Assembly: GCF_022846255.1 (NCBI RefSeq) | Contig: NZ_AP025682.1 | Source: Escherichia coli | GTDB taxonomy: Bacteria > Pseudomonadota > Gammaproteobacteria > Enterobacterales > Enterobacteriaceae | DNA: 64,000 nt | Strand: one strand, 5' to 3' | Part shown: one piece after another, positions 1 through 64,000 of the stretch | How the letters are laid out: each line of letters begins with the position of its first letter | Numbering within the stretch: the first letter of the stretch is position 1 | Notes under the pieces: generated by a model | The model's database searches: none | What the model was told of the DNA's origin: nothing | The model's input: the letters and a program-made list of their open reading frames with translations, nothing else | Program-made: the position numbers and the translations under genes

Positions 1-2101
1 CCAGTTTCTGTACCGAGACATTCAGCCGTTCGAAGAACAAGCCCCAGGTTTGACCGGAGACGCGCAGCGCCTTGAAGCGCCCGGTTTCCTGGCGGGTGCT
101 GGAAAGACGCAGTTCAATACACTCAGAAACCAGTTGCTGCACGCGAGTACGGATTAACCCGCGCAGATGCTGGCTATAACAGAAGACTTCCACACTATCT
201 GGCGGTGCGGCGTCCTGATGCATTTTGCCGAGAATGGTTTTCAGGGCTTCAATCATCGACTGCTCACCGTTGAAGTGCAGCGTACGCACTTCGTTCCACG
301 AGTTGCGATACAGCAGGTCAACGCTACCCACCAGGCAATTTTGATTCTCGCCAAAGCTGAAGACATCCAGCTTACGGAAATCAAAATGCACCACCTGATT
401 GCGGAAGGCTGCCGTCGGGTCATATTCCAGGTTAACGATAATCGCCAGATGGCGGATCTCACACGGGCTGTAGAGCGCCTTCGGTGTCGGTGCAGGTAAG
501 CGCAGCGGGAAATGGTGCGACACGTCGGCGACCATCTCCTGCAACTTAGGCAAATCGACAATGCCGTTACCTTTAATATACAAGCGGGTGCGCGAGGTCA
601 GCAGGCCGTTAAACCATGCCCACGCCACCAGTTTATTCAGGTAACGGTTATATTCCAGCGGCTGATGGCTGATGATCGACTCAATATTTGGCGCGCGGTT
701 ATACAGATACCAACCTGAACGGTTAGCCCGGCCCGGCGGCACATAAATAAAGGTCAGATTCGGTTCCGAGAGATCGGGTGAAATCTGCGGGTTTACCAGC
801 GTCACTTTACCCGGTAACGCTTCAAACGCGGCGTACAGTTTACGTGTCAGAACACCGATATCCTGCGGGCTGGCGGAAACGCTAAGGTTATTGCGACGCG
901 CAAAGCGGATCAGATTGCGGTAGCTCTGCATCATCGCGTCGAGCAACTCGTTGTGCGCCTCACGCACCTGATCAATCTTCCAGTTAGCGCGATTATCAAG
1001 CATTGCCAGACGAGAATCGTCCCATTCCCACTCTTTCACCAACTGGCTTAACACTTCACGACGCCAGCCTACGCAGGCGCGTTCACGGCTGAGTTTTTCG
1101 CAAACTTTTAAATAGAAGCATCGGCGAACTAAATCCAGACGAGTAAAATCTTCGATCGCCGTCAGATATTCAGTGACGCGCTCCAGCATCATGCAATACG
1201 GGTCGAGACCAAACGACACTATTTCGCCGTCGTGCAAACGCTGTTTGATATCTTTCGCCAGCAGACGTGGGTTCGGGTATTCCCAGGAATAGGCTTCCAG
1301 CAGCAGTGTTTTCAGCACCGCTTTGTATGGGGAATCGATACTCTTGTAGAGCTGCCAAAGGCTGGCACCAAAGTACTCTTCAGCAGAAAGCGAGCTTAAG
1401 CCACCAAGATCCAGCCATTCATTTGGCGTCAACACGCCCTGCGCGTAAAGCGTCATCACATAGTCGTCGTAATGCTCTTCTTCGTCGCACGGCACCATAT
1501 TCCACAGAATACGCTTACCGGCGAGACGCACGGCGGTACGATAAAATTCGTCAAGCAGCAGTATATGCTGGGTGGAGCCACAATCTTCGCCCCCCAGGCT
1601 GCCGCTTTCATTATGACGGAAGCGGTTTTCATCAATCAGGAAGAAGCTGACTTCCACACCCAGCGAGGCGGCCCAGCTTTCCAGCAGACTACATTTACGT
1701 TGTAGCAACTGGCGCTCTTCGCTATCGAGCCAGGATTGATGACAGACCCAGATATCCAGGTCAGAGGAACAACTTTGCCCTACGGACGAGGTGCTGCCCA
1801 TGGTGTATACACCAGTAATTGGAAGCTCACCTTTCGGTGGGTCCTGTACTGACATTCCACGATACAGTTCAAGCTCGTTCAGGTAGTGGCGTTGAGTTTC
1901 ATCAGGCGTGTAAAGGCAAATGCCTTTGGGAACGTTACCATCAAGGTAACCCGGCATTAGCGGATGGTGATAGTGCAACAATGTCGGCAGTAGACTGTAG
2001 ACCTGTTGGAATGCAGGCCCCATAGCAGCAAGCGCGCGATCCACACGCAATTGATTTATGGCATCCAGTCTCTGTTTCAGAGTCTCAATATAGAGGTACA
2101 A
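1..2101 (-). CDS. cyaA: Adenylate cyclase CyaA, 5' portion (N-terminal ~700 codons; 3' end lies beyond window start); TTG start codon
   Basis: Minus-strand translation from TTG at 2101 reads [13 protein letters not shown]...; no in-frame stop to position 1 (no closed ORF in this frame in the track); divergent from hemC as in E. coli. Confidence 0.88.
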
Positions 2102-2487
2102 GACGTATCGCCTGATTTGCTACCCGTCATGACTGTGATTCCGCCAACATCAACGGTAACACGCGGCATTCGGGATATTTCGTATGTCAAAGGTAACCGT
2201 TACCACTTTTCGCGCCTGGTTTTTTTAGTTTCACGACGAAAAAATGGTCTAAAACGTGATCAATTTAACACCTTGCTGATTGACCGTAAAGAAAGATGCG
2301 CTACATACAAGTGTAGCACCGTTTATTCTCTGTAAATTCCTTATTACGAAGGCTCAAAGCGCCTGTCAGGATCCACTGCCAGACCTCATTTTACGGTTTG
2401 CGCAGGCGTCTACGTTTCACCACAACACTGACATCGCTCTGGCAAGGATGTTAGGATGGACCACGGATGATAATGACGGTAACAAGC
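2102..2487. promoter_or_regulatory. cyaA-hemC divergent intergenic region (cyaA and hemC promoters expected here)
   Basis: 386-bp noncoding gap between divergent cyaA and hemC starts; individual promoter elements not resolved by eye. Confidence 0.4.
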
Positions 2488-3429
2488 ATGTTAGACAATG
2501 TTTTAAGAATTGCCACACGCCAAAGCCCACTTGCACTCTGGCAGGCACACTATGTCAAAGACAAGTTGATGGCGAGCCATCCGGGCCTGGTCGTTGAACT
2601 GGTACCGATGGTGACGCGCGGCGATGTGATTCTTGATACGCCGCTGGCGAAAGTAGGCGGAAAAGGCTTATTTGTGAAAGAGCTGGAAGTCGCGCTCCTC
2701 GAAAATCGCGCCGATATCGCCGTACATTCAATGAAAGATGTGCCGGTTGAATTCCCGCAAGGTCTGGGGCTGGTCACCATTTGCAAGCGCGAAGATCCCC
2801 GCGATGCCTTTGTATCCAACACCTATGACAGTCTGGATGCGTTACCGGCAGGCAGTATCGTCGGGACGTCCAGTTTACGTCGCCAGTGCCAACTGGCTGA
2901 ACGCCGCCCGGATCTGATTATCCGCTCCCTGCGCGGCAACGTCGGCACTCGTCTGAGCAAACTGGATAACGGCGAATATGATGCCATCATTCTTGCCGTA
3001 GCCGGACTAAAACGTTTAGGTCTGGAGTCCCGCATTCGCGCCGCGTTGCCACCCGAGATTTCTCTTCCGGCGGTAGGGCAAGGTGCGGTGGGCATTGAAT
3101 GCCGCCTTGATGATGCACGCACTCGCGAGCTGCTCGCCGCGCTGAATCACCACGAAACTGCACTGCGCGTTACCGCCGAACGCGCCATGAATACCCGTCT
3201 CGAAGGCGGATGTCAGGTGCCAATTGGTAGCTACGCCGAGCTTATTGATGGCGAAATCTGGCTGCGTGCGTTGGTTGGCGCGCCGGACGGTTCGCAGATT
3301 ATTCGCGGTGAACGCCGCGGTGCGCCGCAAGATGCCGAACAAATGGGGATTTCGCTGGCAGAAGAGCTACTGAATAACGGCGCGCGCGAGATCCTCGCTG
3401 AAGTCTATAACGGAGACGCCCCGGCATGA
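2488..3429 (+). CDS. hemC: Porphobilinogen deaminase (hydroxymethylbilane synthase)
   Basis: ORF 2467..3429; product matches HemC from [19 protein letters not shown] (third in-frame ATG at 2488), 313 aa. Confidence 0.95.
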
Positions 3430-4166
3430 GTATCCTGGTCACCCGTCCGTCTCCCGCAGGAGAAGAGTTAGTGAGCCGTCTGCGCACACTGGGGCAGGTG
3501 GCCTGGCATTTTCCGCTGATTGAGTTTTCTCCGGGTCGACAATTACCGCAACTTGCTGATCAACTGGCAGCGCTGGGAGAGAGCGATCTGTTGTTTGCCC
3601 TCTCGCAACACGCGGTTGCTTTTGCCCAATCACAGCTGCATCAGCAAGATCGTAAATGGCCCCGACTACCTACTTATTTCGCCATTGGACGCACCACCGC
3701 GCTGGCACTACATACCGTAAGCGGACAGAAGATTCTCTACCCGCAGGATCGGGAAATCAGCGAAGTCTTGCTACAATTACCTGAATTACAAAATATTGCG
3801 GGCAAACGTGCGCTGATATTACGTGGCAATGGCGGTCGTGAGCTAATTAGGGATTCCCTGACGGCGCGCGGTGCTGAGGTCACTTTTTGTGAATGTTATC
3901 AACGATGCGCAATCCATTACGATGGTGCAGAAGAAGCGATGCGCTGGCAATCCCGCGAGGTGACGACGGTCGTTGTTACCAGCGGTGAAATGTTGCAGCA
4001 ACTCTGGTCGCTGATCCCACAATGGTATCGTGAGCACTGGTTACTACGCTGTCGACTATTAGTCGTCAGTGAGCGTTTGGCGAAACTCGCCCGGGAACTG
4101 GGCTGGCAAGACATTAAGGTCGCCGATAACGCTGATAACGATGCGCTTTTACGGGCATTACAATAA
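3426..4166 (+). CDS. hemD: Uroporphyrinogen-III synthase
   Basis: 246-aa ORF; ATGA start/stop overlap with hemC; matches HemD. Confidence 0.95.
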
Positions 4167-4187
4167 CTCTCATAACAGGAAGCCATA

Positions 4188-5423
4188 ATGACGGAACAAG
4201 AAAAAACCTCCGCCGTGGTTGAAGAGACCAGGGAGGCCGTGGACACCACGTCACAACCTGTCGCAACAGAAAAAAAGAGTAAGAACAATACCGCATTGAT
4301 TCTCAGCGCGGTGGCTATCGCTATTGCTCTGGCGGCGGGCGTCGGTTTGTATGGCTGGGGTAAACAACAGGCCGTCAATCAGACTGCCACCAGCGATGCC
4401 CTGGCTAACCAACTTACGGCACTGCAAAAAGCCCAGGAGAGCCAAAAAGCCGAGCTGGAAGGCATTATCAAGCAACAAGCTGTACAGCTTGAGCAGGCGA
4501 ATCGTCAGCAAGAAACGCTGGCAAAACAGCTGGATGAAGTCCAACAAAAGGTCGCCACCATTTCCGGCAGCGATGCTAAAACCTGGCTGCTGGCCCAGGC
4601 CGATTTTCTGGTGAAACTCGCCGGACGGAAGCTGTGGAGCGATCAGGACGTCACGACCGCTGCAGCGTTGCTGAAAAGTGCAGACGCCAGCCTGGCGGAT
4701 ATGAATGACCCGAGTCTGATTACCGTTCGCCGGGCAATTACCGATGATATCGCCAGCCTTTCTGCGGTATCGCAGGTGGATTATGACGGTATCATCCTTA
4801 AGCTTAATCAGCTTTCAAATCAGGTAGATAATCTGCGTCTGGCCGATAATGACAGCGATGGTTCGCCGATGGATTCCGACGGTGAAGAGCTTTCCAGTTC
4901 CATCAGCGAATGGCGTATCAATCTGCAAAAAAGCTGGCAGAACTTTATGGACAACTTCATTACGATTCGCCGTCGTGATGACACCGCCGTACCGCTGTTA
5001 GCGCCAAATCAGGATATCTATCTGCGCGAAAATATTCGCTCTCGCCTGCTGGTCGCAGCACAAGCTGTACCGCGTCACCAGGAAGAGACTTATCGCCAAG
5101 CGCTGGAGAACGTCTCCACCTGGGTACGTGCTTACTACGATACTGATGATGCCACCACCAAAGCGTTCCTCGACGAGGTGGACCAGTTAAGCCAGCAAAA
5201 TATCTCGATGGATCTTCCGGAAACCCTGCAAAGCCAGGCGATGCTGGAAAAATTGATGCAGACCCGCGTGCGTAACCTGCTGGCACAACCGGCAGCAGGG
5301 ACAACGGAAGCTAAACCTGCACCTGCACCTGCACCTGCACCTGCACCTGCACCTGCACCTGCACCTGCACCTGCACCTGCACCGCAAGCTGATGCTCCGG
5401 CAGCCGCGCCGCAAGGAGAATAA
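4188..5423 (+). CDS. hemX: HemX (uroporphyrinogen-III methyltransferase homolog / membrane protein) with C-terminal (Pro-Ala)11 tract
   Basis: 411-aa ORF following hemD; N-terminal TM segment, coiled-coil-like Q/A-rich region, C-terminal PAPAPA repeat. Confidence 0.9.
5316..5381 (+). repeat. Perfect tandem hexanucleotide repeat (CCTGCA)x11 inside hemX 3' end
   Basis: Directly visible: cctgca repeated 11 times, in frame, encoding (PA)11. Confidence 0.97.
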
Positions 5424-5425
5424 CC

Positions 5426-6622
5426 ATGCTAAAAGTGTTATTGCTCTTTGTGTTGCTGATTGCGGGGATCGTGGTTGGCCCGATGATTGCCGGCCATCAG
5501 GGTTACGTGCTGATCCAGACCGACAACTACAATATTGAAACTAGCGTCACGGGCCTCGCGATTATTTTGATTCTGGCGATGGTAGTGCTGTTTGCCATTG
5601 AGTGGCTACTGCGGCGAATCTTCCGCACAGGCGCGCACACCCGTGGGTGGTTTGTCGGACGTAAGCGTCGCCGTGCACGTAAGCAGACCGAACAGGCGCT
5701 GCTGAAACTGGCGGAAGGCGATTATCAGCAAGTTGAAAAGTTGATGGCGAAAAATGCCGATCACGCTGAACAACCGGTGGTGAACTATCTACTGGCAGCC
5801 GAAGCCGCGCAACAACGTGGTGATGAAGCACGCGCCAACCAACATCTGGAACGCGCAGCGGAGCTGGCCGGCAATGACACCATTCCGGTAGAAATCACCC
5901 GTGTACGTCTGCAACTGGCCCGTAATGAAAACCATGCAGCACGTCACGGCGTGGATAAGCTGCTGGAAGTTACGCCACGCCATCCGGAAGTATTACGTCT
6001 GGCGGAACAGGCGTATATCCGCACTGGTGCATGGAGTTCGCTGCTGGATATCATCCCATCAATGGCGAAAGCCCATGTTGGTGATGAAGAACATCGTGCA
6101 ATGCTGGAACAACAGGCATGGATTGGCCTGATGGATCAGGCGCGTGCCGATAACGGTAGTGAAGGTTTGCGTAACTGGTGGAAAAACCAAAGCCGGAAAA
6201 CGCGTCATCAGGTGGCCTTGCAGGTGGCAATGGCGGAACATCTTATTGAGTGTGACGATCATGATACTGCCCAGCAAATTATCATCGATGGCCTGAAACG
6301 CCAGTATGACGATCGCCTGCTGCTGCCGATCCCGCGTCTGAAAACCAATAACCCGGAACAGCTGGAAAAAGTGCTGCGCCAACAGATCAAAAACGTGGGC
6401 GATCGCCCGCTGTTGTGGAGCACACTGGGTCAGTCGCTGATGAAACACGGAGAATGGCAGGAAGCATCGCTCGCCTTCCGCGCAGCGCTGAAACAACGTC
6501 CGGACGCCTACGATTACGCATGGCTTGCCGACGCGCTGGACAGACTGCACAAGCCGGAAGAAGCCGCAGCGATGCGTCGCGACGGTTTGATGTTAACGTT
6601 GCAGAACAACCCGCCACAGTAG
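5426..6622 (+). CDS. hemY: HemY (TPR-containing inner-membrane protein of hem operon)
   Basis: 398-aa ORF starting 3 nt after hemX stop; matches HemY. Confidence 0.95.
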   Translation: MLKVLLLFVLLIAGIVVGPMIAGHQGYVLIQTDNYNIETSVTGLAIILILAMVVLFAIEWLLRRIFRTGAHTRGWFVGRKRRRARKQTEQALLKLAEGDYQQVEKLMAKNADHAEQPVVNYLLAAEAAQQRGDEARANQHLERAAELAGNDTIPVEITRVRLQLARNENHAARHGVDKLLEVTPRHPEVLRLAEQAYIRTGAWSSLLDIIPSMAKAHVGDEEHRAMLEQQAWIGLMDQARADNGSEGLRNWWKNQSRKTRHQVALQVAMAEHLIECDDHDTAQQIIIDGLKRQYDDRLLLPIPRLKTNNPEQLEKVLRQQIKNVGDRPLLWSTLGQSLMKHGEWQEASLAFRAALKQRPDAYDYAWLADALDRLHKPEEAAAMRRDGLMLTLQNNPPQ

Positions 6623-6633
6623 CTCTTTCTCAC

Positions 6634-6660
6634 CCGGAGGCAAGCACCTCCGGGGCCTTT
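6634..6660 (+). terminator. Hairpin downstream of hemY (ccggagg-caagca-cctccgg), putative hem operon terminator
   Basis: Perfect 7-bp stem 12 nt after hemY stop followed by T-rich stretch (ctttct). Confidence 0.5.
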
Positions 6661-6669
6661 CTGATATAT

Positions 6670-6876
6670 AAAAAAACGCCTGCTCTTATTACGGAGCAGG
6701 CGTTAAAACAGGTCTGTATGACAACAAGTGGGTGCTTCACTCAACGTTGTGTCCATGGTGTCTGATGAGGCATAAGCGACATCTGTCAGTGGACGATAAG
6801 CACCGTAAACGGCTCTGCGTCATTCCGGAGTTTATGAGGCACTAAGGCGAACATAAGAGATGGAATGAGCATCTAC
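6670..6876 (-). ncRNA. glmZ: Small RNA GlmZ (207 nt) with intrinsic terminator at its 3' end
   Basis: Minus strand reads GUAGAUGCUCAUUCCAUCUCUUAUGUUCGCC...AACGCCUGCUCCGUAAUAAGAGCAGGCGUUUUUUU, matching recalled GlmZ; located between hemY and aslA as in E. coli. Confidence 0.85.
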
Positions 6877-6882
6877 TCGTTT

Positions 6883-6888
6883 ATTATG
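6883..6888 (-). promoter_or_regulatory. Putative glmZ -10 element (TGgCATAAT extended -10) just upstream of the GlmZ 5' end
   Basis: Minus strand ...tctgtggcataataaacg immediately 5' of GUAGAUG; spacing ~6 nt to the RNA 5' end. Confidence 0.5.
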
Positions 6889-7300
6889 CCACAGAGAACC
6901 GGGAAATAACATCCCTTAACACTTGTTATGAGATAATTCTGTAATCCTCTTTGCTTCCTGAGTAATAACTTCCTGAGTGAATATTTCTCCTGCGCACAAT
7001 TCTACACATATATATAATGAATAATAAAAGTCATTCAATTAATAACATATATATTAATTGCCGTTAAAACTAAAAACAGCATCAATAATCAACGCGATAT
7101 AACATCACCGCCTTACATATCACCTGCGCCAGAGGTAGGATTGCAAACGCTCTCCTGATTTTCCAATTCATTTTCTGGATAAATAAATAATTTATTTTTA
7201 TCACTATTATTTATGCAATCATCCTGTCAGGGAGAGGGATCTCAATTATCAATGCTTAATTACGTCATCATTTTGACGACATGAAACCGGAGCATTTTGC

Positions 7301-8956
7301 ATGGAATTTTCGTTTTCACCCAAACTTCTTGTTGTTGCTGTCGCCGCAGCTCTTCCTCTCATAGCCAGCGCAGCAGATACCCCGTCAACCGCCACCGCAC
7401 GCAAAGGCTTTGCCGGATACGATCACCCAAACCAGTATCTGGTTAAACCGGCGACCACTATTGCCGACAACATGATGCCGGTGATGCAGCATCCTGCACA
7501 AGACAAAGAAACCCAGCAGAAACTGGCGGAACTTGAGAAAAAAACCGGTAAGAAACCGAACGTGGTTGTTTTCTTGCTGGATGATGTGGGCTGGATGGAC
7601 GTTGGCTTTAACGGCGGCGGCGTGGCGGTGGGTAACCCTACACCAGATATCGACGCCGTTGCCAGCCAGGGGCTGATTTTAACTTCGGCGTATTCTCAAC
7701 CGAGTTCTTCCCCAACCCGCGCCACGATTCTCACCGGACAATACTCCATCCACCACGGCATTCTGATGCCGCCAATGTACGGGCAACCGGGCGGTCTGCA
7801 AGGGTTAACCACGCTGCCGCAGTTGCTGCACGATCAGGGCTACGTCACTCAGGCCATCGGGAAATGGCATATGGGGGAAAACAAAGAGTCGCAGCCGCAG
7901 AACGTTGGCTTTGATGATTTCCGCGGCTTTAACTCGGTATCCGATATGTATACCGAATGGCGTGATGTTCACGTCAACCCGGAAGTCGCCCTGAGCCCGG
8001 ATCGTTCTGAATACATCCAAAAACTGCCGTTCAGCAAAGATGACGTTCATGCCGTGCGCGGCGGTGAACAGGAAGCCATTGCCGACATTACGCCGAAATA
8101 TATGGAAGACCTGGATCAACGCTGGATGGAATATGGCGTTAAGTTCCTCGACAAGATGGCGAAGAGTGATAAGCCTTTCTTCCTCTATTACGGCACTCGC
8201 GGCTGTCACTTCGATAACTACCCAAATGCGAAATATGCGGGTAGCTCTCCGGCGCGCACCTCTTACGGCGACTGCATGGTGGAGATGAACGATATCTTCG
8301 CCAATCTGTATAAAGCACTGGAGAAAAACGGTCAGCTTGATAACACGCTGATTGTGTTCACCTCTGATAACGGTCCGGAAGCCGAAGTTCCGCCGCACGG
8401 TCGCACGCCGTTCCGCGGTGCGAAAGGTTCTACATGGGAAGGCGGCGTTCGTGTGCCAACCTTCGTTTACTGGAAAGGCATGATCCAACCGCGTAAATCT
8501 GACGGCATTGTCGATCTGGCGGATCTCTTCCCTACGGCACTGGATCTGGCGGGGCACCCTGGGGCGAAAGTAGCGAATTTAGTACCGAAAACCACCTTTA
8601 TCGATGGTGTGGACCAGACATCTTTCTTCCTGGGAACAAATGGTCAGTCTAACCGTAAGGCCGAGCACTACTTCCTCAACGGCAAACTTTCTGCTGTGCG
8701 TATGGATGAGTTCAAGTATCACGTCCTGATCCAGCAACCGTACGCGTATACCCAGAGCGGGTATCAGGGTGGATTCACCGGCACAGTAATGCAAACGGCG
8801 GGATCGTCGGTGTTTAACCTGTACACCGATCCGCAGGAAAGCGACTCCATCGGCGTGCGCCATATCCCAATGGGTGTACCGCTACAGACCGAAATGCACG
8901 CGTATATGGAGATCCTGAAAAAATATCCACCACGCGCGCAGATTAAATCTGATTAA
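7301..8956 (+). CDS. aslA: Arylsulfatase-family protein AslA (periplasmic sulfatase, signal peptide)
   Basis: 551-aa ORF; N-terminal signal sequence; sulfatase motifs; matches AslA. Confidence 0.93.
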
Positions 8957-8983
8957 GCCGGCGCTATCGCTGAGATCTACCTT

Positions 8984-9012
8984 TGCCGGATGCGATGCTG
9001 ACGCATCCGGCA
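8984..9012. repeat. REP (repetitive extragenic palindromic) element
   Basis: tgccggatgcgatgctgacgcatccggca, the canonical GCCGGATGCG...CGCATCCGGC palindromic unit. Confidence 0.65.
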
Positions 9013-9022
9013 ATCAACCGCA

Positions 9023-9050
9023 GGCGGCCACAAAATGGCCGCTTTTTTAC
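9023..9050 (+). terminator. Intrinsic terminator downstream of aslA (hairpin ggcggcc-acaaaat-ggccgc + T6)
   Basis: GC stem followed by tttttt; overlaps aslB stop codon on the other strand. Confidence 0.6.
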
Positions 9051-10282
9051 TTATTCACCACCAGCAAATGCGCCTGCATAATGTCGCTGGCCGGACGACC
9101 GTGCGCCAGTAAATCAACCATTGCTTTAAGATATGGCGGTAGATGGCGGAAATAACGCTGATACCCGGCACACAAATAATTCAGCCCGGGTTTGCCGCTG
9201 GCATCGAGCATAAAGCGGTGTTTCGGGCAGCCTCCCCAGCACGCTTTTAACACGTTGCAACTGCGACACTGTGCCGGTAACTGCTTGAATTTATCTTCAC
9301 CAAATGCCTGCTGTTGCGGGGAATCAATCATTTCTGCAATCATCTGCTGAAGCATATTCCCTAGTCGATACTGCGGATAAACATAGTGATCGCAGGCATA
9401 AACGTCACCGTTGTGCTCAACAATCACCGAGCGCCCACAGGTTGGCTGATGATGGCAAACCGCGCCCGGTGCGCCGACAAAATTGGCGAACGCCCATTCG
9501 ATATTCATTACGAAAATCTTGCCGACGTCGCGCTTAATCCAGTGGTCGAAAATCGCCACCAGAAACTCACCGAACTCTTGCGGGCACACCGACCATTCCG
9601 TCAGTTCGCCCTGAATATCGCCGGGAGCATGTAGCTTAAGTCCAGCATGAGCAGCCGTTTCATCAGCCAGGCGCTCGACCACCGGAATAAACTGGATGAA
9701 CTCAACACCTGCATCACACAGAAAATCATAGACTTGCAAAGGTTGTAACGCACTGGTGCGATTGACGCAGACCAGCACGTTATAGTCGACATGATGTTTT
9801 TGCAGGAGCGTCAGAGCACGCATCACCAGCTTATGCGTTGGTCTGCCACCTTTGGTCACGCGATATTGATTGTGGATCTCAGCCGGACCATCCAGCGATA
9901 ACCCTACAAGAAAATGATTTTCTGCCAGAAATGCACACCATTCGTCATCGAGCAGCACGCCGTTAGTCTGGAAGCTATTACTTATCTTCCTGCCAGCACC
10001 ATATTTCGCCTGTAGCGCCACGGCACGGCGGTAAAAATCCAGCCCGAGTAACGTTGGTTCGCCGCCCTGCCAGGTAAAAGCCACTTCGTTTTGGGTTTCG
10101 CTGGCAGCGATATAGTGACGGACATACGCTTCCAGCGTGTCATCGTCCATATGCGTGACTGGCTTTTCGTGGTAAAGGGATTGTTTTTCGAGATAAAAAC
10201 AGTAGTCACAGTTCAGATTACAATCAGAACCGCTCGGTTTCGCCATCACATGAAAAGCACGCGTTGGAACCTGTTGCTGCAT
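9047..10282 (-). CDS. aslB: Anaerobic sulfatase-maturating enzyme homolog (radical SAM, CxxxCxxC)
   Basis: ORF 9047..10312; start taken at MQQQVPTRAFHVMAKPSGSDCNLNCDYCFY (411 aa), radical-SAM Cys motif visible; alternative upstream ATG at 10312. Confidence 0.88.
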   Translation of the reverse strand: MQQQVPTRAFHVMAKPSGSDCNLNCDYCFYLEKQSLYHEKPVTHMDDDTLEAYVRHYIAASETQNEVAFTWQGGEPTLLGLDFYRRAVALQAKYGAGRKISNSFQTNGVLLDDEWCAFLAENHFLVGLSLDGPAEIHNQYRVTKGGRPTHKLVMRALTLLQKHHVDYNVLVCVNRTSALQPLQVYDFLCDAGVEFIQFIPVVERLADETAAHAGLKLHAPGDIQGELTEWSVCPQEFGEFLVAIFDHWIKRDVGKIFVMNIEWAFANFVGAPGAVCHHQPTCGRSVIVEHNGDVYACDHYVYPQYRLGNMLQQMIAEMIDSPQQQAFGEDKFKQLPAQCRSCNVLKACWGGCPKHRFMLDASGKPGLNYLCAGYQRYFRHLPPYLKAMVDLLAHGRPASDIMQAHLLVVNK

Positions 10283-10395
10283 GGTCGCTCCTTGCCTGAA
10301 GTCATCCTTCAATAAGTTAAGGGCGAAATCATACCGTGGCGCAATACGTTATTACGGGCGTTTATTGCGAAGGGAAAGTGACGAAATGCACAGAA

Positions 10396-10427
10396 AACAA
10401 AAAACCCCGCCGAAGCGGGGTTCAAAA
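10396..10427 (-). terminator. Intrinsic terminator of the argX-hisR-leuT-proM tRNA operon
   Basis: Minus strand: hairpin ccccgc-ttcg-gcgggg followed by tttttt immediately 3' of tRNA-Pro. Confidence 0.75.
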
Positions 10428-10428
10428 T

Positions 10429-10505
10429 TGGTCGGCGAGAGAGGATTCGAACCTCCGACCCACTGGTCCCAAACCAGTTGCGCTACCAAGCTGCGCTACT
10501 CGCCG
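10429..10505 (-). tRNA. proM: tRNA-Pro (anticodon UGG)
   Basis: Reverse complement is a 77-nt tRNA with anticodon loop UUUGGGA and CCA end; matches E. coli proM. Confidence 0.96.
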
Positions 10506-10547
10506 AAATACTGCTTTTTGAATTTTTAGTTCAATTCTTTAAAGTCG

Positions 10548-10634
10548 TGGTGCGAGGGGGGGGACTTGAACCCCCACGTCCGTAAGGACACTAACACCTG
10601 AAGCTAGCGCGTCTACCAATTCCGCCACCTTCGC
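10548..10634 (-). tRNA. leuT: tRNA-Leu (anticodon CAG), long variable arm
   Basis: 87-nt tRNA on minus strand, anticodon CAG, CCA encoded. Confidence 0.96.
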
Positions 10635-10654
10635 ATTGTCACAACTTCTAATAA

Positions 10655-10731
10655 TGGGGTGGCTAATGGGATTCGAACCCACGACAACTGGAATCACAAT
10701 CCAGGGCTCTACCAACTGAGCTATAGCCACC
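10655..10731 (-). tRNA. hisR: tRNA-His (anticodon GUG) with extra 5' G(-1)
   Basis: 77-nt tRNA on minus strand, anticodon loop AUUGUGA. Confidence 0.96.
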
Positions 10732-10788
10732 ACTACAAATCTTGTTACGCGGTATTACTACCACCGCAGCTCAAGCGCCGGGACTAAA

Positions 10789-10865
<77 letters not shown>

Positions 10866-10886
10866 TTAGCGCCGTTGCGGGGGTGG

Positions 10887-10915
10887 ATAATACGGACTTC
10901 CCACCCCTCTGTCTA
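10887..10915 (-). promoter_or_regulatory. Putative sigma70 promoter of the argX tRNA operon (-35 TAGACA, 17-bp spacer, -10 TATTAT, GC-rich discriminator)
   Basis: Minus strand tagacagaggggtgggaagtccgTATTATccacccccgc just upstream of argX; AT-rich UP-like tract further upstream. Confidence 0.5.
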
Positions 10916-10967
10916 GTCCCTTTTTAAATAAATTGCGCGTTTGGTTACGGTTTGTGCGTTTTGCTGC

Positions 10968-12353
10968 TTATTCCTCCAGTTTATGCGCTTTACCGTGGCG
11001 ATTAAGCCCAAAAACTTTATAAATCGCCGTCACCACCAGCATAAAGATGATGCCGACAAACAGCGACATACGCGTATCTTCATTAAAGTACATGCCGATC
11101 AAAACGCAAATCAGGAATGCCATTGTTACGTAGTTGGCCCAAGGGAACAGGATTGAGCGGAACGGATGGCTGGCAATTGCTGCTTTATGCGCACGACGAA
11201 AACGCAGCTGGCTTATCAATATCACAAACCATGGCACCATCCCCGGAAGCACGCTGGCACTGTAGACGTAAACAAACACACGCTGCGGATTGGGAATGAT
11301 GTAGTTCAGGCATGAGCCAATTAGCAGAATAGCAATAGATACTGCCACACCCGCAACCGGTACGCCGTGACGGGAAACTTTCGCCATTGCCGCCGGTAAC
11401 TGACGGTTTTTCGCCAGTGCATAGAGCATACGTCCGCAACTGTACATGCCGCTGTTACAGCCAGAGAGCGCAGCCGTCAGCACCACAAAGTTGATAATGC
11501 CCGCCGCTGCGGTAATGCCGATTTTGGCGAAAGTCAGTACGAACGGGCTACCGTTGCTGCCTATTTCATTCCACGGGAAGATAGTAACGATAACGAAAAT
11601 CGCGCCAACGTAGAAAATCAGGATTCGCCACAGCACCTTGCCTACGGCACTGCGCAGCGTCACCTGCGGATTCTTCGCTTCACCGGCAGTAATGCCAATC
11701 AGCTCCACGCCCTGGTAGGACGCCACCACAATACACAATGCGGTCAGGAACCCTTTCCAGCCACCAGCAAAGAAACCGCCATGCTCTGTGAGATTGCTAA
11801 AACCAATCGACTGCCCGCCATTGCCAAAGCCAAAGAAAATCACACCCAGGCCAATGACAATCATCACGATAATCGTGGTGACTTTGATCATCGCGAACCA
11901 GAACTCGATTTCGCCGTACAACCTCACCGCAGCCAGATTCGCCAACGCCACCAGCGCCACCGCGATCAATGCGGGTATCCACTGCGCCATCTCCGGGAAC
12001 CAGAACTGGACATAAACGCCAATGGCGGTGATTTCTGAGATCCCCACCGCCATCCACATAAACCAGTAAGACCAGGCGGTGAGATAACCAAAGAACGGGC
12101 TCATATAACGATGCGCGTAAACGGCGAACGAACCGGTAACCGGTTCGAGGAACAACATTTCGCCCATTGAACGCATGATGAAAAAGACGAACAGCCCGGC
12201 GATGATATAGGCCAACAATACGGATGGCCCGGCCCATTTCAGGGTACTGGCGGCCCCCATAAACAGGCCGACGCCAATGGTGCCCCCCAGGGCGATGAGT
12301 TCGATATGTCGAGCTTCCAGCCCACGCTGTAGCTCTGGTTTGTTATCTGCCAT
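10968..12353 (-). CDS. yifK: APC-family amino acid permease YifK
   Basis: 461-aa ORF with ~12 predicted TM helices; matches YifK. Confidence 0.92.
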
Positions 12354-12484
12354 AAATCCTCGTGTTGTGTTTGCATGCTTTCCGGTGTTACCGGTTATCG
12401 TTATGGGTACATCGAGTGTTGCGAATGTTTTCGTAATTCAGGAGAAATGGCAAATAAAGCATTAAAAATTTGAATGCTTTGTGT

Positions 12485-12525
12485 AATAAAAAAGCAGACA
12501 GGCGACGAAGTGACCACTCCGTCGC
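12485..12525 (-). terminator. Putative terminator at the end of the wec (ECA) operon
   Basis: Minus strand hairpin gcgacg...cgtcgc followed by ctgcttttttatt, 19 nt after wecG stop. Confidence 0.45.
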
Positions 12526-12543
12526 TTTACAAAGAGAGGAAAA

Positions 12544-13284
12544 TCAGAGGTTGCCGGTGTAATGCCAGCGTAAATAACGCAGCAAACGAAGCTGACGCTT
12601 AATGCGGCTCGGCTGCGAAAGCAGGCGGTAGAGCCACTCCAGCCCCAGCGTTTGCCAGATTTTCGGTGCGCGTTTTACGTGACCGGTGAAAACATCGTAG
12701 GTCCCGCCAACGCCCATATACAGCGCATCTGGATGCACCAGACGGCAGTCGCGCATGAAGATCTCCTGCTTTGGCGATCCCATCGCAACGGTGACGATTT
12801 GCGCTCCGCTGGCATGAATGCGTTCAAACAGCGCCTGACGCTGCTCGGGTTTAAAATAACCATCCTGACTGCCAACGATATTCACATTCCACTGGTTGCG
12901 CAGTTTAGCTTCAGTTTGCGCCAGCACTTCAGGTTTACCGCCCACAAGAAATACCGGTGTCCCTTCTTTGCCTGCGCGCGCCATCAGCTCTTCCCAGAGA
13001 TCGGCACCGGCAACGCGGGAAACCTGCGCCTGCGGGTACTTTTTACGTACTGAACGTACAACGCTGATGCCATCCGCATATTTAAATTCGGCAGCGTTAA
13101 TTAGCTCCCTGACCTCAGCATTATCTTCAATGGTCAGCATTTTTTCGGCATTAATGGCAACCAGCGTTCCCTGCTTAAGCTGCCCGTCAGCGAACAGATA
13201 ATCGAGGGCGTGCTGCATATCACGCCAACCGATCAACTGTAAGCCACGCAGCGTATAGGTCGGTGCCGTGGTGTTGTTATTCAT
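12544..13284 (-). CDS. wecG: UDP-N-acetyl-D-mannosaminuronic acid transferase (ECA synthesis)
   Basis: 246-aa ORF; last gene of ECA cluster; matches WecG/RffM. Confidence 0.93.
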
Positions 13285-13286
13285 TG

Positions 13287-14639
13287 TTATCCTTCAACCT
13301 GCGTCCGGAGCGATGATTTTGTACGTTTATGAATGAGTCCGGCGCTTTCAAAAAGCCAGTACAACAGTTTTGCGATCATCAGACATGCGCCGAAGACCAC
13401 GATAAAAAAGACCACGCGTGAGACAAACGAATCCAGCCCTTCACGCGCCAGCACGATCATATTGAAGATCGCCCCGAAGCAGAAACTGTGCAATATCGCA
13501 GCCTTATAGCGATTAGTCTCGCGGTTGCCCAGCTCATACAGCCAGTCGAACCATTTGATAATCAGTCCAACCACAATCGCCCCGAGCGGGATGAACAACG
13601 CGCCGCCCATCACCACCAGTGAGCCTATAAGCGTAGGCGAGATCGCCAGTCCGGAGTGGTTATTCAGCACTTCCCAGGTAAAGTAGTTGGCGGAGTTCAG
13701 CACCATACTCGGGCGACCCGGCCACAGCCAGGAAGGGATAAAGACATAGAAATCGCGGACAATGGGAGCCAGGCCCTGGAAGTCGATGTTGTCGTAGTTC
13801 TGCAACAGCAACGCCAGATTCTCCCACGGCGAGAAGGTGTCGCGAGTGAGATAGAGAAACGTATAGAACGCTTCATCGCCGCTCACATTCATTCCATAGC
13901 GTTTTAGCGCCAGCCAGAACATGCCCACAATCCCCAGCACGCCCGCCGCCGCCAGCATCCACAACGAAATCCAGCCGCGAATAATGCCAATAAAGAGGAA
14001 GATAGCGAATGCGATAATGATATTGGCGCGAGTGCCGCCGACAATCATGTAAGTCAACAAGCCAAAGGCAACCGTGCTGACGAGGAAAAACAGCCACGCT
14101 TTGCTGTCCTGGCGCAGAAAGTAGACCACCAGCATCGCCGGGATGAAAAAGTAAAAGAAGCGTTTTAACGCCACGCCGGAGACTTCACTGGAGAAGATCT
14201 GACTGTAGGAGTTAAGCCGGAACAGCAAAAAGCCGTTGTGCATGAAGAAGATGCCGACGCTTACCAGCGCGATGCCCATCAGGATCACCCACGTGAGATT
14301 GGTTTCCACGCGGTTCATGGTAAACAGCGGACGGCGCGGTACATCAGCAACGCGTTTGCGTAGGCGGGTTTTGTAGGTGACGTAGTAAACCGCGTAGAAG
14401 CAGCCCGCAGAAAGCAACGCCTGCAACAAGATTTCTGGCGGCGCGACACCAACATCAAAGCGAAAAACCAGCACGCTGGTCAGCGGGAAGCCGAAGAAAA
14501 AGGTGAGCAAAAACAGCAATGAAAAGAAGACATTGAAGTTAAAGCGCACACGGCGAAACTCAAACCAGGTCAGCGTGGCAATAAACAGCGTGCAGAGCAG
14601 CCAGACAACAAACAGGCCACTGAATTGCAGCAGACTCAT
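13287..14639 (-). CDS. wzyE: ECA polymerase WzyE (polytopic membrane protein)
   Basis: 450-aa hydrophobic ORF; position and sequence match WzyE. Confidence 0.92.
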
Positions 14640-15715
14640 GCGACCTCCCCGGCGGCAATCGCCAACGCCCGCTGCCAGCCTTGTAGATAGTTAGGGCTAA
14701 AGAAGGCAATGGTGTTTTTATCCACCGACGCCAACTGGCGCTGCGCTTCACGCACAATATCCTCGTTGAGATCGTCGGTAGTAAACAGCACTGGCAAATG
14801 CTGTTCCGTCATATCCTGCCAGAACGGATTTTCCCGGTTAAGCACACAAGGAATGCCCGCCTGAATCAGTAAGCACAGCGTACCAATGCCCTGCTGGCGG
14901 GCAAAAATAAAGTAACCAAGATCGCACTGACGAAGTAGCGTCAGATAGGCGTCAAATTCCAGTTTTTCGCTCAGAACTTGCAGATTTTCTTCGCTGAATA
15001 ACTCCAGCCCCGCCTGACGAACTTCCTCAATGTACGCTTCGTTATTGGGCGGATATCCCATCGGCACCACCACTTTTACCGTATCGCCAAATTGCTGATG
15101 AACGGCACGTAAGGCGGCGACATGCTCATTGCTGCGGTCGCCGGAGTTCCCCACCAGAATGGTCATTTTCCCTTCACGTTGCCGATCGTTCGCCATCGTA
15201 TTAAGAGAAGGGTCCATCCGCGTCGGGAAGTACAGCAGTTCTCCCCGCACCTTTGGATGCGTTTTGGCAAAAAAGCTCAAATCACCGCGGGTGGCAAATA
15301 CACAGCCGACTCTCTTTTGCGCCAGGCGGCGTAGCGGGTAAAAAAGCTTATATCTCAAGCCACTGGAAAGCTCATACAGGTCTGCTCCCCAGATATGCCA
15401 GAAAAACTGGCTGGGCTTAATGCCACCACTCAGCAGAGCCAGCCACAGTTTGGGATTGAACTGACCGTGGAAAAAAAATCGCTGCTGACGGTTAGCTTTT
15501 GCTTTCGCGATGACCGCTTCCGCCAGCGATTTTTTCCCAGGGAAAAATTGCACAGAAAGCGCCGGACAGCTATCACTTAAGCCGTCGTCCTTGCCAACAA
15601 CCATAAACTCGCGCGCGTGCTCGCTCGTCGCGGCCAGCGCGTCGTTGAAAAACCGCAGAACGGTTCGGTTATGGTGAGGGATATCCGATCCCAGTACGTG
15701 AATCAGTACAGTCAT
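14636..15715 (-). CDS. wecF: TDP-Fuc4NAc:lipid II 4-alpha-L-fucosaminyltransferase
   Basis: 359-aa ORF; 4-nt overlaps with flanking genes; matches WecF/RffT. Confidence 0.92.
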
Positions 15716-16962
15716 GCCCGCCTACGCCAGAGTAAAAACACGCCACAACAAAGAGAAAAATAGACGATATAGGTTGCCATATAGGCCTGTGCTGCGCCCA
15801 GTGCGCCATGCGCAGGGATTAGCCAGTGGGCAAATACCATCAATAAAGTGAACTGGCTGATTTCCGCCAGAATATAAAACCGCAGTGACGCTTTGGCGAT
15901 CACCAGATAACCAAAGACATAAGCGCCCACTTTTAACACATCACCCACTAACTGCCAGGCAAAGAGATCGCGCATAGCGGTAAATTTATTCGACAACAGC
16001 AGCCAGATAGCAAAATCACGCAGCAACCAGACGGTAAAACTCGCCGCCGCCACTGCCGGTAAGACGAATTTTAGCGATTTAACCACTTCCCGGGTGATAT
16101 CGCGCTTTTCCGTTAGCCGCGACAACGTGGGCAGCAAATATACGCTGAACGATGCCGTAATAAATTGCAGGTAGGCATCGGAAATACTGCTCACCCCTTG
16201 CCAGATCCCCACCTCATCCCAGCTATACTGCGCCGCCAGCAGTTTACGCATCATGATGTAAGCAACAGGCAAGGTCACCGACGTAATCAACGCCATGAGC
16301 GTAAATTTGCTCAACTGCCCTGCCAGACCGTTATCCCAGCTGGGTTTCAGATAGCTTAACGGGATGACACCACGTTTGATCAACATGATGGCGGCAGGAA
16401 TTACCACCAGCGCGGGAATCAGCGCCAGACCCAGCAACGCCCCTTCATAACCGCCCAAACGGTAACTGACGTAGTACGCGAGAACGCCAATCAAGCTGCC
16501 GACAATCAGCGATAACGCATTACCTGCGGCATCGCGAAAGCCTTTCATCAGCGCCAGTAACAGGTTGCCCCAGGCGATCCCCATTTGCACCAGCGCCACT
16601 AAACGCACCAGCCCCTGATAGTCGGTATTACCAAACAATCCCTGGCTGATTGGCGCAGCTGCCAGCACAAAAACCAGCGCCATCAGCGTAGAGAAACCAA
16701 GTACCATCGCTGATGAAGTGCCGACCACGCGGCGCAGCTGTTGCGGATTATCATGGTACTGGGCAACGTATTTGGTTACACCGTTAAAGATGCCAGCCCC
16801 GGCAAGCACGCCGAGCACGGTAATCAACTGGCGGAAATTTGCCGCCAGCCCAAGCCCCGCCGGACCAAATGACACTGCCAGCAACTTACCGACCAGTAAC
16901 CCGGCACCAATCTTGACCAGTGTACTGGCCGCCGTCCACAAGGACGCTTTTGCCAACGACAT
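15712..16962 (-). CDS. wzxE: ECA lipid III flippase WzxE
   Basis: 416-aa multi-TM ORF; matches WzxE. Confidence 0.92.
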
Positions 16963-16963
16963 A

Positions 16964-18094
16964 TCAGGAGAAGTAGTTCAACAAGGTCGCAATTACCGTA
17001 CGCTGATTGACGGGCGACAGGTTGTAGAACAACGGCAGGCGCAGCAGGCGCTCGCTCTCTTTGGTGGTGTAGCGATCTTCACCGTGGAACTCACCAAAGC
17101 GTTCCCCCGCAGGGCAACCGTGCAGCGGAATGTAATGGAACACCGCCATGATTTCCGCTTCTTTCAGAAAGTTAATCAATGCGCTCCGGTCATCAATATC
17201 CCGCAGTTTAATGTAGAACATATGCGCGTTCTGCACGCAGCCATCGGGAATCGACGGCAGCTCGATACGCCCGGCTTTCGCCAGAGGTGCTAACGCATCG
17301 TAGTAGTTTTGCCACAGCGCCAGACGCTGCTGATTGATACGATCCGCTGCTTCCAGTTGCGCCCACAGGTACGCAGCTTGCAGATCGGACATCAAATAGC
17401 TGGAGCCAATATCGCGCCAGGTATATTTATCGACCTGACCACGGAAGAACTGGCTGCGGTTTGTGCCTTTTTCACGGATGATCTCTGCTCGTTCGATCAA
17501 CGCTTTATCGTTAATCAGCGTCGCGCCGCCTTCACCACCCGCCGTGTAGTTTTTGGTTTCATGGAAGCTAAAGCAGCCAATATGACCAATGGTTCCCAGC
17601 GCACGCCCTTTGTAAGTGGACATCACGCCCTGAGCGGCATCTTCCACCACAAACAGATTATGCTTCTTCGCCAACGCCATAATGGTGTCCATTTCGCAGG
17701 CCACACCCGCGTAATGGACCGGCACGATAACGCGCGTTTTGTCGGTGATCGCCGCTTCAATCAGCGTTTCGTCGATGTTCATGGTGTCCGGGCGAACATC
17801 CACAAAGACGATTTTCGCGCCACGCAGCACAAAGGCATTGGCGGTGGAGACAAAGGTGTAGCTCGGCATGATCACTTCATCGCCAGGCTGGATATCGAGC
17901 AGCAGCGCCGCCATCTCCAGCGAAGCGGTGCAGGATGGCGTCAGTAACACTTTGGCGCTGCCAAAACGTTGCTCCAGCCACTGCTGGCAGCGACGGGTAA
18001 AACCGCCATCGCCACACAGTTTGCCGCTACCCATTGCCGACTGCATATAGTCGAGTTCGGTTCCCACCACCGGCGGTGCGTTAAATGGAATCAT
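16964..18094 (-). CDS. wecE: dTDP-4-dehydro-6-deoxy-D-glucose aminotransferase (PLP-dependent)
   Basis: 376-aa ORF; DegT/aminotransferase family; matches WecE/RffA. Confidence 0.93.
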   Translation of the reverse strand: MIPFNAPPVVGTELDYMQSAMGSGKLCGDGGFTRRCQQWLEQRFGSAKVLLTPSCTASLEMAALLLDIQPGDEVIMPSYTFVSTANAFVLRGAKIVFVDVRPDTMNIDETLIEAAITDKTRVIVPVHYAGVACEMDTIMALAKKHNLFVVEDAAQGVMSTYKGRALGTIGHIGCFSFHETKNYTAGGEGGATLINDKALIERAEIIREKGTNRSQFFRGQVDKYTWRDIGSSYLMSDLQAAYLWAQLEAADRINQQRLALWQNYYDALAPLAKAGRIELPSIPDGCVQNAHMFYIKLRDIDDRSALINFLKEAEIMAVFHYIPLHGCPAGERFGEFHGEDRYTTKESERLLRLPLFYNLSPVNQRTVIATLLNYFS

Positions 18095-18098
18095 GTGA

Positions 18099-18773
18099 TC
18101 ACCTGTATAACCAGTACGCGGTGCTTTCTACATTCGCACCACTTTGTATGTATCGTTTAAGCGCGGCGGTGTTGCCCATCTGGGTCGCCACCCGCAAAGT
18201 TGTTTTACCGCGAGCATACGCCCAGTTTAGCGCTGTTTGCATTAGCTCAGCACCTGCACCGCGTCCAGCCAGCAGGCCAATTCGCGCATCTGTCGCATTG
18301 AGTTCCCGTAAAGAGACATAGCCGCGAATATCGCCGGACGCCGCACGTAAAATCAGACATTGATGATCAAAGGTGCCGCGCACGGCATTTTCAATCCACT
18401 GCGCATAAAAGCGACCGCTGGCGTCAGGCGCATACCATGGCGCACGAAAACGGCTTTGCGCAAATGCGGCGCTGGCTAACTGACGTAATGCGGGAATATC
18501 GGTCTCTTGTGCCACTACAGCACCGCTATCACTGACATTGTTCACGGGTAGCGCCAAATCAACTTCACCTTCTACCAGGGAGAATCCCAGCTGTTGCAGG
18601 GCATCCAGTTCACCCGTATTTGATGCCGCAATTTTGGCCTGCACCCGTGACCACGGCGCTAACGCGTCTGGCGTCAGGAGCGGTGCTTCAGACGTAATGC
18701 GCACAATGGCACTGTTAACACCAAAGAAGGCGTTTTCCCAGGTTAGTGGCTCAATACTGGCGCGGACGGGCAC
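18099..18773 (-). CDS. wecD: dTDP-fucosamine acetyltransferase (GNAT)
   Basis: 224-aa ORF; overlaps rffH 3' end by 23 nt; a shorter 181-aa form from an internal GTG is possible. Confidence 0.85.
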
Positions 18774-19632
18774 GAAGTAACTCCAGCAGATATTGGCCGT
18801 AGCCAGTTTTCGCCAGCGAGCTGGCGGCGCGCTTCACGCCTTCGTCATCAAGCCAGCCGTTACGCCAGGCGATCTCTTCCAGGCAGGCAATCTTAAAGCC
18901 CTGGCGTTTTTCCACCGTCTGTACAAAGGTGCTGGCTTCAATCAGGCTGTCGTGAGTGCCAGTGTCCAGCCAGGCAAATCCGCGCCCGAGCAGTTCAACG
19001 GTCAGGTTGCCCGCCTCGAGGTACATCTGGTTGATGGAGGTAATCTCCAGTTCACCACGCTCCGACGGCTTCACCTGCTTTGCGTACTCCACAACTTTAC
19101 TGTCGTAGAAATAAAGCCCGGTCACCGCCCAGTTTGATTTTGACTGTTTTGGCTTTTCTTCCAGAGAGATAGCGCGGAAATTGTCGTCAAACTCCACGAC
19201 GCCAAAGCGTTCTGGATCCATTACCTGATAGCCAAATACCGTCGCCCCTTGCGTGCGCGCCGCAACATGACGCAGCTTCGGACTGAAGCCCTGACCGAAG
19301 AAGATGTTATCGCCCAGCACCAGACAAGATGGCTCACCATTAAGGAAGGTTTCACCGATGATAAATGCCTGCGCAAGACCGTCCGGGCTGGGCTGTTCGG
19401 CATATTCCAGCTGGATACCGAACTCACTACCATCGCCCAGCAGGCGCTGGAAATAACCTTTGTCTTCCGGCGTAGTGATGATGAGAATTTCGCGGATACC
19501 GGCCAGCATCAGCACCGACAGCGGATAGTAAATCATTGGCTTATCGTAAATCGGCAACAGTTGCTTCGATACGCCGCGCGTAATCGGATGCAATCGGGTG
19601 CCGGAACCGCCCGCCAGGATAATACCTTTCAT
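18751..19632 (-). CDS. rffH: Glucose-1-phosphate thymidylyltransferase 2
   Basis: 293-aa ORF starting [18 protein letters not shown]...; matches RffH. Confidence 0.95.
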
Positions 19633-19650
19633 GTTTGCCTCCGCTGAGAA

Positions 19651-20718
19651 TTAGCCGTTCAGACCTAAACGCTCGCCCTGATAGCTGCCGTCCTGCACCT
19701 GCTTCCACCAGCTTTCATTAGCCAGATACCACTGAACCGTTTTACGCATTCCACTTTCAAAGGTTTCCTGCGGCAGCCAGCCAAGTTCACGGGCAATTTT
19801 CGAAGCATCAATGGCATAGCGTAGGTCATGCCCTGGACGGTCAGCGACAAAGGTGATCAGATCGCGATAGTGCACCACGCCGTGCGGCTTGTTCGGAGCC
19901 AGTTCTTCCAGCAGCTCGCAGATGGTTTCCACAACCTCGAGATTCTTACGCTCGTTGTGACCGCCAATATTATAGGTTTCACCGACTTTCCCGGTGGTCG
20001 CCACGCAATACAGCGCGCGGGCATGATCTTCAACATACAGCCAGTCACGGATTTGCTGCCCGTTGCCATATACCGGCAGCGGTTTACCCGCCAGCGCGTT
20101 GAGGATCATCAGCGGGATCAGTTTTTCCGGAAAGTGGTAAGGACCGTAGTTATTCGAGCAGTTGGTGATAAGCGTCGGCAAACCATAGGTCCGCAGCCAG
20201 GCGCGCACCAGATGGTCGCTGCTGGCTTTTGACGCGGAATAAGGGCTGCTCGGCGCATACGGCGTGGTTTCGGTGAAGAAATCATCCGTCGAGTGCAGGT
20301 CACCATATACTTCGTCGGTGGAGATATGATGAAAACGGAACGCTGATTTTTTATCTTCCGTCAGCGCAGTCCAGTAAGCCCGCGCCGCTTCAAGCAGTGT
20401 ATAAGTCCCGACAATGTTGGTTTCAATAAACGCTGCCGGGCCGTCAATAGAACGGTCAACATGGCTTTCGGCTGCCAGATGCATGACACAGTCTGGCTGA
20501 TACTCAGTGAATACGCGCGCCAGTTCTGCCCGATCGCAGATATCAACTTTCTCAAAGGCAAAGCGCTCGCTTTGCGCGACCGGTGCCAGCGACATCAGGT
20601 TTCCGGCGTAGGTCAGCTTATCGACCACCACCACCGCGTCGCTCGTTTCGTTGATGATATAACGCACCAGCGCCGAGCCAATAAACCCGGCACCACCTGT
20701 TATCAGAATCTTTCTCAT
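19651..20718 (-). CDS. rffG: dTDP-glucose 4,6-dehydratase 2
   Basis: 355-aa ORF with N-terminal GGAGFIG Rossmann motif; matches RffG. Confidence 0.95.
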
Positions 20719-21980
20719 CAGCGCCAGACTCCTTTGGCATCGACGACATACTGCTGATGGACGTTGTCGCCATTGATAACTTTGAACTGACTATGATCGA
20801 CCAGCATCACCAGCACATCTGCCGTTGCCAGCGCCTCGTCAAGCTGCGCCAGAGTACAAAGCCCGGTCAGTTTCTTCGGCAACTGGTGGATGTTAGGCTC
20901 AACAACCAGCGTTTCGCCGCTGTGCCACTGGGCGATCAGTTCAGCGATTTCCATCGCAGGGCTTTCACGCAGGTCATCAATATTCGGTTTAAACGCCAGA
21001 CCAAAGCAGGCGATTTTCAGTTCACTGGCGCGTTTATCGGTAGCAGCAAGGCAGTCGGCAACCGCCGCTTTCACCTGATCGATAACCCAGAACGGTTTGT
21101 GATCGTTCACTTCGCGCGCGGTACGGATAAGCCGCGCCTGCTGCGGGTTCTGTGCCACGATAAACCACGGATCAACAGCAATGCAGTGACCGCCCACGCC
21201 AGGACCAGGCTGAAGAATATTAACGCGAGGGTGACGATTCGCCAGGCGAATCAGTTCCCAGACGTTAATTCCCTGATCGGCACAAATCAGCGACAGTTCG
21301 TTAGCAAAAGCGATATTCACATCGCGGAAGCTGTTTTCGGTGAGCTTACACATTTCCGCCGTCCGCGAGTTAGTGACGACACACTCACCTTCGAGGAAAA
21401 TTTTGTACAGTTCGCTGGCGCGGGCCGAACAAACCGGCGTCATACCACCAATCACGCGATCGTTTTTAATCAGCTCGACCATAACCTGGCCCGGTAACAC
21501 GCGTTCCGGGCAGTAAGCAATGTTGACGTCCGCCAACTCGCCCACCTGCTGTGGGAAAGTGAGATCTGGACGCATCTCTGCTAACCATTCTGCCATCTTC
21601 TCGGTTGACCCCACCGGCGAGGTGGATTCAAGGATCACCAGCGCGCCTTTTTTCAGCACTGGCGCAATGGAGCGAGCAGCCGATTCAACGTAGGTCATAT
21701 CTGGCTCATGATCGCCTTTAAACGGCGTGGGTACAGCAATCAGCCAGGCATCCGCTTCAACCGGCGTCGTGCTCGCTCGTAAAAAACCGCCTTCTACGGC
21801 AGTTTTTACTACGCTCGCCAAATCAGGCTCGACGATATGGATTTCGCCACGATTGATGGTATCAACTGCGTGTTGGTTGATATCGACACCAATCACCTGT
21901 TTTTGCCGAGAGGCAAACGCAGCTGCTGTAGGCAGCCCGATGTAACCCAGTCCGATAACAGAAATGGTCGCAAAACTCAT
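20718..21980 (-). CDS. wecC: UDP-N-acetyl-D-mannosamine dehydrogenase
   Basis: 420-aa ORF; GxGxxG NAD-binding N-terminus; matches WecC. Confidence 0.95.
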
Positions 21981-23107
21981 AGTGATATCCGATTATTTTT
22001 TAACGCTTCCAGAATGCGAGAGCATGCCTGACCATCACCATACGGGTTATGGGCGCGGCTCATAGCTTGATATTCGTTTTCGTCTTTTAAAAGACGCGTC
22101 ACTTCCTCGACAATTCGCTGCTTATCCGTGCCTACCAGACGCACCGTACCCGCCGTCACCGCTTCCGGACGCTCAGTGGTATCGCGCATTACCAGCACCG
22201 GTTTCCCCAGCGAAGGCGCTTCTTCCTGAATGCCGCCTGAGTCGGTCAAAATCAGCCAGGCGTGGTTCATCAGCCAGACAAACGGTAAATACTCCTGGGG
22301 ATCGATCAGAATGACATTTTTCACGTGCCCCAGAATGCGATTGACCGGCTCTCTGACGTTCGGGTTGAGATGCACCGGATAGACAATCTGGATGTCCTGG
22401 TGCGTGGTGGCGATGTCTGCCAGTGCATGGCAGATTTCTTCAAAACCACGACCAAAGCTCTCACGCCTGTGACCGGTCACCAGAATCATTTTTTTATCAG
22501 GGTCGATAAACGGATAATTTGCCGCCAGTTCTGAACGCAGCGTATCGCTGCTCATCACCTGGTCACGCACCCATAACAGTGCATCAATAACGGTATTACC
22601 GGTAATGAAGATTCGGCTGTCAGCAACGTTTTCACGCAGCAAGTTTTGCCGGGAAGTTTCGGTTGGAGAGAAGTGATACATCGCCAGATGCCCGGTCAAT
22701 GTACGGTTAGCCTCTTCCGGCCACGGCGAATAGAGATCGCCCGTGCGCAGACCAGCCTCAACGTGACCAACAGGAATACGCTGATAAAACGCCGCCAGGC
22801 TGGTTGCCAGCGTTGTAGTAGTATCACCGTGAACCAGCACGACGTCTGGTTTGAACTCGGCAAGAATTGGTTTTAGCCCTTCCAGAATCCGACAGGTTAT
22901 CTCTGTCAGGCCCTGTCCTGGCTGCATTATGTTGAGATCGTAGTCAGGTACAATGGAAAAGAGTTTCAGCACCTGATCGAGCATCTCCCGATGCTGCGCA
23001 GTGACGCAAACTTTAGCCTCAAAAAAAGGATCTTTTGCCAACGCATGCACCAACGGAGCCATCTTGATGGCTTCCGGGCGCGTACCAAATACAGTCAGTA
23101 CTTTCAC
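21977..23107 (-). CDS. wecB: UDP-N-acetylglucosamine 2-epimerase
   Basis: ORF 21977..23149; start taken at GTG giving [20 protein letters not shown] (376 aa); upstream in-frame ATG at 23149 is an alternative. Confidence 0.88.
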
Positions 23108-23162
23108 ATCGATTCTCTTCGAATAAGCGGCGAGCGCCTTTGCGCTCACCGCAGCAGTGTTG

Positions 23163-24209
23163 CTATTTCGAGCAACGGCGGGTTAATGCGACACCAGCCC
23201 CGATCAGCCCCCCGACAATGCCCCACATAATCATCAGGAAGGCACGACGTGGGCTATCGCGTTTTACCGGTTCTTCCGGCGTACGCAAATAGCGATAGGT
23301 CTGAAAACGCGGATCCAGGGTTGGACCAACATTCAGGGTGTTTAACATGGCCCGATTCTGATCATAGTCGAGATCAAAGGCCGGACCGACGGCCTGTAAA
23401 TTTTCCAGTCGAGCCTGGAGCATTGGACGTCCAAGCAGGAACATTTCTGAATCAGGTAGCTCCTCGGCAGGCACATCTGTCGCACTGCGCGAAATATTAT
23501 GCTGCTCAGCAATTTTCAGCGCCTGTTCAATACTGTTCATCCGGCGATCGTAGATGGCTTTCGCCACCTCTTCCTGACGCTTCACCTGAGCTTTCATCTG
23601 GATGGTGCGTGCCGCCCATGCGCCTTTCAGCTCATCATTCAGATGGCTGGCTGCACGCTGGCTGGCAAAAGCAACATACTGACGTAACAGGTTATTAGCG
23701 TCAGGCGCAGTTTCGGCAATCAGCTTCACGCTGTCATTGACCGCGCGGGTGAAGTCACCGGGAATAAACACGATGTTGTTGATCATTTCATCCAGCAACG
23801 CCGCATCGGCTTTGCTATTGCCCACCATCCGCTGTTTGTAATAGTCGGTTTGCAGCCAGAACTCTCTGCGGGTATCCCACGAGGCCAGTTGCATAACAAA
23901 CTCTTTATAGGCTTCGTCCATGACCGATGGTTGGTCGGCAGAAGCCATGTTTGAACGGACATCCAGGTTACGCAAAAATTGCTGCTGTGAGTAATATCCC
24001 CCCAGCATATTCACCGTTGGACGATCGGTAATCGCTGTCGAGCTCCACTCCTGGCGAGCAAAAAAAGTATACGCCAGCGCGATTAACGCAAACGCCAGCC
24101 CCATGCCAATAATCCACAGCTTCCCAGCCCACAAGGTACGAAACAACCCACGAATATCCAGTTCATTTTCAGCGTCTTCGGCCGGTTTCCCAGGCATTGG
24201 TTGTGTCAT
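23163..24209 (-). CDS. wzzE: ECA polysaccharide chain-length modulator WzzE
   Basis: ORF 23163..24212; start taken at second Met ([23 protein letters not shown]...); two TM segments flanking a periplasmic domain. Confidence 0.9.
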
Positions 24210-24220
24210 CACATCCTCAT

Positions 24221-25324
24221 TTATTTGGTTAAATTGGGGCTGCCACCACGATTTCTACGCAGTCTGCGTTTTACGCGCTTAATAAAGCGAGCAACTTTCC
24301 AGGCACGCTTAATGCAATATCCATAGAGGAAGAATGCTAGTAAAAAGAGCACCAGCATGACCCACTCCGGGACAAAATGAGAATATTCTGCCAGCACCCC
24401 AATGGAGGCGAGCAGAGCTGCGGCAAGGGTAATCAGCACAAACGCCTGGCGGGAAGTAAACCCGGCACGCATGATCAAATGGTGAATATGCTGACGGTCA
24501 GGAGAGAATGGGCTCATGCCTTTACGCAGGCGACGGTACATAATCGCCACCATATCCATTAGTGGAATGGCGATTATCCACAAAGCGGTAACCGGGCTGA
24601 TGGGATGAGTTTTGCCCTGGGTCGTTTCGAGCAGGATCCAGATAACGGTAAAACCAATCAGCGTACTGCCCGCATCCCCCATAAAGACTTTGTAGCGGCG
24701 ACCCAGGATACCAAGGTTAAGCATGATGTATGGCAGGATGGCGGCGATCATCGCAAAGCACCAGATTGCGAGACTGGTTTGCCCGTCGAACCACAAAATC
24801 ATACCGATTGCTGCAAACGAGACGCAGGACAACCCGCCCAGCAAGCCATCAATGCCATCAACCATGTTGAACGCATTAATGGCCGCCCAGACGGCAAATA
24901 GCGTCAGGAAGTAACCAAACGGTCCGAGCACCATCTCCCAGGAGCCAAAGATATAACCCAGGCTACTGAGATAAAGTTTGCCGAACACCATCATAACAAT
25001 GCCAACAGCGGCCTGTATGGTGGCACGGATTTTTACGCTGATATCAAAACGGTCATCCAGCGCGCCAATGAAAACAAGCACACCAGCACAAGCGAGATAG
25101 AGAGATGCATGCGGAATATAGTAATCAACAATTCCGAACGTGAAGCAAATCCCTGCGTAAACCGAAATCCCCCCAACGAGAGGTATCAATCCCTGGTGAC
25201 GTTTGCGGAAGTTTGGTTTATCCACTAAACCGACTTTTTTTGCCACCTTACGGGCAAAAAACAGAAACAGTGTCGTGAATAAAAAAATACTGATGAGATC
25301 AGTACTCACTGTCAGTAAATTCAC
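24221..25324 (-). CDS. wecA: UDP-GlcNAc:undecaprenyl-phosphate GlcNAc-1-phosphate transferase
   Basis: 367-aa multi-TM ORF; first gene of ECA cluster; matches WecA/Rfe. Confidence 0.94.
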   Translation of the reverse strand: MNLLTVSTDLISIFLFTTLFLFFARKVAKKVGLVDKPNFRKRHQGLIPLVGGISVYAGICFTFGIVDYYIPHASLYLACAGVLVFIGALDDRFDISVKIRATIQAAVGIVMMVFGKLYLSSLGYIFGSWEMVLGPFGYFLTLFAVWAAINAFNMVDGIDGLLGGLSCVSFAAIGMILWFDGQTSLAIWCFAMIAAILPYIMLNLGILGRRYKVFMGDAGSTLIGFTVIWILLETTQGKTHPISPVTALWIIAIPLMDMVAIMYRRLRKGMSPFSPDRQHIHHLIMRAGFTSRQAFVLITLAAALLASIGVLAEYSHFVPEWVMLVLFLLAFFLYGYCIKRAWKVARFIKRVKRRLRRNRGGSPNLTK

Positions 25325-25512
25325 AATGCATGCTCTCAGAGAAAATTATTAGCAGAAGTATAACCACGAAGACCTTTATTCAGAAGGGAAAGTCCGTTCC
25401 GAACCCACCAGCCCTGTGCAAAAATTAACCATTTGATATGCAAATTGCATAACACACCAGCAAATTCCAGGAATTTTCCTAGCATCGCCAGCGCGGCATT
25501 AAGATTACAGAT

Positions 25513-25550
25513 ATAAAAGCAAAACGCCACGTAAACACGTGGCGTTTTTG
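25513..25550. terminator. Bidirectional-looking intrinsic terminator downstream of rho
   Basis: Hairpin aacgccacgt-aaac-acgtggcgtt flanked by A-run on one side and T-run on the other, 14 nt after rho stop. Confidence 0.65.
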
Positions 25551-25563
25551 GCATAAGACAAAT

Positions 25564-26823
25564 TTATGAGCGTTTCATCATTTCGAAGAAATCGTCATTG
25601 GTCTTGGTCATTGCCAGTTTATTAATGAGGAATTCCATTGCATCGATTTCGCCCATCGGGTGAATGATTTTGCGCAGGATCCACATTTTCTGCAGTTCTT
25701 CCTGAGTCGTGAGCAGCTCTTCTTTACGGGTACCGGAACGGTTGTAGTCGATAGCCGGGAAGACGCGTTTTTCAGCGATCTTACGAGAGAGGTGCAGTTC
25801 CATGTTGCCTGTACCTTTAAACTCTTCGTAGATAACTTCGTCCATTTTAGAACCGGTATCGATAAGCGCCGTCGCGATAATGGTCAGGCTGCCGCCCTCT
25901 TCCACGTTACGCGCCGCACCAAAGAAGCGTTTCGGACGATGCAGAGCATTGGCATCCACACCACCGGTCAACACTTTACCTGACGCCGGAACAACGGTGT
26001 TGTAAGCGCGCGCCAGACGAGTGATGGAGTCGAGCAGAATGATAACGTCTTTCTTGTGCTCAACCAGGCGTTTCGCCTTCTCGATCACCATTTCCGCAAC
26101 CTGAACGTGGCGAGATGCGGGTTCGTCAAAGGTAGAAGCAACAACTTCACCTTTTACCAGACGCTGCATCTCGGTTACTTCTTCCGGACGTTCGTCGATC
26201 AGCAGAACCATCAGCACACAATCCGGGTGGTTGTAAGCAATGCTCTGAGCAATGTTCTGCAGCAGCATGGTTTTACCGGCTTTCGGCGGTGCCACAATCA
26301 GACCACGCTGACCACGACCGATAGGTGATGCCAAGTCCAGTACGCGAGCGGTTAAATCTTCAGTAGAACCGTTACCACGTTCCATGCGCAGACGAGAGTT
26401 TGCGTGCAGCGGGGTTAAGTTCTCAAAGAGGATTTTGTTGCGGGCGTTTTCAGGTTTGTCGAAGTTAACTTCGTTAACTTTCAGCAGCGCAAAATAGCGT
26501 TCACCTTCTTTCGGCGGGCGAATCTTACCAGAGATGGTATCACCAGTGCGGAGGTTGAAACGGCGGATTTGGCTAGGGGAAACGTAGATGTCATCAGGAC
26601 CGGCGAGGTAGGAGCTGTCTGCGGAACGGAGGAAACCAAATCCATCCTGCAATATCTCCAGTACGCCATCACCAAAGATATCTTCGCCACTCTTTGCGTG
26701 CTGCTTCAGGATGGCAAAAATAATGTCCTGCTTACGCATACGAGCCAGGTTTTCCAGCCCCATATTTTCGCCGAGAGTGATCAGCTCAGAAACCGGCGTA
26801 TTCTTTAATTCGGTAAGATTCAT
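25564..26823 (-). CDS. rho: Transcription termination factor Rho
   Basis: ORF 25564..26895; start at [22 protein letters not shown] (419 aa); Walker A GKT motif present. Confidence 0.97.
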
Positions 26824-26907
26824 AGTGGTGTGAGTTCTTAAACTTGGGGTAAATCTCGAACTTAATGTTGTGAATGGTATGGCAGGATCATCCATGCCTG
26901 TTTACGG

Positions 26908-27009
26908 TCATCGACTCATGTCTTTTCGCTGCCTGGTCACAGGAGAGTACGCAGAACTGAAACGACAAGACGGATTGAGTGACGAGCCAGAAATCTGTTC
27001 ACTTCGCAT
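26908..27009 (-). CDS. rhoL: rho operon leader peptide
   Basis: Minus-strand translation gives MRSEQISGSSLNPSCRFSSAYSPVTRQRKDMSR*, matching recalled RhoL (33 aa); lies in the rho leader. Confidence 0.8.
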   Translation of the reverse strand: MRSEQISGSSLNPSCRFSSAYSPVTRQRKDMSR

Positions 27010-27149
27010 TTAAGATAAAACGGGAAGCGTTGGAAATTACAAGATTCAAACTTAATAAGGTATGTTTAATACGAAGTCAACACTAAGTTAGCATGACTCA
27101 CGCCGGGCGTCCAGTTTTTAGCGACGGGGCACCCGAACATGAAATTCCC

Positions 27150-27479
27150 TTACGCCAGGTTAGCGTCGAGGAACTCTTTCAACTGACCTTTAGACAGTGC
27201 GCCCACTTTGGTTGCCGCCACTTCACCGTTTTTGAACAGCAGCAGAGTCGGGATACCACGGATGCCATATTTCGGCGCAGTGCCAGGGTTTTGATCGATG
27301 TTCAGTTTTGCAACGGTCAGTTTGCCCTGATATTCGTCAGCGATTTCATCCAGAATCGGGGCGATCATTTTGCACGGACCGCACCACTCTGCCCAGAAAT
27401 CGACGAGGATCGCCCCGTCCGCTTTGAGTACATCCGTGTCAAAACTGTCGTCAGTCAGGTGAATAATTTTATCGCTCAT
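27150..27479 (-). CDS. trxA: Thioredoxin 1
   Basis: ORF 27150..27584; start at [18 protein letters not shown] (109 aa); WCGPC active site. Confidence 0.96.
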
Positions 27480-27609
27480 ATATAACTCCACAGGAATAAG
27501 CCTGGCGTGTTGGTTTCGTTGTTGGTGTAACATTAACCAACTAAAGGTTGACTTTATTTCACCGGATACGCTTTCGTAAAGCAATAGTAAGCTGATATTC
27601 TACCACACT

Positions 27610-28875
27610 ATGAGCAAAACACATTTAACAGAACAGAAGTTTTCCGACTTCGCCCTGCATCCGAAGGTTGTAGAAGCCCTTGAAAAAAAAGGGTTTCATA
27701 ACTGTACGCCCATTCAGGCACTGGCCCTTCCGCTGACGCTGGCGGGTCGTGACGTAGCCGGGCAGGCGCAAACCGGTACCGGGAAAACGATGGCGTTTCT
27801 TACGTCAACGTTTCATTATCTTCTCTCTCATCCCGCGATTGCCGATCGCAAGGTGAATCAGCCGCGTGCCTTAATTATGGCACCGACGCGTGAACTTGCC
27901 GTGCAGATCCACGCCGACGCGGAACCGCTGGCGGAAGCTACCGGCCTGAAGCTGGGTCTGGCTTACGGTGGTGATGGCTACGACAAACAGCTGAAAGTGC
28001 TGGAAAGCGGCGTTGACATTCTGATTGGCACCACGGGTCGTTTAATTGACTACGCCAAGCAGAACCACATTAACCTCGGTGCCATTCAGGTGGTGGTACT
28101 GGACGAAGCCGATCGCATGTACGATCTGGGCTTTATTAAAGATATCCGCTGGCTGTTCCGCCGTATGCCGCCTGCAAACCAGCGCCTCAACATGCTGTTC
28201 TCCGCCACGCTTTCGTACCGGGTACGTGAACTGGCGTTCGAGCAGATGAACAATGCCGAATATATTGAAGTGGAACCGGAACAGAAAACGGGCCACCGTA
28301 TTAAAGAAGAGCTTTTCTACCCTTCTAACGAAGAAAAAATGCGTTTGCTGCAAACGCTGATCGAAGAAGAGTGGCCAGACAGAGCGATTATTTTCGCCAA
28401 CACCAAACACCGTTGTGAAGAGATCTGGGGCCACCTGGCGGCAGATGGTCATCGTGTCGGTTTGTTGACAGGCGATGTCGCGCAGAAAAAACGTCTGCGT
28501 ATTCTTGATGAATTTACCCGTGGTGATTTGGATATTCTGGTTGCCACCGATGTTGCCGCGCGTGGCCTGCATATCCCGGCTGTGACGCACGTCTTTAACT
28601 ACGATTTACCCGATGACTGTGAAGATTACGTTCACCGTATTGGTCGTACAGGTCGCGCTGGCGCAAGTGGTCATTCCATCAGCCTGGCATGTGAAGAGTA
28701 TGCATTGAATTTGCCTGCTATTGAGACCTATATTGGTCACTCAATTCCGGTAAGCAAATACAATCCGGACGCATTGATGACCGATCTGCCAAAACCGCTG
28801 CGCCTCACGCGCCCGCGTACAGGCAATGGTCCGCGTCGTACTGGTGCTCCGCGTAATCGTCGTCGTTCAGGTTAA
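27610..28875 (+). CDS. rhlB: ATP-dependent RNA helicase RhlB (DEAD-box)
   Basis: 421-aa ORF; GKT, DEAD and SAT motifs; matches RhlB. Confidence 0.95.
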
Positions 28876-29008
28876 ATAAAATGTCATACTCAAAATCATT
28901 CAAACTGTATCAAGATGGCAAGAGAATGAATCCCGATGCGCATGCTGTAGTAAGTGATTTGGGTGAAAGAACGCAGCCAACACAGAGACAGATTGAAGGA
29001 TGAAGAGT

Positions 29009-30493
29009 ATGGGTTCCACCTCGTCGCTGTATGCAGCCATTGATCTCGGTTCGAATAGTTTTCATATGCTGGTTGTGCGCGAGGTGGCTGGAAGCATCCA
29101 GACGCTGACGCGAATTAAACGCAAAGTGCGTCTGGCTGCTGGCCTGAATAGCGAAAATGCCCTGTCTAATGAAGCAATGGAGCGCGGTTGGCAATGTCTG
29201 CGCCTGTTTGCTGAACGTCTGCAAGATATCCCTCCCTCGCAAATTCGCGTTGTCGCTACGGCGACATTACGACTAGCCGTCAATGCGGGTGATTTTATCG
29301 CCAAAGCACAGGAAATCCTTGGCTGCCCGGTACAAGTCATCAGCGGTGAAGAAGAAGCCCGCCTGATTTATCAGGGGGTGGCCCACACAACAGGCGGTGC
29401 CGATCAGCGCCTGGTGGTGGATATAGGCGGTGCCAGTACTGAACTGGTAACCGGCACGGGTGCACAAACCACCTCGTTGTTCAGCCTGTCGATGGGCTGC
29501 GTCACCTGGCTGGAACGCTATTTTGCCGATCGTAATCTGGGGCAGGAAAATTTTGATGCTGCAGAAAAAGCGGCACGCGAAGTGTTACGTCCGGTTGCCG
29601 ATGAATTACGGTATCACGGCTGGAAAGTGTGCGTTGGCGCTTCCGGCACCGTGCAGGCGTTACAGGAAATCATGATGGCACAGGGGATGGATGAACGCAT
29701 TACCCTGGAAAAGTTGCAGCAACTGAAACAGCGAGCCATTCATTGCGGTCGGCTGGAGGAACTGGAGATTGACGGGCTGACGCTGGAACGTGCGTTAGTG
29801 TTCCCGAGTGGTCTGGCAATCCTGATAGCCATTTTTACCGAACTGAATATTCAGTGTATGACCCTGGCGGGTGGTGCGCTGCGTGAAGGCCTGGTCTACG
29901 GCATGTTGCATCTGACCGTCGAGCAGGATATTCGCAGCCGTACGCTGCGTAATATTCAGCGCCGCTTTATGATCGATATTGATCAGGCACAGCGCGTAGC
30001 CAAAGTTGCGGCTAACTTCTTCGATCAGGTGAAAAACGAATGGCATCTTGAAGCAATAAGCCGCGATTTGCTCATCAGCGCCTGCCAGCTTCATGAAATC
30101 GGCCTGAGCGTTGACTTCAAACAAGCGCCGCAACACGCTGCTTATCTGGTACATAATCTGGATCTTCCCGGTTTTACCCCCGCACAGAAAAAACTGCTGG
30201 CGACGCTACTGCTCAACCAGACTAACCCGGTCGATCTCTCATCGCTGCATCAGCAAAATGCCGTACCGCCGCGCGTCGCAGAACAACTCTGCCGTTTACT
30301 CCGCCTGGCCATCATTTTTGCCAGCCGTCGTCGTGACGATCTCGTGCCAGAGATGACATTACAGGCTAACCATGAACTGTTGACCTTGACGCTTCCGCAA
30401 GGTTGGTTAACCCAACATCCGCTGGGTAAAGAGATTATTGCTCAGGAAAGCCAGTGGCAGAGCTATGTCCACTGGCCGCTGGAAGTGCATTAA
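29009..30493 (+). CDS. gppA: Guanosine pentaphosphate phosphohydrolase / exopolyphosphatase
   Basis: ORF 29000..30493; start at [22 protein letters not shown] (494 aa); Ppx/GppA family. Confidence 0.93.
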
Positions 30494-30502
30494 TGAGTAA
30501 GT

Positions 30503-30535
30503 GCCGGATGCGATGCTGACGCATCTTTTCCGGCC
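30503..30535. repeat. REP-like palindromic element between gppA and rep
   Basis: gccggatgcgatgctgacgcatc...ccggcc, REP consensus. Confidence 0.55.
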
Positions 30536-30539
30536 TTGA

Positions 30540-32561
30540 TTATTTCCCTCGTTTTGCCGCCATCATAGCTTTCAGATTCGCCAGATGGCTTTGCCCTTTC
30601 TGCATCCGTTCTTCGGCGCTGACCACTTTGCGCTCCTGTTCCCAAATCAGATCATCCTGCGGCAGCTCCAGCAAAAAGCGGCTCGGCTCCGGGCGCACCA
30701 GTTCGCCGTACTGACGGCGTTCTTTACACAGCGTAAAGGTCAATTCCTTCTGGGCGCGGGTAATGCCGACATAGGCCAGCCGCCGCTCCTCATCGATATT
30801 ATCTTCATCGATGCTGCTCTGGTGCGGCAAAAACCCCTCTTCCATACCGACCATGTAGACATAAGGAAACTCCAGCCCTTTCGACGCGTGGAGAGTCATC
30901 AGTTGCACCTGATCCAGCTCTTCTTCACTCTCACCACGCTCCATCATGTCGCGCAAAGTAAAGCGCGTCACCACCTGGGTGAGCGTCATCGGCTCATCCA
31001 GTTCGCTGCCTTCCAGCATCTCCGTCATCCAGCTAAACAGTTGGTTGACGTTCTTCATGCGCATTTCGGCGGCTTTCGGGCTGGGCGATGTTTCGTACAG
31101 CCAGGATTCATAATCCATGCCGTGGATCAGATCACGCACCGCGGCAATCGGCTCCCGCTCCGCCAGACGCTGGATTTCTGCCAACCAGTGAGTGAAGCGG
31201 GTCAATGCTTCATAACCACGTCCGCTAAGCGTCTGACTCAGGCCCATATCAAAGCTGGCGGTAAACATGCTTTTATTGCGCGTCATCGCCCATTCACCCA
31301 ACTTTTTCAGCGTCGCCGGGCCAATCTCTCGCTTCGGCGTGTTAACGATACGCAGGAACGCACTATCATCGTCCGGGTTAGTCAGCACGCGCAGATAAGC
31401 CAGCAAGTCCTTGATTTCAGGACGAGAGAAAAACGACGTACCACCAGAAATTTTGTACGGGATGCGGTTTTGCATCAGGAATTTTTCAAACACCCGCGAC
31501 TGATGGTTACCGCGATAAAGAATGGCGTAATCTTTGTACTGCGTTTTATTGACGAAGTGATGGGCGATCAGCTCGCCGGTGACGCGCTCGGCTTCATGTT
31601 CCTCGTTATTCGCGCTTAAAACTTTTAGCTCTGTGCCGTAACCCAGTTCGGAGAACAGACGCTTTTCAAAGACGTGCGGATTATTGGCGATCAGGATGTT
31701 CGCCGCTTTCAAAATACGTCCGGAAGAGCGGTAGTTCTGCTCAAGCTTAATCACCTTCAGCGCCGGAAAATCCTGACTCAGCAGCACCAGGTTTTGCGGA
31801 CGTGCGCCGCGCCAGGAGTAGATCGACTGGTCATCGTCACCCACCACGGTAAAGCGCGCGCGGCTGCCCACCAGCAGTTTCACCAGCTCATACTGGCTGG
31901 TGTTGGTGTCCTGATATTCGTCCACCAGCAGGTAGCGAATTTTGTTCTGCCAGCGCTCGCGGACTTCTTCATTGCGTTGCAGAAGTAGCGTCGGCAATAA
32001 AATCAGATCATCGAAGTCGAGAACGTTACAGGCTTTCAGGTGTGCATCATACAGCCCATAACAATGGGCAAAAATACGGTCCCGCTCGCCCTTTGCCTCT
32101 GCCGCCGCCTGCGCCGGTGTTTTGAGATCGTTCTTCCAGTTGGAGATGGTCGAAATTAGCTGTTGCAGGAGAACTTTGTCATCTTCAATCAGCCCCTCGG
32201 TCAACTCTTTAAGCAAAGCAAGCTGATCGGTATCGTCAAACAGCGAAAAGTTAGCCTTCATCCCCAGCGCCGCATACTCGCGTTTGATGATATCCAGCCC
32301 CAGCGTGTGGAAGGTGGAGATCATCAGCCCACGCGCCTCTTTGCGCCCCAGCGTCTGCCCGACACGCTCTTTCATCTCGCGTGCCGCCTTATTGGTAAAG
32401 GTCACCGCCGCGATATGTCGCGCCTGATAACCGCAACCGCGGATCAGATGGGCGATTTTATTGGTGATAACACGAGTTTTACCGGAACCCGCGCCCGCCA
32501 GCACCAGGCAGGGGCCGGTAACGAATTCGACAGCTTGTTGTTGGCCGGGGTTTAGACGCAT
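30540..32561 (-). CDS. rep: ATP-dependent DNA helicase Rep (SF1)
   Basis: ORF 30540..32576; start at [29 protein letters not shown] (673 aa); Walker A present. Confidence 0.95.
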
Positions 32562-32599
32562 AGGAAAATCGCTCAATGAAAGTCGGGAGGGGAAAATAA

Positions 32600-32929
<330 letters not shown>

Positions 32930-32933
32930 CAGC

Positions 32934-32958
32934 AAGGCCTTCTCCGGGAGAAGGCCTT
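32934..32958. other. GC-rich hairpin between convergent ppiC and ilvC (possible bidirectional terminator, no clear U-tract)
   Basis: aaggccttctc-cggga-gagaaggcctt inverted repeat. Confidence 0.35.
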
Positions 32959-32974
32959 GAACTCTGAATCGCTA

Positions 32975-34450
32975 TTAACCCGCAACAGCAATACGTTTCA
33001 TATCCGTCATATAGCCGCGCAGTTTCTTACCTACCTGCTCAATCGCATGGCTGCGAATCGCTTCATTTACATCACGCAGCTGCGCGTTATCTACCGCACC
33101 TTCCGGAATAGCTTTACCCAGGTCGCCCGGTTGCAGCTCTGCCATAAACGGTTTCAGCAGCGGCACACAAGCGTAAGAGAACAGATAGTTACCGTACTCG
33201 GCAGTATCGGAGATAACCACGTTCATTTCGTACAGACGCTTACGGGCGATGGTGTTGGCAATCAGCGGCAGTTCGTGCAGTGATTCATAGTAAGCAGATT
33301 CTTCGATGATGCCGGAATCAACCATGGTTTCAAACGCCAACTCAACGCCTGCTTTTACCATCGCGATCATCAGTACGCCTTTATCGAAGTACTCCTGTTC
33401 GCCGATTTTGCCTTCATACTGCGGCGCGGTTTCGAATGCGGTTTTGCCAGTCTCTTCACGCCAGGTCAGCAGTTTCTTATCGTCGTTGGCCCAGTCAGCC
33501 ATCATGCCGGAGGAGAATTCGCCGGAGATGATGTCGTCCATATGTTTCTGGAACAGCGGCGCCATGATCTCTTTCAGTTGCTCAGAGAGCGCGTAAGCAC
33601 GCAGTTTCGCCGGGTTAGAAAGACGGTCCATCATCAGGGTGATGCCGCCCTGTTTCAGCGCTTCGGTGATGGTTTCCCAACCGAACTGAATCAGTTTTTC
33701 TGCGTATGCCGGGTCGGTGCCTTCTTCCACCAGCTTGTCGAAGCACAGCAGAGAACCAGCTTGCAACATACCGCACAGGATGGTTTGCTCGCCCATCAGG
33801 TCAGATTTCACTTCCGCAACGAAAGAGGATTCCAGCACGCCCGCACGGTGACCGCCGGTTGCAGCCGCCCATGCTTTAGCGATCGCCATGCCTTCGCCTT
33901 TCGGATCGTTTTCCGGGTGAACGGCAATCAGCGTCGGTACGCCGAATCCACGTTTGTACTCTTCACGTACTTCGGTGCCAGGGCATTTCGGCGCAACCAT
34001 TACGACGGTGATGTCTTTACGGATCTGCTCGCCCACTTCGACGATGTTGAAACCGTGTGAGTAACCCAGCGCCGCGCCGTCTTTCATCAGTGGCTGTACG
34101 GTGCGCACTACATCAGAGTGCTGCTTGTCCGGCGTCAGGTTAACCACCAGATCCGCCTGCGGGATCAGTTCTTCGTAAGTACCCACTTTAAAACCATTTT
34201 CGGTTGCTTTACGCCAGGATGCGCGCTTCTCGGCAATCGCTTCTTTACGCAGAGCGTAAGAAATATCCAGACCAGAATCACGCATGTTCAGGCCCTGGTT
34301 CAGCCCCTGTGCGCCACAGCCGACGATGACTACTTTTTTACCCTGAAGGTAGCTCGCGCCATCGGCGAATTCATCGCGCCCCATAAAGCGACATTTGCCC
34401 AGCTGTGCCAGCTGCTGGCGCAGATTCAGTGTATTGAAGTAGTTAGCCAT
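32975..34450 (-). CDS. ilvC: Ketol-acid reductoisomerase (NADP+)
   Basis: ORF 32975..34672; start at [23 protein letters not shown] (491 aa). Confidence 0.95.
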
Positions 34451-34599
34451 GGTGATTCCTCGTGATGTTGTGCTTCTTATTGTTCGGTTCGCGTTTGCGA
34501 GATTGAATTCACTATATGACAGGAAATTTATTGCGGAAATTGATATATTCACAACGTCACATTGCAATTTTTGCAACGTCAACATTGAGGGCTGCGCCA
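34451..34599. promoter_or_regulatory. ilvC-ilvY divergent promoter/operator region (IlvY operator sites expected)
   Basis: 149-bp gap between divergent ilvC ATG and proposed ilvY start; by analogy with the known IlvY-regulated ilvC promoter. Confidence 0.45.
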
Positions 34600-35490
34600 T
34601 TGGATTTACGCGATCTGAAAACCTTCCTGCATCTGGCGGAAAGCCGCCATTTTGGCCGCAGCGCGCGGGCAATGCACGTTAGCCCGTCTACGCTTTCGCG
34701 ACAAATACAGCGCCTGGAAGACGATCTCGGTCAGCCGCTGTTTGTGCGTGATAACCGCACGGTAACGCTGACGGAAGCGGGCGAAGAACTGCGCGTTTTC
34801 GCCCAGCAAACGCTGTTGCAGTATCAGCAACTGCGCCACACCATCGATCAGCAAGGGCCGTCGCTCTCTGGCGAATTACATATCTTCTGCTCGGTGACCG
34901 CTGCCTACAGCCATCTGCCGCCGATTCTCGATCGCTTCCGCGCGGAACACCCGTCGGTGGAGATTAAACTCACGACTGGTGATGCGGCAGATGCGATGGA
35001 AAAGGTCGTCACTGGCGAAGCGGATCTGGCGATTGCCGGGAAACCGGAGACTCTGCCCGGCGCAGTGGCATTTTCGATGCTGGAGAATCTGGCAGTAGTG
35101 CTGATTGCCCCCGCGCTACCCTGCCCGGTGCGTAACCAAGTTTCGGCAGAGAAGCCGGACTGGTCTACAGTGCCGTTTATCATGGCCGATCAGGGACCGG
35201 TGCGCCGGCGCATTGAACTGTGGTTTCGACGCAACAAAATCAGCAACCCGATGATTTACGCCACGGTCGGCGGGCATGAAGCGATGGTGTCGATGGTAGC
35301 GCTCGGCTGTGGCGTGGCATTGTTGCCGGAAGTGGTGCTGGAAAACAGCCCGGAACCGGTGCGTAACCGCGTGATGATTTTAGAGCGCAGTGATGAAAAA
35401 ACGCCGTTTGAGCTGGGCGTGTGCGTACAAAAAAAGCGGCTTCATGAGCCGCTGATTGAGGCGTTCTGGAAGATTTTGCCGAACCACTAA
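34600..35490 (+). CDS. ilvY: LysR-family transcriptional activator of ilvC
   Basis: ORF 34516..35490; recalled IlvY begins [19 protein letters not shown], which aligns with a TTG at 34600; N-terminal HTH; start uncertain (in-frame ATG at 34516). Confidence 0.8.
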
Positions 35491-37031
35491 CCCGCCAAAA
35501 AGAACCTGAACGCCGGGTTATTGGTTTCGTCGTGGCAATCGTAGCCCAGTTCATTCAGCCGGGTTTCAAAATCCGGTTCATGATCGCCAAGCTCGAACGC
35601 CGCCAGTACGCGCCCGTAGTCGGTGCCATGGCTGCGATAGTGGAACAAAGAAATGTTCCAGTGCGTACCCAGCGTGTTGAGGAAGCGCAACAGCGCGCCC
35701 GGTGATTCCGGGAATTCGAAGCTGTAGAGGCGTTCCTGCAACGGATGCGATGGACGCCCGCCAACCATATAGCGCACATGTAGCTTCGCCATTTCGTCGT
35801 CGGAGAGATCAACCACGCTGTAGCCGCCGTCGTTGAGCATCTGCAAAATTTCTTTGCGCTCTTCGAGACCGCGGCTCAGGCGCACGCCGACAAAAATGCA
35901 GGCGTTTTTGGCATCAGCAAAGCGGTAGTTGAACTCGGTGACCGAGCGCCCACCAAGTAACTGGCAGAATTTGAGGAAGCTGCCCTTTTCTTCCGGAATG
36001 GTCACCGCCAGTAACGCTTCACGCTGTTCGCCCAGTTCGCAGCGTTCCGAGACGTAGCGCAGACCGTGAAAGTTCACGTTGGCACCGGAAAGAATATGCG
36101 CCAGCCGTTCACCGCGAATGTTGTGTTGGGCGATGTATTTTTTCATCCCCGCCAGCGCCAGCGCGCCGGAGGGTTCCGCCACCGCGCGCACATCTTCGAA
36201 CAGGTCTTTCATCGCCGCACATATGGCATCGCTATCGACGGTGATGATGTCGTCGAGATACTCCTGGCATAAACGGAAGGTTTCATCGCCGATGCGTTTT
36301 ACCGCGACGCCTTCGGCGAACAGCCCCACACGCGGCAGATCAACAGGATGACCGGCATCCAGCGCCGCTTTCAGACAGGCGGAGTCTTCCGCTTCCACGG
36401 CGATCACTTTGATTTGCGGCATCAGTTGTTTGATCAACACCGCCACGCCCGCCGCCAGGCCGCCGCCGCCGACCGGCACAAATACGCGGTCGAGATGAGC
36501 ATCCTGCTGGAGTAGTTCCAGCGCCAGCGTCCCTTGCCCGGCGATCACCATCGGATGGTCGAACGGCGGCACCCAGGTGAAGCCCTGCTGCTGCGACAGT
36601 TCAATCGCTTTGGCTTTCGCTTCATCAAAATTCGCGCCATGAAGCAGCACTTCGCCGCCAAAGCCGCGCACCGCATCAACTTTGATGTCGGCGGTGGCGG
36701 TTGGCATGACGATCAGTGCCTTCACGCCTAACCGTGCGGAAGAAAACGCGACGCCCTGCGCGTGGTTACCCGCAGAAGCGGTAATCACGCCGTGCGCTTT
36801 TTGTTCTTCCGTCAGGCCCGCCATCATGGCGTATGCGCCACGAAGCTTAAAGCTGTGCACTGGCTGGCGATCTTCGCGCTTCACCAGAATCACGTTATCA
36901 AGACGCGACGACAGTTTTTCCATTTTCTGTAGCGGCGTGACCTGCGCCGCTTCGTAGACCGGCGCGCGCAGCACCGCTCTTAAATATTCGGCACCTTCAG
37001 GGGCACCGGACAGGGGTTGTGAGTCTGCCAT
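35487..37031 (-). CDS. ilvA: Threonine deaminase (biosynthetic threonine dehydratase)
   Basis: ORF 35487..37034; start at second Met MADSQPLSGAPEGAEYLRAVL (514 aa); stop codon overlaps ilvY stop. Confidence 0.95.
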   Translation of the reverse strand: MADSQPLSGAPEGAEYLRAVLRAPVYEAAQVTPLQKMEKLSSRLDNVILVKREDRQPVHSFKLRGAYAMMAGLTEEQKAHGVITASAGNHAQGVAFSSARLGVKALIVMPTATADIKVDAVRGFGGEVLLHGANFDEAKAKAIELSQQQGFTWVPPFDHPMVIAGQGTLALELLQQDAHLDRVFVPVGGGGLAAGVAVLIKQLMPQIKVIAVEAEDSACLKAALDAGHPVDLPRVGLFAEGVAVKRIGDETFRLCQEYLDDIITVDSDAICAAMKDLFEDVRAVAEPSGALALAGMKKYIAQHNIRGERLAHILSGANVNFHGLRYVSERCELGEQREALLAVTIPEEKGSFLKFCQLLGGRSVTEFNYRFADAKNACIFVGVRLSRGLEERKEILQMLNDGGYSVVDLSDDEMAKLHVRYMVGGRPSHPLQERLYSFEFPESPGALLRFLNTLGTHWNISLFHYRSHGTDYGRVLAAFELGDHEPDFETRLNELGYDCHDETNNPAFRFFLAG

Positions 37032-37033
37032 CA

Positions 37034-51748: not shown

Positions 51749-53176
51749 ATGAGCGATAAAAAGAAGCGCAGTATGGCGGGTTTGCCGTGGATCGCGGCGA
51801 TGGCCTTCTTCATGCAGGCACTTGATGCCACTATTCTGAATACCGCCTTACCCGCAATCGCTCATAGCCTTAATCGTTCTCCTCTCGCGATGCAATCAGC
51901 CATCATCAGTTATACGCTGACGGTGGCGATGCTTATTCCGGTAAGCGGATGGCTAGCCGATCGCTTCGGTACGCGTCGCATATTTACCCTTGCCGTGAGT
52001 CTGTTCACGTTGGGTTCTCTGGCCTGCGCACTTTCTAACTCGCTACCACAGCTGGTTGTCTTCCGGGTTATTCAGGGGATAGGCGGCGCAATGATGATGC
52101 CTGTTGCTCGGCTGGCCTTACTGCGCGCTTATCCTCGTAATGAGCTTCTTCCTGTATTGAATTTTGTCGCCATGCCGGGTCTGGTGGGGCCAATTTTAGG
52201 CCCCGTTCTTGGCGGCGTGCTGGTCACCTGGGCAACCTGGCACTGGATATTTTTAATCAATATCCCCATAGGTATTGCGGGCCTTCTTTACGCGCACAAA
52301 CATATGCCCAATTTCACCACCGCACGACGCAGATTCGATACCACTGGCTTTTTGCTGTTTGGCCTCAGCCTTGTTCTCTTCTCAAGCGGAATAGAGCTAT
52401 TCGGGGAAAAGATTGTCGCCAGCTGGATTGCCTTGACGGTAATTGTCACCAGCATCGGGTTACTGCTTCTCTATATTCTCCATGCGCGACGCACGCCAAA
52501 CCCATTAATTTCATTAGATTTATTTAAAACCCGCACTTTCTCGATCGGTATCGTAGGCAATATTGCAACCCGTCTGGGGACCGGCTGTGTACCGTTCCTT
52601 ATGCCATTGATGTTACAGGTAGGATTTGGGTATCAGGCGTTTATTGCTGGCTGTATGATGGCACCGACAGCGTTAGGTTCCATTATTGCAAAATCGATGG
52701 TTACCCAAGTCTTACGTCGTCTGGGCTATCGCCATACGTTAGTGGGGATCACGGTGATTATAGGGCTAATGATCGCTCAGTTCTCTTTGCAATCACCAGC
52801 AATGGCGATATGGATGCTGATCTTGCCGTTGTTTATATTAGGGATGGCTATGTCGACACAATTTACCGCGATGAATACCATCACACTTGCCGATCTGACC
52901 GATGACAACGCCAGCAGCGGTAACAGTGTTCTGGCGGTCACGCAGCAACTGTCGATCAGTTTAGGCGTTGCTGTAAGTGCGGCAGTCCTTCGCGTTTACG
53001 AAGGGATGGAAGGCACAACGACAGTCGAACAGTTCCACTATACGTTTATCACGATGGGCATTATTACTGTTGCTTCAGCAGCAATGTTCATGCTACTGAA
53101 AACAACCGATGGTAATAATTTGATCAAAAGACAGCGTAAATCTAAGCCGAACCACGCTCCATCAGAATCGGAGTAA
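51749..53176 (+). CDS. hsrA: MFS transporter HsrA (YieO), 14-TM drug-efflux-like
   Basis: 475-aa hydrophobic ORF; matches HsrA; 3' end overlaps rbsR 3' end. Confidence 0.9.
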
Positions 53177-54134
53177 GTTGTAATCGTTGTTGCTGTAGGG
53201 CCGGCTGGGTTATCCGATGGATGAGTACATCAATCGCCAGCTCCCCCAGTTCATCTTTCGGTTGGTGGATAGTTGTTAATGGTGGCGTCATAAAGCTTGC
53301 CAGTTCGATATCGTCATAGCCAATCACCGCGATATCCTGCGGAACCTGTAACTCTGCCTGATATAACGCCTGGTAAACGCCAACAGCCATAGCGTCATTT
53401 CCGGTAAAGACAGCCTGAGGACGCAGCGGATGTGATAACAGTTGGCGCATGGCGTCAAACCCGCCGTTAAATTCAAAATCACCTGTGACTTCATAGCCAT
53501 CAGGAATGTTGAGACCCGCACGTTTCATCGCCGCCCGATAACCTTCCAACCGCAGGCGCGCCGGAGTTTTATCCAGCGGACCGGTAATACAGGCAATACG
53601 GGTATGACCTTTATCGATCAGATATTGCGTTGCTAAGTCTCCGCCCAGCAACGAGTTATCCTGAATAAGATCGCTGTCGCCATCGAACGGAGCCCAGTCC
53701 ATCATCACGGTAGGCACTGTCGGATAACGTTGCATGATTTCACGCGAAGGCTGATGCGTTTCGGTGCACAGTAACAGCAAGCCATCAACGCGTTTTTGCA
53801 TCAGCGTTTCCAGATTACGATTCATCCGCTGTTCATCGCCTTCGGTATTGCAAAGGACAAGACTATAACCGCGTTCGAAGCAGCTGCGTTCAACGCCACG
53901 CACCAGTTCTGAATAGAAAGGATTGGTACTGGCAGTGATCAACATGCCAATGGTATGTGTTTGATTGAGTTTGAGGCTACGCGCCAGAGCTGATGGCGCG
54001 TAATTGAGTTCTTTAATCGCCGCTTCAACTTTGGCTGTAATCGCTTCACTGACGAAGCGATCTTTATTGATAACGTGAGAAACTGTTGAGGTAGAAACGC
54101 CCGCCAGGCGGGCAACATCTTTCATTGTAGCCAA
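53142..54134 (-). CDS. rbsR: Ribose operon repressor (LacI family)
   Basis: 330-aa [32 protein letters not shown]... (HTH); last gene of rbs operon. Confidence 0.95.
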
Positions 54135-54137
54135 GCG

Positions 54138-55067
54138 TCACCTCTGCCTGTCTAAAAATGCGTCGATCTCTTCACGCCACGGTACGGAAGGTTGTGCGCC
54201 TTTACGTGTTACGGCAATCGCAGCGGCTGCATGGGCAAAACGAATCGCCTCTGGCAATGTTTTTTCTTCCAGCAACGCCGTGATTAACGCGCCGTTAAAG
54301 GTATCTCCGGCAGCAATGGTATCGACAGCCTGCACCCGGAATCCAGGAACGCGCTGACCTTCACCATTCACGCTAGCCCATACACCACGACTTCCTAAAG
54401 TAATCAGTACAGTACGGATACCTTTTTCATGCAGTACCTGCGCCGCCTTCGCTGCATCTTCATCATTTTCAACACGAATACCGGTGAGCTTTTCTGCTTC
54501 CGTTTCGTTTGGCGTAATAATGTCCACCAGCGCCAGAAGTTCGTCAGGAAGTTCACGAGCCGGAGCCGGGTTAAGCGCAACGATAGTCTTATTTTGATGG
54601 GCGATTTTCGCCGCTGCCATCACACTTTCGAGTGGTGATTCCAGCTGCATTAATAATGCCGACGCGTTGGCAATACGCTCACGTTGCGCTTCCACCAGCG
54701 CCGGGGAAAGGGCAGCATTAGCGCCGGCATGAATACCGATGACATTCTCACCTTCGCCATTAACAAAAATCAGCGCCACACCTGTTGATTCGCCTTTGAT
54801 CACGCTGACCGGAGAAATATCGATGTTATCAGTGGCGAGCTGCTGACGTACGCTCTCGCCAATGCTGTCATCACCCGTACAGGCAATAAACGCGATATTC
54901 GCACCGCTACGCCCAGCAGCCACAGCTTGATTCGCGCCTTTGCCGCCAAATGCAACCTGATAGTGGTTACCGGTTACGGTTTCGCCTGGAGTAGGAAAAG
55001 ATTGAAGATTAAGAATGTGGTCAGCATTAATGCTGCCAAGAACAACGAGGCTGCCTGCGTTTTGCAT
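54138..55067 (-). CDS. rbsK: Ribokinase
   Basis: ORF 54138..55094; start at MQNAGSLVVLGSINADHILN (309 aa). Confidence 0.94.
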   Translation of the reverse strand: MQNAGSLVVLGSINADHILNLQSFPTPGETVTGNHYQVAFGGKGANQAVAAGRSGANIAFIACTGDDSIGESVRQQLATDNIDISPVSVIKGESTGVALIFVNGEGENVIGIHAGANAALSPALVEAQRERIANASALLMQLESPLESVMAAAKIAHQNKTIVALNPAPARELPDELLALVDIITPNETEAEKLTGIRVENDEDAAKAAQVLHEKGIRTVLITLGSRGVWASVNGEGQRVPGFRVQAVDTIAAGDTFNGALITALLEEKTLPEAIRFAHAAAAIAVTRKGAQPSVPWREEIDAFLDRQR

Positions 55068-55192
55068 ATTCGGGATGTCCATAAAATGCGCCACCGTGTT
55101 AGGGTGGCGCGTGCCCTGCTTTTCTTTATATTACACGTTCATCTGTCGATGCCGTATTTATGTCACCATCAGGTCATACAACCTGATTAAAA

Positions 55193-56083
55193 CTACTGCT
55201 TAACAACCAGTTTCAGATCAACCGGATACTTAGCCTGAACTTTCTCGCCTTTCAGTACTTTATCTGCGGTTTCGACGCCTTTCGCGCCAATCTGATCGGG
55301 TAGCTGAGCGATAGTCGCTGCTAGTTTGCCATCATTCACCGCTTTTTCGCCATCCGGTGTACCGTCAAATCCGACGACCATCACATCCGATTTACCGGCA
55401 GTTTGCAGTGCGCGCAGCGCGCCCAGCGCCATTTCATCATTCTGCGCAAATACAGCCTGAACATCCGGATGAGCGGTCAACAGGTTCTGCATTACGTTCA
55501 AACCTTTGGTACGATCAAAATCTGCTGGCTGGCTGGCAAGAACATTAAACTTGTGAGCAGCAACAGCCTGCTGGAAGCCTTCGCCACGTTCACGGGCTGC
55601 GGATGTACCGGCAATGCCTTGCAGCTCGATAACTTTGGCACCTTCACCCGCTTTCTTCGCGATGTAATCACCGGCGATTTTGCCGCCCAGTACGTTATCA
55701 GAAGCAATGTGGCTCACCACTTCACCTTTCGTTGCCTAGCGGTCAAGAGTGATAACCGGGATGTTCGCCTGGTTAGCCATCTTCACAGCATTACCCACTG
55801 CGTCGGAGTCGGTCGGGTTAATCAGCAGAATTTTGGTGCCGCGAACGGTTAAGTCCTGCACGTTCGCCAGCTCTTTCGCCGGGTTGTTCTGGGAGTCCAG
55901 CACCACCAGGTTATAACCAAGTTTATCCGCCTCTTTCTGCGCGCCATCTTTCAGCGATACAAAGAACGGGTTGTTAAGCGTGGAGACCACCAGCGCGATG
56001 GTGTCTTTTGCCATCGCATTCGCACTGACGGTGGCGCTTAGCGCAACAGCGGAAACCAGGGTAGCCAGTTTTTTCATGTTCAT
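55193..56083 (-). pseudogene. rbsB: Ribose ABC transporter periplasmic binding protein RbsB, interrupted by an in-frame TAG (amber) codon at plus-strand 55736..55738
   Basis: Two same-frame ORFs (55736..56089 and 55193..55720) together give RbsB; minus strand reads ...[23 protein letters not shown]... where recalled RbsB has Gln (CAG). Confidence 0.85.
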
Positions 56084-56107
56084 ATTCAAGATGTCCTGTA
56101 GTCGTTA

Positions 56108-57073
56108 TTACTGCTTTTTGTTGTCTACCAGCACCGCCAGCAAAATCACCACCGCTTTGACGATCATCTGGTAATAGGAGGAAACACCTAACAAATTCAA
56201 TCCATTATTAAGGAAGCCAAGAATTAATGCGCCGATCAACGTCCCAACAATGCGACCTTTTCCGCCCGCCAGACTCGTACCGCCCAGAACCACCGCAGCA
56301 ATAGCATCCAGCTCATAGCCAGTCCCCGCCGTGGGTTGTGCGGAGGAGAGACGCGCCACTTCAATGATCCCGGCCAGCGATGCCAGCAGACCACAAAGAG
56401 AATAGACGATGATTTTGATTTTATTGACGTTGATACCAGAAAGACGCGTTGCCGCTTCGTTGCCGCCCAGCGCGTAGATGTAACGCCCCAGACGCGTGTG
56501 ATGCAGCATGTACCAGGCCGCGAGGAAGACAATTCCCATGATCCAGACTGGCGTCGGTACGCCCAGCGGACGACCAATACCAAACCAGCCAAACAGATCG
56601 GCGTTCTCAGTAAAGCCAGTATTCACTGGGCTACCGTTGGTATAAACCATGGTCACGCCGCGCAGTAAAAGCATCATAACCAGCGTAGCGATAAAGGCCT
56701 GGACGCGACCTTTCGCTACAATCACCCCGGTTACCGCACCAATTGCGGCACCTAACGCGAGAGCGGCAGCGACAGCCACCAGCGCATTGACTTCAATGCC
56801 AACGATAGATGCAGCAACTGCGCCAGTCAGCGCCAACAGAGAACCTACCGACAAGTCGATGCCCGACGTCAGGATCACCAGCGTCATCCCGACTGCCATA
56901 ATGGCGTTCACCGAGGTTTGCTGGAGAATATTGAATAAGTTATTGATGGTGAAAAAGTTCGGACTTAACGTCGAGACAATCGCGATCAGCACCAGCAGAG
57001 CGATAAGCGATTTCTGCTCCATCAGCCACGCTTTCGTGAAATAACGGCGACCAGAGACAGTCTGGGTTGTCAT
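56108..57073 (-). CDS. rbsC: Ribose ABC transporter permease
   Basis: 321-aa multi-TM ORF; matches RbsC. Confidence 0.95.
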   Translation of the reverse strand: MTTQTVSGRRYFTKAWLMEQKSLIALLVLIAIVSTLSPNFFTINNLFNILQQTSVNAIMAVGMTLVILTSGIDLSVGSLLALTGAVAASIVGIEVNALVAVAAALALGAAIGAVTGVIVAKGRVQAFIATLVMMLLLRGVTMVYTNGSPVNTGFTENADLFGWFGIGRPLGVPTPVWIMGIVFLAAWYMLHHTRLGRYIYALGGNEAATRLSGINVNKIKIIVYSLCGLLASLAGIIEVARLSSAQPTAGTGYELDAIAAVVLGGTSLAGGKGRIVGTLIGALILGFLNNGLNLLGVSSYYQMIVKAVVILLAVLVDNKKQ

Positions 57074-57077
57074 TTTT

Positions 57078-58583
57078 TTACTCCTGATTCACGCGATTAA
57101 GCTTGCCCACAGCGGCAGCCATTAACACTTCCTGGGTGGCCTGCTCACGAGTAAATTCCCCGCTGAGATGCCCTTCATGCATGACGATGATGCGATCGCT
57201 CATGCCTAATACTTCTGGCATCTCCGATGACACCAGAATGATGCTCAAGCCATCGGCTTTGAACTGGTTAATCAGTTGATAGATCTCTTTTTTCGCGCCG
57301 ACATCTACGCCACGGGTAGGCTCATCGAGGATCAACACTTTAGGGCGTGTCATTAGACCACGGGCAATCGCTACTTTTTGCTGATTGCCACCGGAAAGCA
57401 GACCAATTGCCTGTTCCATCGACGGCGTTTTCACATTAAACAGACGAATGAAATCACTCACTGCCTGCTGTTCATCGGCATGCTTCAAACTGCCGCCAGC
57501 GCGGCTGAAGTAGCGCAGCGCTGTCAGCGACATGTTCTCTTTTACTGACATGCCCAGCACCAAACCGTCGCGTTTACGGTCTTCGGAGATATACACAATG
57601 CCGTTTGCCAGGCCATCCTGTGGTGAACGGGTAACGACTTCATGCCCATCCAGGGTGACGTAACCGCTGGTGCGCGGCAGTGCGCCGTAGAGCACTTTCA
57701 TCAGTTCGGTACGACCTGCGCCCATCAAACCAGAGACGCCAAGGATTTCGCCTTTGCGTAAAGTAAAAGAGACATCGTTAACGCCAGGTCCGCAGAGATT
57801 ATCGACTTTCAGGCGGATATCTCCCGGCGCTTTGTCCAGGTGCGGATATTGATCTTCCAGCTTGCGGCCCACCATCATCTCAATCAGCGAATCTTCGGTC
57901 AGTGATGCTACTTCACGCTCAGCAATAAATTGCCCATCACGAAAAACGGTAACGTCATCGCAAATCTCGAAGATTTCTTTCATGCGGTGGGAGATATAGA
58001 CAATACCGCGGCCTTGCGATTTCAGCTCGCGGATGACGCGGAACAGGGATTCGGTTTCGGTATCGGTCAGTGCATCGGTCGGTTCATCCATAATGATGAC
58101 TTTCGACTCAAAGCTCAGCACTTTGGCAATTTCAACCATTTGCTGGTCACCGATGGAAAGATCGCCCACCAGCTTGTCGCTTTTAAAGCGCAGGTTAAGT
58201 TTAGCCAGCAATTTATCCGCTTCGGCATACATGGTTTTCCAGTCAATTTTGCCAAAGCGATTAACAAACTCACGACCGAGGAAAATGTTTTCGGCAATGG
58301 TCAACTGCGGGATCAGGTTCAGTTCCTGATGGATAATCCCAATCCCGGCTTCCTGGGAAGATTTCGGCCCGGTAAATGTCGTTTCTTTCCCCAGCCATAA
58401 AAGCGTGCCGGCATCGCGAGTATAGATACCAGTAAGCACTTTCATCATGGTGGATTTACCCGCGCCGTTTTCGCCCACCAGCGCCATCACGCGGCCCGGA
58501 TAGACATTTAATGCTGCGCCCGAGAGGGCTTTTACGCCCGGGAAGGCTTTATCGATGCCTTTAAGCTGAAGTAATGCTTCCAT
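57078..58583 (-). CDS. rbsA: Ribose ABC transporter ATP-binding protein (tandem ABC domains)
   Basis: 501-aa ORF with two Walker A motifs ([18 protein letters not shown]). Confidence 0.95.
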
Positions 58584-58590
58584 GACGGCC

Positions 58591-59010
58591 TCAGAACGTC
58601 ACGCCAGCACAGAGAATGATATTCGCATACGGAGAACATTCTCCGCTGCGAATTACCGCCTGACTTTCTGCGGTTTGTTGTTTGAATTGTTCATGCGTGG
58701 TGTAACGAATTTCAATGGTATTTCCCTGGTGTTTTTGCAGCTGCTCAAGGTGAGTGAGCAACGTTTCGTGGAGTTGCGGATTATGTTGTTTGATCTCCTC
58801 CGCGATAATGGCAGCCTCGACCTGCATTTCATTTGTGACGACGTCCAGCACCTGCATAAAAGAAGGTACACCCTGGGTTAATGCCATATCGATACGCGTT
58901 GTACTTTTGGGGATGGGTAAACCAGCATCACACACCACCAGCGTATCGGTATGTCCCAGACGGGAGATCACCGATGAAATATCAGAATTAAGAACGGTGC
59001 CTTTTTTCAT
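58591..59010 (-). CDS. rbsD: D-ribose pyranase
   Basis: ORF 58591..59022; start at [24 protein letters not shown] (139 aa); SD ggagaaa upstream. Confidence 0.93.
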
Positions 59011-59020
59011 TTTTTTCTCC

Positions 59021-59040
59021 ATCAGCGAAACGTTTCGCTG
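59021..59040. promoter_or_regulatory. Perfect 20-bp palindrome tcagcgaaacgtttcgctga in rbsD 5' UTR; probable RbsR (LacI-family) operator
   Basis: Sequence is its own reverse complement; central CGAAACGTTTCG fits the LacI/PurR-type operator pattern; 11 nt upstream of rbsD ATG. Confidence 0.65.
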
Positions 59041-59134
59041 ACCCGCAGTTTAATCCTGACTGAGTTGGGAAAACCATCGTGACGTTACGGAAATGTGATC
59101 AACCTCGAAACGTTTTACATGGTGATTAACCATG

Positions 59135-59170
59135 AAAACAAAAACGCCCCCTTATGGAGAAAGGAGGCGT
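59135..59170 (-). terminator. Putative intrinsic terminator downstream of kup
   Basis: Minus strand hairpin acgcc(tcc)...(ggg)ggcgt followed by tttttgtttt, 7 nt after kup stop. Confidence 0.5.
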
Positions 59171-59176
59171 CTGGCG

Positions 59177-61045
59177 TTAGATTTCGACCTGAGTACCCAG
59201 TTCGATAACCCTGTTTGGCGGGATTTCAAATTGATCCGGCGCACGCAGCGCATTACGTTGCAACAGCAAGTACAGCTTACCGCGCAGACGCAAATACCAC
59301 GGGCGTTTGCCGAGGATCAACGACTCATGCGACATAAAGAAGGAGGTTTCCATCATCCGGCAACTTAATCCTTCCAGACCGCAGCGGTGGAATACTTCTT
59401 CCACGTTTGGCGTTTCTCGCCAACCATAACTTGCCACCACGCGCCAGAACGTCGGCGACAGTTGTTCAATCTGTACCCGACGGACGTTATGGACATAAGG
59501 CGCGTCTTCGGTGCGCAGAGTTAACAGAATCACCCGCTCATGCAATACCTTGTTATGTTTAAGGTTATGCATCAGCGCAAAGGGAATGACGTTGATTGCA
59601 CGTGACATATACACCGCGGTCCCGGGCACGCGAACGGGCGGTGATTTCTCCAGCGAAGCAATCATCGCCTCCAGAGAGTTACCATGTTCATGCATCCGCC
59701 GCAGCAAACGGAAACGTTCGCTCTTCCAGGTGGTCATCACGATAAACATCACCGTACCGAGGCTCAATGGCAACCAGCCGCCGGAGAGCAGTTTATCGAG
59801 GTTAGCGGTGAACAATGGAATATCGACACAAAGGAAAGCAATCAGGATCAGCGCAACAAAATACTTATTCCAGTGCCAGTTCTGACGTGCCACGGTAGTC
59901 GAGAGAATAGACGTCAGCACCATGGTTCCGGTCACCGCAATCCCGTACGCCGCCGCCAGGTTGCTGGAGTGCTCAAAGCTGACAATCACAATCACGACCG
60001 CGACATAGAGCATCCAGTTCACAAACGGAATATAGATTTGCCCTGACTCCATTTCGGAGGTGTGAATAATGCGCATCGGCGACAAATATCCCAGACGTAC
60101 CGCCTGACGCGTCAATGAGAAGACGCCAGAGATAACAGCCTGCGAGGCGATTACCGTCGCCAGTGCGGCGATGATCAGCAGCGGGATCAGCGCCCAGTCC
60201 GGGGCCAACAGGAAGAACGGGTTCTTAATTGCTTCCGGGTTCTTTAACAACAGCGCTCCCTGACCGAAGTAATTAAGAGTTAAGGAAGGCAATACGACGG
60301 TGAACCACGCCAGACGAATCGGGAACTTACCAAAGTGCCCCATATCAGCATACAGCGCCTCGACCCCCGTAATCGACAGCACCACTGCCCCTAATGCAAT
60401 AAAAGAAACCGTTTTGTATTCAAGGAAGAAATGCACCGCCCACATCGGATTCAGCGCATGCAGCACTTCCGGGTTAGCAATAATGCTACGTAACCCCAGC
60501 CCAGCCAGAATCAAAAACCAGGTCAGCATGATCGGCGCAAACAGCTTACCGACCATAGCCGTGCCATGTTTTTGAATCATAAATAATAAAGTGAGAACGA
60601 TAATTGAGAGGGGAACTATCCAGGTATCCAGCTGCGGGGCGACGATTTCCAGACCTTCAATGGCTGACATCACCGAAATAGCGGGTGTTATGACGACTTC
60701 ACCATAGAAAAAGCTGCCGCCGATTAGCCCCATAATCACCAGCATTGATGTGGTTCGCGCCGACGTATTGCGCCCGGCAAGCGACATCAACGTCAGGATC
60801 CCCCCTTCACCGGCGTTATCTGCCCGCATCACGAAGGTGAGATATTTAATGGAAACCACAAAGATTAGCAGCCAGAAGATCAGCGATAAAAAGCCAAACA
60901 CGGCATCGCGTTCAACGCCAAAACCAAACTGGCCGGACAAACATTCACGAAGTGTATATAACGGGCTGGTACCAATATCGCCGTAGACAACTCCAATCGC
61001 CGCGAGGGTAATCGCGGGCAATGATTGCTTATTATCAGTGCTCAT
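59177..61045 (-). CDS. kup: KUP-family low-affinity K+ uptake transporter
   Basis: 622-aa [35 protein letters not shown]...; matches Kup/TrkD. Confidence 0.95.
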
Positions 61046-61267
61046 AGACTAGTCTTTCGTTGAAATATGAAATGTGTGCTTAGTCCCTTGGCCCACAAAA
61101 AAGCGCACAGTATGCACGATTAACGGCAAAATCGTACTCCTAAATGCGGCCACATTAACCTGGCTCAAAGAAAAATACCCCCCCTTTGAGACTATTTTAG
61201 CCACCAGCAAGAAACGTCTATACTCGCAATTTACGCAGAACTTTTGACGAAAGGACGCCACTTCATT

Positions 61268-62764
61268 ATGGCTCACCCTCATTTATTAGCGGAAAGAATT
61301 TCCCGCCTGAGCAGTTCGTTGGAAAAGGGGCTTTATGAACGTAGCCACGCCATCCGCTTGTGTTTATTAGCGGCATTAAGTGGTGAAAGTGTGTTCCTCC
61401 TTGGCCCGCCAGGTATTGCCAAAAGTTTGATCGCCCGGCGCTTAAAATTCGCCTTTCAGAATGCCCGCGCGTTTGAATATCTGATGACTCGCTTCTCCAC
61501 GCCGGAAGAGGTTTTTGGTCCCCTTTCTATTCAGGCGCTAAAAGATGAAGGGCGCTATGAACGTTTAACCAGCGGTTACCTGCCGGAAGCAGAAATCGTC
61601 TTTCTGGATGAGATCTGGAAAGCGGGTCCGGCAATTCTTAATACCCTGCTCACCGCCATTAACGAGCGCCAGTTCCGCAACGGCGCACTCGTAGAAAAAA
61701 TCCCGATGCGTCTGCTGGTGGCGGCCTCCAACGAGCTGCCGGAAGCAGACAGCAGTCTGGAAGCGTTATATGACCGCATGCTGATTCGTCTGTGGTTAGA
61801 TAAAGTGCAGGATAAAGCGAATTTCCGCTCCATGCTGACCAGTCAACAGGATGAAAATGACAATCCGGTTCCTGCCTCCTTGCAGATCACAGATGAAGAA
61901 TATGAACGCTGGCAGAAAGAGATTGGTGAAATTACGCTGCCCGATCATGTATTTGAGCTGATTTTTATGCTGCGCCAGCAACTGGATAAATTACCGGATG
62001 CGCCTTATGTCTCGGATCGTCGCTGGAAAAAAGCGATTCGATTATTGCAGGCCAGCGCCTTTTTTAGCGGTCGCAGTGCTGTTGCCCCGGTTGATCTCAT
62101 TTTGCTGAAAGATTGCCTGTGGTATGACGCGCAAAGCCTGAATTTGATACAACAACAAATTGATGTATTGATGACCGGTCATGCCTGGCAACAGCAAGGG
62201 ATGTTGACCCGCCTTGGCGCGATTGTGCAACGTCACCTGCAACTCCAGCAGCAACAAAGCGATAAAACAGCCATAACGGTAATTCGTCTGGGCGGCATTT
62301 TCAGCCGTCGTCAGCAGTATCAACTCCCTGTTAACGTTACTGCTTCCACTCTGACTCTGCTGCTGCAAAAACCGTTAAAACTGCATGATATGGAAGTGGT
62401 TCATATCTCCTTTGAGCGTAGCGCGCTGGAACAGTGGCTGAGCAAAGGTGGTGAAATTCGCGGCAAACTAAACGGTATCGGCTTTGCCCAGAAACTGAAT
62501 CTGGAAGTTGATAGCGCCCAACATCTTGTTGTACGCGATGTAAGTTTACAAGGCAGTACGCTGGCACTTCCCGGTTCATCGGCTGAAGGTCTGCCAGGTG
62601 AAATAAAACAACAACTGGAAGAGCTTGAAAGCGACTGGCGCAAGCAACACGCTTTATTCAGCGAACAGCAAAAATGTCTGTTTATCCCTGGCGACTGGTT
62701 AGGTCGCATTGAAGCCAGCCTACAGGATGTCGGCGCACAGATTCGCCAGGCACAACAATGCTAA
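61268..62764 (+). CDS. ravA: MoxR-family AAA+ ATPase RavA
   Basis: ORF 61244..62764; start at [27 protein letters not shown] (498 aa); Walker A GPPGIAKS. Confidence 0.93.
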
Positions 62765-64000
62765 CGCTGGATACGCTTAATGTGATGCTGGCCGTCAGCG
62801 AAGAGGGATTGATCGAAGAGATGATCATCGCGCTGCTGGCCTCACCGCAGCTGGCAGTCTTCTTTGAAAAATTCCCACGACTGAAGGCGGCAATCACTGA
62901 TGATGTTCCCCGCTGGCGTGAGGCGCTGCGCAGTCGGCTGAAAGATGCCCGAGTCCCGCCGGAACTCACCGAAGAGGTGATGTGCTATCAGCAAAGCCAG
63001 CTCCTCTCCACGCCGCAGTTTATTGTGCAGCTACCACAGATCCTGGACTTACTGCAGCGTCTGAATTCCCCATGGGCAGAACAAGCCCGACAGTTGGTTG
63101 ATGCTAACAGCACGATCACTTCAGCGTTACACACGCTTTTTCTCCAGCGTTGGCGTTTAAGTCTGATCGTGCAAGCAACGACGTTAAATCAACAGCTATT
63201 AGAAGAAGAACGCGAACAACTGTTGAGTGAAGTTCAGGAACGCATGACGCTGAGCGGACAACTTGAACCGATTCTCGCAGATAACAATACCGCAGCTGGT
63301 CGTCTGTGGGATATGAGCGCCGGTCAGCTTAAACGTGGCGACTATCAGTTGATTGTGAAATACGGTGAATTTCTTAACGAACAGCCGGAACTGAAACGCC
63401 TGGCAGAACAGCTGGGGCGTTCCCGGGAAGCCAAATCAATACCGCGCAACGATGCGCAGATGGAAACCTTCCGCACCCTGGTGCGCGAACCGGCGACGGT
63501 TCCTGAGCAGGTTGATGGTCTGCAACAAAGCGATGATATTTTACGTCTCCTGCCGCCAGAACTGGCGACACTAGGGATAACAGAACTGGAGTATGAGTTT
63601 TACCGTCGGCTGGTGGAAAAACAGTTGCTCACCTATCGCCTGCACGGTGAGTCATGGCGAGAAAAAGTGATCGAACGTCCGGTGGTACATAAAGATTACG
63701 ACGAACAGCCGCGCGGACCGTTTATTGTCTGTGTGGATACTTCCGGCTCAATGGGCGGCTTTAATGAACAGTGTGCGAAAGCGTTCTGCCTGGCCTTGAT
63801 GCGCATTGCTCTCGCTGAAAACCGGCGCTGCTATATTATGCTATTTTCCACCGAGATCGTCCGTTATGAGCTTTCAGGCCCACAAGGCATCGAACAAGCA
63901 ATCCGTTTTTTAAGCCAGCAGTTTCGTGGCGGCACCGATCTGGCCAGTTGTTTTCGCGCCATTATGGAACGCTTGCAAAGCCGGGAATGGTTTGATGCCG
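62758..64000 (+). CDS. viaA: VWA-domain protein ViaA, 5' portion (runs off window end)
   Basis: ATG at 62758 overlaps ravA stop (ATGCTAA); translation [31 protein letters not shown]... continues without a stop to 64000; von Willebrand MIDAS motif DTSGSM near the end. Confidence 0.9.

What the first reader, a model, noticed from the sequence alone, without database searches (positions are those of the whole stretch)
55095..55192. Possible 3'UTR-derived sRNA downstream of rbsB (RbsZ-like), potentially affected by the upstream nonsense codon
The 98-nt rbsB–rbsK spacer contains, on the minus strand, a GC-rich hairpin (cgccaccctaacacggtggcg) followed by a short U-tract, resembling a partial terminator or processing site. 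I recall a 3'UTR-derived sRNA (RbsZ) being reported from this end of rbsB. If it is made by processing of the rbsB mRNA, the premature stop at 55736 could reduce its level through polarity or mRNA destabilisation.
Basis: inference. Interest (0 to 1): 0.3.

Follow-up and report, generated by a model that had tools for sequence, protein, structure and literature searches.

The report
Known RbsZ small RNA after rbsB
The hairpin after the ribose-binding-protein gene is the terminator of RbsZ, an already described E. coli small RNA that soaks up the stress regulator RybB; it is intact here, and the upstream stop codon in rbsB probably dents its supply at most partly.

Summary
The hairpin is real: GCGCCACC-CUAACAC-GGUGGCGC at 55110..55088 on the minus strand, followed by AUUUUAU. 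It is the intrinsic terminator of RbsZ (b4804), a known E. coli small RNA.

K-12 rbsZ (3937045..3937278) maps to window 55316..55083 with 232 of 234 bases identical. The 3' end mapped in K-12 by Term-seq corresponds to 55083. Next to the hairpin lies AAAGAAAAGCAGGGC (55127..55113), which is complementary to the 5' seed of RybB. It is the best such site in the whole window.

This site-plus-hairpin module is present in 51 of 80 rbsB-rbsK spacers from other Enterobacterales species.

rbsK starts at ATG 55067, not GTG 55094, so the spacer is 125 nt.

The rbsB amber codon (55738..55736) is real. Its effect on RbsZ cannot be tested here. Full-length RbsZ starts at its own mapped start site (55316/7), 420 nt downstream of the amber. 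Only the share processed from operon mRNA could suffer, so any loss should be partial.

In passing: the amber is a C-to-T change at the inner C of a Dcm site (CCAGG), and it recurs on at least seven different haplotypes.

Verdict: already known, low interest.

The parts
55083..55316 (-). Full-length RbsZ small RNA (234 nt), the orthologue of K-12 rbsZ b4804 (3937045..3937278). Its first 124 nt overlap the end of the rbsB reading frame.
   Evidence: K-12 annotation. Alignment gives 232/234 identical, with substitutions at 55256 and 55152. Published coordinates are in PMC8175672.
55316..55317 (-). RbsZ transcription start inside rbsB, mapped in K-12 at 3937044 (Thomason 2015) and 3937045 (Ju 2019).
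   Evidence: PMC8175672 Suppl. Table 6. Window sequence is identical to K-12 from -131 to +59 around it. The scan found no sigma-70 consensus.
55083..55196 (-). Probable short form RbsZ-S (about 113 nt). Its 5' end is inferred from RNase E sites mapped in K-12 at 3937165/6, on the rbsB stop codon.
   Evidence: RNase E sites are listed in PMC8175672 Suppl. Table 6. RNase E processing of rbsZ is stated in PMC11347164. Both published northern probes lie in 55183..55134. The exact 5' end is an inference.
55168..55187 (-). First hairpin (AUCAGGUU-GUAU-GACCUGAU), directly after the rbsB stop codon.
   Evidence: Fold of the spacer. A hairpin at this place forms in all 29 short-type spacers folded. 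4 of 8 consensus pairs show compensatory double changes in 24 species.
55133..55157 (-). Second hairpin (UACGGCAUC-GACA-GAUGAACGU). It is present only in the Escherichia/Citrobacter/Salmonella type of spacer and carries the G/T polymorphism at 55152.
   Evidence: Fold; alignment of 40 spacers.
55113..55127 (-). RybB-binding site AAAGAAAAGCAGGGC, unpaired in the predicted fold. It pairs with RybB nt 1-16 as 12 bp, then bulged A4, then 3 bp.
   Evidence: RybB sequence from K-12. Duplex energy is -22.2 kcal/mol. It is single-copy in the window. It is the only one of 1022 tiles on both strands at or below -22.2. 56 of 80 species spacers score at or below -19.
55088..55110 (-).
   Evidence: The stem is invariant in 40 of 40 aligned species while the loop varies.
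55081..55087 (-). U-tail AUUUUAU. The RbsZ 3' end is at 55083, which corresponds to K-12 3937278.
   Evidence: Term-seq 3' end at 3937278 (score 107544) with an identical 61-nt context, in PMC7815308 suppl. file 1.
55129..55135 (-). Cluster of RNase E cleavage positions mapped in K-12 (3937226..3937232), just 5' of the RybB site.
   Evidence: PMC8175672 Suppl. Table 6. The sequence here is identical to K-12.
55193..56083 (-). rbsB, the host gene, interrupted by an amber codon.
   Evidence: ORF list and alignment to K-12.
55736..55738 (-). Amber codon (CAG to TAG, codon 115 of the precursor). It is a C-to-T change at the inner C of the Dcm site CCAGG.
   Evidence: Alignment. The identical truncated product is known from public assemblies.
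55065..55067 (-). True rbsK start codon (ATG), 16 nt after the RbsZ 3' end.
   Evidence: K-12 annotation. RbsK of 71 of 80 species aligns from residue 1.

Best explanation

How it is made: a 234-nt RNA starts at a promoter inside rbsB (window 55316/7) and ends at the intrinsic terminator 16 nt before rbsK (3' end at 55083). A shorter form, RbsZ-S, runs from about the rbsB stop codon (about 55196) to the same 3' end. It is cut out by RNase E, either from the 234-nt RNA or from rbsDACB operon mRNA.

How it works: the single-stranded stretch AAAGAAAAGCAGGGC (55127..55113), just 5' of the terminator, pairs with the 5' seed of the envelope-stress small RNA RybB. On Hfq this pairing leads to RNase III-dependent loss of RybB. 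That relieves RybB targets such as ompC and rbsB itself. On ProQ the same duplex is protected.

A second role: the terminator has only four consecutive U, so it is leaky and also acts as an attenuator between rbsB and rbsK.

In this strain rbsB carries an amber codon 420 nt upstream of the RbsZ start site. RbsZ itself is intact. I expect it still to be made from its own promoter. At most, the operon-derived, ribose-inducible share of RbsZ-S is reduced.

Shown here: sequence identity, anatomy, complementarity and conservation. Taken from the literature: expression, sponge activity and processing. Inferred: the RbsZ-S 5' end and the size of any amber effect.
For: Identity:
- The K-12 record annotates rbsZ b4804 at 3937045..3937278.
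- The window is 232/234 identical over that interval, with no indels.

3' end:
- The terminator-like site is at 55110..55088.
- Term-seq in K-12 gives a strong 3' end at 3937278 in an identical sequence context.

5' ends:
- Transcription starts at 3937044/5 and RNase E sites at 3937165/6 are listed in PMC8175672 Suppl. Table 6.
- RNase E processing of rbsZ is reported in PMC11347164.

Function, from papers:
- RbsZ overexpression lowers RybB and raises ompC mRNA.
- Decay is Hfq-dependent and RNase III-mediated, and ProQ protects the duplex.
- RbsZ-S is processed from rbsDACB/rbsB transcripts, and the long form has a separate promoter.
- The RybB-RbsZ contact was recovered by RIL-seq (186-574 chimeras) and by TRIC-seq.

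Complementarity:
- The RybB seed pairs with 55127..55113 at -22.2 kcal/mol.
- This is the single best site among 1022 tiles of the window.

Conservation:
- The 61-nt core is identical in 5151 of 5398 complete E. coli genomes.
- 56 of 80 species spacers keep a seed match at or below -19 kcal/mol, against 5 of 1022 background tiles. 51 keep both site and hairpin.
- The site variants (..GCAGGGC..GUGUGGC..GCAUGGC..GCGUGGC) change the two central bases but keep about 15 pairs with one bulge.
Against: - No expression data exist for this strain.
- No sigma-70-like promoter was found at the internal start.
- Synonymous sites of rbsB around that start are not more conserved than the gene average: 0.74-0.77 against 0.70. 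So the internal promoter has no cross-species support here.
- Duplex energy alone is not unique when a longer RybB stretch is used. A GC-rich site inside rep scores -24.2 kcal/mol.
- The U-tail is short, and in most other genera it is degenerate. There the 3' end may not arise by intrinsic termination.
- The primary paper (Melamed et al. 2020, Mol Cell) is not held in the library. The mechanism is cited from secondary accounts.
Confidence: 0.9

Rival explanations
1. One reading: the amber codon substantially lowers RbsZ. Ribosome-free rbsB mRNA downstream of 55736 would allow Rho to terminate or nucleases to attack. Less RNA would then reach the 3' region from which RbsZ-S is cut.
For: - RbsZ-S is reported to be processed from rbsDACB/rbsB transcripts.
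- 540 nt of rbsB lie untranslated after the amber.
- One stretch, 55596..55467, has C>G, ratio 1.05-1.24.
- An indirect route also exists (inference). Without RbsB there is no high-affinity ribose uptake, so RbsR repression of the operon is relieved less.
Against: - The 234-nt RbsZ has its own mapped start 420 nt downstream of the amber, in sequence identical to K-12. Its coding-overlap part is untranslated in the wild type too.
- Most of 55735..55317 is G-rich, with C/G of 0.5-0.85, which is poor Rho-loading material.
- An in-frame GTG at 55720 or 55717, preceded by AAGGTGA, follows the stop by 16-19 nt. Gene callers start a 174-aa product at 55717. Re-initiation there would suppress polarity.
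Confidence: 0.3
2. The hairpin is only an intra-operon attenuator or 3' stabiliser. It would set the rbsB:rbsK expression ratio, as stem-loops after binding-protein genes do in other ABC operons, with no trans-acting RNA function.
For: - The position between the binding-protein gene and rbsK, and the short leaky U-tail, fit this role.
- The hairpin persists in some species that lack the RybB site: 62 have the hairpin and 51 have both. L024 and L029 keep only the hairpin.
Against: - A discrete RNA and its sponge activity are documented in K-12.
- The adjacent RybB-complementary site is conserved far beyond chance.
- The two roles are compatible, so this is an added function rather than an alternative.
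Confidence: 0.05
3. The conserved site is mainly a cis target through which RybB controls rbs mRNA (rbsB stability or rbsK expression), and not a sponge acting on RybB.
For: - RybB is said to regulate RbsB itself.
- The site sits on the operon mRNA 46 nt upstream of the rbsK ATG.
- Regulation between sponge and small RNA is often reciprocal; this was shown for FtsO and RybB.
Against: - Overexpressed RbsZ lowers RybB and raises ompC mRNA.
- The site is too far from the rbsK ribosome-binding site for simple occlusion (sequence).
Confidence: 0.12
4. The hairpin is a chance hairpin or a repetitive extragenic palindrome.
For: Terminator-like hits in the 1.5-kb region are not strongly enriched: 4 found against 1.7 +/- 1.2 expected.
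Against: - It is single-copy in 64 kb.
- It is classed as a Rho-independent terminator, not a REP, by RepRanger.
- The stem is invariant in 40 species.
- A 3' end is mapped to it.
Confidence: 0.01

Closest known systems
RbsZ / RbsZ-S of E. coli K-12 (rbsZ, b4804; Melamed et al. 2020 Mol Cell)
   Same: Same locus, strand and length. 232 of 234 bases are identical. The RybB site, the terminator, the 3'-end context and the region around the internal start are all identical.
   Different: There are two common polymorphisms: 55256 A/G, silent in rbsB, and 55152 G/T in the second hairpin. The host gene rbsB carries an amber codon 420 nt upstream of the RbsZ start.
FtsO and 3'ETS-leuZ, the other two documented RybB sponges
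   Same: They pair with RybB and lower its activity or level.
   Different: Their origins differ: inside the ftsI reading frame, and a tRNA precursor spacer. There is no sequence relationship beyond RybB complementarity. RbsZ had the stronger effect on RybB in the comparison with FtsO.
SroC, the GcvB sponge from the gltIJKL ABC-transporter operon
   Same: A sponge cut from an ABC-transporter operon transcript. It acts back on a small RNA that represses the same operon, giving a positive loop.
   Different: Different operon, partner small RNA and sequence. RbsZ additionally has its own promoter.
3'UTR-derived small RNAs cut by RNase E near the stop codon (CpxQ, SdhX, RaiZ/RaiZ-S)
   Same: They share the parent mRNA's terminator, have RNase E-generated 5' ends, and exist in long and short forms. 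RaiZ and RbsZ are both ProQ ligands.
   Different: RbsZ lies inside an operon, before rbsK, rather than at its end. It acts on a small RNA rather than on mRNAs.

Membership tests
RbsZ (E. coli K-12 b4804) | Lies on the rbs operon strand, spanning the last about 124 nt of rbsB and the rbsB-rbsK spacer | tested here: met
   The rbsDACBKR gene order is on the minus strand. K-12 coordinates map base for base.
RbsZ (E. coli K-12 b4804) | Sequence near-identical to the K-12 gene | tested here: met
   232/234 identical with no indels. Some complete E. coli genomes are 100% identical over 249 nt.
RbsZ (E. coli K-12 b4804) | 3' end at a stem-loop plus U-run, 16 nt before rbsK | tested here: met
   Hairpin at 55110..55088 plus AUUUUAU. 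The K-12 Term-seq 3' end at 3937278 has an identical 61-nt context. The actual 3' end in this strain was not measured.
RbsZ (E. coli K-12 b4804) | Complementarity to the 5' seed of RybB | tested here: met
   55127..55113 pairs with RybB nt 1-16 at -22.2 kcal/mol. It is the best site in the window.
RbsZ (E. coli K-12 b4804) | Own transcription start inside rbsB (K-12 3937044/5) | tested here: inconclusive
   The sequence from -131 to +59 is identical to K-12, where two data sets map the start. However, no sigma-70-like promoter was detected, there is no excess synonymous conservation, and activity was not measured.
RbsZ (E. coli K-12 b4804) | Accumulates as discrete RNAs; binds Hfq and ProQ; lowers RybB via RNase III | not testable with these tools
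   Known only from the literature on K-12 and EHEC.
Intrinsic (Rho-independent) terminator | G+C-rich stem-loop | tested here: met
   8 pairs, 7 of them G-C, with a 7-nt loop, folding at -15.2 kcal/mol.
Intrinsic (Rho-independent) terminator | Run of U immediately after the stem | tested here: met
   AUUUUAUGGA has 5 U in 8, which passes the scan's rule. Only 4 U are consecutive, so it is probably leaky. In most other genera the run is 3 U or fewer.
Repetitive extragenic palindrome (REP) | Many dispersed copies of the same palindrome | tested here: not met
   One copy in 64 kb, allowing 1 mismatch. RepRanger lists rbsZ as RIT, not REP.
Any Rfam 15 family | Covariance-model match | tested here: not met
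   No hit over 55083..55316 even at E <= 10. Rfam has no RbsZ model.
RNase E-processed 3'UTR-type small RNA | RNase E cleavage near the stop codon of the host gene, generating the short form | tested here: inconclusive
   K-12 cleavage sites at 3937165/6 correspond to window 55196/5, in identical sequence. Processing by RNase E is stated. Assigning these sites as the RbsZ-S 5' end is my inference.

The most novel reading that the evidence does not exclude
Strains carrying this amber allele are natural separation-of-function variants. The coding function of rbsB is lost through a recurrent mutation at a Dcm methylation hot spot. The embedded RybB sponge is kept intact and is still expressed from its own promoter, but it is uncoupled from ribose induction. 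If so, comparing amber and wild-type isolates would show how much of a 3'-region small RNA comes from the host mRNA and how much from its internal promoter. It would also show whether nonsense polarity reaches embedded small RNAs.
Probability: 0.3. Interest if true: 0.3.

Novelty: already known. Interest (0 to 1): 0.12.

Why it matters
For the scan it matters mostly as a correct call of a known element. RbsZ is missing from Rfam and from routine PGAP annotation: 'none' is listed under the match in the complete genomes shown. A sequence-only reader recognising it is therefore useful, but it adds no new biology.

Two modest additions come from this check.
- The RybB site plus hairpin is a compact module conserved across many Enterobacterales, including genera with 60-nt spacers. 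The site variants preserve pairing.
- The strain offers a natural test of whether a nonsense codon in the host gene affects an embedded small RNA.

Tried and rejected
- Rfam scan at E <= 10 found nothing at the locus.
- The promoter scan found no sigma-70-like site for the internal start.
- The primary RbsZ paper could not be read by PubMed id, PMC id or DOI. A search for 'RbsZ-S' gave one preprint with no coordinates. The supplements of PMC11347164 are not held.
- A whole-molecule RybB x RbsZ duplex calculation was discarded as meaningless because it ignores intramolecular folding. Only the seed calculation was kept.
- A consensus fold of the full 40-sequence spacer alignment recovered only the invariant terminator stem, because indels scramble the 5' half. 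The 5' hairpin had to be analysed on a subset.
- Synonymous-site conservation along rbsB in 56 species showed no peak at the internal promoter or over the coding part of RbsZ.
- The C/G composition scan for Rho loading sites gave one weak patch only. This is suggestive, not decisive.
- A -24.2 kcal/mol RybB match inside rep (30799..30778) was judged to be a chance GC-rich match and was not pursued.
- I first read the amber as private to this strain, because 0 of 5387 complete genomes carry the identical 61-mer. That reading was rejected once the exact truncated product was found on 60 contigs in other assemblies.

Full report
**Context.** Window 53142..59022 on the minus strand carries an E. 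coli-type rbsD-rbsA-rbsC-rbsB-rbsK-rbsR operon, flanked by kup and hsrA. A 1.3-kb piece around rbsB matches 5,399 of 5,426 complete E. coli genomes at up to 99.5% identity.

**Observation.**
- On the minus strand the spacer after rbsB contains GCGCCACC-CUAACAC-GGUGGCGC (55110..55088) followed by AUUUUAUGGA.
- The scan tool lists it as a terminator-like site with 8 pairs, 7 of them G-C.
- The hairpin alone folds at -15.2 kcal/mol. The whole spacer folds 3.9 sd better than shuffles.
GTG 55094 lies inside the 3' arm of the hairpin. The annotated and conserved rbsK start is ATG 55067. The spacer is therefore 55068..55192, 125 nt.

**What it is.**
- The curated K-12 MG1655 record annotates ncRNA rbsZ (b4804, 'small regulatory RNA RbsZ') at 3937045..3937278. 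The same coordinates are given in PMC8175672.
- Alignment shows no indels, so K-12 position x equals window 55193 - (x - 3937168). RbsZ is therefore window 55316..55083.
- There are two substitutions: 55256, silent in rbsB, and 55152, in the spacer. Both are common E. coli alleles, and some complete genomes are 100% identical to the window here.
- Term-seq data (PMC7815308, suppl. file 1) list a strong 3' end at 3937278. Its 61-nt context is identical to the window, which puts the RNA's 3' end at 55083, the fourth U after the hairpin.
- PMC8175672 Suppl. Table 6 lists transcription starts at 3937044 (Thomason 2015) and 3937045 (Ju 2019), equal to window 55317/55316.
- The same table lists RNase E sites at 3937165/6, equal to window 55196/55195, on the rbsB stop codon. 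It also lists a cluster at 3937226-32, equal to 55135..55129.
- Both published northern probes lie between 55183 and 55134. I therefore infer that the short form RbsZ-S runs from about 55196 to 55083, about 113 nt.
- Rfam 15 has no model that matches.

**How it works (literature).**
- RbsZ is a sponge of the sigma-E-dependent small RNA RybB. Overexpression lowers RybB and raises ompC mRNA.
- The effect needs Hfq and involves RNase III, while ProQ binding protects the duplex.
- RbsZ-S is processed from rbsDACB/rbsB transcripts, and a longer form comes from a separate promoter. Sponging RybB relieves repression of rbsB itself.
- The RybB-RbsZ contact is seen in RIL-seq (186-574 chimeras) and in TRIC-seq.
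- I could not read the primary paper.

**What the sequence shows.**
- I took RybB from K-12.
- Its first 16 nt pair with AAAGAAAAGCAGGGC at 55127..55113 as 12 bp, a bulged A4, then 3 bp, at -22.2 kcal/mol.
- That stretch is unpaired in the predicted fold and single-copy in the window.
- It is the only one of 1,022 tiles on both strands at or below -22.2. Five tiles reach -19.
- Read in the frame AAG-AAA-AGC-AGG, it is also four A-R-N triplets, the kind of motif bound by the distal face of Hfq (my reading of the sequence).

**Conservation.**
- Within E. coli, the 61-nt core (55138..55078) is identical in 5,151 of 5,398 genomes.
- I fetched 80 rbsB loci from species-representative genomes and extracted every rbsB-rbsK spacer.
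- 56 of 80 have a RybB-seed match at or below -19 kcal/mol, 62 have the GCCAC...GUGGC hairpin, and 51 have both.
- The module occurs in Escherichia, Citrobacter, Salmonella, Klebsiella/Raoultella, Enterobacter, Leclercia, Kluyvera, Kosakonia, Buttiauxella, Cedecea, Erwinia, Pantoea and one Yersinia.
- It is absent in Serratia, Dickeya and most Yersinia.
- In Pantoea and Erwinia the whole spacer is about 61-64 nt. It consists of little more than the site and the hairpin, so that is the minimal module.
- The site variants differ at the two central bases but keep about 15 pairs with one bulge: 27 x ..GCAGGGCA, 9 x ..GUGUGGCA, 9 x ..GCAUGGCA, 4 x ..GCGUGGCA. This is the pattern expected for selection on pairing with an invariant RybB seed. 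That the seed is invariant is my assumption from general knowledge.
- The terminator stem is invariant in 40 of 40 aligned species while its loop varies.
- The hairpin directly after the rbsB stop codon is kept through compensatory changes in 4 of 8 pairs.
- The U-run after the terminator is good only in Escherichia and a few others. Enterobacter has GCUCUCAGAUGG. The way the 3' end forms may therefore differ between genera.

**The amber codon and its possible effect.**
- CAG to TAG at 55738..55736 is confirmed against K-12 and the closest complete genome.
- Arguments against a strong effect on RbsZ:
  - The mapped RbsZ start is 420 nt downstream of the amber.
  - The window is identical to K-12 from -131 to +59 around that start.
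  - The RNA between the amber and that start is mostly G-rich, with one modest C>G patch at 55596..55467.
  - An in-frame GTG (55720, and another at 55717) preceded by AAGGTGA lies 16-19 nt after the stop. Gene callers begin a 174-aa product at 55717, so re-initiation could limit polarity.
- Arguments for some effect:
  - RbsZ-S is reported to come in part from operon mRNA.
  - Loss of RbsB should blunt ribose induction of the operon (inference).
- I put the chance of a measurable reduction at about 0.3, and of abolition at well under 0.05. Nothing here can test it.

**Side observation on the amber.**
- The mutated base is the inner C of CCAGG, a Dcm methylation site. C-to-T change there by deamination of 5-methylcytosine is the classical amber hot spot (established knowledge from lacI).
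- No complete RefSeq genome has the identical 61-mer.
- However, the exact 115-aa truncated product is on record, for example as BDH35648.1 from E. coli. It was seen on 60 contigs, and the index lists it in 102 blocks of the collection.
- Six fetched carriers and the window are seven different haplotypes, with 38-106 differences in 6.3 kb. The nearest distinguishing SNPs lie only 35-121 nt from the amber. This points to recurrent independent origin rather than one clone.
- RbsZ is intact in all seven.

**Verdict.** The identification as RbsZ is right and already known. The proposed dependence on the nonsense codon is untested and, from the architecture, at most partial. Interest is low.

Noticed in passing
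window 55736..55740 (minus strand); loci L084-L089 position 3346: The rbsB amber is a C-to-T change at the inner C of the Dcm site CCAGG, a classical 5-methylcytosine deamination hot spot. The same truncated 115-aa product was seen on 60 public contigs. The six fetched carriers plus the window are seven distinct haplotypes, with the nearest distinguishing SNPs 35-121 nt away, so the mutation seems to recur independently. No RefSeq complete genome carries the identical 61-mer.
   Followed up: partly
window 55717..55728 (minus strand): In-frame GTG codons at 55720 and 55717, preceded by the Shine-Dalgarno-like AAGGTGA, lie 16-19 nt after the amber. Gene callers start a 174-aa C-terminal RbsB fragment at 55717. 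Re-initiation here would reduce polarity on downstream genes.
   Followed up: no
window 55067 versus 55094: The longest-ORF start of rbsK (GTG 55094) lies inside the 3' arm of the terminator and is not the real start. The annotated and conserved start is ATG 55067.
   Followed up: yes
window 55088..55110; alignment A3 columns 120-145: The terminator stem CGCCACC/GGUGGCG is invariant in 40 of 40 species, while its loop varies and the U-run after it decays in most genera. This is more sequence constraint than a stem needs, and it is unexplained. Protein recognition, or a role in rbsK expression, are guesses.
   Followed up: partly
window 55168..55187; alignment A4: A hairpin directly after the rbsB stop codon is kept across genera by compensatory changes (4 of 8 pairs). 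It is absent from the short 60-75-nt spacers of Pantoea, Erwinia and Buttiauxella. Its role is not known; it could form the 5' structure of RbsZ-S or act as an mRNA 3' stabiliser.
   Followed up: partly
window 55100..55118 (plus strand): A terminator-like hit on the opposite strand (TAGGGTGGCGCGTGCCCTG + CTTTTCTTTA). Its T-run is simply the complement of the A-rich RybB site, and no convergent plus-strand gene ends nearby. It is probably incidental.
   Followed up: no
window 30778..30799 (minus strand), inside the rep helicase ORF 30540..32576: The first 20 nt of RybB can form a -24.2 kcal/mol GC-rich duplex here. It is probably chance, since it is not among the best sites for the 16-nt seed.
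   Followed up: partly
window 55083..55316: RbsZ has no Rfam family. It is not annotated under the match in the PGAP-annotated complete genomes listed ('none'); in this search only the curated K-12 record names it.
   Followed up: yes
window 55124 and 55129..55135 (minus strand): K-12 data place a cluster of RNase E sites (3937226-32) and a second 'TSS' call (3937237) at, or just 5' of, the RybB-binding site. This hints at a very short 3' fragment or a decay intermediate whose meaning is unclear.
   Followed up: no

What the first reader, a model, noticed from the sequence alone, without database searches (positions are those of the whole stretch)
55736..55738. In-frame amber stop codon splits rbsB in an otherwise intact ribose operon
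The ribose-binding protein gene is open for its full length except for a single TAG at about codon 116 of 296, where I recall RbsB having Gln (CAG). A single C-to-T change on the coding strand would explain it. rbsD, rbsA, rbsC, rbsK and rbsR are all intact, so this looks like a recent point lesion rather than operon decay. It predicts loss of high-affinity ribose uptake and ribose chemotaxis, unless it is a sequencing error or is read through in an amber-suppressor (supE/supF) host. A nonsense codon mid-operon could also exert polarity on rbsK and rbsR.
Basis: partly seen in the sequence, partly recalled or inferred. Interest (0 to 1): 0.6.

Follow-up and report, generated by a model that had tools for sequence, protein, structure and literature searches.

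The report
rbsB amber stop at Dcm hotspot
The ribose-binding protein gene of this E. coli is knocked out by a real single C-to-T change that falls on a methylated cytosine, a classic mutation hotspot; the same change has arisen independently in many unrelated strains, so this is an ordinary though instructive pseudogene.

Summary
Codon 116 of rbsB (window 56083..55193, minus strand) is TAG at 55738..55736, where K-12 and strain GN06156 read CAG; none of 5,387 complete E. coli genomes carries the TAG-containing 61-mer. All other ~50 genes in the window, including rbsD, A, C, K and R, are intact, so this is an isolated point lesion.

First, the ancestral context CGC-CAG-GCA contains CCAGG, a Dcm site, and the mutated base is its inner, 5-methylated cytosine (CCAGG>CTAGG). 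This is the chemistry behind the classical lacI amber hotspots. Second, the same mutation occurs on 8 different rbsB haplotypes in public read-set assemblies. Two carriers differ from wild-type complete genomes by this one base in 11,194 yet are 136 SNPs apart, so it recurs independently.

Of the 17 Gln codons that one transition can turn into a stop, only Q105 and Q116 lie on Dcm inner cytosines. Both are the most frequently hit. Q105am is the allele found in assemblies labelled Shigella flexneri. The excess over nine control codons is at least 5-fold, but the controls also recur.

An identical 11.2 kb contig assembled independently from a read set argues against sequencing error. Loss of ribose uptake and taxis is predicted, not tested. 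Verdict: real, ordinary, a new example of a known mechanism.

The parts
55736..55738 (-). Amber codon TAG at codon 116 of rbsB (ancestral CAG, Gln)
55735..55739 (-). CTAGG, the mutated form of a Dcm site (ancestral CCAGG). The changed base, 55738, is the inner, methylated cytosine
   Evidence: K-12 and all wild-type loci read CCAGG here
55193..56083 (-). rbsB, ribose ABC transporter periplasmic binding protein, 296 codons, now a pseudogene
   Evidence: 98.8% identical to K-12 rbsB, no gaps
55736..56083 (-). N-terminal remnant ORF: 115 aa (signal peptide plus part of the N-domain), then the TAG
   Evidence: annotated in GenBank as BDH35648.1, hypothetical protein TRECRb50_44640
55193..55717 (-). 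C-terminal remnant ORF of 174 aa starting at a GTG preceded by the SD-like AAAGGTGA. A possible translational restart; the product would lack a signal peptide
   Evidence: (gene callers call it at locus 6367-6891). That it restarts is inference
55768..55772 (-). Second in-frame Dcm site, CCAGG at codon Q105 (CAG = 55771..55769). Intact here; mutated to TAG in assemblies labelled Shigella flexneri and in at least 3 other haplotypes
55083..55316 (-). RbsZ sRNA region (3' end of rbsB plus 3'UTR), 232/234 identical to K-12, with terminator hairpin at 55110..55088
58591..59010 (-). rbsD, intact
57078..58583 (-). rbsA, intact
56108..57073 (-). rbsC, intact
54138..55067 (-). rbsK, intact
53142..54134 (-). 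rbsR, intact

Best explanation
This is a genuine, evolutionarily recent loss-of-function allele of rbsB. A C-to-T transition hit the inner cytosine of a Dcm methylation site (CCAGG to CTAGG). That cytosine is 5-methylated by Dcm, and its spontaneous deamination gives thymine. If very-short-patch repair misses the resulting T:G mismatch, the CAG (Gln116) codon becomes TAG.

Translation then stops after 115 residues, so no functional periplasmic ribose-binding protein is made. The strain is predicted to lack high-affinity ribose uptake through RbsAC and ribose taxis through Trg, while the rest of the operon stays intact.

Shown: the stop codon, its Dcm context, its independent recurrence in other lineages, and its excess over equivalent non-Dcm codons. 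Inferred: that the cytosine was actually methylated in this strain, that deamination and not a replication error caused this particular event, and the phenotype.
For: The TAG and its CCAGG ancestry are shown. The lesion is isolated in an intact operon and an intact 64 kb neighbourhood.

The same nt346 C>T was present in all 10 loci shown, on 8 distinct rbsB haplotypes. L011 and L012 each differ from a wild-type complete genome only at nt346 over 11,194 bp, yet differ from each other by 136 SNPs. L005 differs from strain A22 at 3 positions, including nt346.

Only 2 of the 17 transition-to-stop Gln codons in rbsB are Dcm inner cytosines, and those two are the most often hit. Real interior stops among the ~24 longest contigs read per allele were: Q116 at least 17 of 23, Q105 25 of 25, and nine controls 0-9 each with mean 3.2. 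Binomial P is 1e-6 on contigs and 0.006 on haplotypes.

Literature: lacI amber hotspots at the second C of CCAGG were about 10-fold over-represented (Coulondre 1978, as summarised in PMC12606429). The Dcm inner C has an ~8-fold higher C>T rate in natural E. coli and Salmonella genomes (Cherry 2018, as summarised in PMC9520237).
Against: Nonsense alleles at non-Dcm Gln codons also recur on several haplotypes (Q49: 5, Q155: 5, Q172: 4). Recurrence alone therefore does not prove a hotspot, and the excess is moderate.

The counts are contigs from a capped, non-random read-out (about 24 blocks per query). They are not phylogenetically independent events, and the Q116 count is censored.

Comparing the window with K-12 shows no excess of transitions at Dcm inner positions (2 of 408 sites, against 3.4% of other C/G positions). 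That test is confounded by codon constraints and VSP repair.

dcm and vsr are outside the window, so the strain's Dcm status was not checked. No phenotype data exist.
Confidence: 0.75

Rival explanations
1. This is an ordinary replication-error C>T transition unrelated to methylation. It is seen in many lineages only because hundreds of thousands of E. coli read sets were sampled, and because rbsB loss is tolerated or mildly favoured.
For: Non-Dcm Gln codons also show independent nonsense alleles on up to 5 haplotypes. There is no excess of Dcm-site transitions between the window and K-12. Loss of rbs is beneficial in glucose-limited laboratory evolution (PMC4173774).
Against: The two Dcm codons rank first and second of 11 tested. 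Q116 is at least 5-fold above the control mean although its count is censored. This matches published ~8-10-fold Dcm hotspot factors (PMC9520237, PMC12606429). Selection for loss would raise all nonsense sites equally and cannot explain the site bias.
Confidence: 0.17
2. This is a sequencing or assembly artefact. Dcm motifs are a known source of systematic nanopore basecalling errors (my own knowledge, not a tool result), so a CCAGG could be miscalled as CTAGG and the gene would really be intact.
For: The mutated base lies in a Dcm motif. The platform used for the source assembly is unknown.
Against: Logan's independent de novo assembly of read set DRR322657 gives a 33 kb contig identical to the window over 11,210 bases, including the TAG. 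The window shows no general corruption of Dcm sites: only 2 transitions at 408 Dcm inner positions versus K-12. The same TAG appears in assemblies of at least 9 further read sets in 7 other rbsB haplotype backgrounds.
Confidence: 0.04
3. The TAG is read through, by a supE/supF-type suppressor tRNA or by programmed readthrough, so functional RbsB is still made.
For: UAG is the leakiest stop codon in E. coli, and near-cognate Gln insertion would restore the wild-type residue (general knowledge). Most of the genome could not be examined.
Against: All 7 tRNA genes in the window have wild-type anticodons, including trpT, the source of Su7. The TAG 61-mer is absent from 5,387 complete genomes, so it is not a conserved recoding site. 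Suppressor alleles are rare in natural isolates (general knowledge). Basal readthrough would give at most a small fraction of normal RbsB.
Confidence: 0.03
4. The TAG arose once and spread among lineages by homologous recombination.
For: E. coli recombines frequently, and the window itself is a mosaic relative to K-12 (93-99% identity by gene).
Against: Variable sites within about 100 bp on either side of nt346 (nt 249, 288, 381, 396, 399, 411) differ among carriers, giving at least 5 local haplotypes. Carriers L011 and L012 are identical to wild-type genomes at every other base over 11 kb. Transfer would therefore need a conversion tract containing only the one base.
Confidence: 0.01

Closest known systems
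lacI amber hotspots at Dcm sites (Coulondre, Miller, Farabaugh & Gilbert 1978; summarised in PMC12606429)
   Same: Same chemistry and the same sequence: C>T at the second C of CCAGG converts an in-frame CAG to TAG. A few Dcm sites dominate the nonsense spectrum by roughly 10-fold, comparable to the excess of at least 5-fold seen here.
   Different: That was a laboratory mutant collection in one K-12 gene. Here the events are natural and are seen in the chromosomal rbsB of unrelated wild strains. Methylation was not verified here.
Methylation-induced hypermutation in natural bacterial populations (Cherry 2018, J Bacteriol 200:e00371-18; not held, cited through PMC9520237)
   Same: [quoted passage not shown] The rbsB nt346 and nt313 recurrences are specific instances of that pattern.
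   Different: That study is a genome-wide statistic. I could not check whether it mentions rbsB or nonsense outcomes.
The rbsB pseudogene of Shigella flexneri (104-aa product, e.g. AIL38180.1)
   Same: Same gene and same mechanism class: TAG at an in-frame CCAGG (Q105, 11 codons upstream), with the same 174-aa downstream remnant ORF.
   Different: A different codon. The S. flexneri allele is widespread (2,168 collection blocks) and sits in a decaying operon: rbsA is split in L014, L015 and L017, and rbsA, rbsC and rbsB are split further in L016. In the window everything else is intact.
Loss of the rbs operon in the Lenski long-term evolution experiment (Cooper et al. 2001; PMC4173774)
   Same: Recurrent, parallel inactivation of ribose utilisation driven by a locally raised mutation rate, with a small fitness benefit in the laboratory.
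   Different: There the mechanism is IS150-mediated deletion of the operon in E. coli B. Here it is a point mutation at a methylated cytosine, there is no IS nearby, and no fitness benefit has been shown.

Membership tests
RbsB, ribose ABC transporter periplasmic binding protein | Orthologous sequence in the conserved rbsDACBKR operon context | tested here: met
   98.8% nucleotide identity to K-12 rbsB with no gaps, lying between rbsC and rbsK. Both remnant products hit PF13407/PF00532.
Unitary pseudogene by nonsense mutation | A premature in-frame stop where orthologues have a sense codon | tested here: met
   TAG at codon 116 of 296. K-12 and GN06156 have CAG, and 0 of 5,387 complete genomes carry the TAG 61-mer.
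Unitary pseudogene by nonsense mutation | Loss of the gene's function (no ribose-binding protein, no high-affinity uptake or taxis) | not testable with these tools
   Needs growth, chemotaxis or protein assays. The 115-aa product lacks more than half of the two-domain fold, so loss is inferred.
Dcm (CCWGG) 5-methylcytosine deamination hotspot mutation | The mutated base is the inner C of a CCWGG site in the ancestral sequence | tested here: met
   Wild type CGC-CAG-GCA contains CCAGG at gene nt 345-349, and nt346 is the inner C.
Dcm (CCWGG) 5-methylcytosine deamination hotspot mutation | The change is C>T (CCAGG>CTAGG) | tested here: met
Dcm (CCWGG) 5-methylcytosine deamination hotspot mutation | The same change recurs independently and more often than at comparable non-Dcm cytosines | tested here: met
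   8 haplotypes, with single-base tip differences from wild-type genomes. Q116 at least 17 and Q105 25 real-stop contigs, against a mean of 3.2 at nine control Gln codons. The caveat is that sampling was capped and not phylogenetically corrected, and the controls also recur.
Dcm (CCWGG) 5-methylcytosine deamination hotspot mutation | The host encodes an active Dcm and the site is methylated | not testable with these tools
   dcm-vsr lies outside the 64 kb window, and no methylation data are available. That Dcm is near-universal in natural E. coli rests on my own knowledge (Militello et al. 2012) and was not verified here.
Suppressed or recoded amber codon | A suppressor tRNA with a CUA anticodon, or a conserved TAG with readthrough signals | tested here: not met
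   All 7 tRNAs in the window have wild-type anticodons, and the TAG is not conserved. The rest of the genome could not be tested.
Shigella-style reductive genome decay | Multiple pseudogenes and IS insertions in the neighbourhood | tested here: not met
   rbsB is the only disrupted gene of ~50. There are no IS elements and no frameshifts, and ilvG is intact.

The most novel reading that the evidence does not exclude
In-frame Dcm sites in rbsB (Q105 and Q116) might act as a quasi-reversible, mutation-biased off switch for ribose sensing and uptake. Deamination of 5mC switches the gene off at a raised rate. Because Vsr repair converts T:G mismatches in CTAGG back to CCAGG, recombination or replication errors could switch it back on preferentially. 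The repeated appearance of these alleles, including the one widespread in S. flexneri, would then reflect niche-specific selection acting on a biased mutation supply and not neutral decay.
Probability: 0.06. Interest if true: 0.55.

Novelty: new member of a known kind. Interest (0 to 1): 0.3.

Why it matters
For this genome, rbsB should be annotated as a pseudogene and the strain is expected to be defective in ribose taxis and high-affinity ribose uptake.

More generally, it is a clean natural replicate of the 1978 lacI result. The two codons of rbsB where a Dcm-methylated cytosine can create a stop are the ones most often hit in wild E. coli, and one of them accounts for the rbsB pseudogene seen in Shigella flexneri assemblies. 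This shows that part of the 'parallel gene loss' seen across lineages can be predicted from methylation motifs alone, so such homoplasies should not be read automatically as evidence of selection or recombination.

It also gives a practical caution. Amber codons at CCWGG sites deserve a check against nanopore methylation artefacts.

Tried and rejected
1. Shigella or general genome decay. The best complete-genome match was only 99.1%, which suggested it, but a gene-by-gene comparison with K-12 found no other lesion and no IS element. Rejected.

2. Raw database counts of the exact truncated products. These did not discriminate, because most control 'products' are genes cut off by contig ends. 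I had to inspect the DNA locus by locus.

3. A general test for Dcm-site hypermutability, window versus K-12 over 63.9 kb. There is no excess: 2 transitions at 408 inner positions, against 3.4% elsewhere. I treat this as uninformative and not contradictory. At ~2% divergence most differences are synonymous, and few Dcm inner positions are synonymous sites. VSP repair also biases CTWGG back to CCWGG.

4. A single origin plus recombination. Rejected on local haplotypes and on the single-base differences from wild-type genomes.

5. Searching complete RefSeq E. coli for the allele found 0 of 5,387. The source genome itself is not in that collection (best match 99.1%).

6. Literature. There is no paper on 'TRECRb50'. 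Cherry 2018 is not held, so it is cited only through reviews. I found no paper describing rbsB amber alleles.

7. Suppressor tRNAs could be checked only within the window.

Full report
**Observation.** The minus strand of the window reads ...ACT CTT GAC CGC TAG GCA ACG AAA GGT..., with the TAG at 55738..55736. Translating 56083..55193 gives a 296-codon protein with a single internal stop at codon 116. The gene is rbsB. It is 98.8% identical to K-12 rbsB, with 11 mismatches and no gaps, and it lies between rbsC and rbsK in a standard kup-rbsDACBKR-hsrA-yieP-rrnC arrangement. K-12 and strain GN06156 have CAG at codon 116. A 61-base query centred on the codon matched 5,387 complete RefSeq E. coli genomes, every one with at least one mismatch, so none carries this TAG-containing 61-mer.

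**Neighbourhood.** I compared every K-12 CDS in the syntenic region with the window. Of about 50 genes, from cyaA through hem, asl, wec/rff, rho, ilv and rbs to ravA/viaA, only rbsB has an internal stop. There are no frameshifts and no IS elements. ilvG, which is frameshifted in K-12, is intact. This is an isolated lesion, not Shigella-style regional decay. The best match among 5,426 complete E. coli genomes is 99.1% over 13 kb, so the source genome is not in that collection.

**Is the base call real, and where does the window come from?** The exact 115-aa truncated product is on record. GenBank has it as BDH35648.1, 'hypothetical protein TRECRb50_44640 [Escherichia coli]', on a 4.94 Mb contig. 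A Logan de novo assembly of read set DRR322657 gives a 33 kb contig that is identical to the window over all 11,210 bases compared, including the TAG. This is most likely the same isolate or clone. It means an assembly made independently from reads reproduces the base.

Dcm motifs are a known source of systematic nanopore basecalling errors (my own knowledge), so I considered an artefact seriously. Three things argue against it. The independent contig has the length and repeat-bounded ends typical of accurate short reads. The window shows no general corruption of Dcm sites: only 2 transitions at 408 Dcm inner positions versus K-12. And the same TAG occurs in assemblies of many other read sets (below). 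I could not see the sequencing platform or the pile-up.

**The same mutation in unrelated backgrounds.** All 10 loci returned for the 115-aa product have TAG at codon 116. Nine of them are only 98.4-98.8% identical to the window over 11 kb, which is as distant as K-12. Across the 10 loci there are 8 distinct rbsB haplotypes. The polymorphic sites closest to nt346 (nt 249, 288, 381, 396, 399, 411) define at least 5 different local haplotypes.

For three carriers I found the nearest wild-type complete genome:
- L011 differs from strain 104 at exactly one base in 11,194, which is nt346 C>T.
- L012 differs from strain Z1323CEC0015 at exactly that same single base.
- L005 differs from strain A22 at three bases, including nt346.
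- L011 and L012 differ from each other by 136 SNPs.

These are therefore independent, recent tip mutations. The allele was not inherited from one ancestor or spread by recombination.

**Why this nucleotide?** The ancestral context CGC-CAG-GCA contains CCAGG at gene nt 345-349, and nt346 is its inner cytosine. Dcm methylates the second cytosine of CCWGG, and vsr, which lies in the same operon, repairs the T:G mismatches produced when 5-methylcytosine deaminates (PMC4924334, PMC9520237). CCAGG>CTAGG with CAG in frame is the event behind the classical lacI amber hotspots. There, 2 of 26 possible nonsense sites dominated by about 10-fold, and both were the second C of CCAGG (Coulondre et al. 1978, as summarised in PMC12606429). 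In thousands of natural E. coli and Salmonella genomes the Dcm inner C has an ~8-fold higher C>T rate (Cherry 2018, as summarised in PMC9520237; the original is not held).

**Testing the hotspot against controls.** rbsB has 17 codons, all Gln, that a single transition can turn into a stop. Only Q105 and Q116 place that C at a Dcm inner position. I looked up the exact truncated product for 11 of them. Raw counts did not discriminate, because most control 'products' are genes cut by contig ends, so I inspected the DNA. Real interior stops among the roughly 24 longest contigs read per product were:

| Codon | Dcm site? | Real-stop contigs | Haplotypes | Note |
|---|---|---|---|---|
| Q116 | yes | at least 17 of 23 | 8 | every place shown was real; display capped at 10; 101 blocks in all |
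| Q105 | yes | 25 of 25 | 4 | 2,168 blocks, mostly S. flexneri |
| Q49 | no | 8 | 5 | |
| Q65 | no | 0 | 0 | product not in the collection |
| Q76 | no | 1 | 1 | |
| Q155 | no | 9 | 5 | |
| Q171 | no | 3 | 2 | |
| Q172 | no | 4 | 4 | |
| Q185 | no | 2 | 2 | |
| Q199 | no | 1 | 1 | |
| Q209 | no | 1 | 1 | |

The control mean is 3.2 contigs and 2.3 haplotypes. The censored Q116 count is at least 5.3 times the control mean. Under equal rates P is 1e-6 on contigs and 0.006 on haplotypes. The two Dcm codons rank first and second (Mann-Whitney P = 0.02 on contigs, 0.075 on haplotypes).

This agrees with the published 8-10-fold factor, but it is not a clean measurement. So rbsB nonsense alleles in general are not rare in E. 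coli populations. A direct test for excess Dcm-site transitions between the window and K-12 was negative. I regard that test as confounded by codon constraints and by VSP repair, which favours CCWGG. The window's strong CTAG depletion, 27 observed against about 248 expected, fits that kind of bias.

**The Shigella connection.** The 104-aa product from Q105>TAG at the other Dcm site (AAC-CAG-GCG > AAC-TAG-GCG) is the RbsB fragment annotated in Shigella flexneri (e.g. AIL38180.1). It is present in 2,168 collection blocks. There the operon shows further decay: rbsA is split in L014, L015 and L017, and rbsA, rbsC and rbsB are split further in L016. The same allele also occurs on other haplotypes, including a 5.36 Mb chromosome with an intact rbsA (L018). 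So both in-frame Dcm sites of rbsB have produced natural amber alleles, and one of them has become widespread in a host-restricted pathogen.

**Consequences (inferred).** The 115-aa product keeps the signal peptide and part of the N-terminal lobe but lacks most of the two-domain binding fold. RbsB is the ligand-binding partner of both the RbsAC transporter and the Trg chemoreceptor (PMC5557919, and general knowledge). High-affinity ribose uptake and ribose taxis should therefore be lost. Slow growth on high ribose through low-affinity routes may remain (my own knowledge; untested).

Six codons after the TAG, the sequence AAAGGTGAAGTGGTG offers a Shine-Dalgarno-like element followed by GTG. Gene callers consistently call a 174-aa ORF from there. 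If it is used, the product would be cytoplasmic and non-functional. Continued translation could, however, limit Rho-dependent polarity on rbsK and rbsR.

The RbsZ sRNA region at the 3' end of rbsB is 232/234 identical to K-12, with its terminator intact. The long RbsZ form has its own promoter, while RbsZ-S is processed from the rbsDACB transcript (bioRxiv 10.1101/2023.08.28.555190). Only the processed form might therefore be reduced by polarity. S. flexneri 301 expresses a ~230-nt sRNA between rbsB and rbsK (PMC3071730), but I did not verify that strain's rbsB allele.

No suppressor tRNA is encoded in the window; all 7 tRNA genes, including trpT, have wild-type anticodons. The rest of the genome could not be checked.

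**Selection.** Loss of rbs is mildly beneficial in glucose-limited laboratory evolution and there is also driven by a local mutational hotspot, IS150-mediated deletion (PMC4173774). Nothing here shows selection in nature. A site bias towards Dcm cytosines is a mutational signature and cannot be produced by selection for loss alone.

**Verdict.** What is there is an ordinary unitary pseudogene. Its most likely origin is deamination of a Dcm-methylated cytosine. It is a new, well-documented instance of a mechanism known since 1978 and already shown genome-wide in natural populations. It is of modest interest as an illustration and for annotation, not as a new kind of biology.

Noticed in passing
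window 40158-41804 (-): ilvG is intact (548 codons, no internal stop), unlike the frameshifted ilvG pseudogene of K-12. This is the usual wild-type state.
   Followed up: partly
window 32561-32648: The rep-ppiC intergenic region is only about 86 bp. About 780 bp that K-12 has here, including the yifN pseudogene remnant, is absent (no BLAST hit for yifN).
   Followed up: partly
window 32975-38884 and 7301-10282: Mosaic divergence from K-12. ilvD-ilvA-ilvY-ilvC are 94-96% identical and aslA/aslB 93-94%, against 97-99% for most neighbouring genes. This suggests recombinant segments of different ancestry.
   Followed up: no
window 4188-5423 (+): The hemX ORF is 411 codons against 393 in K-12, and the alignment breaks into two HSPs near the 3' end. 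This is probably a length polymorphism in an internal repeat.
   Followed up: no
whole window: CTAG is about 9-fold under-represented (27 observed, ~248 expected from base composition). Most of the 12 CTAGG/CCTAG sites are in the rrn operon (46012-50280). The rbsB amber site at 55735-55739 is one of the few elsewhere.
   Followed up: partly
L014-L018 (Shigella flexneri and one E. coli-like chromosome), rbsB codon 105: The rbsB pseudogene in S. flexneri assemblies is an amber mutation at the other in-frame Dcm site (AAC-CAG-GCG > AAC-TAG-GCG). It is present in 2,168 collection blocks and on at least 4 haplotypes.
   Followed up: yes
L019-L022, L049-L055, L082-L088 (rbsB codons 172, 155, 49): Nonsense alleles at non-Dcm Gln codons of rbsB also occur on 4-5 different haplotypes each, so rbsB is inactivated repeatedly in natural E. 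coli. I did not test whether rbsB is hit more often than other genes.
   Followed up: partly
window 55506-55508 (rbsB codon 192): Codon 192 is ACC (Thr) in the window and ACC or ACT in the 11 other E. coli loci aligned here. K-12 alone has ATT (Ile), so the K-12 reference carries the minority allele.
   Followed up: no
window 45332-45407 (-): trpT, downstream of rrnC, has the wild-type CCA anticodon, so it is not an Su7-type amber suppressor.
   Followed up: yes

Follow-up and report, generated by a model that had tools for sequence, protein, structure and literature searches.

A conserved RbsR-type site overlapping a CRP-like site upstream of rbsD, and its altered form in Escherichia

The ribose operon rbsDACBKR of Escherichia coli is preceded by a perfect palindrome and, further upstream, by a second sequence that resembles it. 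This arrangement raises the question of whether the second copy is an operator for the repressor RbsR in its own right and, if so, how such a site would act on the promoter that lies between the two. The original prediction for this locus proposed cooperative binding or DNA looping by RbsR. Here, we analyze the region within a 64,000-nucleotide stretch of E. coli DNA (the window), combining the local sequence with a comparison of rbsD upstream regions across Enterobacterales.

The window contains the kup-rbsDACBKR locus. Gene identities were assigned from open reading frames and NCBIfam models, and all of these genes, including rbsA and rbsC of the same operon, lie on the minus strand (Table 1). 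A 401-bp piece around both sites has 100% matches in many complete E. coli genomes, in which it is labelled kup / rbsD, and 5104 of 5411 E. coli genomes share at least 99% identity over the 130-bp control region. The K-12 record holds no regulatory annotation over the kup-rbsD stretch. The rbsD start codon occupies 59010..59008 on the minus strand, so the second copy lies upstream of the promoter in the direction of rbs transcription. Read along the rbs strand, the elements follow one another as the kup stop codon, the kup terminator (59172..59142), TGTAAAACGTTTCGAG, GTTGATCACATTT, ATGGTTTT, TAAACT, TCAGCGAAACGTTTCGCTGA, T-GGAG, and ATG.

Table 1. Positions of the genes and control elements considered here, in window coordinates (operators are designated O1 and O2)
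Feature	Position	Strand	Basis or remark
kup	59177..61045	-	ORF and NCBIfam
kup intrinsic terminator	59142..59172	-	terminator prediction; upstream bound of the rbs control region
O2, weakened Escherichia form, TGTAAAACGTTTCGAG on the rbs strand	59104..59119	.	conservation; putative auxiliary RbsR-type operator
CRP-like 22-mer, AAATGTGATCAACCTCGAAACG on the + strand	59091..59112	.	centre 59101.5, inferred -61.5 (Class I)
CRP-like cores on the + strand	TGTGA 59094..59098, TCGAA 59105..59109		pattern TTCGA-N6-TCACA on the rbs strand
Conserved block ATGGTTTT in the -35 place	59070..59077	-	near-invariant columns in the 80-sequence profile
Inferred -10 hexamer TAAACT	59047..59052	-	constant position across species
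Inferred transcription start, +/-2 nt	59040	-	from the -10 position
O1 = rbsO, primary RbsR operator, 20-bp perfect palindrome TCAGCGAAACGTTTCGCTGA	59022..59041	.	unique exact match
rbsD Shine-Dalgarno GGAG, 1 nt past the palindrome	59017..59020	-	TGGAG conserved
rbsD, D-ribose pyranase, operon gene 1	58591..59010	-	NF008761, E = 7e-67
rbsK	54138..55094	-	ORF and NCBIfam
rbsR, 330-aa cognate LacI-family repressor, last operon gene	53142..54134	-	NF007743 RbsR, 697 bits, full length

The palindrome in the rbsD leader

The element closest to rbsD is exactly self-complementary over 20 bp, as had been predicted. It is centred at 59031.5, and the range originally given for it (59021..59040) is off by 1 bp. 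The full sequence TCAGCGAAACGTTTCGCTGA occurs once in the window with 0 mismatches, and shuffled windows yielded zero matches to it with 3 mismatches allowed. Conservation centres on the inner 16 bp, AGCGAAACGTTTCGCT (59024..59039), which are retained in all but two of 90 Enterobacterales sequences, and the 14-mer GCGAAACGTTTCGC inside it (59025..59038, 0 mismatches) is identical in 90/90. This element follows the operator pattern of RbsR and the LacI-GalR family, namely an even-length palindrome with a central CG and the core AAACGTTT set between CG/CG (GCGAAACGTTTCGC). It sits between the inferred -10 hexamer and the Shine-Dalgarno sequence, and rbsR is present in the same operon.

Published work identifies the protein that binds here. 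A 2.1 Å crystal structure of RbsR with rbsO used the oligonucleotide GTGGGTCAGCGAAACGTTTCGCTGATGGAG (bioRxiv 10.1101/2025.04.02.646877, 2025 preprint), and an rbsD probe from Serratia is shifted by the Serratia RbsR in EMSA, an effect undone by ribose (PMC5601083). The crystallized 30-mer matches the window at 29 of 30 positions, with one flanking base different, and K-12 at 30 of 30. Gene context, the co-crystallized oligonucleotide, and the place between the -10 hexamer and the Shine-Dalgarno sequence agree in identifying the palindrome as an RbsR operator, which is what the original prediction had expected. Mauzy and Hermodson reportedly described rbsO as the RbsR operator in 1992, in an abstract said to place the operator across the start site, and the inferred start position agrees with that statement. 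The palindrome is thus the already known operator rbsO, and there is nothing new in O1; O1 is the identical element, whereas O2 falls outside rbsO as described. All 20 bp are symmetric (TC...GA) in Escherichia and in a few other sequences; in most genera the symmetry stops at 16 bp, with AG following, so that the right end reads ...CGCTAG.

The palindrome could also be read as RNA, in the form of a 5'-terminal hairpin that stabilizes the rbsD mRNA or tunes access to the Shine-Dalgarno sequence. The predicted centroid structure does begin, at the extreme 5' end, with an 8-bp stem closed by a 4-nt loop (-10.7 kcal/mol), ending 1 nt before GGAG. We nonetheless give this reading almost no credence, for the whole 61-nt leader has a z-score of only -1.33 and the outer two pairs are lost outside Escherichia, where TC...GA becomes (T/C)C...AG. 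Moreover, the inner 16 bp never vary and hence offer no covariation, O2 has the identical core although it is not transcribed, and it is the palindrome as DNA that was co-crystallized with RbsR. The hairpin is at most a side effect of the operator.

Conservation of the second site

The second copy, O2, is centred at 59111.5, or about -71.5 in the numbering explained below. The near-copy ctcgaaacgtttta that had been noticed is present, although its coordinates should read 59104..59117 instead of 59103..59116. The distance of 65 bp first attached to the pair fits neither the spacing between centres (80 bp, from 59031.5 to 59111.5) nor the gap between the sites (62 bp). The shared sequence CGAAACGTTT occurs three times in the window, once per strand within the palindrome and once at 59106..59115. 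In shuffled sequence, its mean was 0.29 matches per 64 kb over both strands, and 0/100 shuffles reached three.

For the comparison across species, rbsD loci were taken from 80 species-level Enterobacteriaceae genomes, and the 180 bp upstream of the start codon were aligned. With the window included, exactly two AAACGTTT cores lie upstream of rbsD in 81/81 sequences. The upstream site reads (G/T)CGAAACGTTTCGA in 75 of the 81, a form that contains the perfect 12-bp palindrome CGAAACGTTTCG, and GTAAAACGTTTCGA in all six Escherichia sequences of this set. A first search for RbsD homologs returned Enterobacteriaceae only, and a representative search returned mostly sequences of about 50% identity; the RbsD of Dickeya (P0128) was used as a stepping stone to outgroup genera. 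The same layout was found in nine further genera (Dickeya, Pectobacterium, Brenneria, Lonsdalea, Yersinia, Serratia, Cronobacter, Cedecea, and Buttiauxella), and in Pectobacteriaceae it is kept although the upstream gene there is not kup. Altogether, two cores 77-80 bp apart precede rbsD in 90/90 Enterobacterales upstream regions, and the 12-bp core of O2 is perfect in 83/90, the exceptions belonging to Escherichia and Yersinia. A scan of about 480 kb of loci for 14-mers no more than 2 mismatches away from GCGAAACGTTTCGC found them at the O1 and O2 positions only.

The conservation of O2 is distinct from that of its surroundings. In a profile of 80 sequences anchored on O2, the information content is 0.38 bits per position in the upstream flank, 1.70 in the distal half of O2, 1.85 in its proximal half, 1.57 in the remainder of the CRP site described below, and 1.07 further downstream. 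CRP cannot account for the conservation of the distal half (GCGAAA), which falls beyond the 22-bp CRP site, and the difference between 1.70 bits there and 0.38 bits in the flank exceeds what neighboring elements explain. Judged by this comparison of sequences, the upstream near-copy is not a product of chance. The second operator-like site of the original prediction therefore holds as a conserved RbsR-type site across Enterobacterales, but in E. coli itself the distal half is degenerate and the core matches at 10/12 positions.

Two loci call for separate mention. One member of the class at about 50% identity (locus L091, RbsD P0127) has a single site in a different arrangement and is uninformative. 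In a contig of the Yersinia pseudotuberculosis type (L084:1-3420), rbsD is followed by two PfkB fragments, rbsACB is absent, and kup is split into two ORFs. Its O2 carries 2 mismatches (GCGAAGCGTTTCGG) and its CRP half-site is weaker, with O1 intact; the rbs operon of Y. pseudotuberculosis looks decayed.

A CRP-like site overlapping the second site, and two ways O2 might act

The original prediction overlooked a CRP-like site that shares the promoter-proximal half of the second copy. This site has a well-conserved half, TCACA followed by TTT, and the promoter-proximal half of O2 doubles as its weak half. It matches the CRP core at 8/10 positions, with one half, GATCACATTT, perfect, and TCACA keeps a constant 10-bp offset between the CRP centre and the O2 centre in 90/90 sequences. 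Allowing up to 2 mismatches, the core pattern was observed 20 times in the window against 25.9 expected, which is no enrichment, and the assignment to CRP consequently rests on conservation, position, and the literature. In that literature, the activity of the rbsD promoter is linear with CRP-reporter activity and with added external cAMP (PMC4304618). The half common to both sites is always GTTTCGA, as RbsR requires, with no drift toward the CRP consensus TGTGA.

The geometry of the promoter is similarly constant. A sigma-70 consensus scan found no promoter in the region because there is no -35 match, and the promoter was placed instead by a conserved -10 hexamer (TAAACT, TACACT, or AATACT), which stands at a constant position in 77/90 sequences. 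The distance from the CRP-like centre to the first base of this hexamer is 49.5 bp in 74/90 sequences, and from its last base to the O1 centre 14.5-15.5 bp in 86/90. Assuming that +1 lies 7 nt after the hexamer, the CRP-like site is centred at -61.5, O2 at -71.5, and O1 at +8.5 to +9.5; in the window, O1 would be centred at about +9.5 and cover approximately +1 to +20. The block ATGGTTTT in the -35 place matches TTGACA at only 0-2 of 6 positions, and it might be contacted, as part of a CRP-dependent promoter, by the alpha C-terminal domain or by sigma region 4. An imperfect 12-bp palindrome, CGTGACGTTACG (59078..59089, centre about -43.5), separates the CRP site from the -35 region and is conserved in Escherichia, Enterobacter, and Citrobacter and not in Klebsiella or Raoultella.

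On this basis, we propose, with confidence slightly better than even, that a CRP-dependent Class I promoter lies between two RbsR operators, of which O1 blocks the polymerase and O2 is an auxiliary site that excludes CRP. When ribose is absent, an RbsR dimer on O1 would block RNA polymerase at the start site, and ribose would free O1. At O2, the auxiliary operator, the promoter-proximal half GTTTCGA would double as the weak left half-site of CRP. Major-groove contacts of a LacI-family dimer fall about 3-7 bp on each side of its centre, and those of CRP about 4-8 bp on each side of its own. With centres 10 bp apart, the proximal recognition helix of RbsR and the distal one of CRP would thus compete for the same base pairs in the same major groove, and RbsR at O2 would exclude CRP. 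This would add a second layer of repression, anti-activation in the absence of ribose, and ribose would clear O1 and O2 alike. We infer both RbsR binding to O2, from its sequence and conservation, and mutual exclusion of RbsR and CRP, from the geometry of the two sites. The two-operator design would be ancestral to Enterobacterales, with the O2 core equal to the O1 core; in Escherichia two distal core positions have changed.

A more specific version of this proposal, which we hold only tentatively, is that the 26-bp O2/CRP composite is a conserved competitive switch between RbsR (no ribose) and cAMP-CRP (ribose, no glucose) that Escherichia has retuned. If true, sugar-specific and global signals would be wired together at the level of DNA, and the half-site competition would illustrate, in compact natural form, how a repressor can act by keeping an activator off. 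Escherichia would then offer a naturally occurring retuning experiment, in which a weaker O2 and the full 20-bp symmetry of O1 would alter how strongly CRP sets expression of the ribose system.

The same architecture was initially taken to suggest cooperative binding of O1 and O2 with the 80 bp between them looped, as at lac O1-O3 or gal OE-OI. The two sites do have the same core, across 90 species the spacing stays within 77-80 bp, and the layout is lac-like: the main operator is near +10, the CRP site at -61.5, and the auxiliary operator further upstream. The spacing itself follows from three separate anchors (O2 to CRP, CRP to the -10 hexamer, and the -10 hexamer to O1), and no loop is needed to account for it. 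Looping of lac in vivo has optima about every 11 bp, one of them near 81.5 bp, and 79-80 bp is not clearly out of phase with that value; at 10.5 bp per turn, however, 79 bp corresponds to 7.5 turns and would put the sites on opposite faces. Helical phase thus does not settle the matter. The protein itself argues against a loop. A lac-type loop calls for a repressor that holds two operators at once, which RbsR does not appear equipped to do: it aligns to positions 6-330 only of the 358-position LacI model, its 330 residues ending without the C-terminal tetramerization segment, and it is dimeric from 10 nM to 3 uM (bioRxiv 10.1101/2025.04.02.646877). In addition, the LLhR chimera (LacI DNA-binding domain, RbsR core) is described in the literature as having no dependence on operator spacing, and cooperative site pairs of LacI-family regulators cluster at 13, 22, and 32 bp (PMC4052901). 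With a dimeric repressor, no LacI tail, and a chimera indifferent to spacing, we consider cooperative binding or looping improbable. The promoter-proximal half common to O2 and the CRP-like site makes competition with CRP the more natural reading.

Comparison with better-known systems sharpens this distinction. In the lac control region, O1 is centred at +11, the CRP site at -61.5, and the auxiliary operator O3 at -82. The rbs region resembles it in having a main operator just past +1, a Class I CRP site at -61.5, a weaker auxiliary operator immediately upstream of that site, and a LacI-family repressor. Two differences stand out. The lac O3 adjoins the CRP site, with about 20 bp between centres, and tetrameric LacI loops O1 to O3, whereas O2 overlaps the CRP site, with 10 bp between centres, and RbsR is a dimer without the tetramerization tail. 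Several LacI-family proteins act against CRP, including GalR at gal OE, AscG at ascFB, and CytR in its complexes with CRP. The likeness to these lies in a LacI-family protein placed beside or over a CRP site and hindering CRP-dependent activation. CytR, however, sits between two CRP sites and needs contacts with CRP, and GalR loops with HU, whereas the two rbs sites have one half-site in common, an arrangement that would imply plain competition.

Part of this picture was probably available in existing catalogues. The RegPrecise RbsR regulog lists 17 sites for 11 Enterobacteriales regulons under the same motif (Ravcheev et al. 2014, PMC4052901), so some double sites upstream of rbsD have probably been recorded already. 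That paper does not discuss the overlap with CRP, the 77-80 bp architecture, or the Escherichia-specific degeneration, and our literature search on a second rbs operator, an RbsR-CRP overlap, and degeneration in Escherichia found nothing explicit. As far as its sequence tells, O2 would be an auxiliary LacI-family operator that interferes with CRP, of a kind already known, and modestly new as a site.

The Escherichia form of O2

The O2 core is TAAAACGTTTCG in E. coli and CGAAACGTTTCG, identical to the O1 core, in other genera. In the distal half, Escherichia has GTAAAAC where the ancestral form is GCGAAAC, with C to T at -6 and G to A at -5 from the centre. The E. coli site consequently matches CGAAACGTTTCG at 10 of 12 core positions, and its 14-mer, with 3 mismatches, is by itself at the level of chance, given 6 such RbsR-like 14-mers observed in the window against 5.6 expected. 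Positions -5 and -6 are contacted by the recognition helix in related LacI-family complexes, as in the PurR-DNA structures. By analogy with PurR, changes at these positions would probably make O2 of E. coli weak. It is thus probably a weak putative site that contributes little beside O1, and RbsR binding there may be negligible in this genome. Such weakness is consistent with the databases, which annotate only one RbsR site at E. coli rbsDACBKR (PMC3505978), and a degraded copy would explain that single annotation.

A possible, though in our estimate not the likelier, interpretation goes one step further: the second copy in E. coli would be the distal part of a CRP site together with the vestige of a lost operator, and RbsR would act through O1 alone. 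The single annotated operator fits this interpretation, as do the alteration of 2/12 core positions in all Escherichia sequences and the 3 mismatches of the 14-mer from consensus, a level at which chance yields about 5.6 per window. The pattern of variation, on the other hand, counts against this interpretation. Within Escherichia (7 sequences), the distal half varies at 0/8 positions and the adjacent flank at 7/16 (p about 0.03, by our own hypergeometric estimate). The degenerate distal half also falls outside the CRP 22-mer, and the near-identity of the region across the E. coli genomes noted above counts against decay as well. Compared in this way, O2 of E. coli appears to be still under constraint and not simply decaying.

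If our proposal of an auxiliary, CRP-excluding O2 holds, these observations suggest that what the E. coli model presents is no more than a degraded copy of a design with two operators, one that Salmonella, Klebsiella, Enterobacter, Citrobacter, Serratia, Dickeya, and other genera retain intact. Escherichia, in which O2 is weakened, is also the genus whose O1 is most symmetric. The Escherichia-specific distal half TGTAAAAC (59112..59119) resembles GATAAAAC, which we take to be the half-site of the MalI operator.

Other RbsR-like sequences in the window were considered and set aside. The 14-mers with 3 mismatches at 5026, 54235, 58756, and 63444 were rejected, as they occur at chance level. The one at 58756..58769 (ACGAAACGTTGCTC on the rbs strand) lies inside rbsD at about +278 and is identical in 60/90 species, synonymous positions included; it encodes the conserved peptide LHETLL and, being at chance level in the window, is rejected as an operator at present.

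Finally, one E. coli genome has an altered kup-rbsD spacer. In E. coli PEC209 (NZ_CM168015.1; L092:2460-2565), the promoter between the two operator cores is lost, the cores acting as direct repeats of 10 bp; this case, found in 1/5411 genomes, could be an assembly artefact. The deletion is of exactly 80 bp between the two AAACGTTTCG cores, equivalent to window positions 59032..59111, with the junction ATGTAAAACGTTTCG joined to CTGATGGAG. It removes the CRP site, the -35 region, and the -10 hexamer, and shortens the kup-rbsD spacer from 166 to 86 bp.

Follow-up and report, generated by a model that had tools for sequence, protein, structure and literature searches.

Does the overlap between ravA and viaA in Escherichia coli serve to pass ribosomes from one gene to the other, or do the two reading frames simply happen to share a few nucleotides? 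We considered this question in a window of 64,000 nucleotides (the whole stretch of DNA analysed), whose gene order, cyaA ... rrn operon ... rbs ... kup / ravA-viaA, is that of an E. coli-like chromosome. The window is colinear with E. coli MEI003 at 96-98.8% identity, and over 62400-63100 the top identity among complete E. coli genomes is at most 99.6%, so the window probably comes from a lineage absent from that set. The features on which the argument turns are the following, in window coordinates.

61046..61267, strand not applicable: divergent kup-ravA intergenic region, with the operon promoter and the ravA Shine-Dalgarno (SD) sequence AAGGA at about 61251-61255
61268..62764, + strand: ravA coding sequence, 498 codons plus TAA, MoxR-family AAA+ ATPase; RefSeq limits identical
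62748..62750, + strand: SD-like AGG inside the RavA codons CAG GCA, 7 nt 5' of the viaA ATG
62758..64000, + strand: viaA coding sequence, first 414 of 483 codons, truncated by the window end; VWA-domain partner of RavA
62758..62764, + strand: dual-coding overlap ATGCTAA, 7 nt, distance -7; read directly, and given in RefSeq and in Huber 2023 Supplementary Table 2
62758..62760, + strand: viaA start codon ATG, the sole start codon kept across 81 species (the best 80 loci of the species scan plus E. coli MEI003)
62761..62763, + strand: viaA codon 2, the rare Leu codon CTA, constrained by the ravA stop
62762..62764, + strand: ravA stop codon TAA, made of the last two bases of viaA codon 2 (CTA) and the first base of viaA codon 3
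62782..62787, + strand: viaA codons 9 (GTG) and 10 (ATG), in-frame start candidates, rejected

The overlap is real and was already annotated and catalogued. The first-pass annotation had placed the viaA ATG 4 nt 5' of the ravA TAA within ATGCTAA, and both direct reading of the + strand at 62758-62764 and RefSeq agree with it, 7 nt being common to the two genes. ravA and viaA are co-directional, both on the + strand, with viaA in the -1 frame relative to ravA: the ravA frame ends in CAA CAA TGC TAA and the viaA frame opens with ATG CTA ACG, so that the TGC codon of RavA Cys498 is made of the TG of the viaA ATG and the next C. The RefSeq limits in E. coli MEI003 (ravA 1869-3365, viaA 3359-4810) give the identical 7-nt overlap. 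As such, this is ordinary bacterial operon architecture.

Several other features of the surrounding region were recorded on the way. Compared with MEI003, the window is devoid of the IS1397 copy found there between rep and gppA (30518-32635 in the window, 17293-21575 in the MEI003 region L082) and of a segment encoding a PemK/MazF-family toxin in the ppiC-rep interval, which measures about 58 nt in the window and about 790 nt in MEI003. Same-strand overlaps are also present elsewhere in the region of about 70 kb (L082 and L083), at ilvG-ilvM, wecB-wecC, wzxE-rffT, rffT-wzyE and hemC-hemD (all -4), wecC-rffG (-1) and rfbA-rffC (-23); ravA-viaA is the sole -7 among them. Two overlaps in the same region are convergent, ilvA/ilvY (4 nt) and rbsR/mdtD (35 nt).

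The identity of both products, an AAA+ ATPase and its VWA-domain partner as initially proposed, is borne out by family models. The match of the RavA reading frame (498 aa) to the NCBIfam RavA equivalog extends over residues 1-498 at 990 bits (cut-off 681), and the frame contains the Pfam domains bpMoxR, AAA_5, AAA_lid_8, LARA_dom and ATPase_RavA_C. The ViaA reading frame (414 codons to the window end) scores 722 bits against the corresponding ViaA equivalog (cut-off 500), carries VWA_2 and VWA_CoxE, and displays a MIDAS-type DTSGS at residues 327-331 of its translation. At the other end of ravA, the mechanical open reading frame begins at TTG 61244 (506 aa; window 61244-61270) and the annotated start is ATG 61268. 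The latter, which has also been used experimentally, is preceded by AAGGA (-5.3 kcal/mol) and agrees with the primer in Felix et al. 2022.

The whole question depends on where viaA begins. A GTG at 62782 and an ATG at 62785 are both in-frame start codons in E. coli; if either were the true start, the annotated one would be wrong, a gap of 18-20 nt would separate the genes and there would be no overlap. Against this, ViaA is conserved at the protein level from residue 1: in an alignment of ViaA from 16 genera, residues 1-8 (MLTLDTLN) are conserved, whereas other genera have A, I, L or M at positions 9 and 10. The alignment to the NCBIfam ViaA model likewise begins at residue 1, and in 13 of 81 loci (the best 80 plus MEI003) the annotated ATG is the only in-frame candidate start within the first 11 codons. 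In the other direction, the viaA frame contains no ATG, GTG or TTG between ATG 62758 and the nearest upstream in-frame stop, 16 codons 5'. The two downstream codons were rejected as starts, not being conserved as such elsewhere while the N-terminus is kept from residue 1. Thus, as judged by comparison of protein sequences, the start at ATG 62758 is well supported, and we regard a misplaced annotation as highly improbable.

The junction is strongly conserved. Its 58 nt are present in 5,416 complete E. coli genomes, and 5,285 of these match with an identity of 99% or higher. Between species, we scanned one genome per GTDB species and retained the best 80 loci, all from Enterobacteriaceae with ViaA identities of 77-99%, which together with MEI003 make 81. 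All 81 display a stop/start overlap, and neither a gap nor an overlap longer than 7 nt occurs among them. The -7 form is found in 51 loci, as ATGCTAA (27), ATGCTGA (23) or ATGTTAA (1), which can be summarized as ATGYTRA. A -4 overlap, ATGA, is found in 17, 10 of them Klebsiella/Raoultella-type, where the ATG is placed one codon further 3', and a -1 overlap, TAATG, in 13. The three forms share a common relative frame and are interconverted by single substitutions, except that RavA is one codon longer in the -1 forms. Two records stand apart by their titles: one named Chryseobacterium sp. 18061 (L034) and one named Vagococcus sp. WN89Y (P0076) carry an Enterobacteriaceae-type ravA-viaA with 82-83% identity to E. 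coli ViaA, and these assemblies are probably contaminated or mislabelled.

On a neighbour-joining (NJ) tree of the flanking coding sequences, Fitch parsimony requires the form of the overlap to have changed independently at least 9 times, versus a mean of 27 with shuffled tips. The inferred root state is -7 and each change shortens the overlap; the same shortening route has been proposed in the model of Huber et al. 2023 (PMC10666635) for overlaps of this phase. Because all 81 loci (best 80 plus MEI003) keep an overlap despite at least 9 changes of its form, the overlap exceeds what chance would maintain.

What the overlap imposes on the two proteins can be read at the codon level. In the -7 class the ravA stop, TAA in 28 loci and TGA in 23, forces viaA codon 2 to CTA, CTG or TTA, which are found in 27, 23 and 1 of the 51 loci, respectively; CTA accounts for only 5.1% of Leu codons in the remainder of viaA. 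Among the 13 loci of the -1 class, in which the ravA stop is situated further 5', none has CTA at codon 2 and 5 have CTC. On the RavA side, all 51 members of the -7 class end in ...QC*, since caATGc forces Gln(CAA)-Cys(TGC), and the other classes end in ...QP*, ...QS*, ...RQ* or ...QL*. This tail varies between genera, and the overlap is tolerated because the last one or two residues of RavA are unconstrained. Loss of the -7 stop would make RavA longer by 5-20 codons.

Outside this family, the picture loosens. We sampled ten full-length representatives of ViaA 50% clusters, with 30-64% identity, a small set in which gene starts are gene-caller predictions. The ravA-to-viaA distances (nt) are as follows.

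L084: +3, with kup-ravA-viaA-asnA synteny kept
L085: -4
L086: -1
L087: +9
L088: -4
L089: +18
L090: +3
L091: +113
L092: +18
L093: +175 / +101, in the order viaA-like, ravA, viaA

The last of these (L093:862-4855) has ravA (553 aa) between an upstream gene for a ViaA-like protein of 497 aa and a second viaA, of 481 aa, downstream, two VWA paralogues thus flanking one MoxR ATPase. The ten junctions differ in SD strength, which spans -2.4 to -9.5 kcal/mol. For the MoxR->ViaA COG pair at large, the published distance has a median of +3 nt, with quartiles of -4 and +14 (n=175; Huber et al. 2023, PMC10666635). MoxR AAA+/VWA pairs (COG0714->COG2425; NorQ-NorD, CbbQ-CbbO) resemble ravA-viaA in that a MoxR gene is followed by a closely spaced VWA partner; unlike it, most are without the 7-nt overlap. 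Close spacing therefore appears to be a trait of the family, and overlap, the -7 form especially, a trait of Enterobacteriaceae. The initial description of the arrangement as typical of coupling between an AAA+ ATPase and its VWA partner does not hold for the overlap, given the family median of +3 nt and distant loci that range from -4 to +113 nt. Because the pair is often separated outside Enterobacteriaceae, by up to +113 nt, coupling based on overlap does not seem to be required for the system.

How, then, could viaA be translated in E. coli? The operon status of ravA-viaA is described in the literature, as are its sigma-S dependence under aerobic conditions and its control by Fnr, and the native promoter in Wong 2014 corresponds to 206 bp upstream of ravA. 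Our sigma-70 consensus scan found no sigma-70-like promoter in 60900-64000 (0 versus 2.8 expected), a result of limited sensitivity as the operon's own promoter was likewise missed, the kup-ravA intergenic region (61046..61267) giving no sigma-70 consensus match. The terminator scan detected none on the + strand between ravA and viaA. In the acid-stress data of PMC10746267, ravA appears in the ‘Ribo-Seq/RNA-Seq exclusive’ list of Supplementary Table S3, and viaA is absent among the rows listed there; the supplements of Mori 2021 have no entry for ravA or viaA.

The sole SD-like element of viaA is the AGG, whose duplex with the 16S 3' end is worth -2.5 kcal/mol. Across 54 annotated genes of the region the median reaches -5.9 kcal/mol, and only 9 of them are equally weak or weaker. 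Weak SDs prevail in all three overlap classes, with medians of -2.5 (-7), -2.7 (-4) and -5.2 kcal/mol (-1).

One of the two accepted general models of coupling (Brown & Wade 2025 review) calls on RNA structure: a hairpin would hide the viaA start, ribosomes translating the end of ravA would open it, and free ribosomes would then initiate. The junction offers little ground for such a mechanism. A 121-nt RNA spanning it folds at -29.5 kcal/mol, no better than its shuffles (mean -33.6 kcal/mol, z = +1.0), and is therefore not unusually structured; the consensus fold of 24 species reaches only -2.6 kcal/mol, shows 0 compensatory pairs and has a weak helix that leaves the start codon unpaired. We consider this mechanism very unlikely at ravA-viaA. 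Since neither a stable nor a conserved fold covers the start, unfolding is disfavoured and re-initiation is left as the candidate route of coupling.

The -1 frame of viaA relative to ravA might also evoke a programmed -1 frameshift site yielding some RavA-ViaA fusion protein, the more so as a Salmonella enterica serovar Infantis record (P0007) contains a 785-aa open reading frame, named ViaA, with bpMoxR, AAA_5 and AAA_lid_8 together with VWA. Yet an X XXY YYZ slippery heptamer is absent at gcacaacaatgctaa and in ...gcacaacaatgctaacg..., and neither the single-sequence nor the consensus fold provides a downstream stimulatory structure. As to the Salmonella fusion-like frame, it falls short of the combined length of the two proteins by about 200 residues, and this points to a deletion and not to a frameshift product; its probable origin is a deletion spanning the junction or a faulty assembly there. 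We give next to no credence to frameshifting here.

Our preferred reading, held with moderate confidence, is that a substantial part of ViaA comes from ribosomes that re-initiate after ravA termination, giving a co-regulated and sub-stoichiometric output. The two cistrons would be carried by one mRNA in which RavA UGC UAA is written over viaA AUG CUA A, and a ribosome terminating at the ravA UAA would re-initiate on the adjoining viaA AUG. From codon geometry, with the UAA in the A site, the UGC at 62759-62761 should occupy the P site and the AUG at 62758-62760 should lie 1 nt upstream of the P-site codon. The displacement of the AUG from that codon would be -1 nt in the -7 form, +2 in the -4 form and +5 in the -1 form, so all three are expected to keep it beside the terminating ribosome. 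A weak SD and a backward step would make re-initiation inefficient, which would be compatible with the measured level of about 1 ViaA per 4 RavA.

This proposal is in keeping with what is known of short distances in general. Huber et al. 2023 (PMC10666635) regard distances from -8 to +10 nt as favourable to termination-reinitiation and report, for E. coli pairs in this range, a 4.5-fold enrichment in subunits of complexes; the -7 distance lies within these limits, and all 81 loci (best 80 plus MEI003) have -7, -4 or -1. On the other hand, the first reading of the locus held -7 to be a typical coupling arrangement, whereas the enriched overlap classes are -4, -1 and -8 and the series -7, -10, ... 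is depleted (Brown & Wade 2025 review; Huber et al. 2023, PMC10666635). More overlap also lowers coupling efficiency further than more spacing does, at least as Tian & Salis are reported in a paper citing them.

The nearest experimental references are the coupled E. coli pairs tested by Huber and colleagues (PMC6728339, PMC10666635). Like ravA-viaA, they are co-directional within one operon, have the relative frame of ATGA/TAATG and hold the ribosome binding site (RBS) within the upstream reading frame; unlike it, they are spaced by -4 to +1 nt and not by -7, the class reported as depleted (PMC10666635). Four of five native overlapping pairs proved coupled, bioBF being the exception, and removal of the SD cut re-initiation in 4 of 5 pairs, the dependence on it ranging from essential to none among them (Huber et al. 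2019, PMC6728339), whereas the SD of viaA is weak from the outset. ravA-viaA itself is catalogued in the E. coli table of Huber et al. 2023 (PMC10666635) as ‘b3746 ravA / b3745 viaA, -7, CMPLX not’, that is, scored as not forming a complex; the pairs tested were others. We found no published experiment on ravA-viaA coupling in the literature.

Protein levels bear on the kind of output that coupling could give. Quantitative westerns in the literature report about 350 RavA and 90 ViaA molecules per cell, which is not equimolar, and the physical interaction of the two proteins is described as weak or transient. In the trp operon, by comparison, the gene pairs encode subunits of stable heteromeric enzymes made by equimolar synthesis, whereas RavA and ViaA stand at about 4:1 and interact weakly. 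The trp case, attributed to the 1980 work of Oppenheim and Yanofsky, is said to be the founding one in which stop/start juxtaposition links the yields of interacting products. At ravA-viaA, it is fair to call the arrangement consistent with coupling, but the words ‘typical’ and ‘fixed stoichiometry’ of the first-pass annotation exceed the evidence.

The most direct observation on ViaA synthesis comes from Wong et al. 2014, in which the ViaA level is the same in the wild type and in a clean ravA deletion, and ViaA is over-produced in ravA::cat. At face value, the unchanged level argues against a dependence of viaA on ravA translation. This result is confounded: the reverse complement of the pKD3 P2 primer tail used in that study, ctaAGGAGGatattcatATG, contains a strong SD together with an ATG directed into viaA, and we infer that the ravA deletion carried the same tail. 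Because the P2 scar sets an SD and an ATG just upstream of viaA, the unchanged ViaA cannot decide the matter; with an engineered RBS before viaA, the published ravA deletions are silent on coupling.

The overlap could also be a mere product of genome compaction, viaA being initiated de novo by free 30S subunits at a weak RBS that would by itself keep ViaA low. It would persist through the unconstrained RavA tail and through the harm done by a 5-20 residue extension and a long dual-coding stretch if the stop were lost. Several observations fit: the confounded ViaA level in the clean ravA deletion, the free variation of the RavA tail, the spacing of distant pairs up to +113 nt, and the lack of an occluding structure that would stop free ribosomes. 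A precedent exists in bioB-bioF of E. coli, which is overlapping and has a downstream gene with a weak SD as in ravA-viaA (very weak in bioF), and in which bioF is translated de novo and uncoupled in the reporter system (Huber et al. 2019, PMC6728339). Moreover, selection against RavA read-through accounts just as well for the constraint on viaA codon 2; since both passive overlap and coupling predict this constraint, the comparative data do not separate the two. Three points speak against passive overlap. Across the 81 species (best 80 plus MEI003) at least 9 changes of form never produced a gap, even though the published MoxR->ViaA median is +3 nt; an SD of -2.5 kcal/mol that lies within a translated reading frame makes a poor site for de novo initiation; and four of the five overlapping E. 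coli pairs tested are coupled. We judge purely passive overlap a credible but doubtful explanation.

A stronger version of our preferred termination-reinitiation reading can be formulated, in which the -7 AUGYURA is itself tuned and not merely an intermediate on the way to -4 or -1: the 1-nt backward shift, the near-absent SD and the rare CUA would combine to set a deliberately low and fixed ViaA:RavA ratio of about 1:4. We consider such tuning rather unlikely. If true, it would account for -7 being the inferred ancestral and majority state in Enterobacteriaceae despite the general depletion of the series.

The ravA-viaA overlap is of little importance beyond the operon itself. Its series, from an ancestral -7 repeatedly to -4 or -1 and never to a gap, provides a clean, small illustration of the published model of short-overlap evolution, which it leaves unchanged. 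For the operon, if coupling is real, premature stops, insertions and deletions in ravA could lower ViaA too, and the reading of the phenotypes of ravA single mutants, such as aminoglycoside sensitivity and the interactions with fumarate reductase and Nuo, would be affected.
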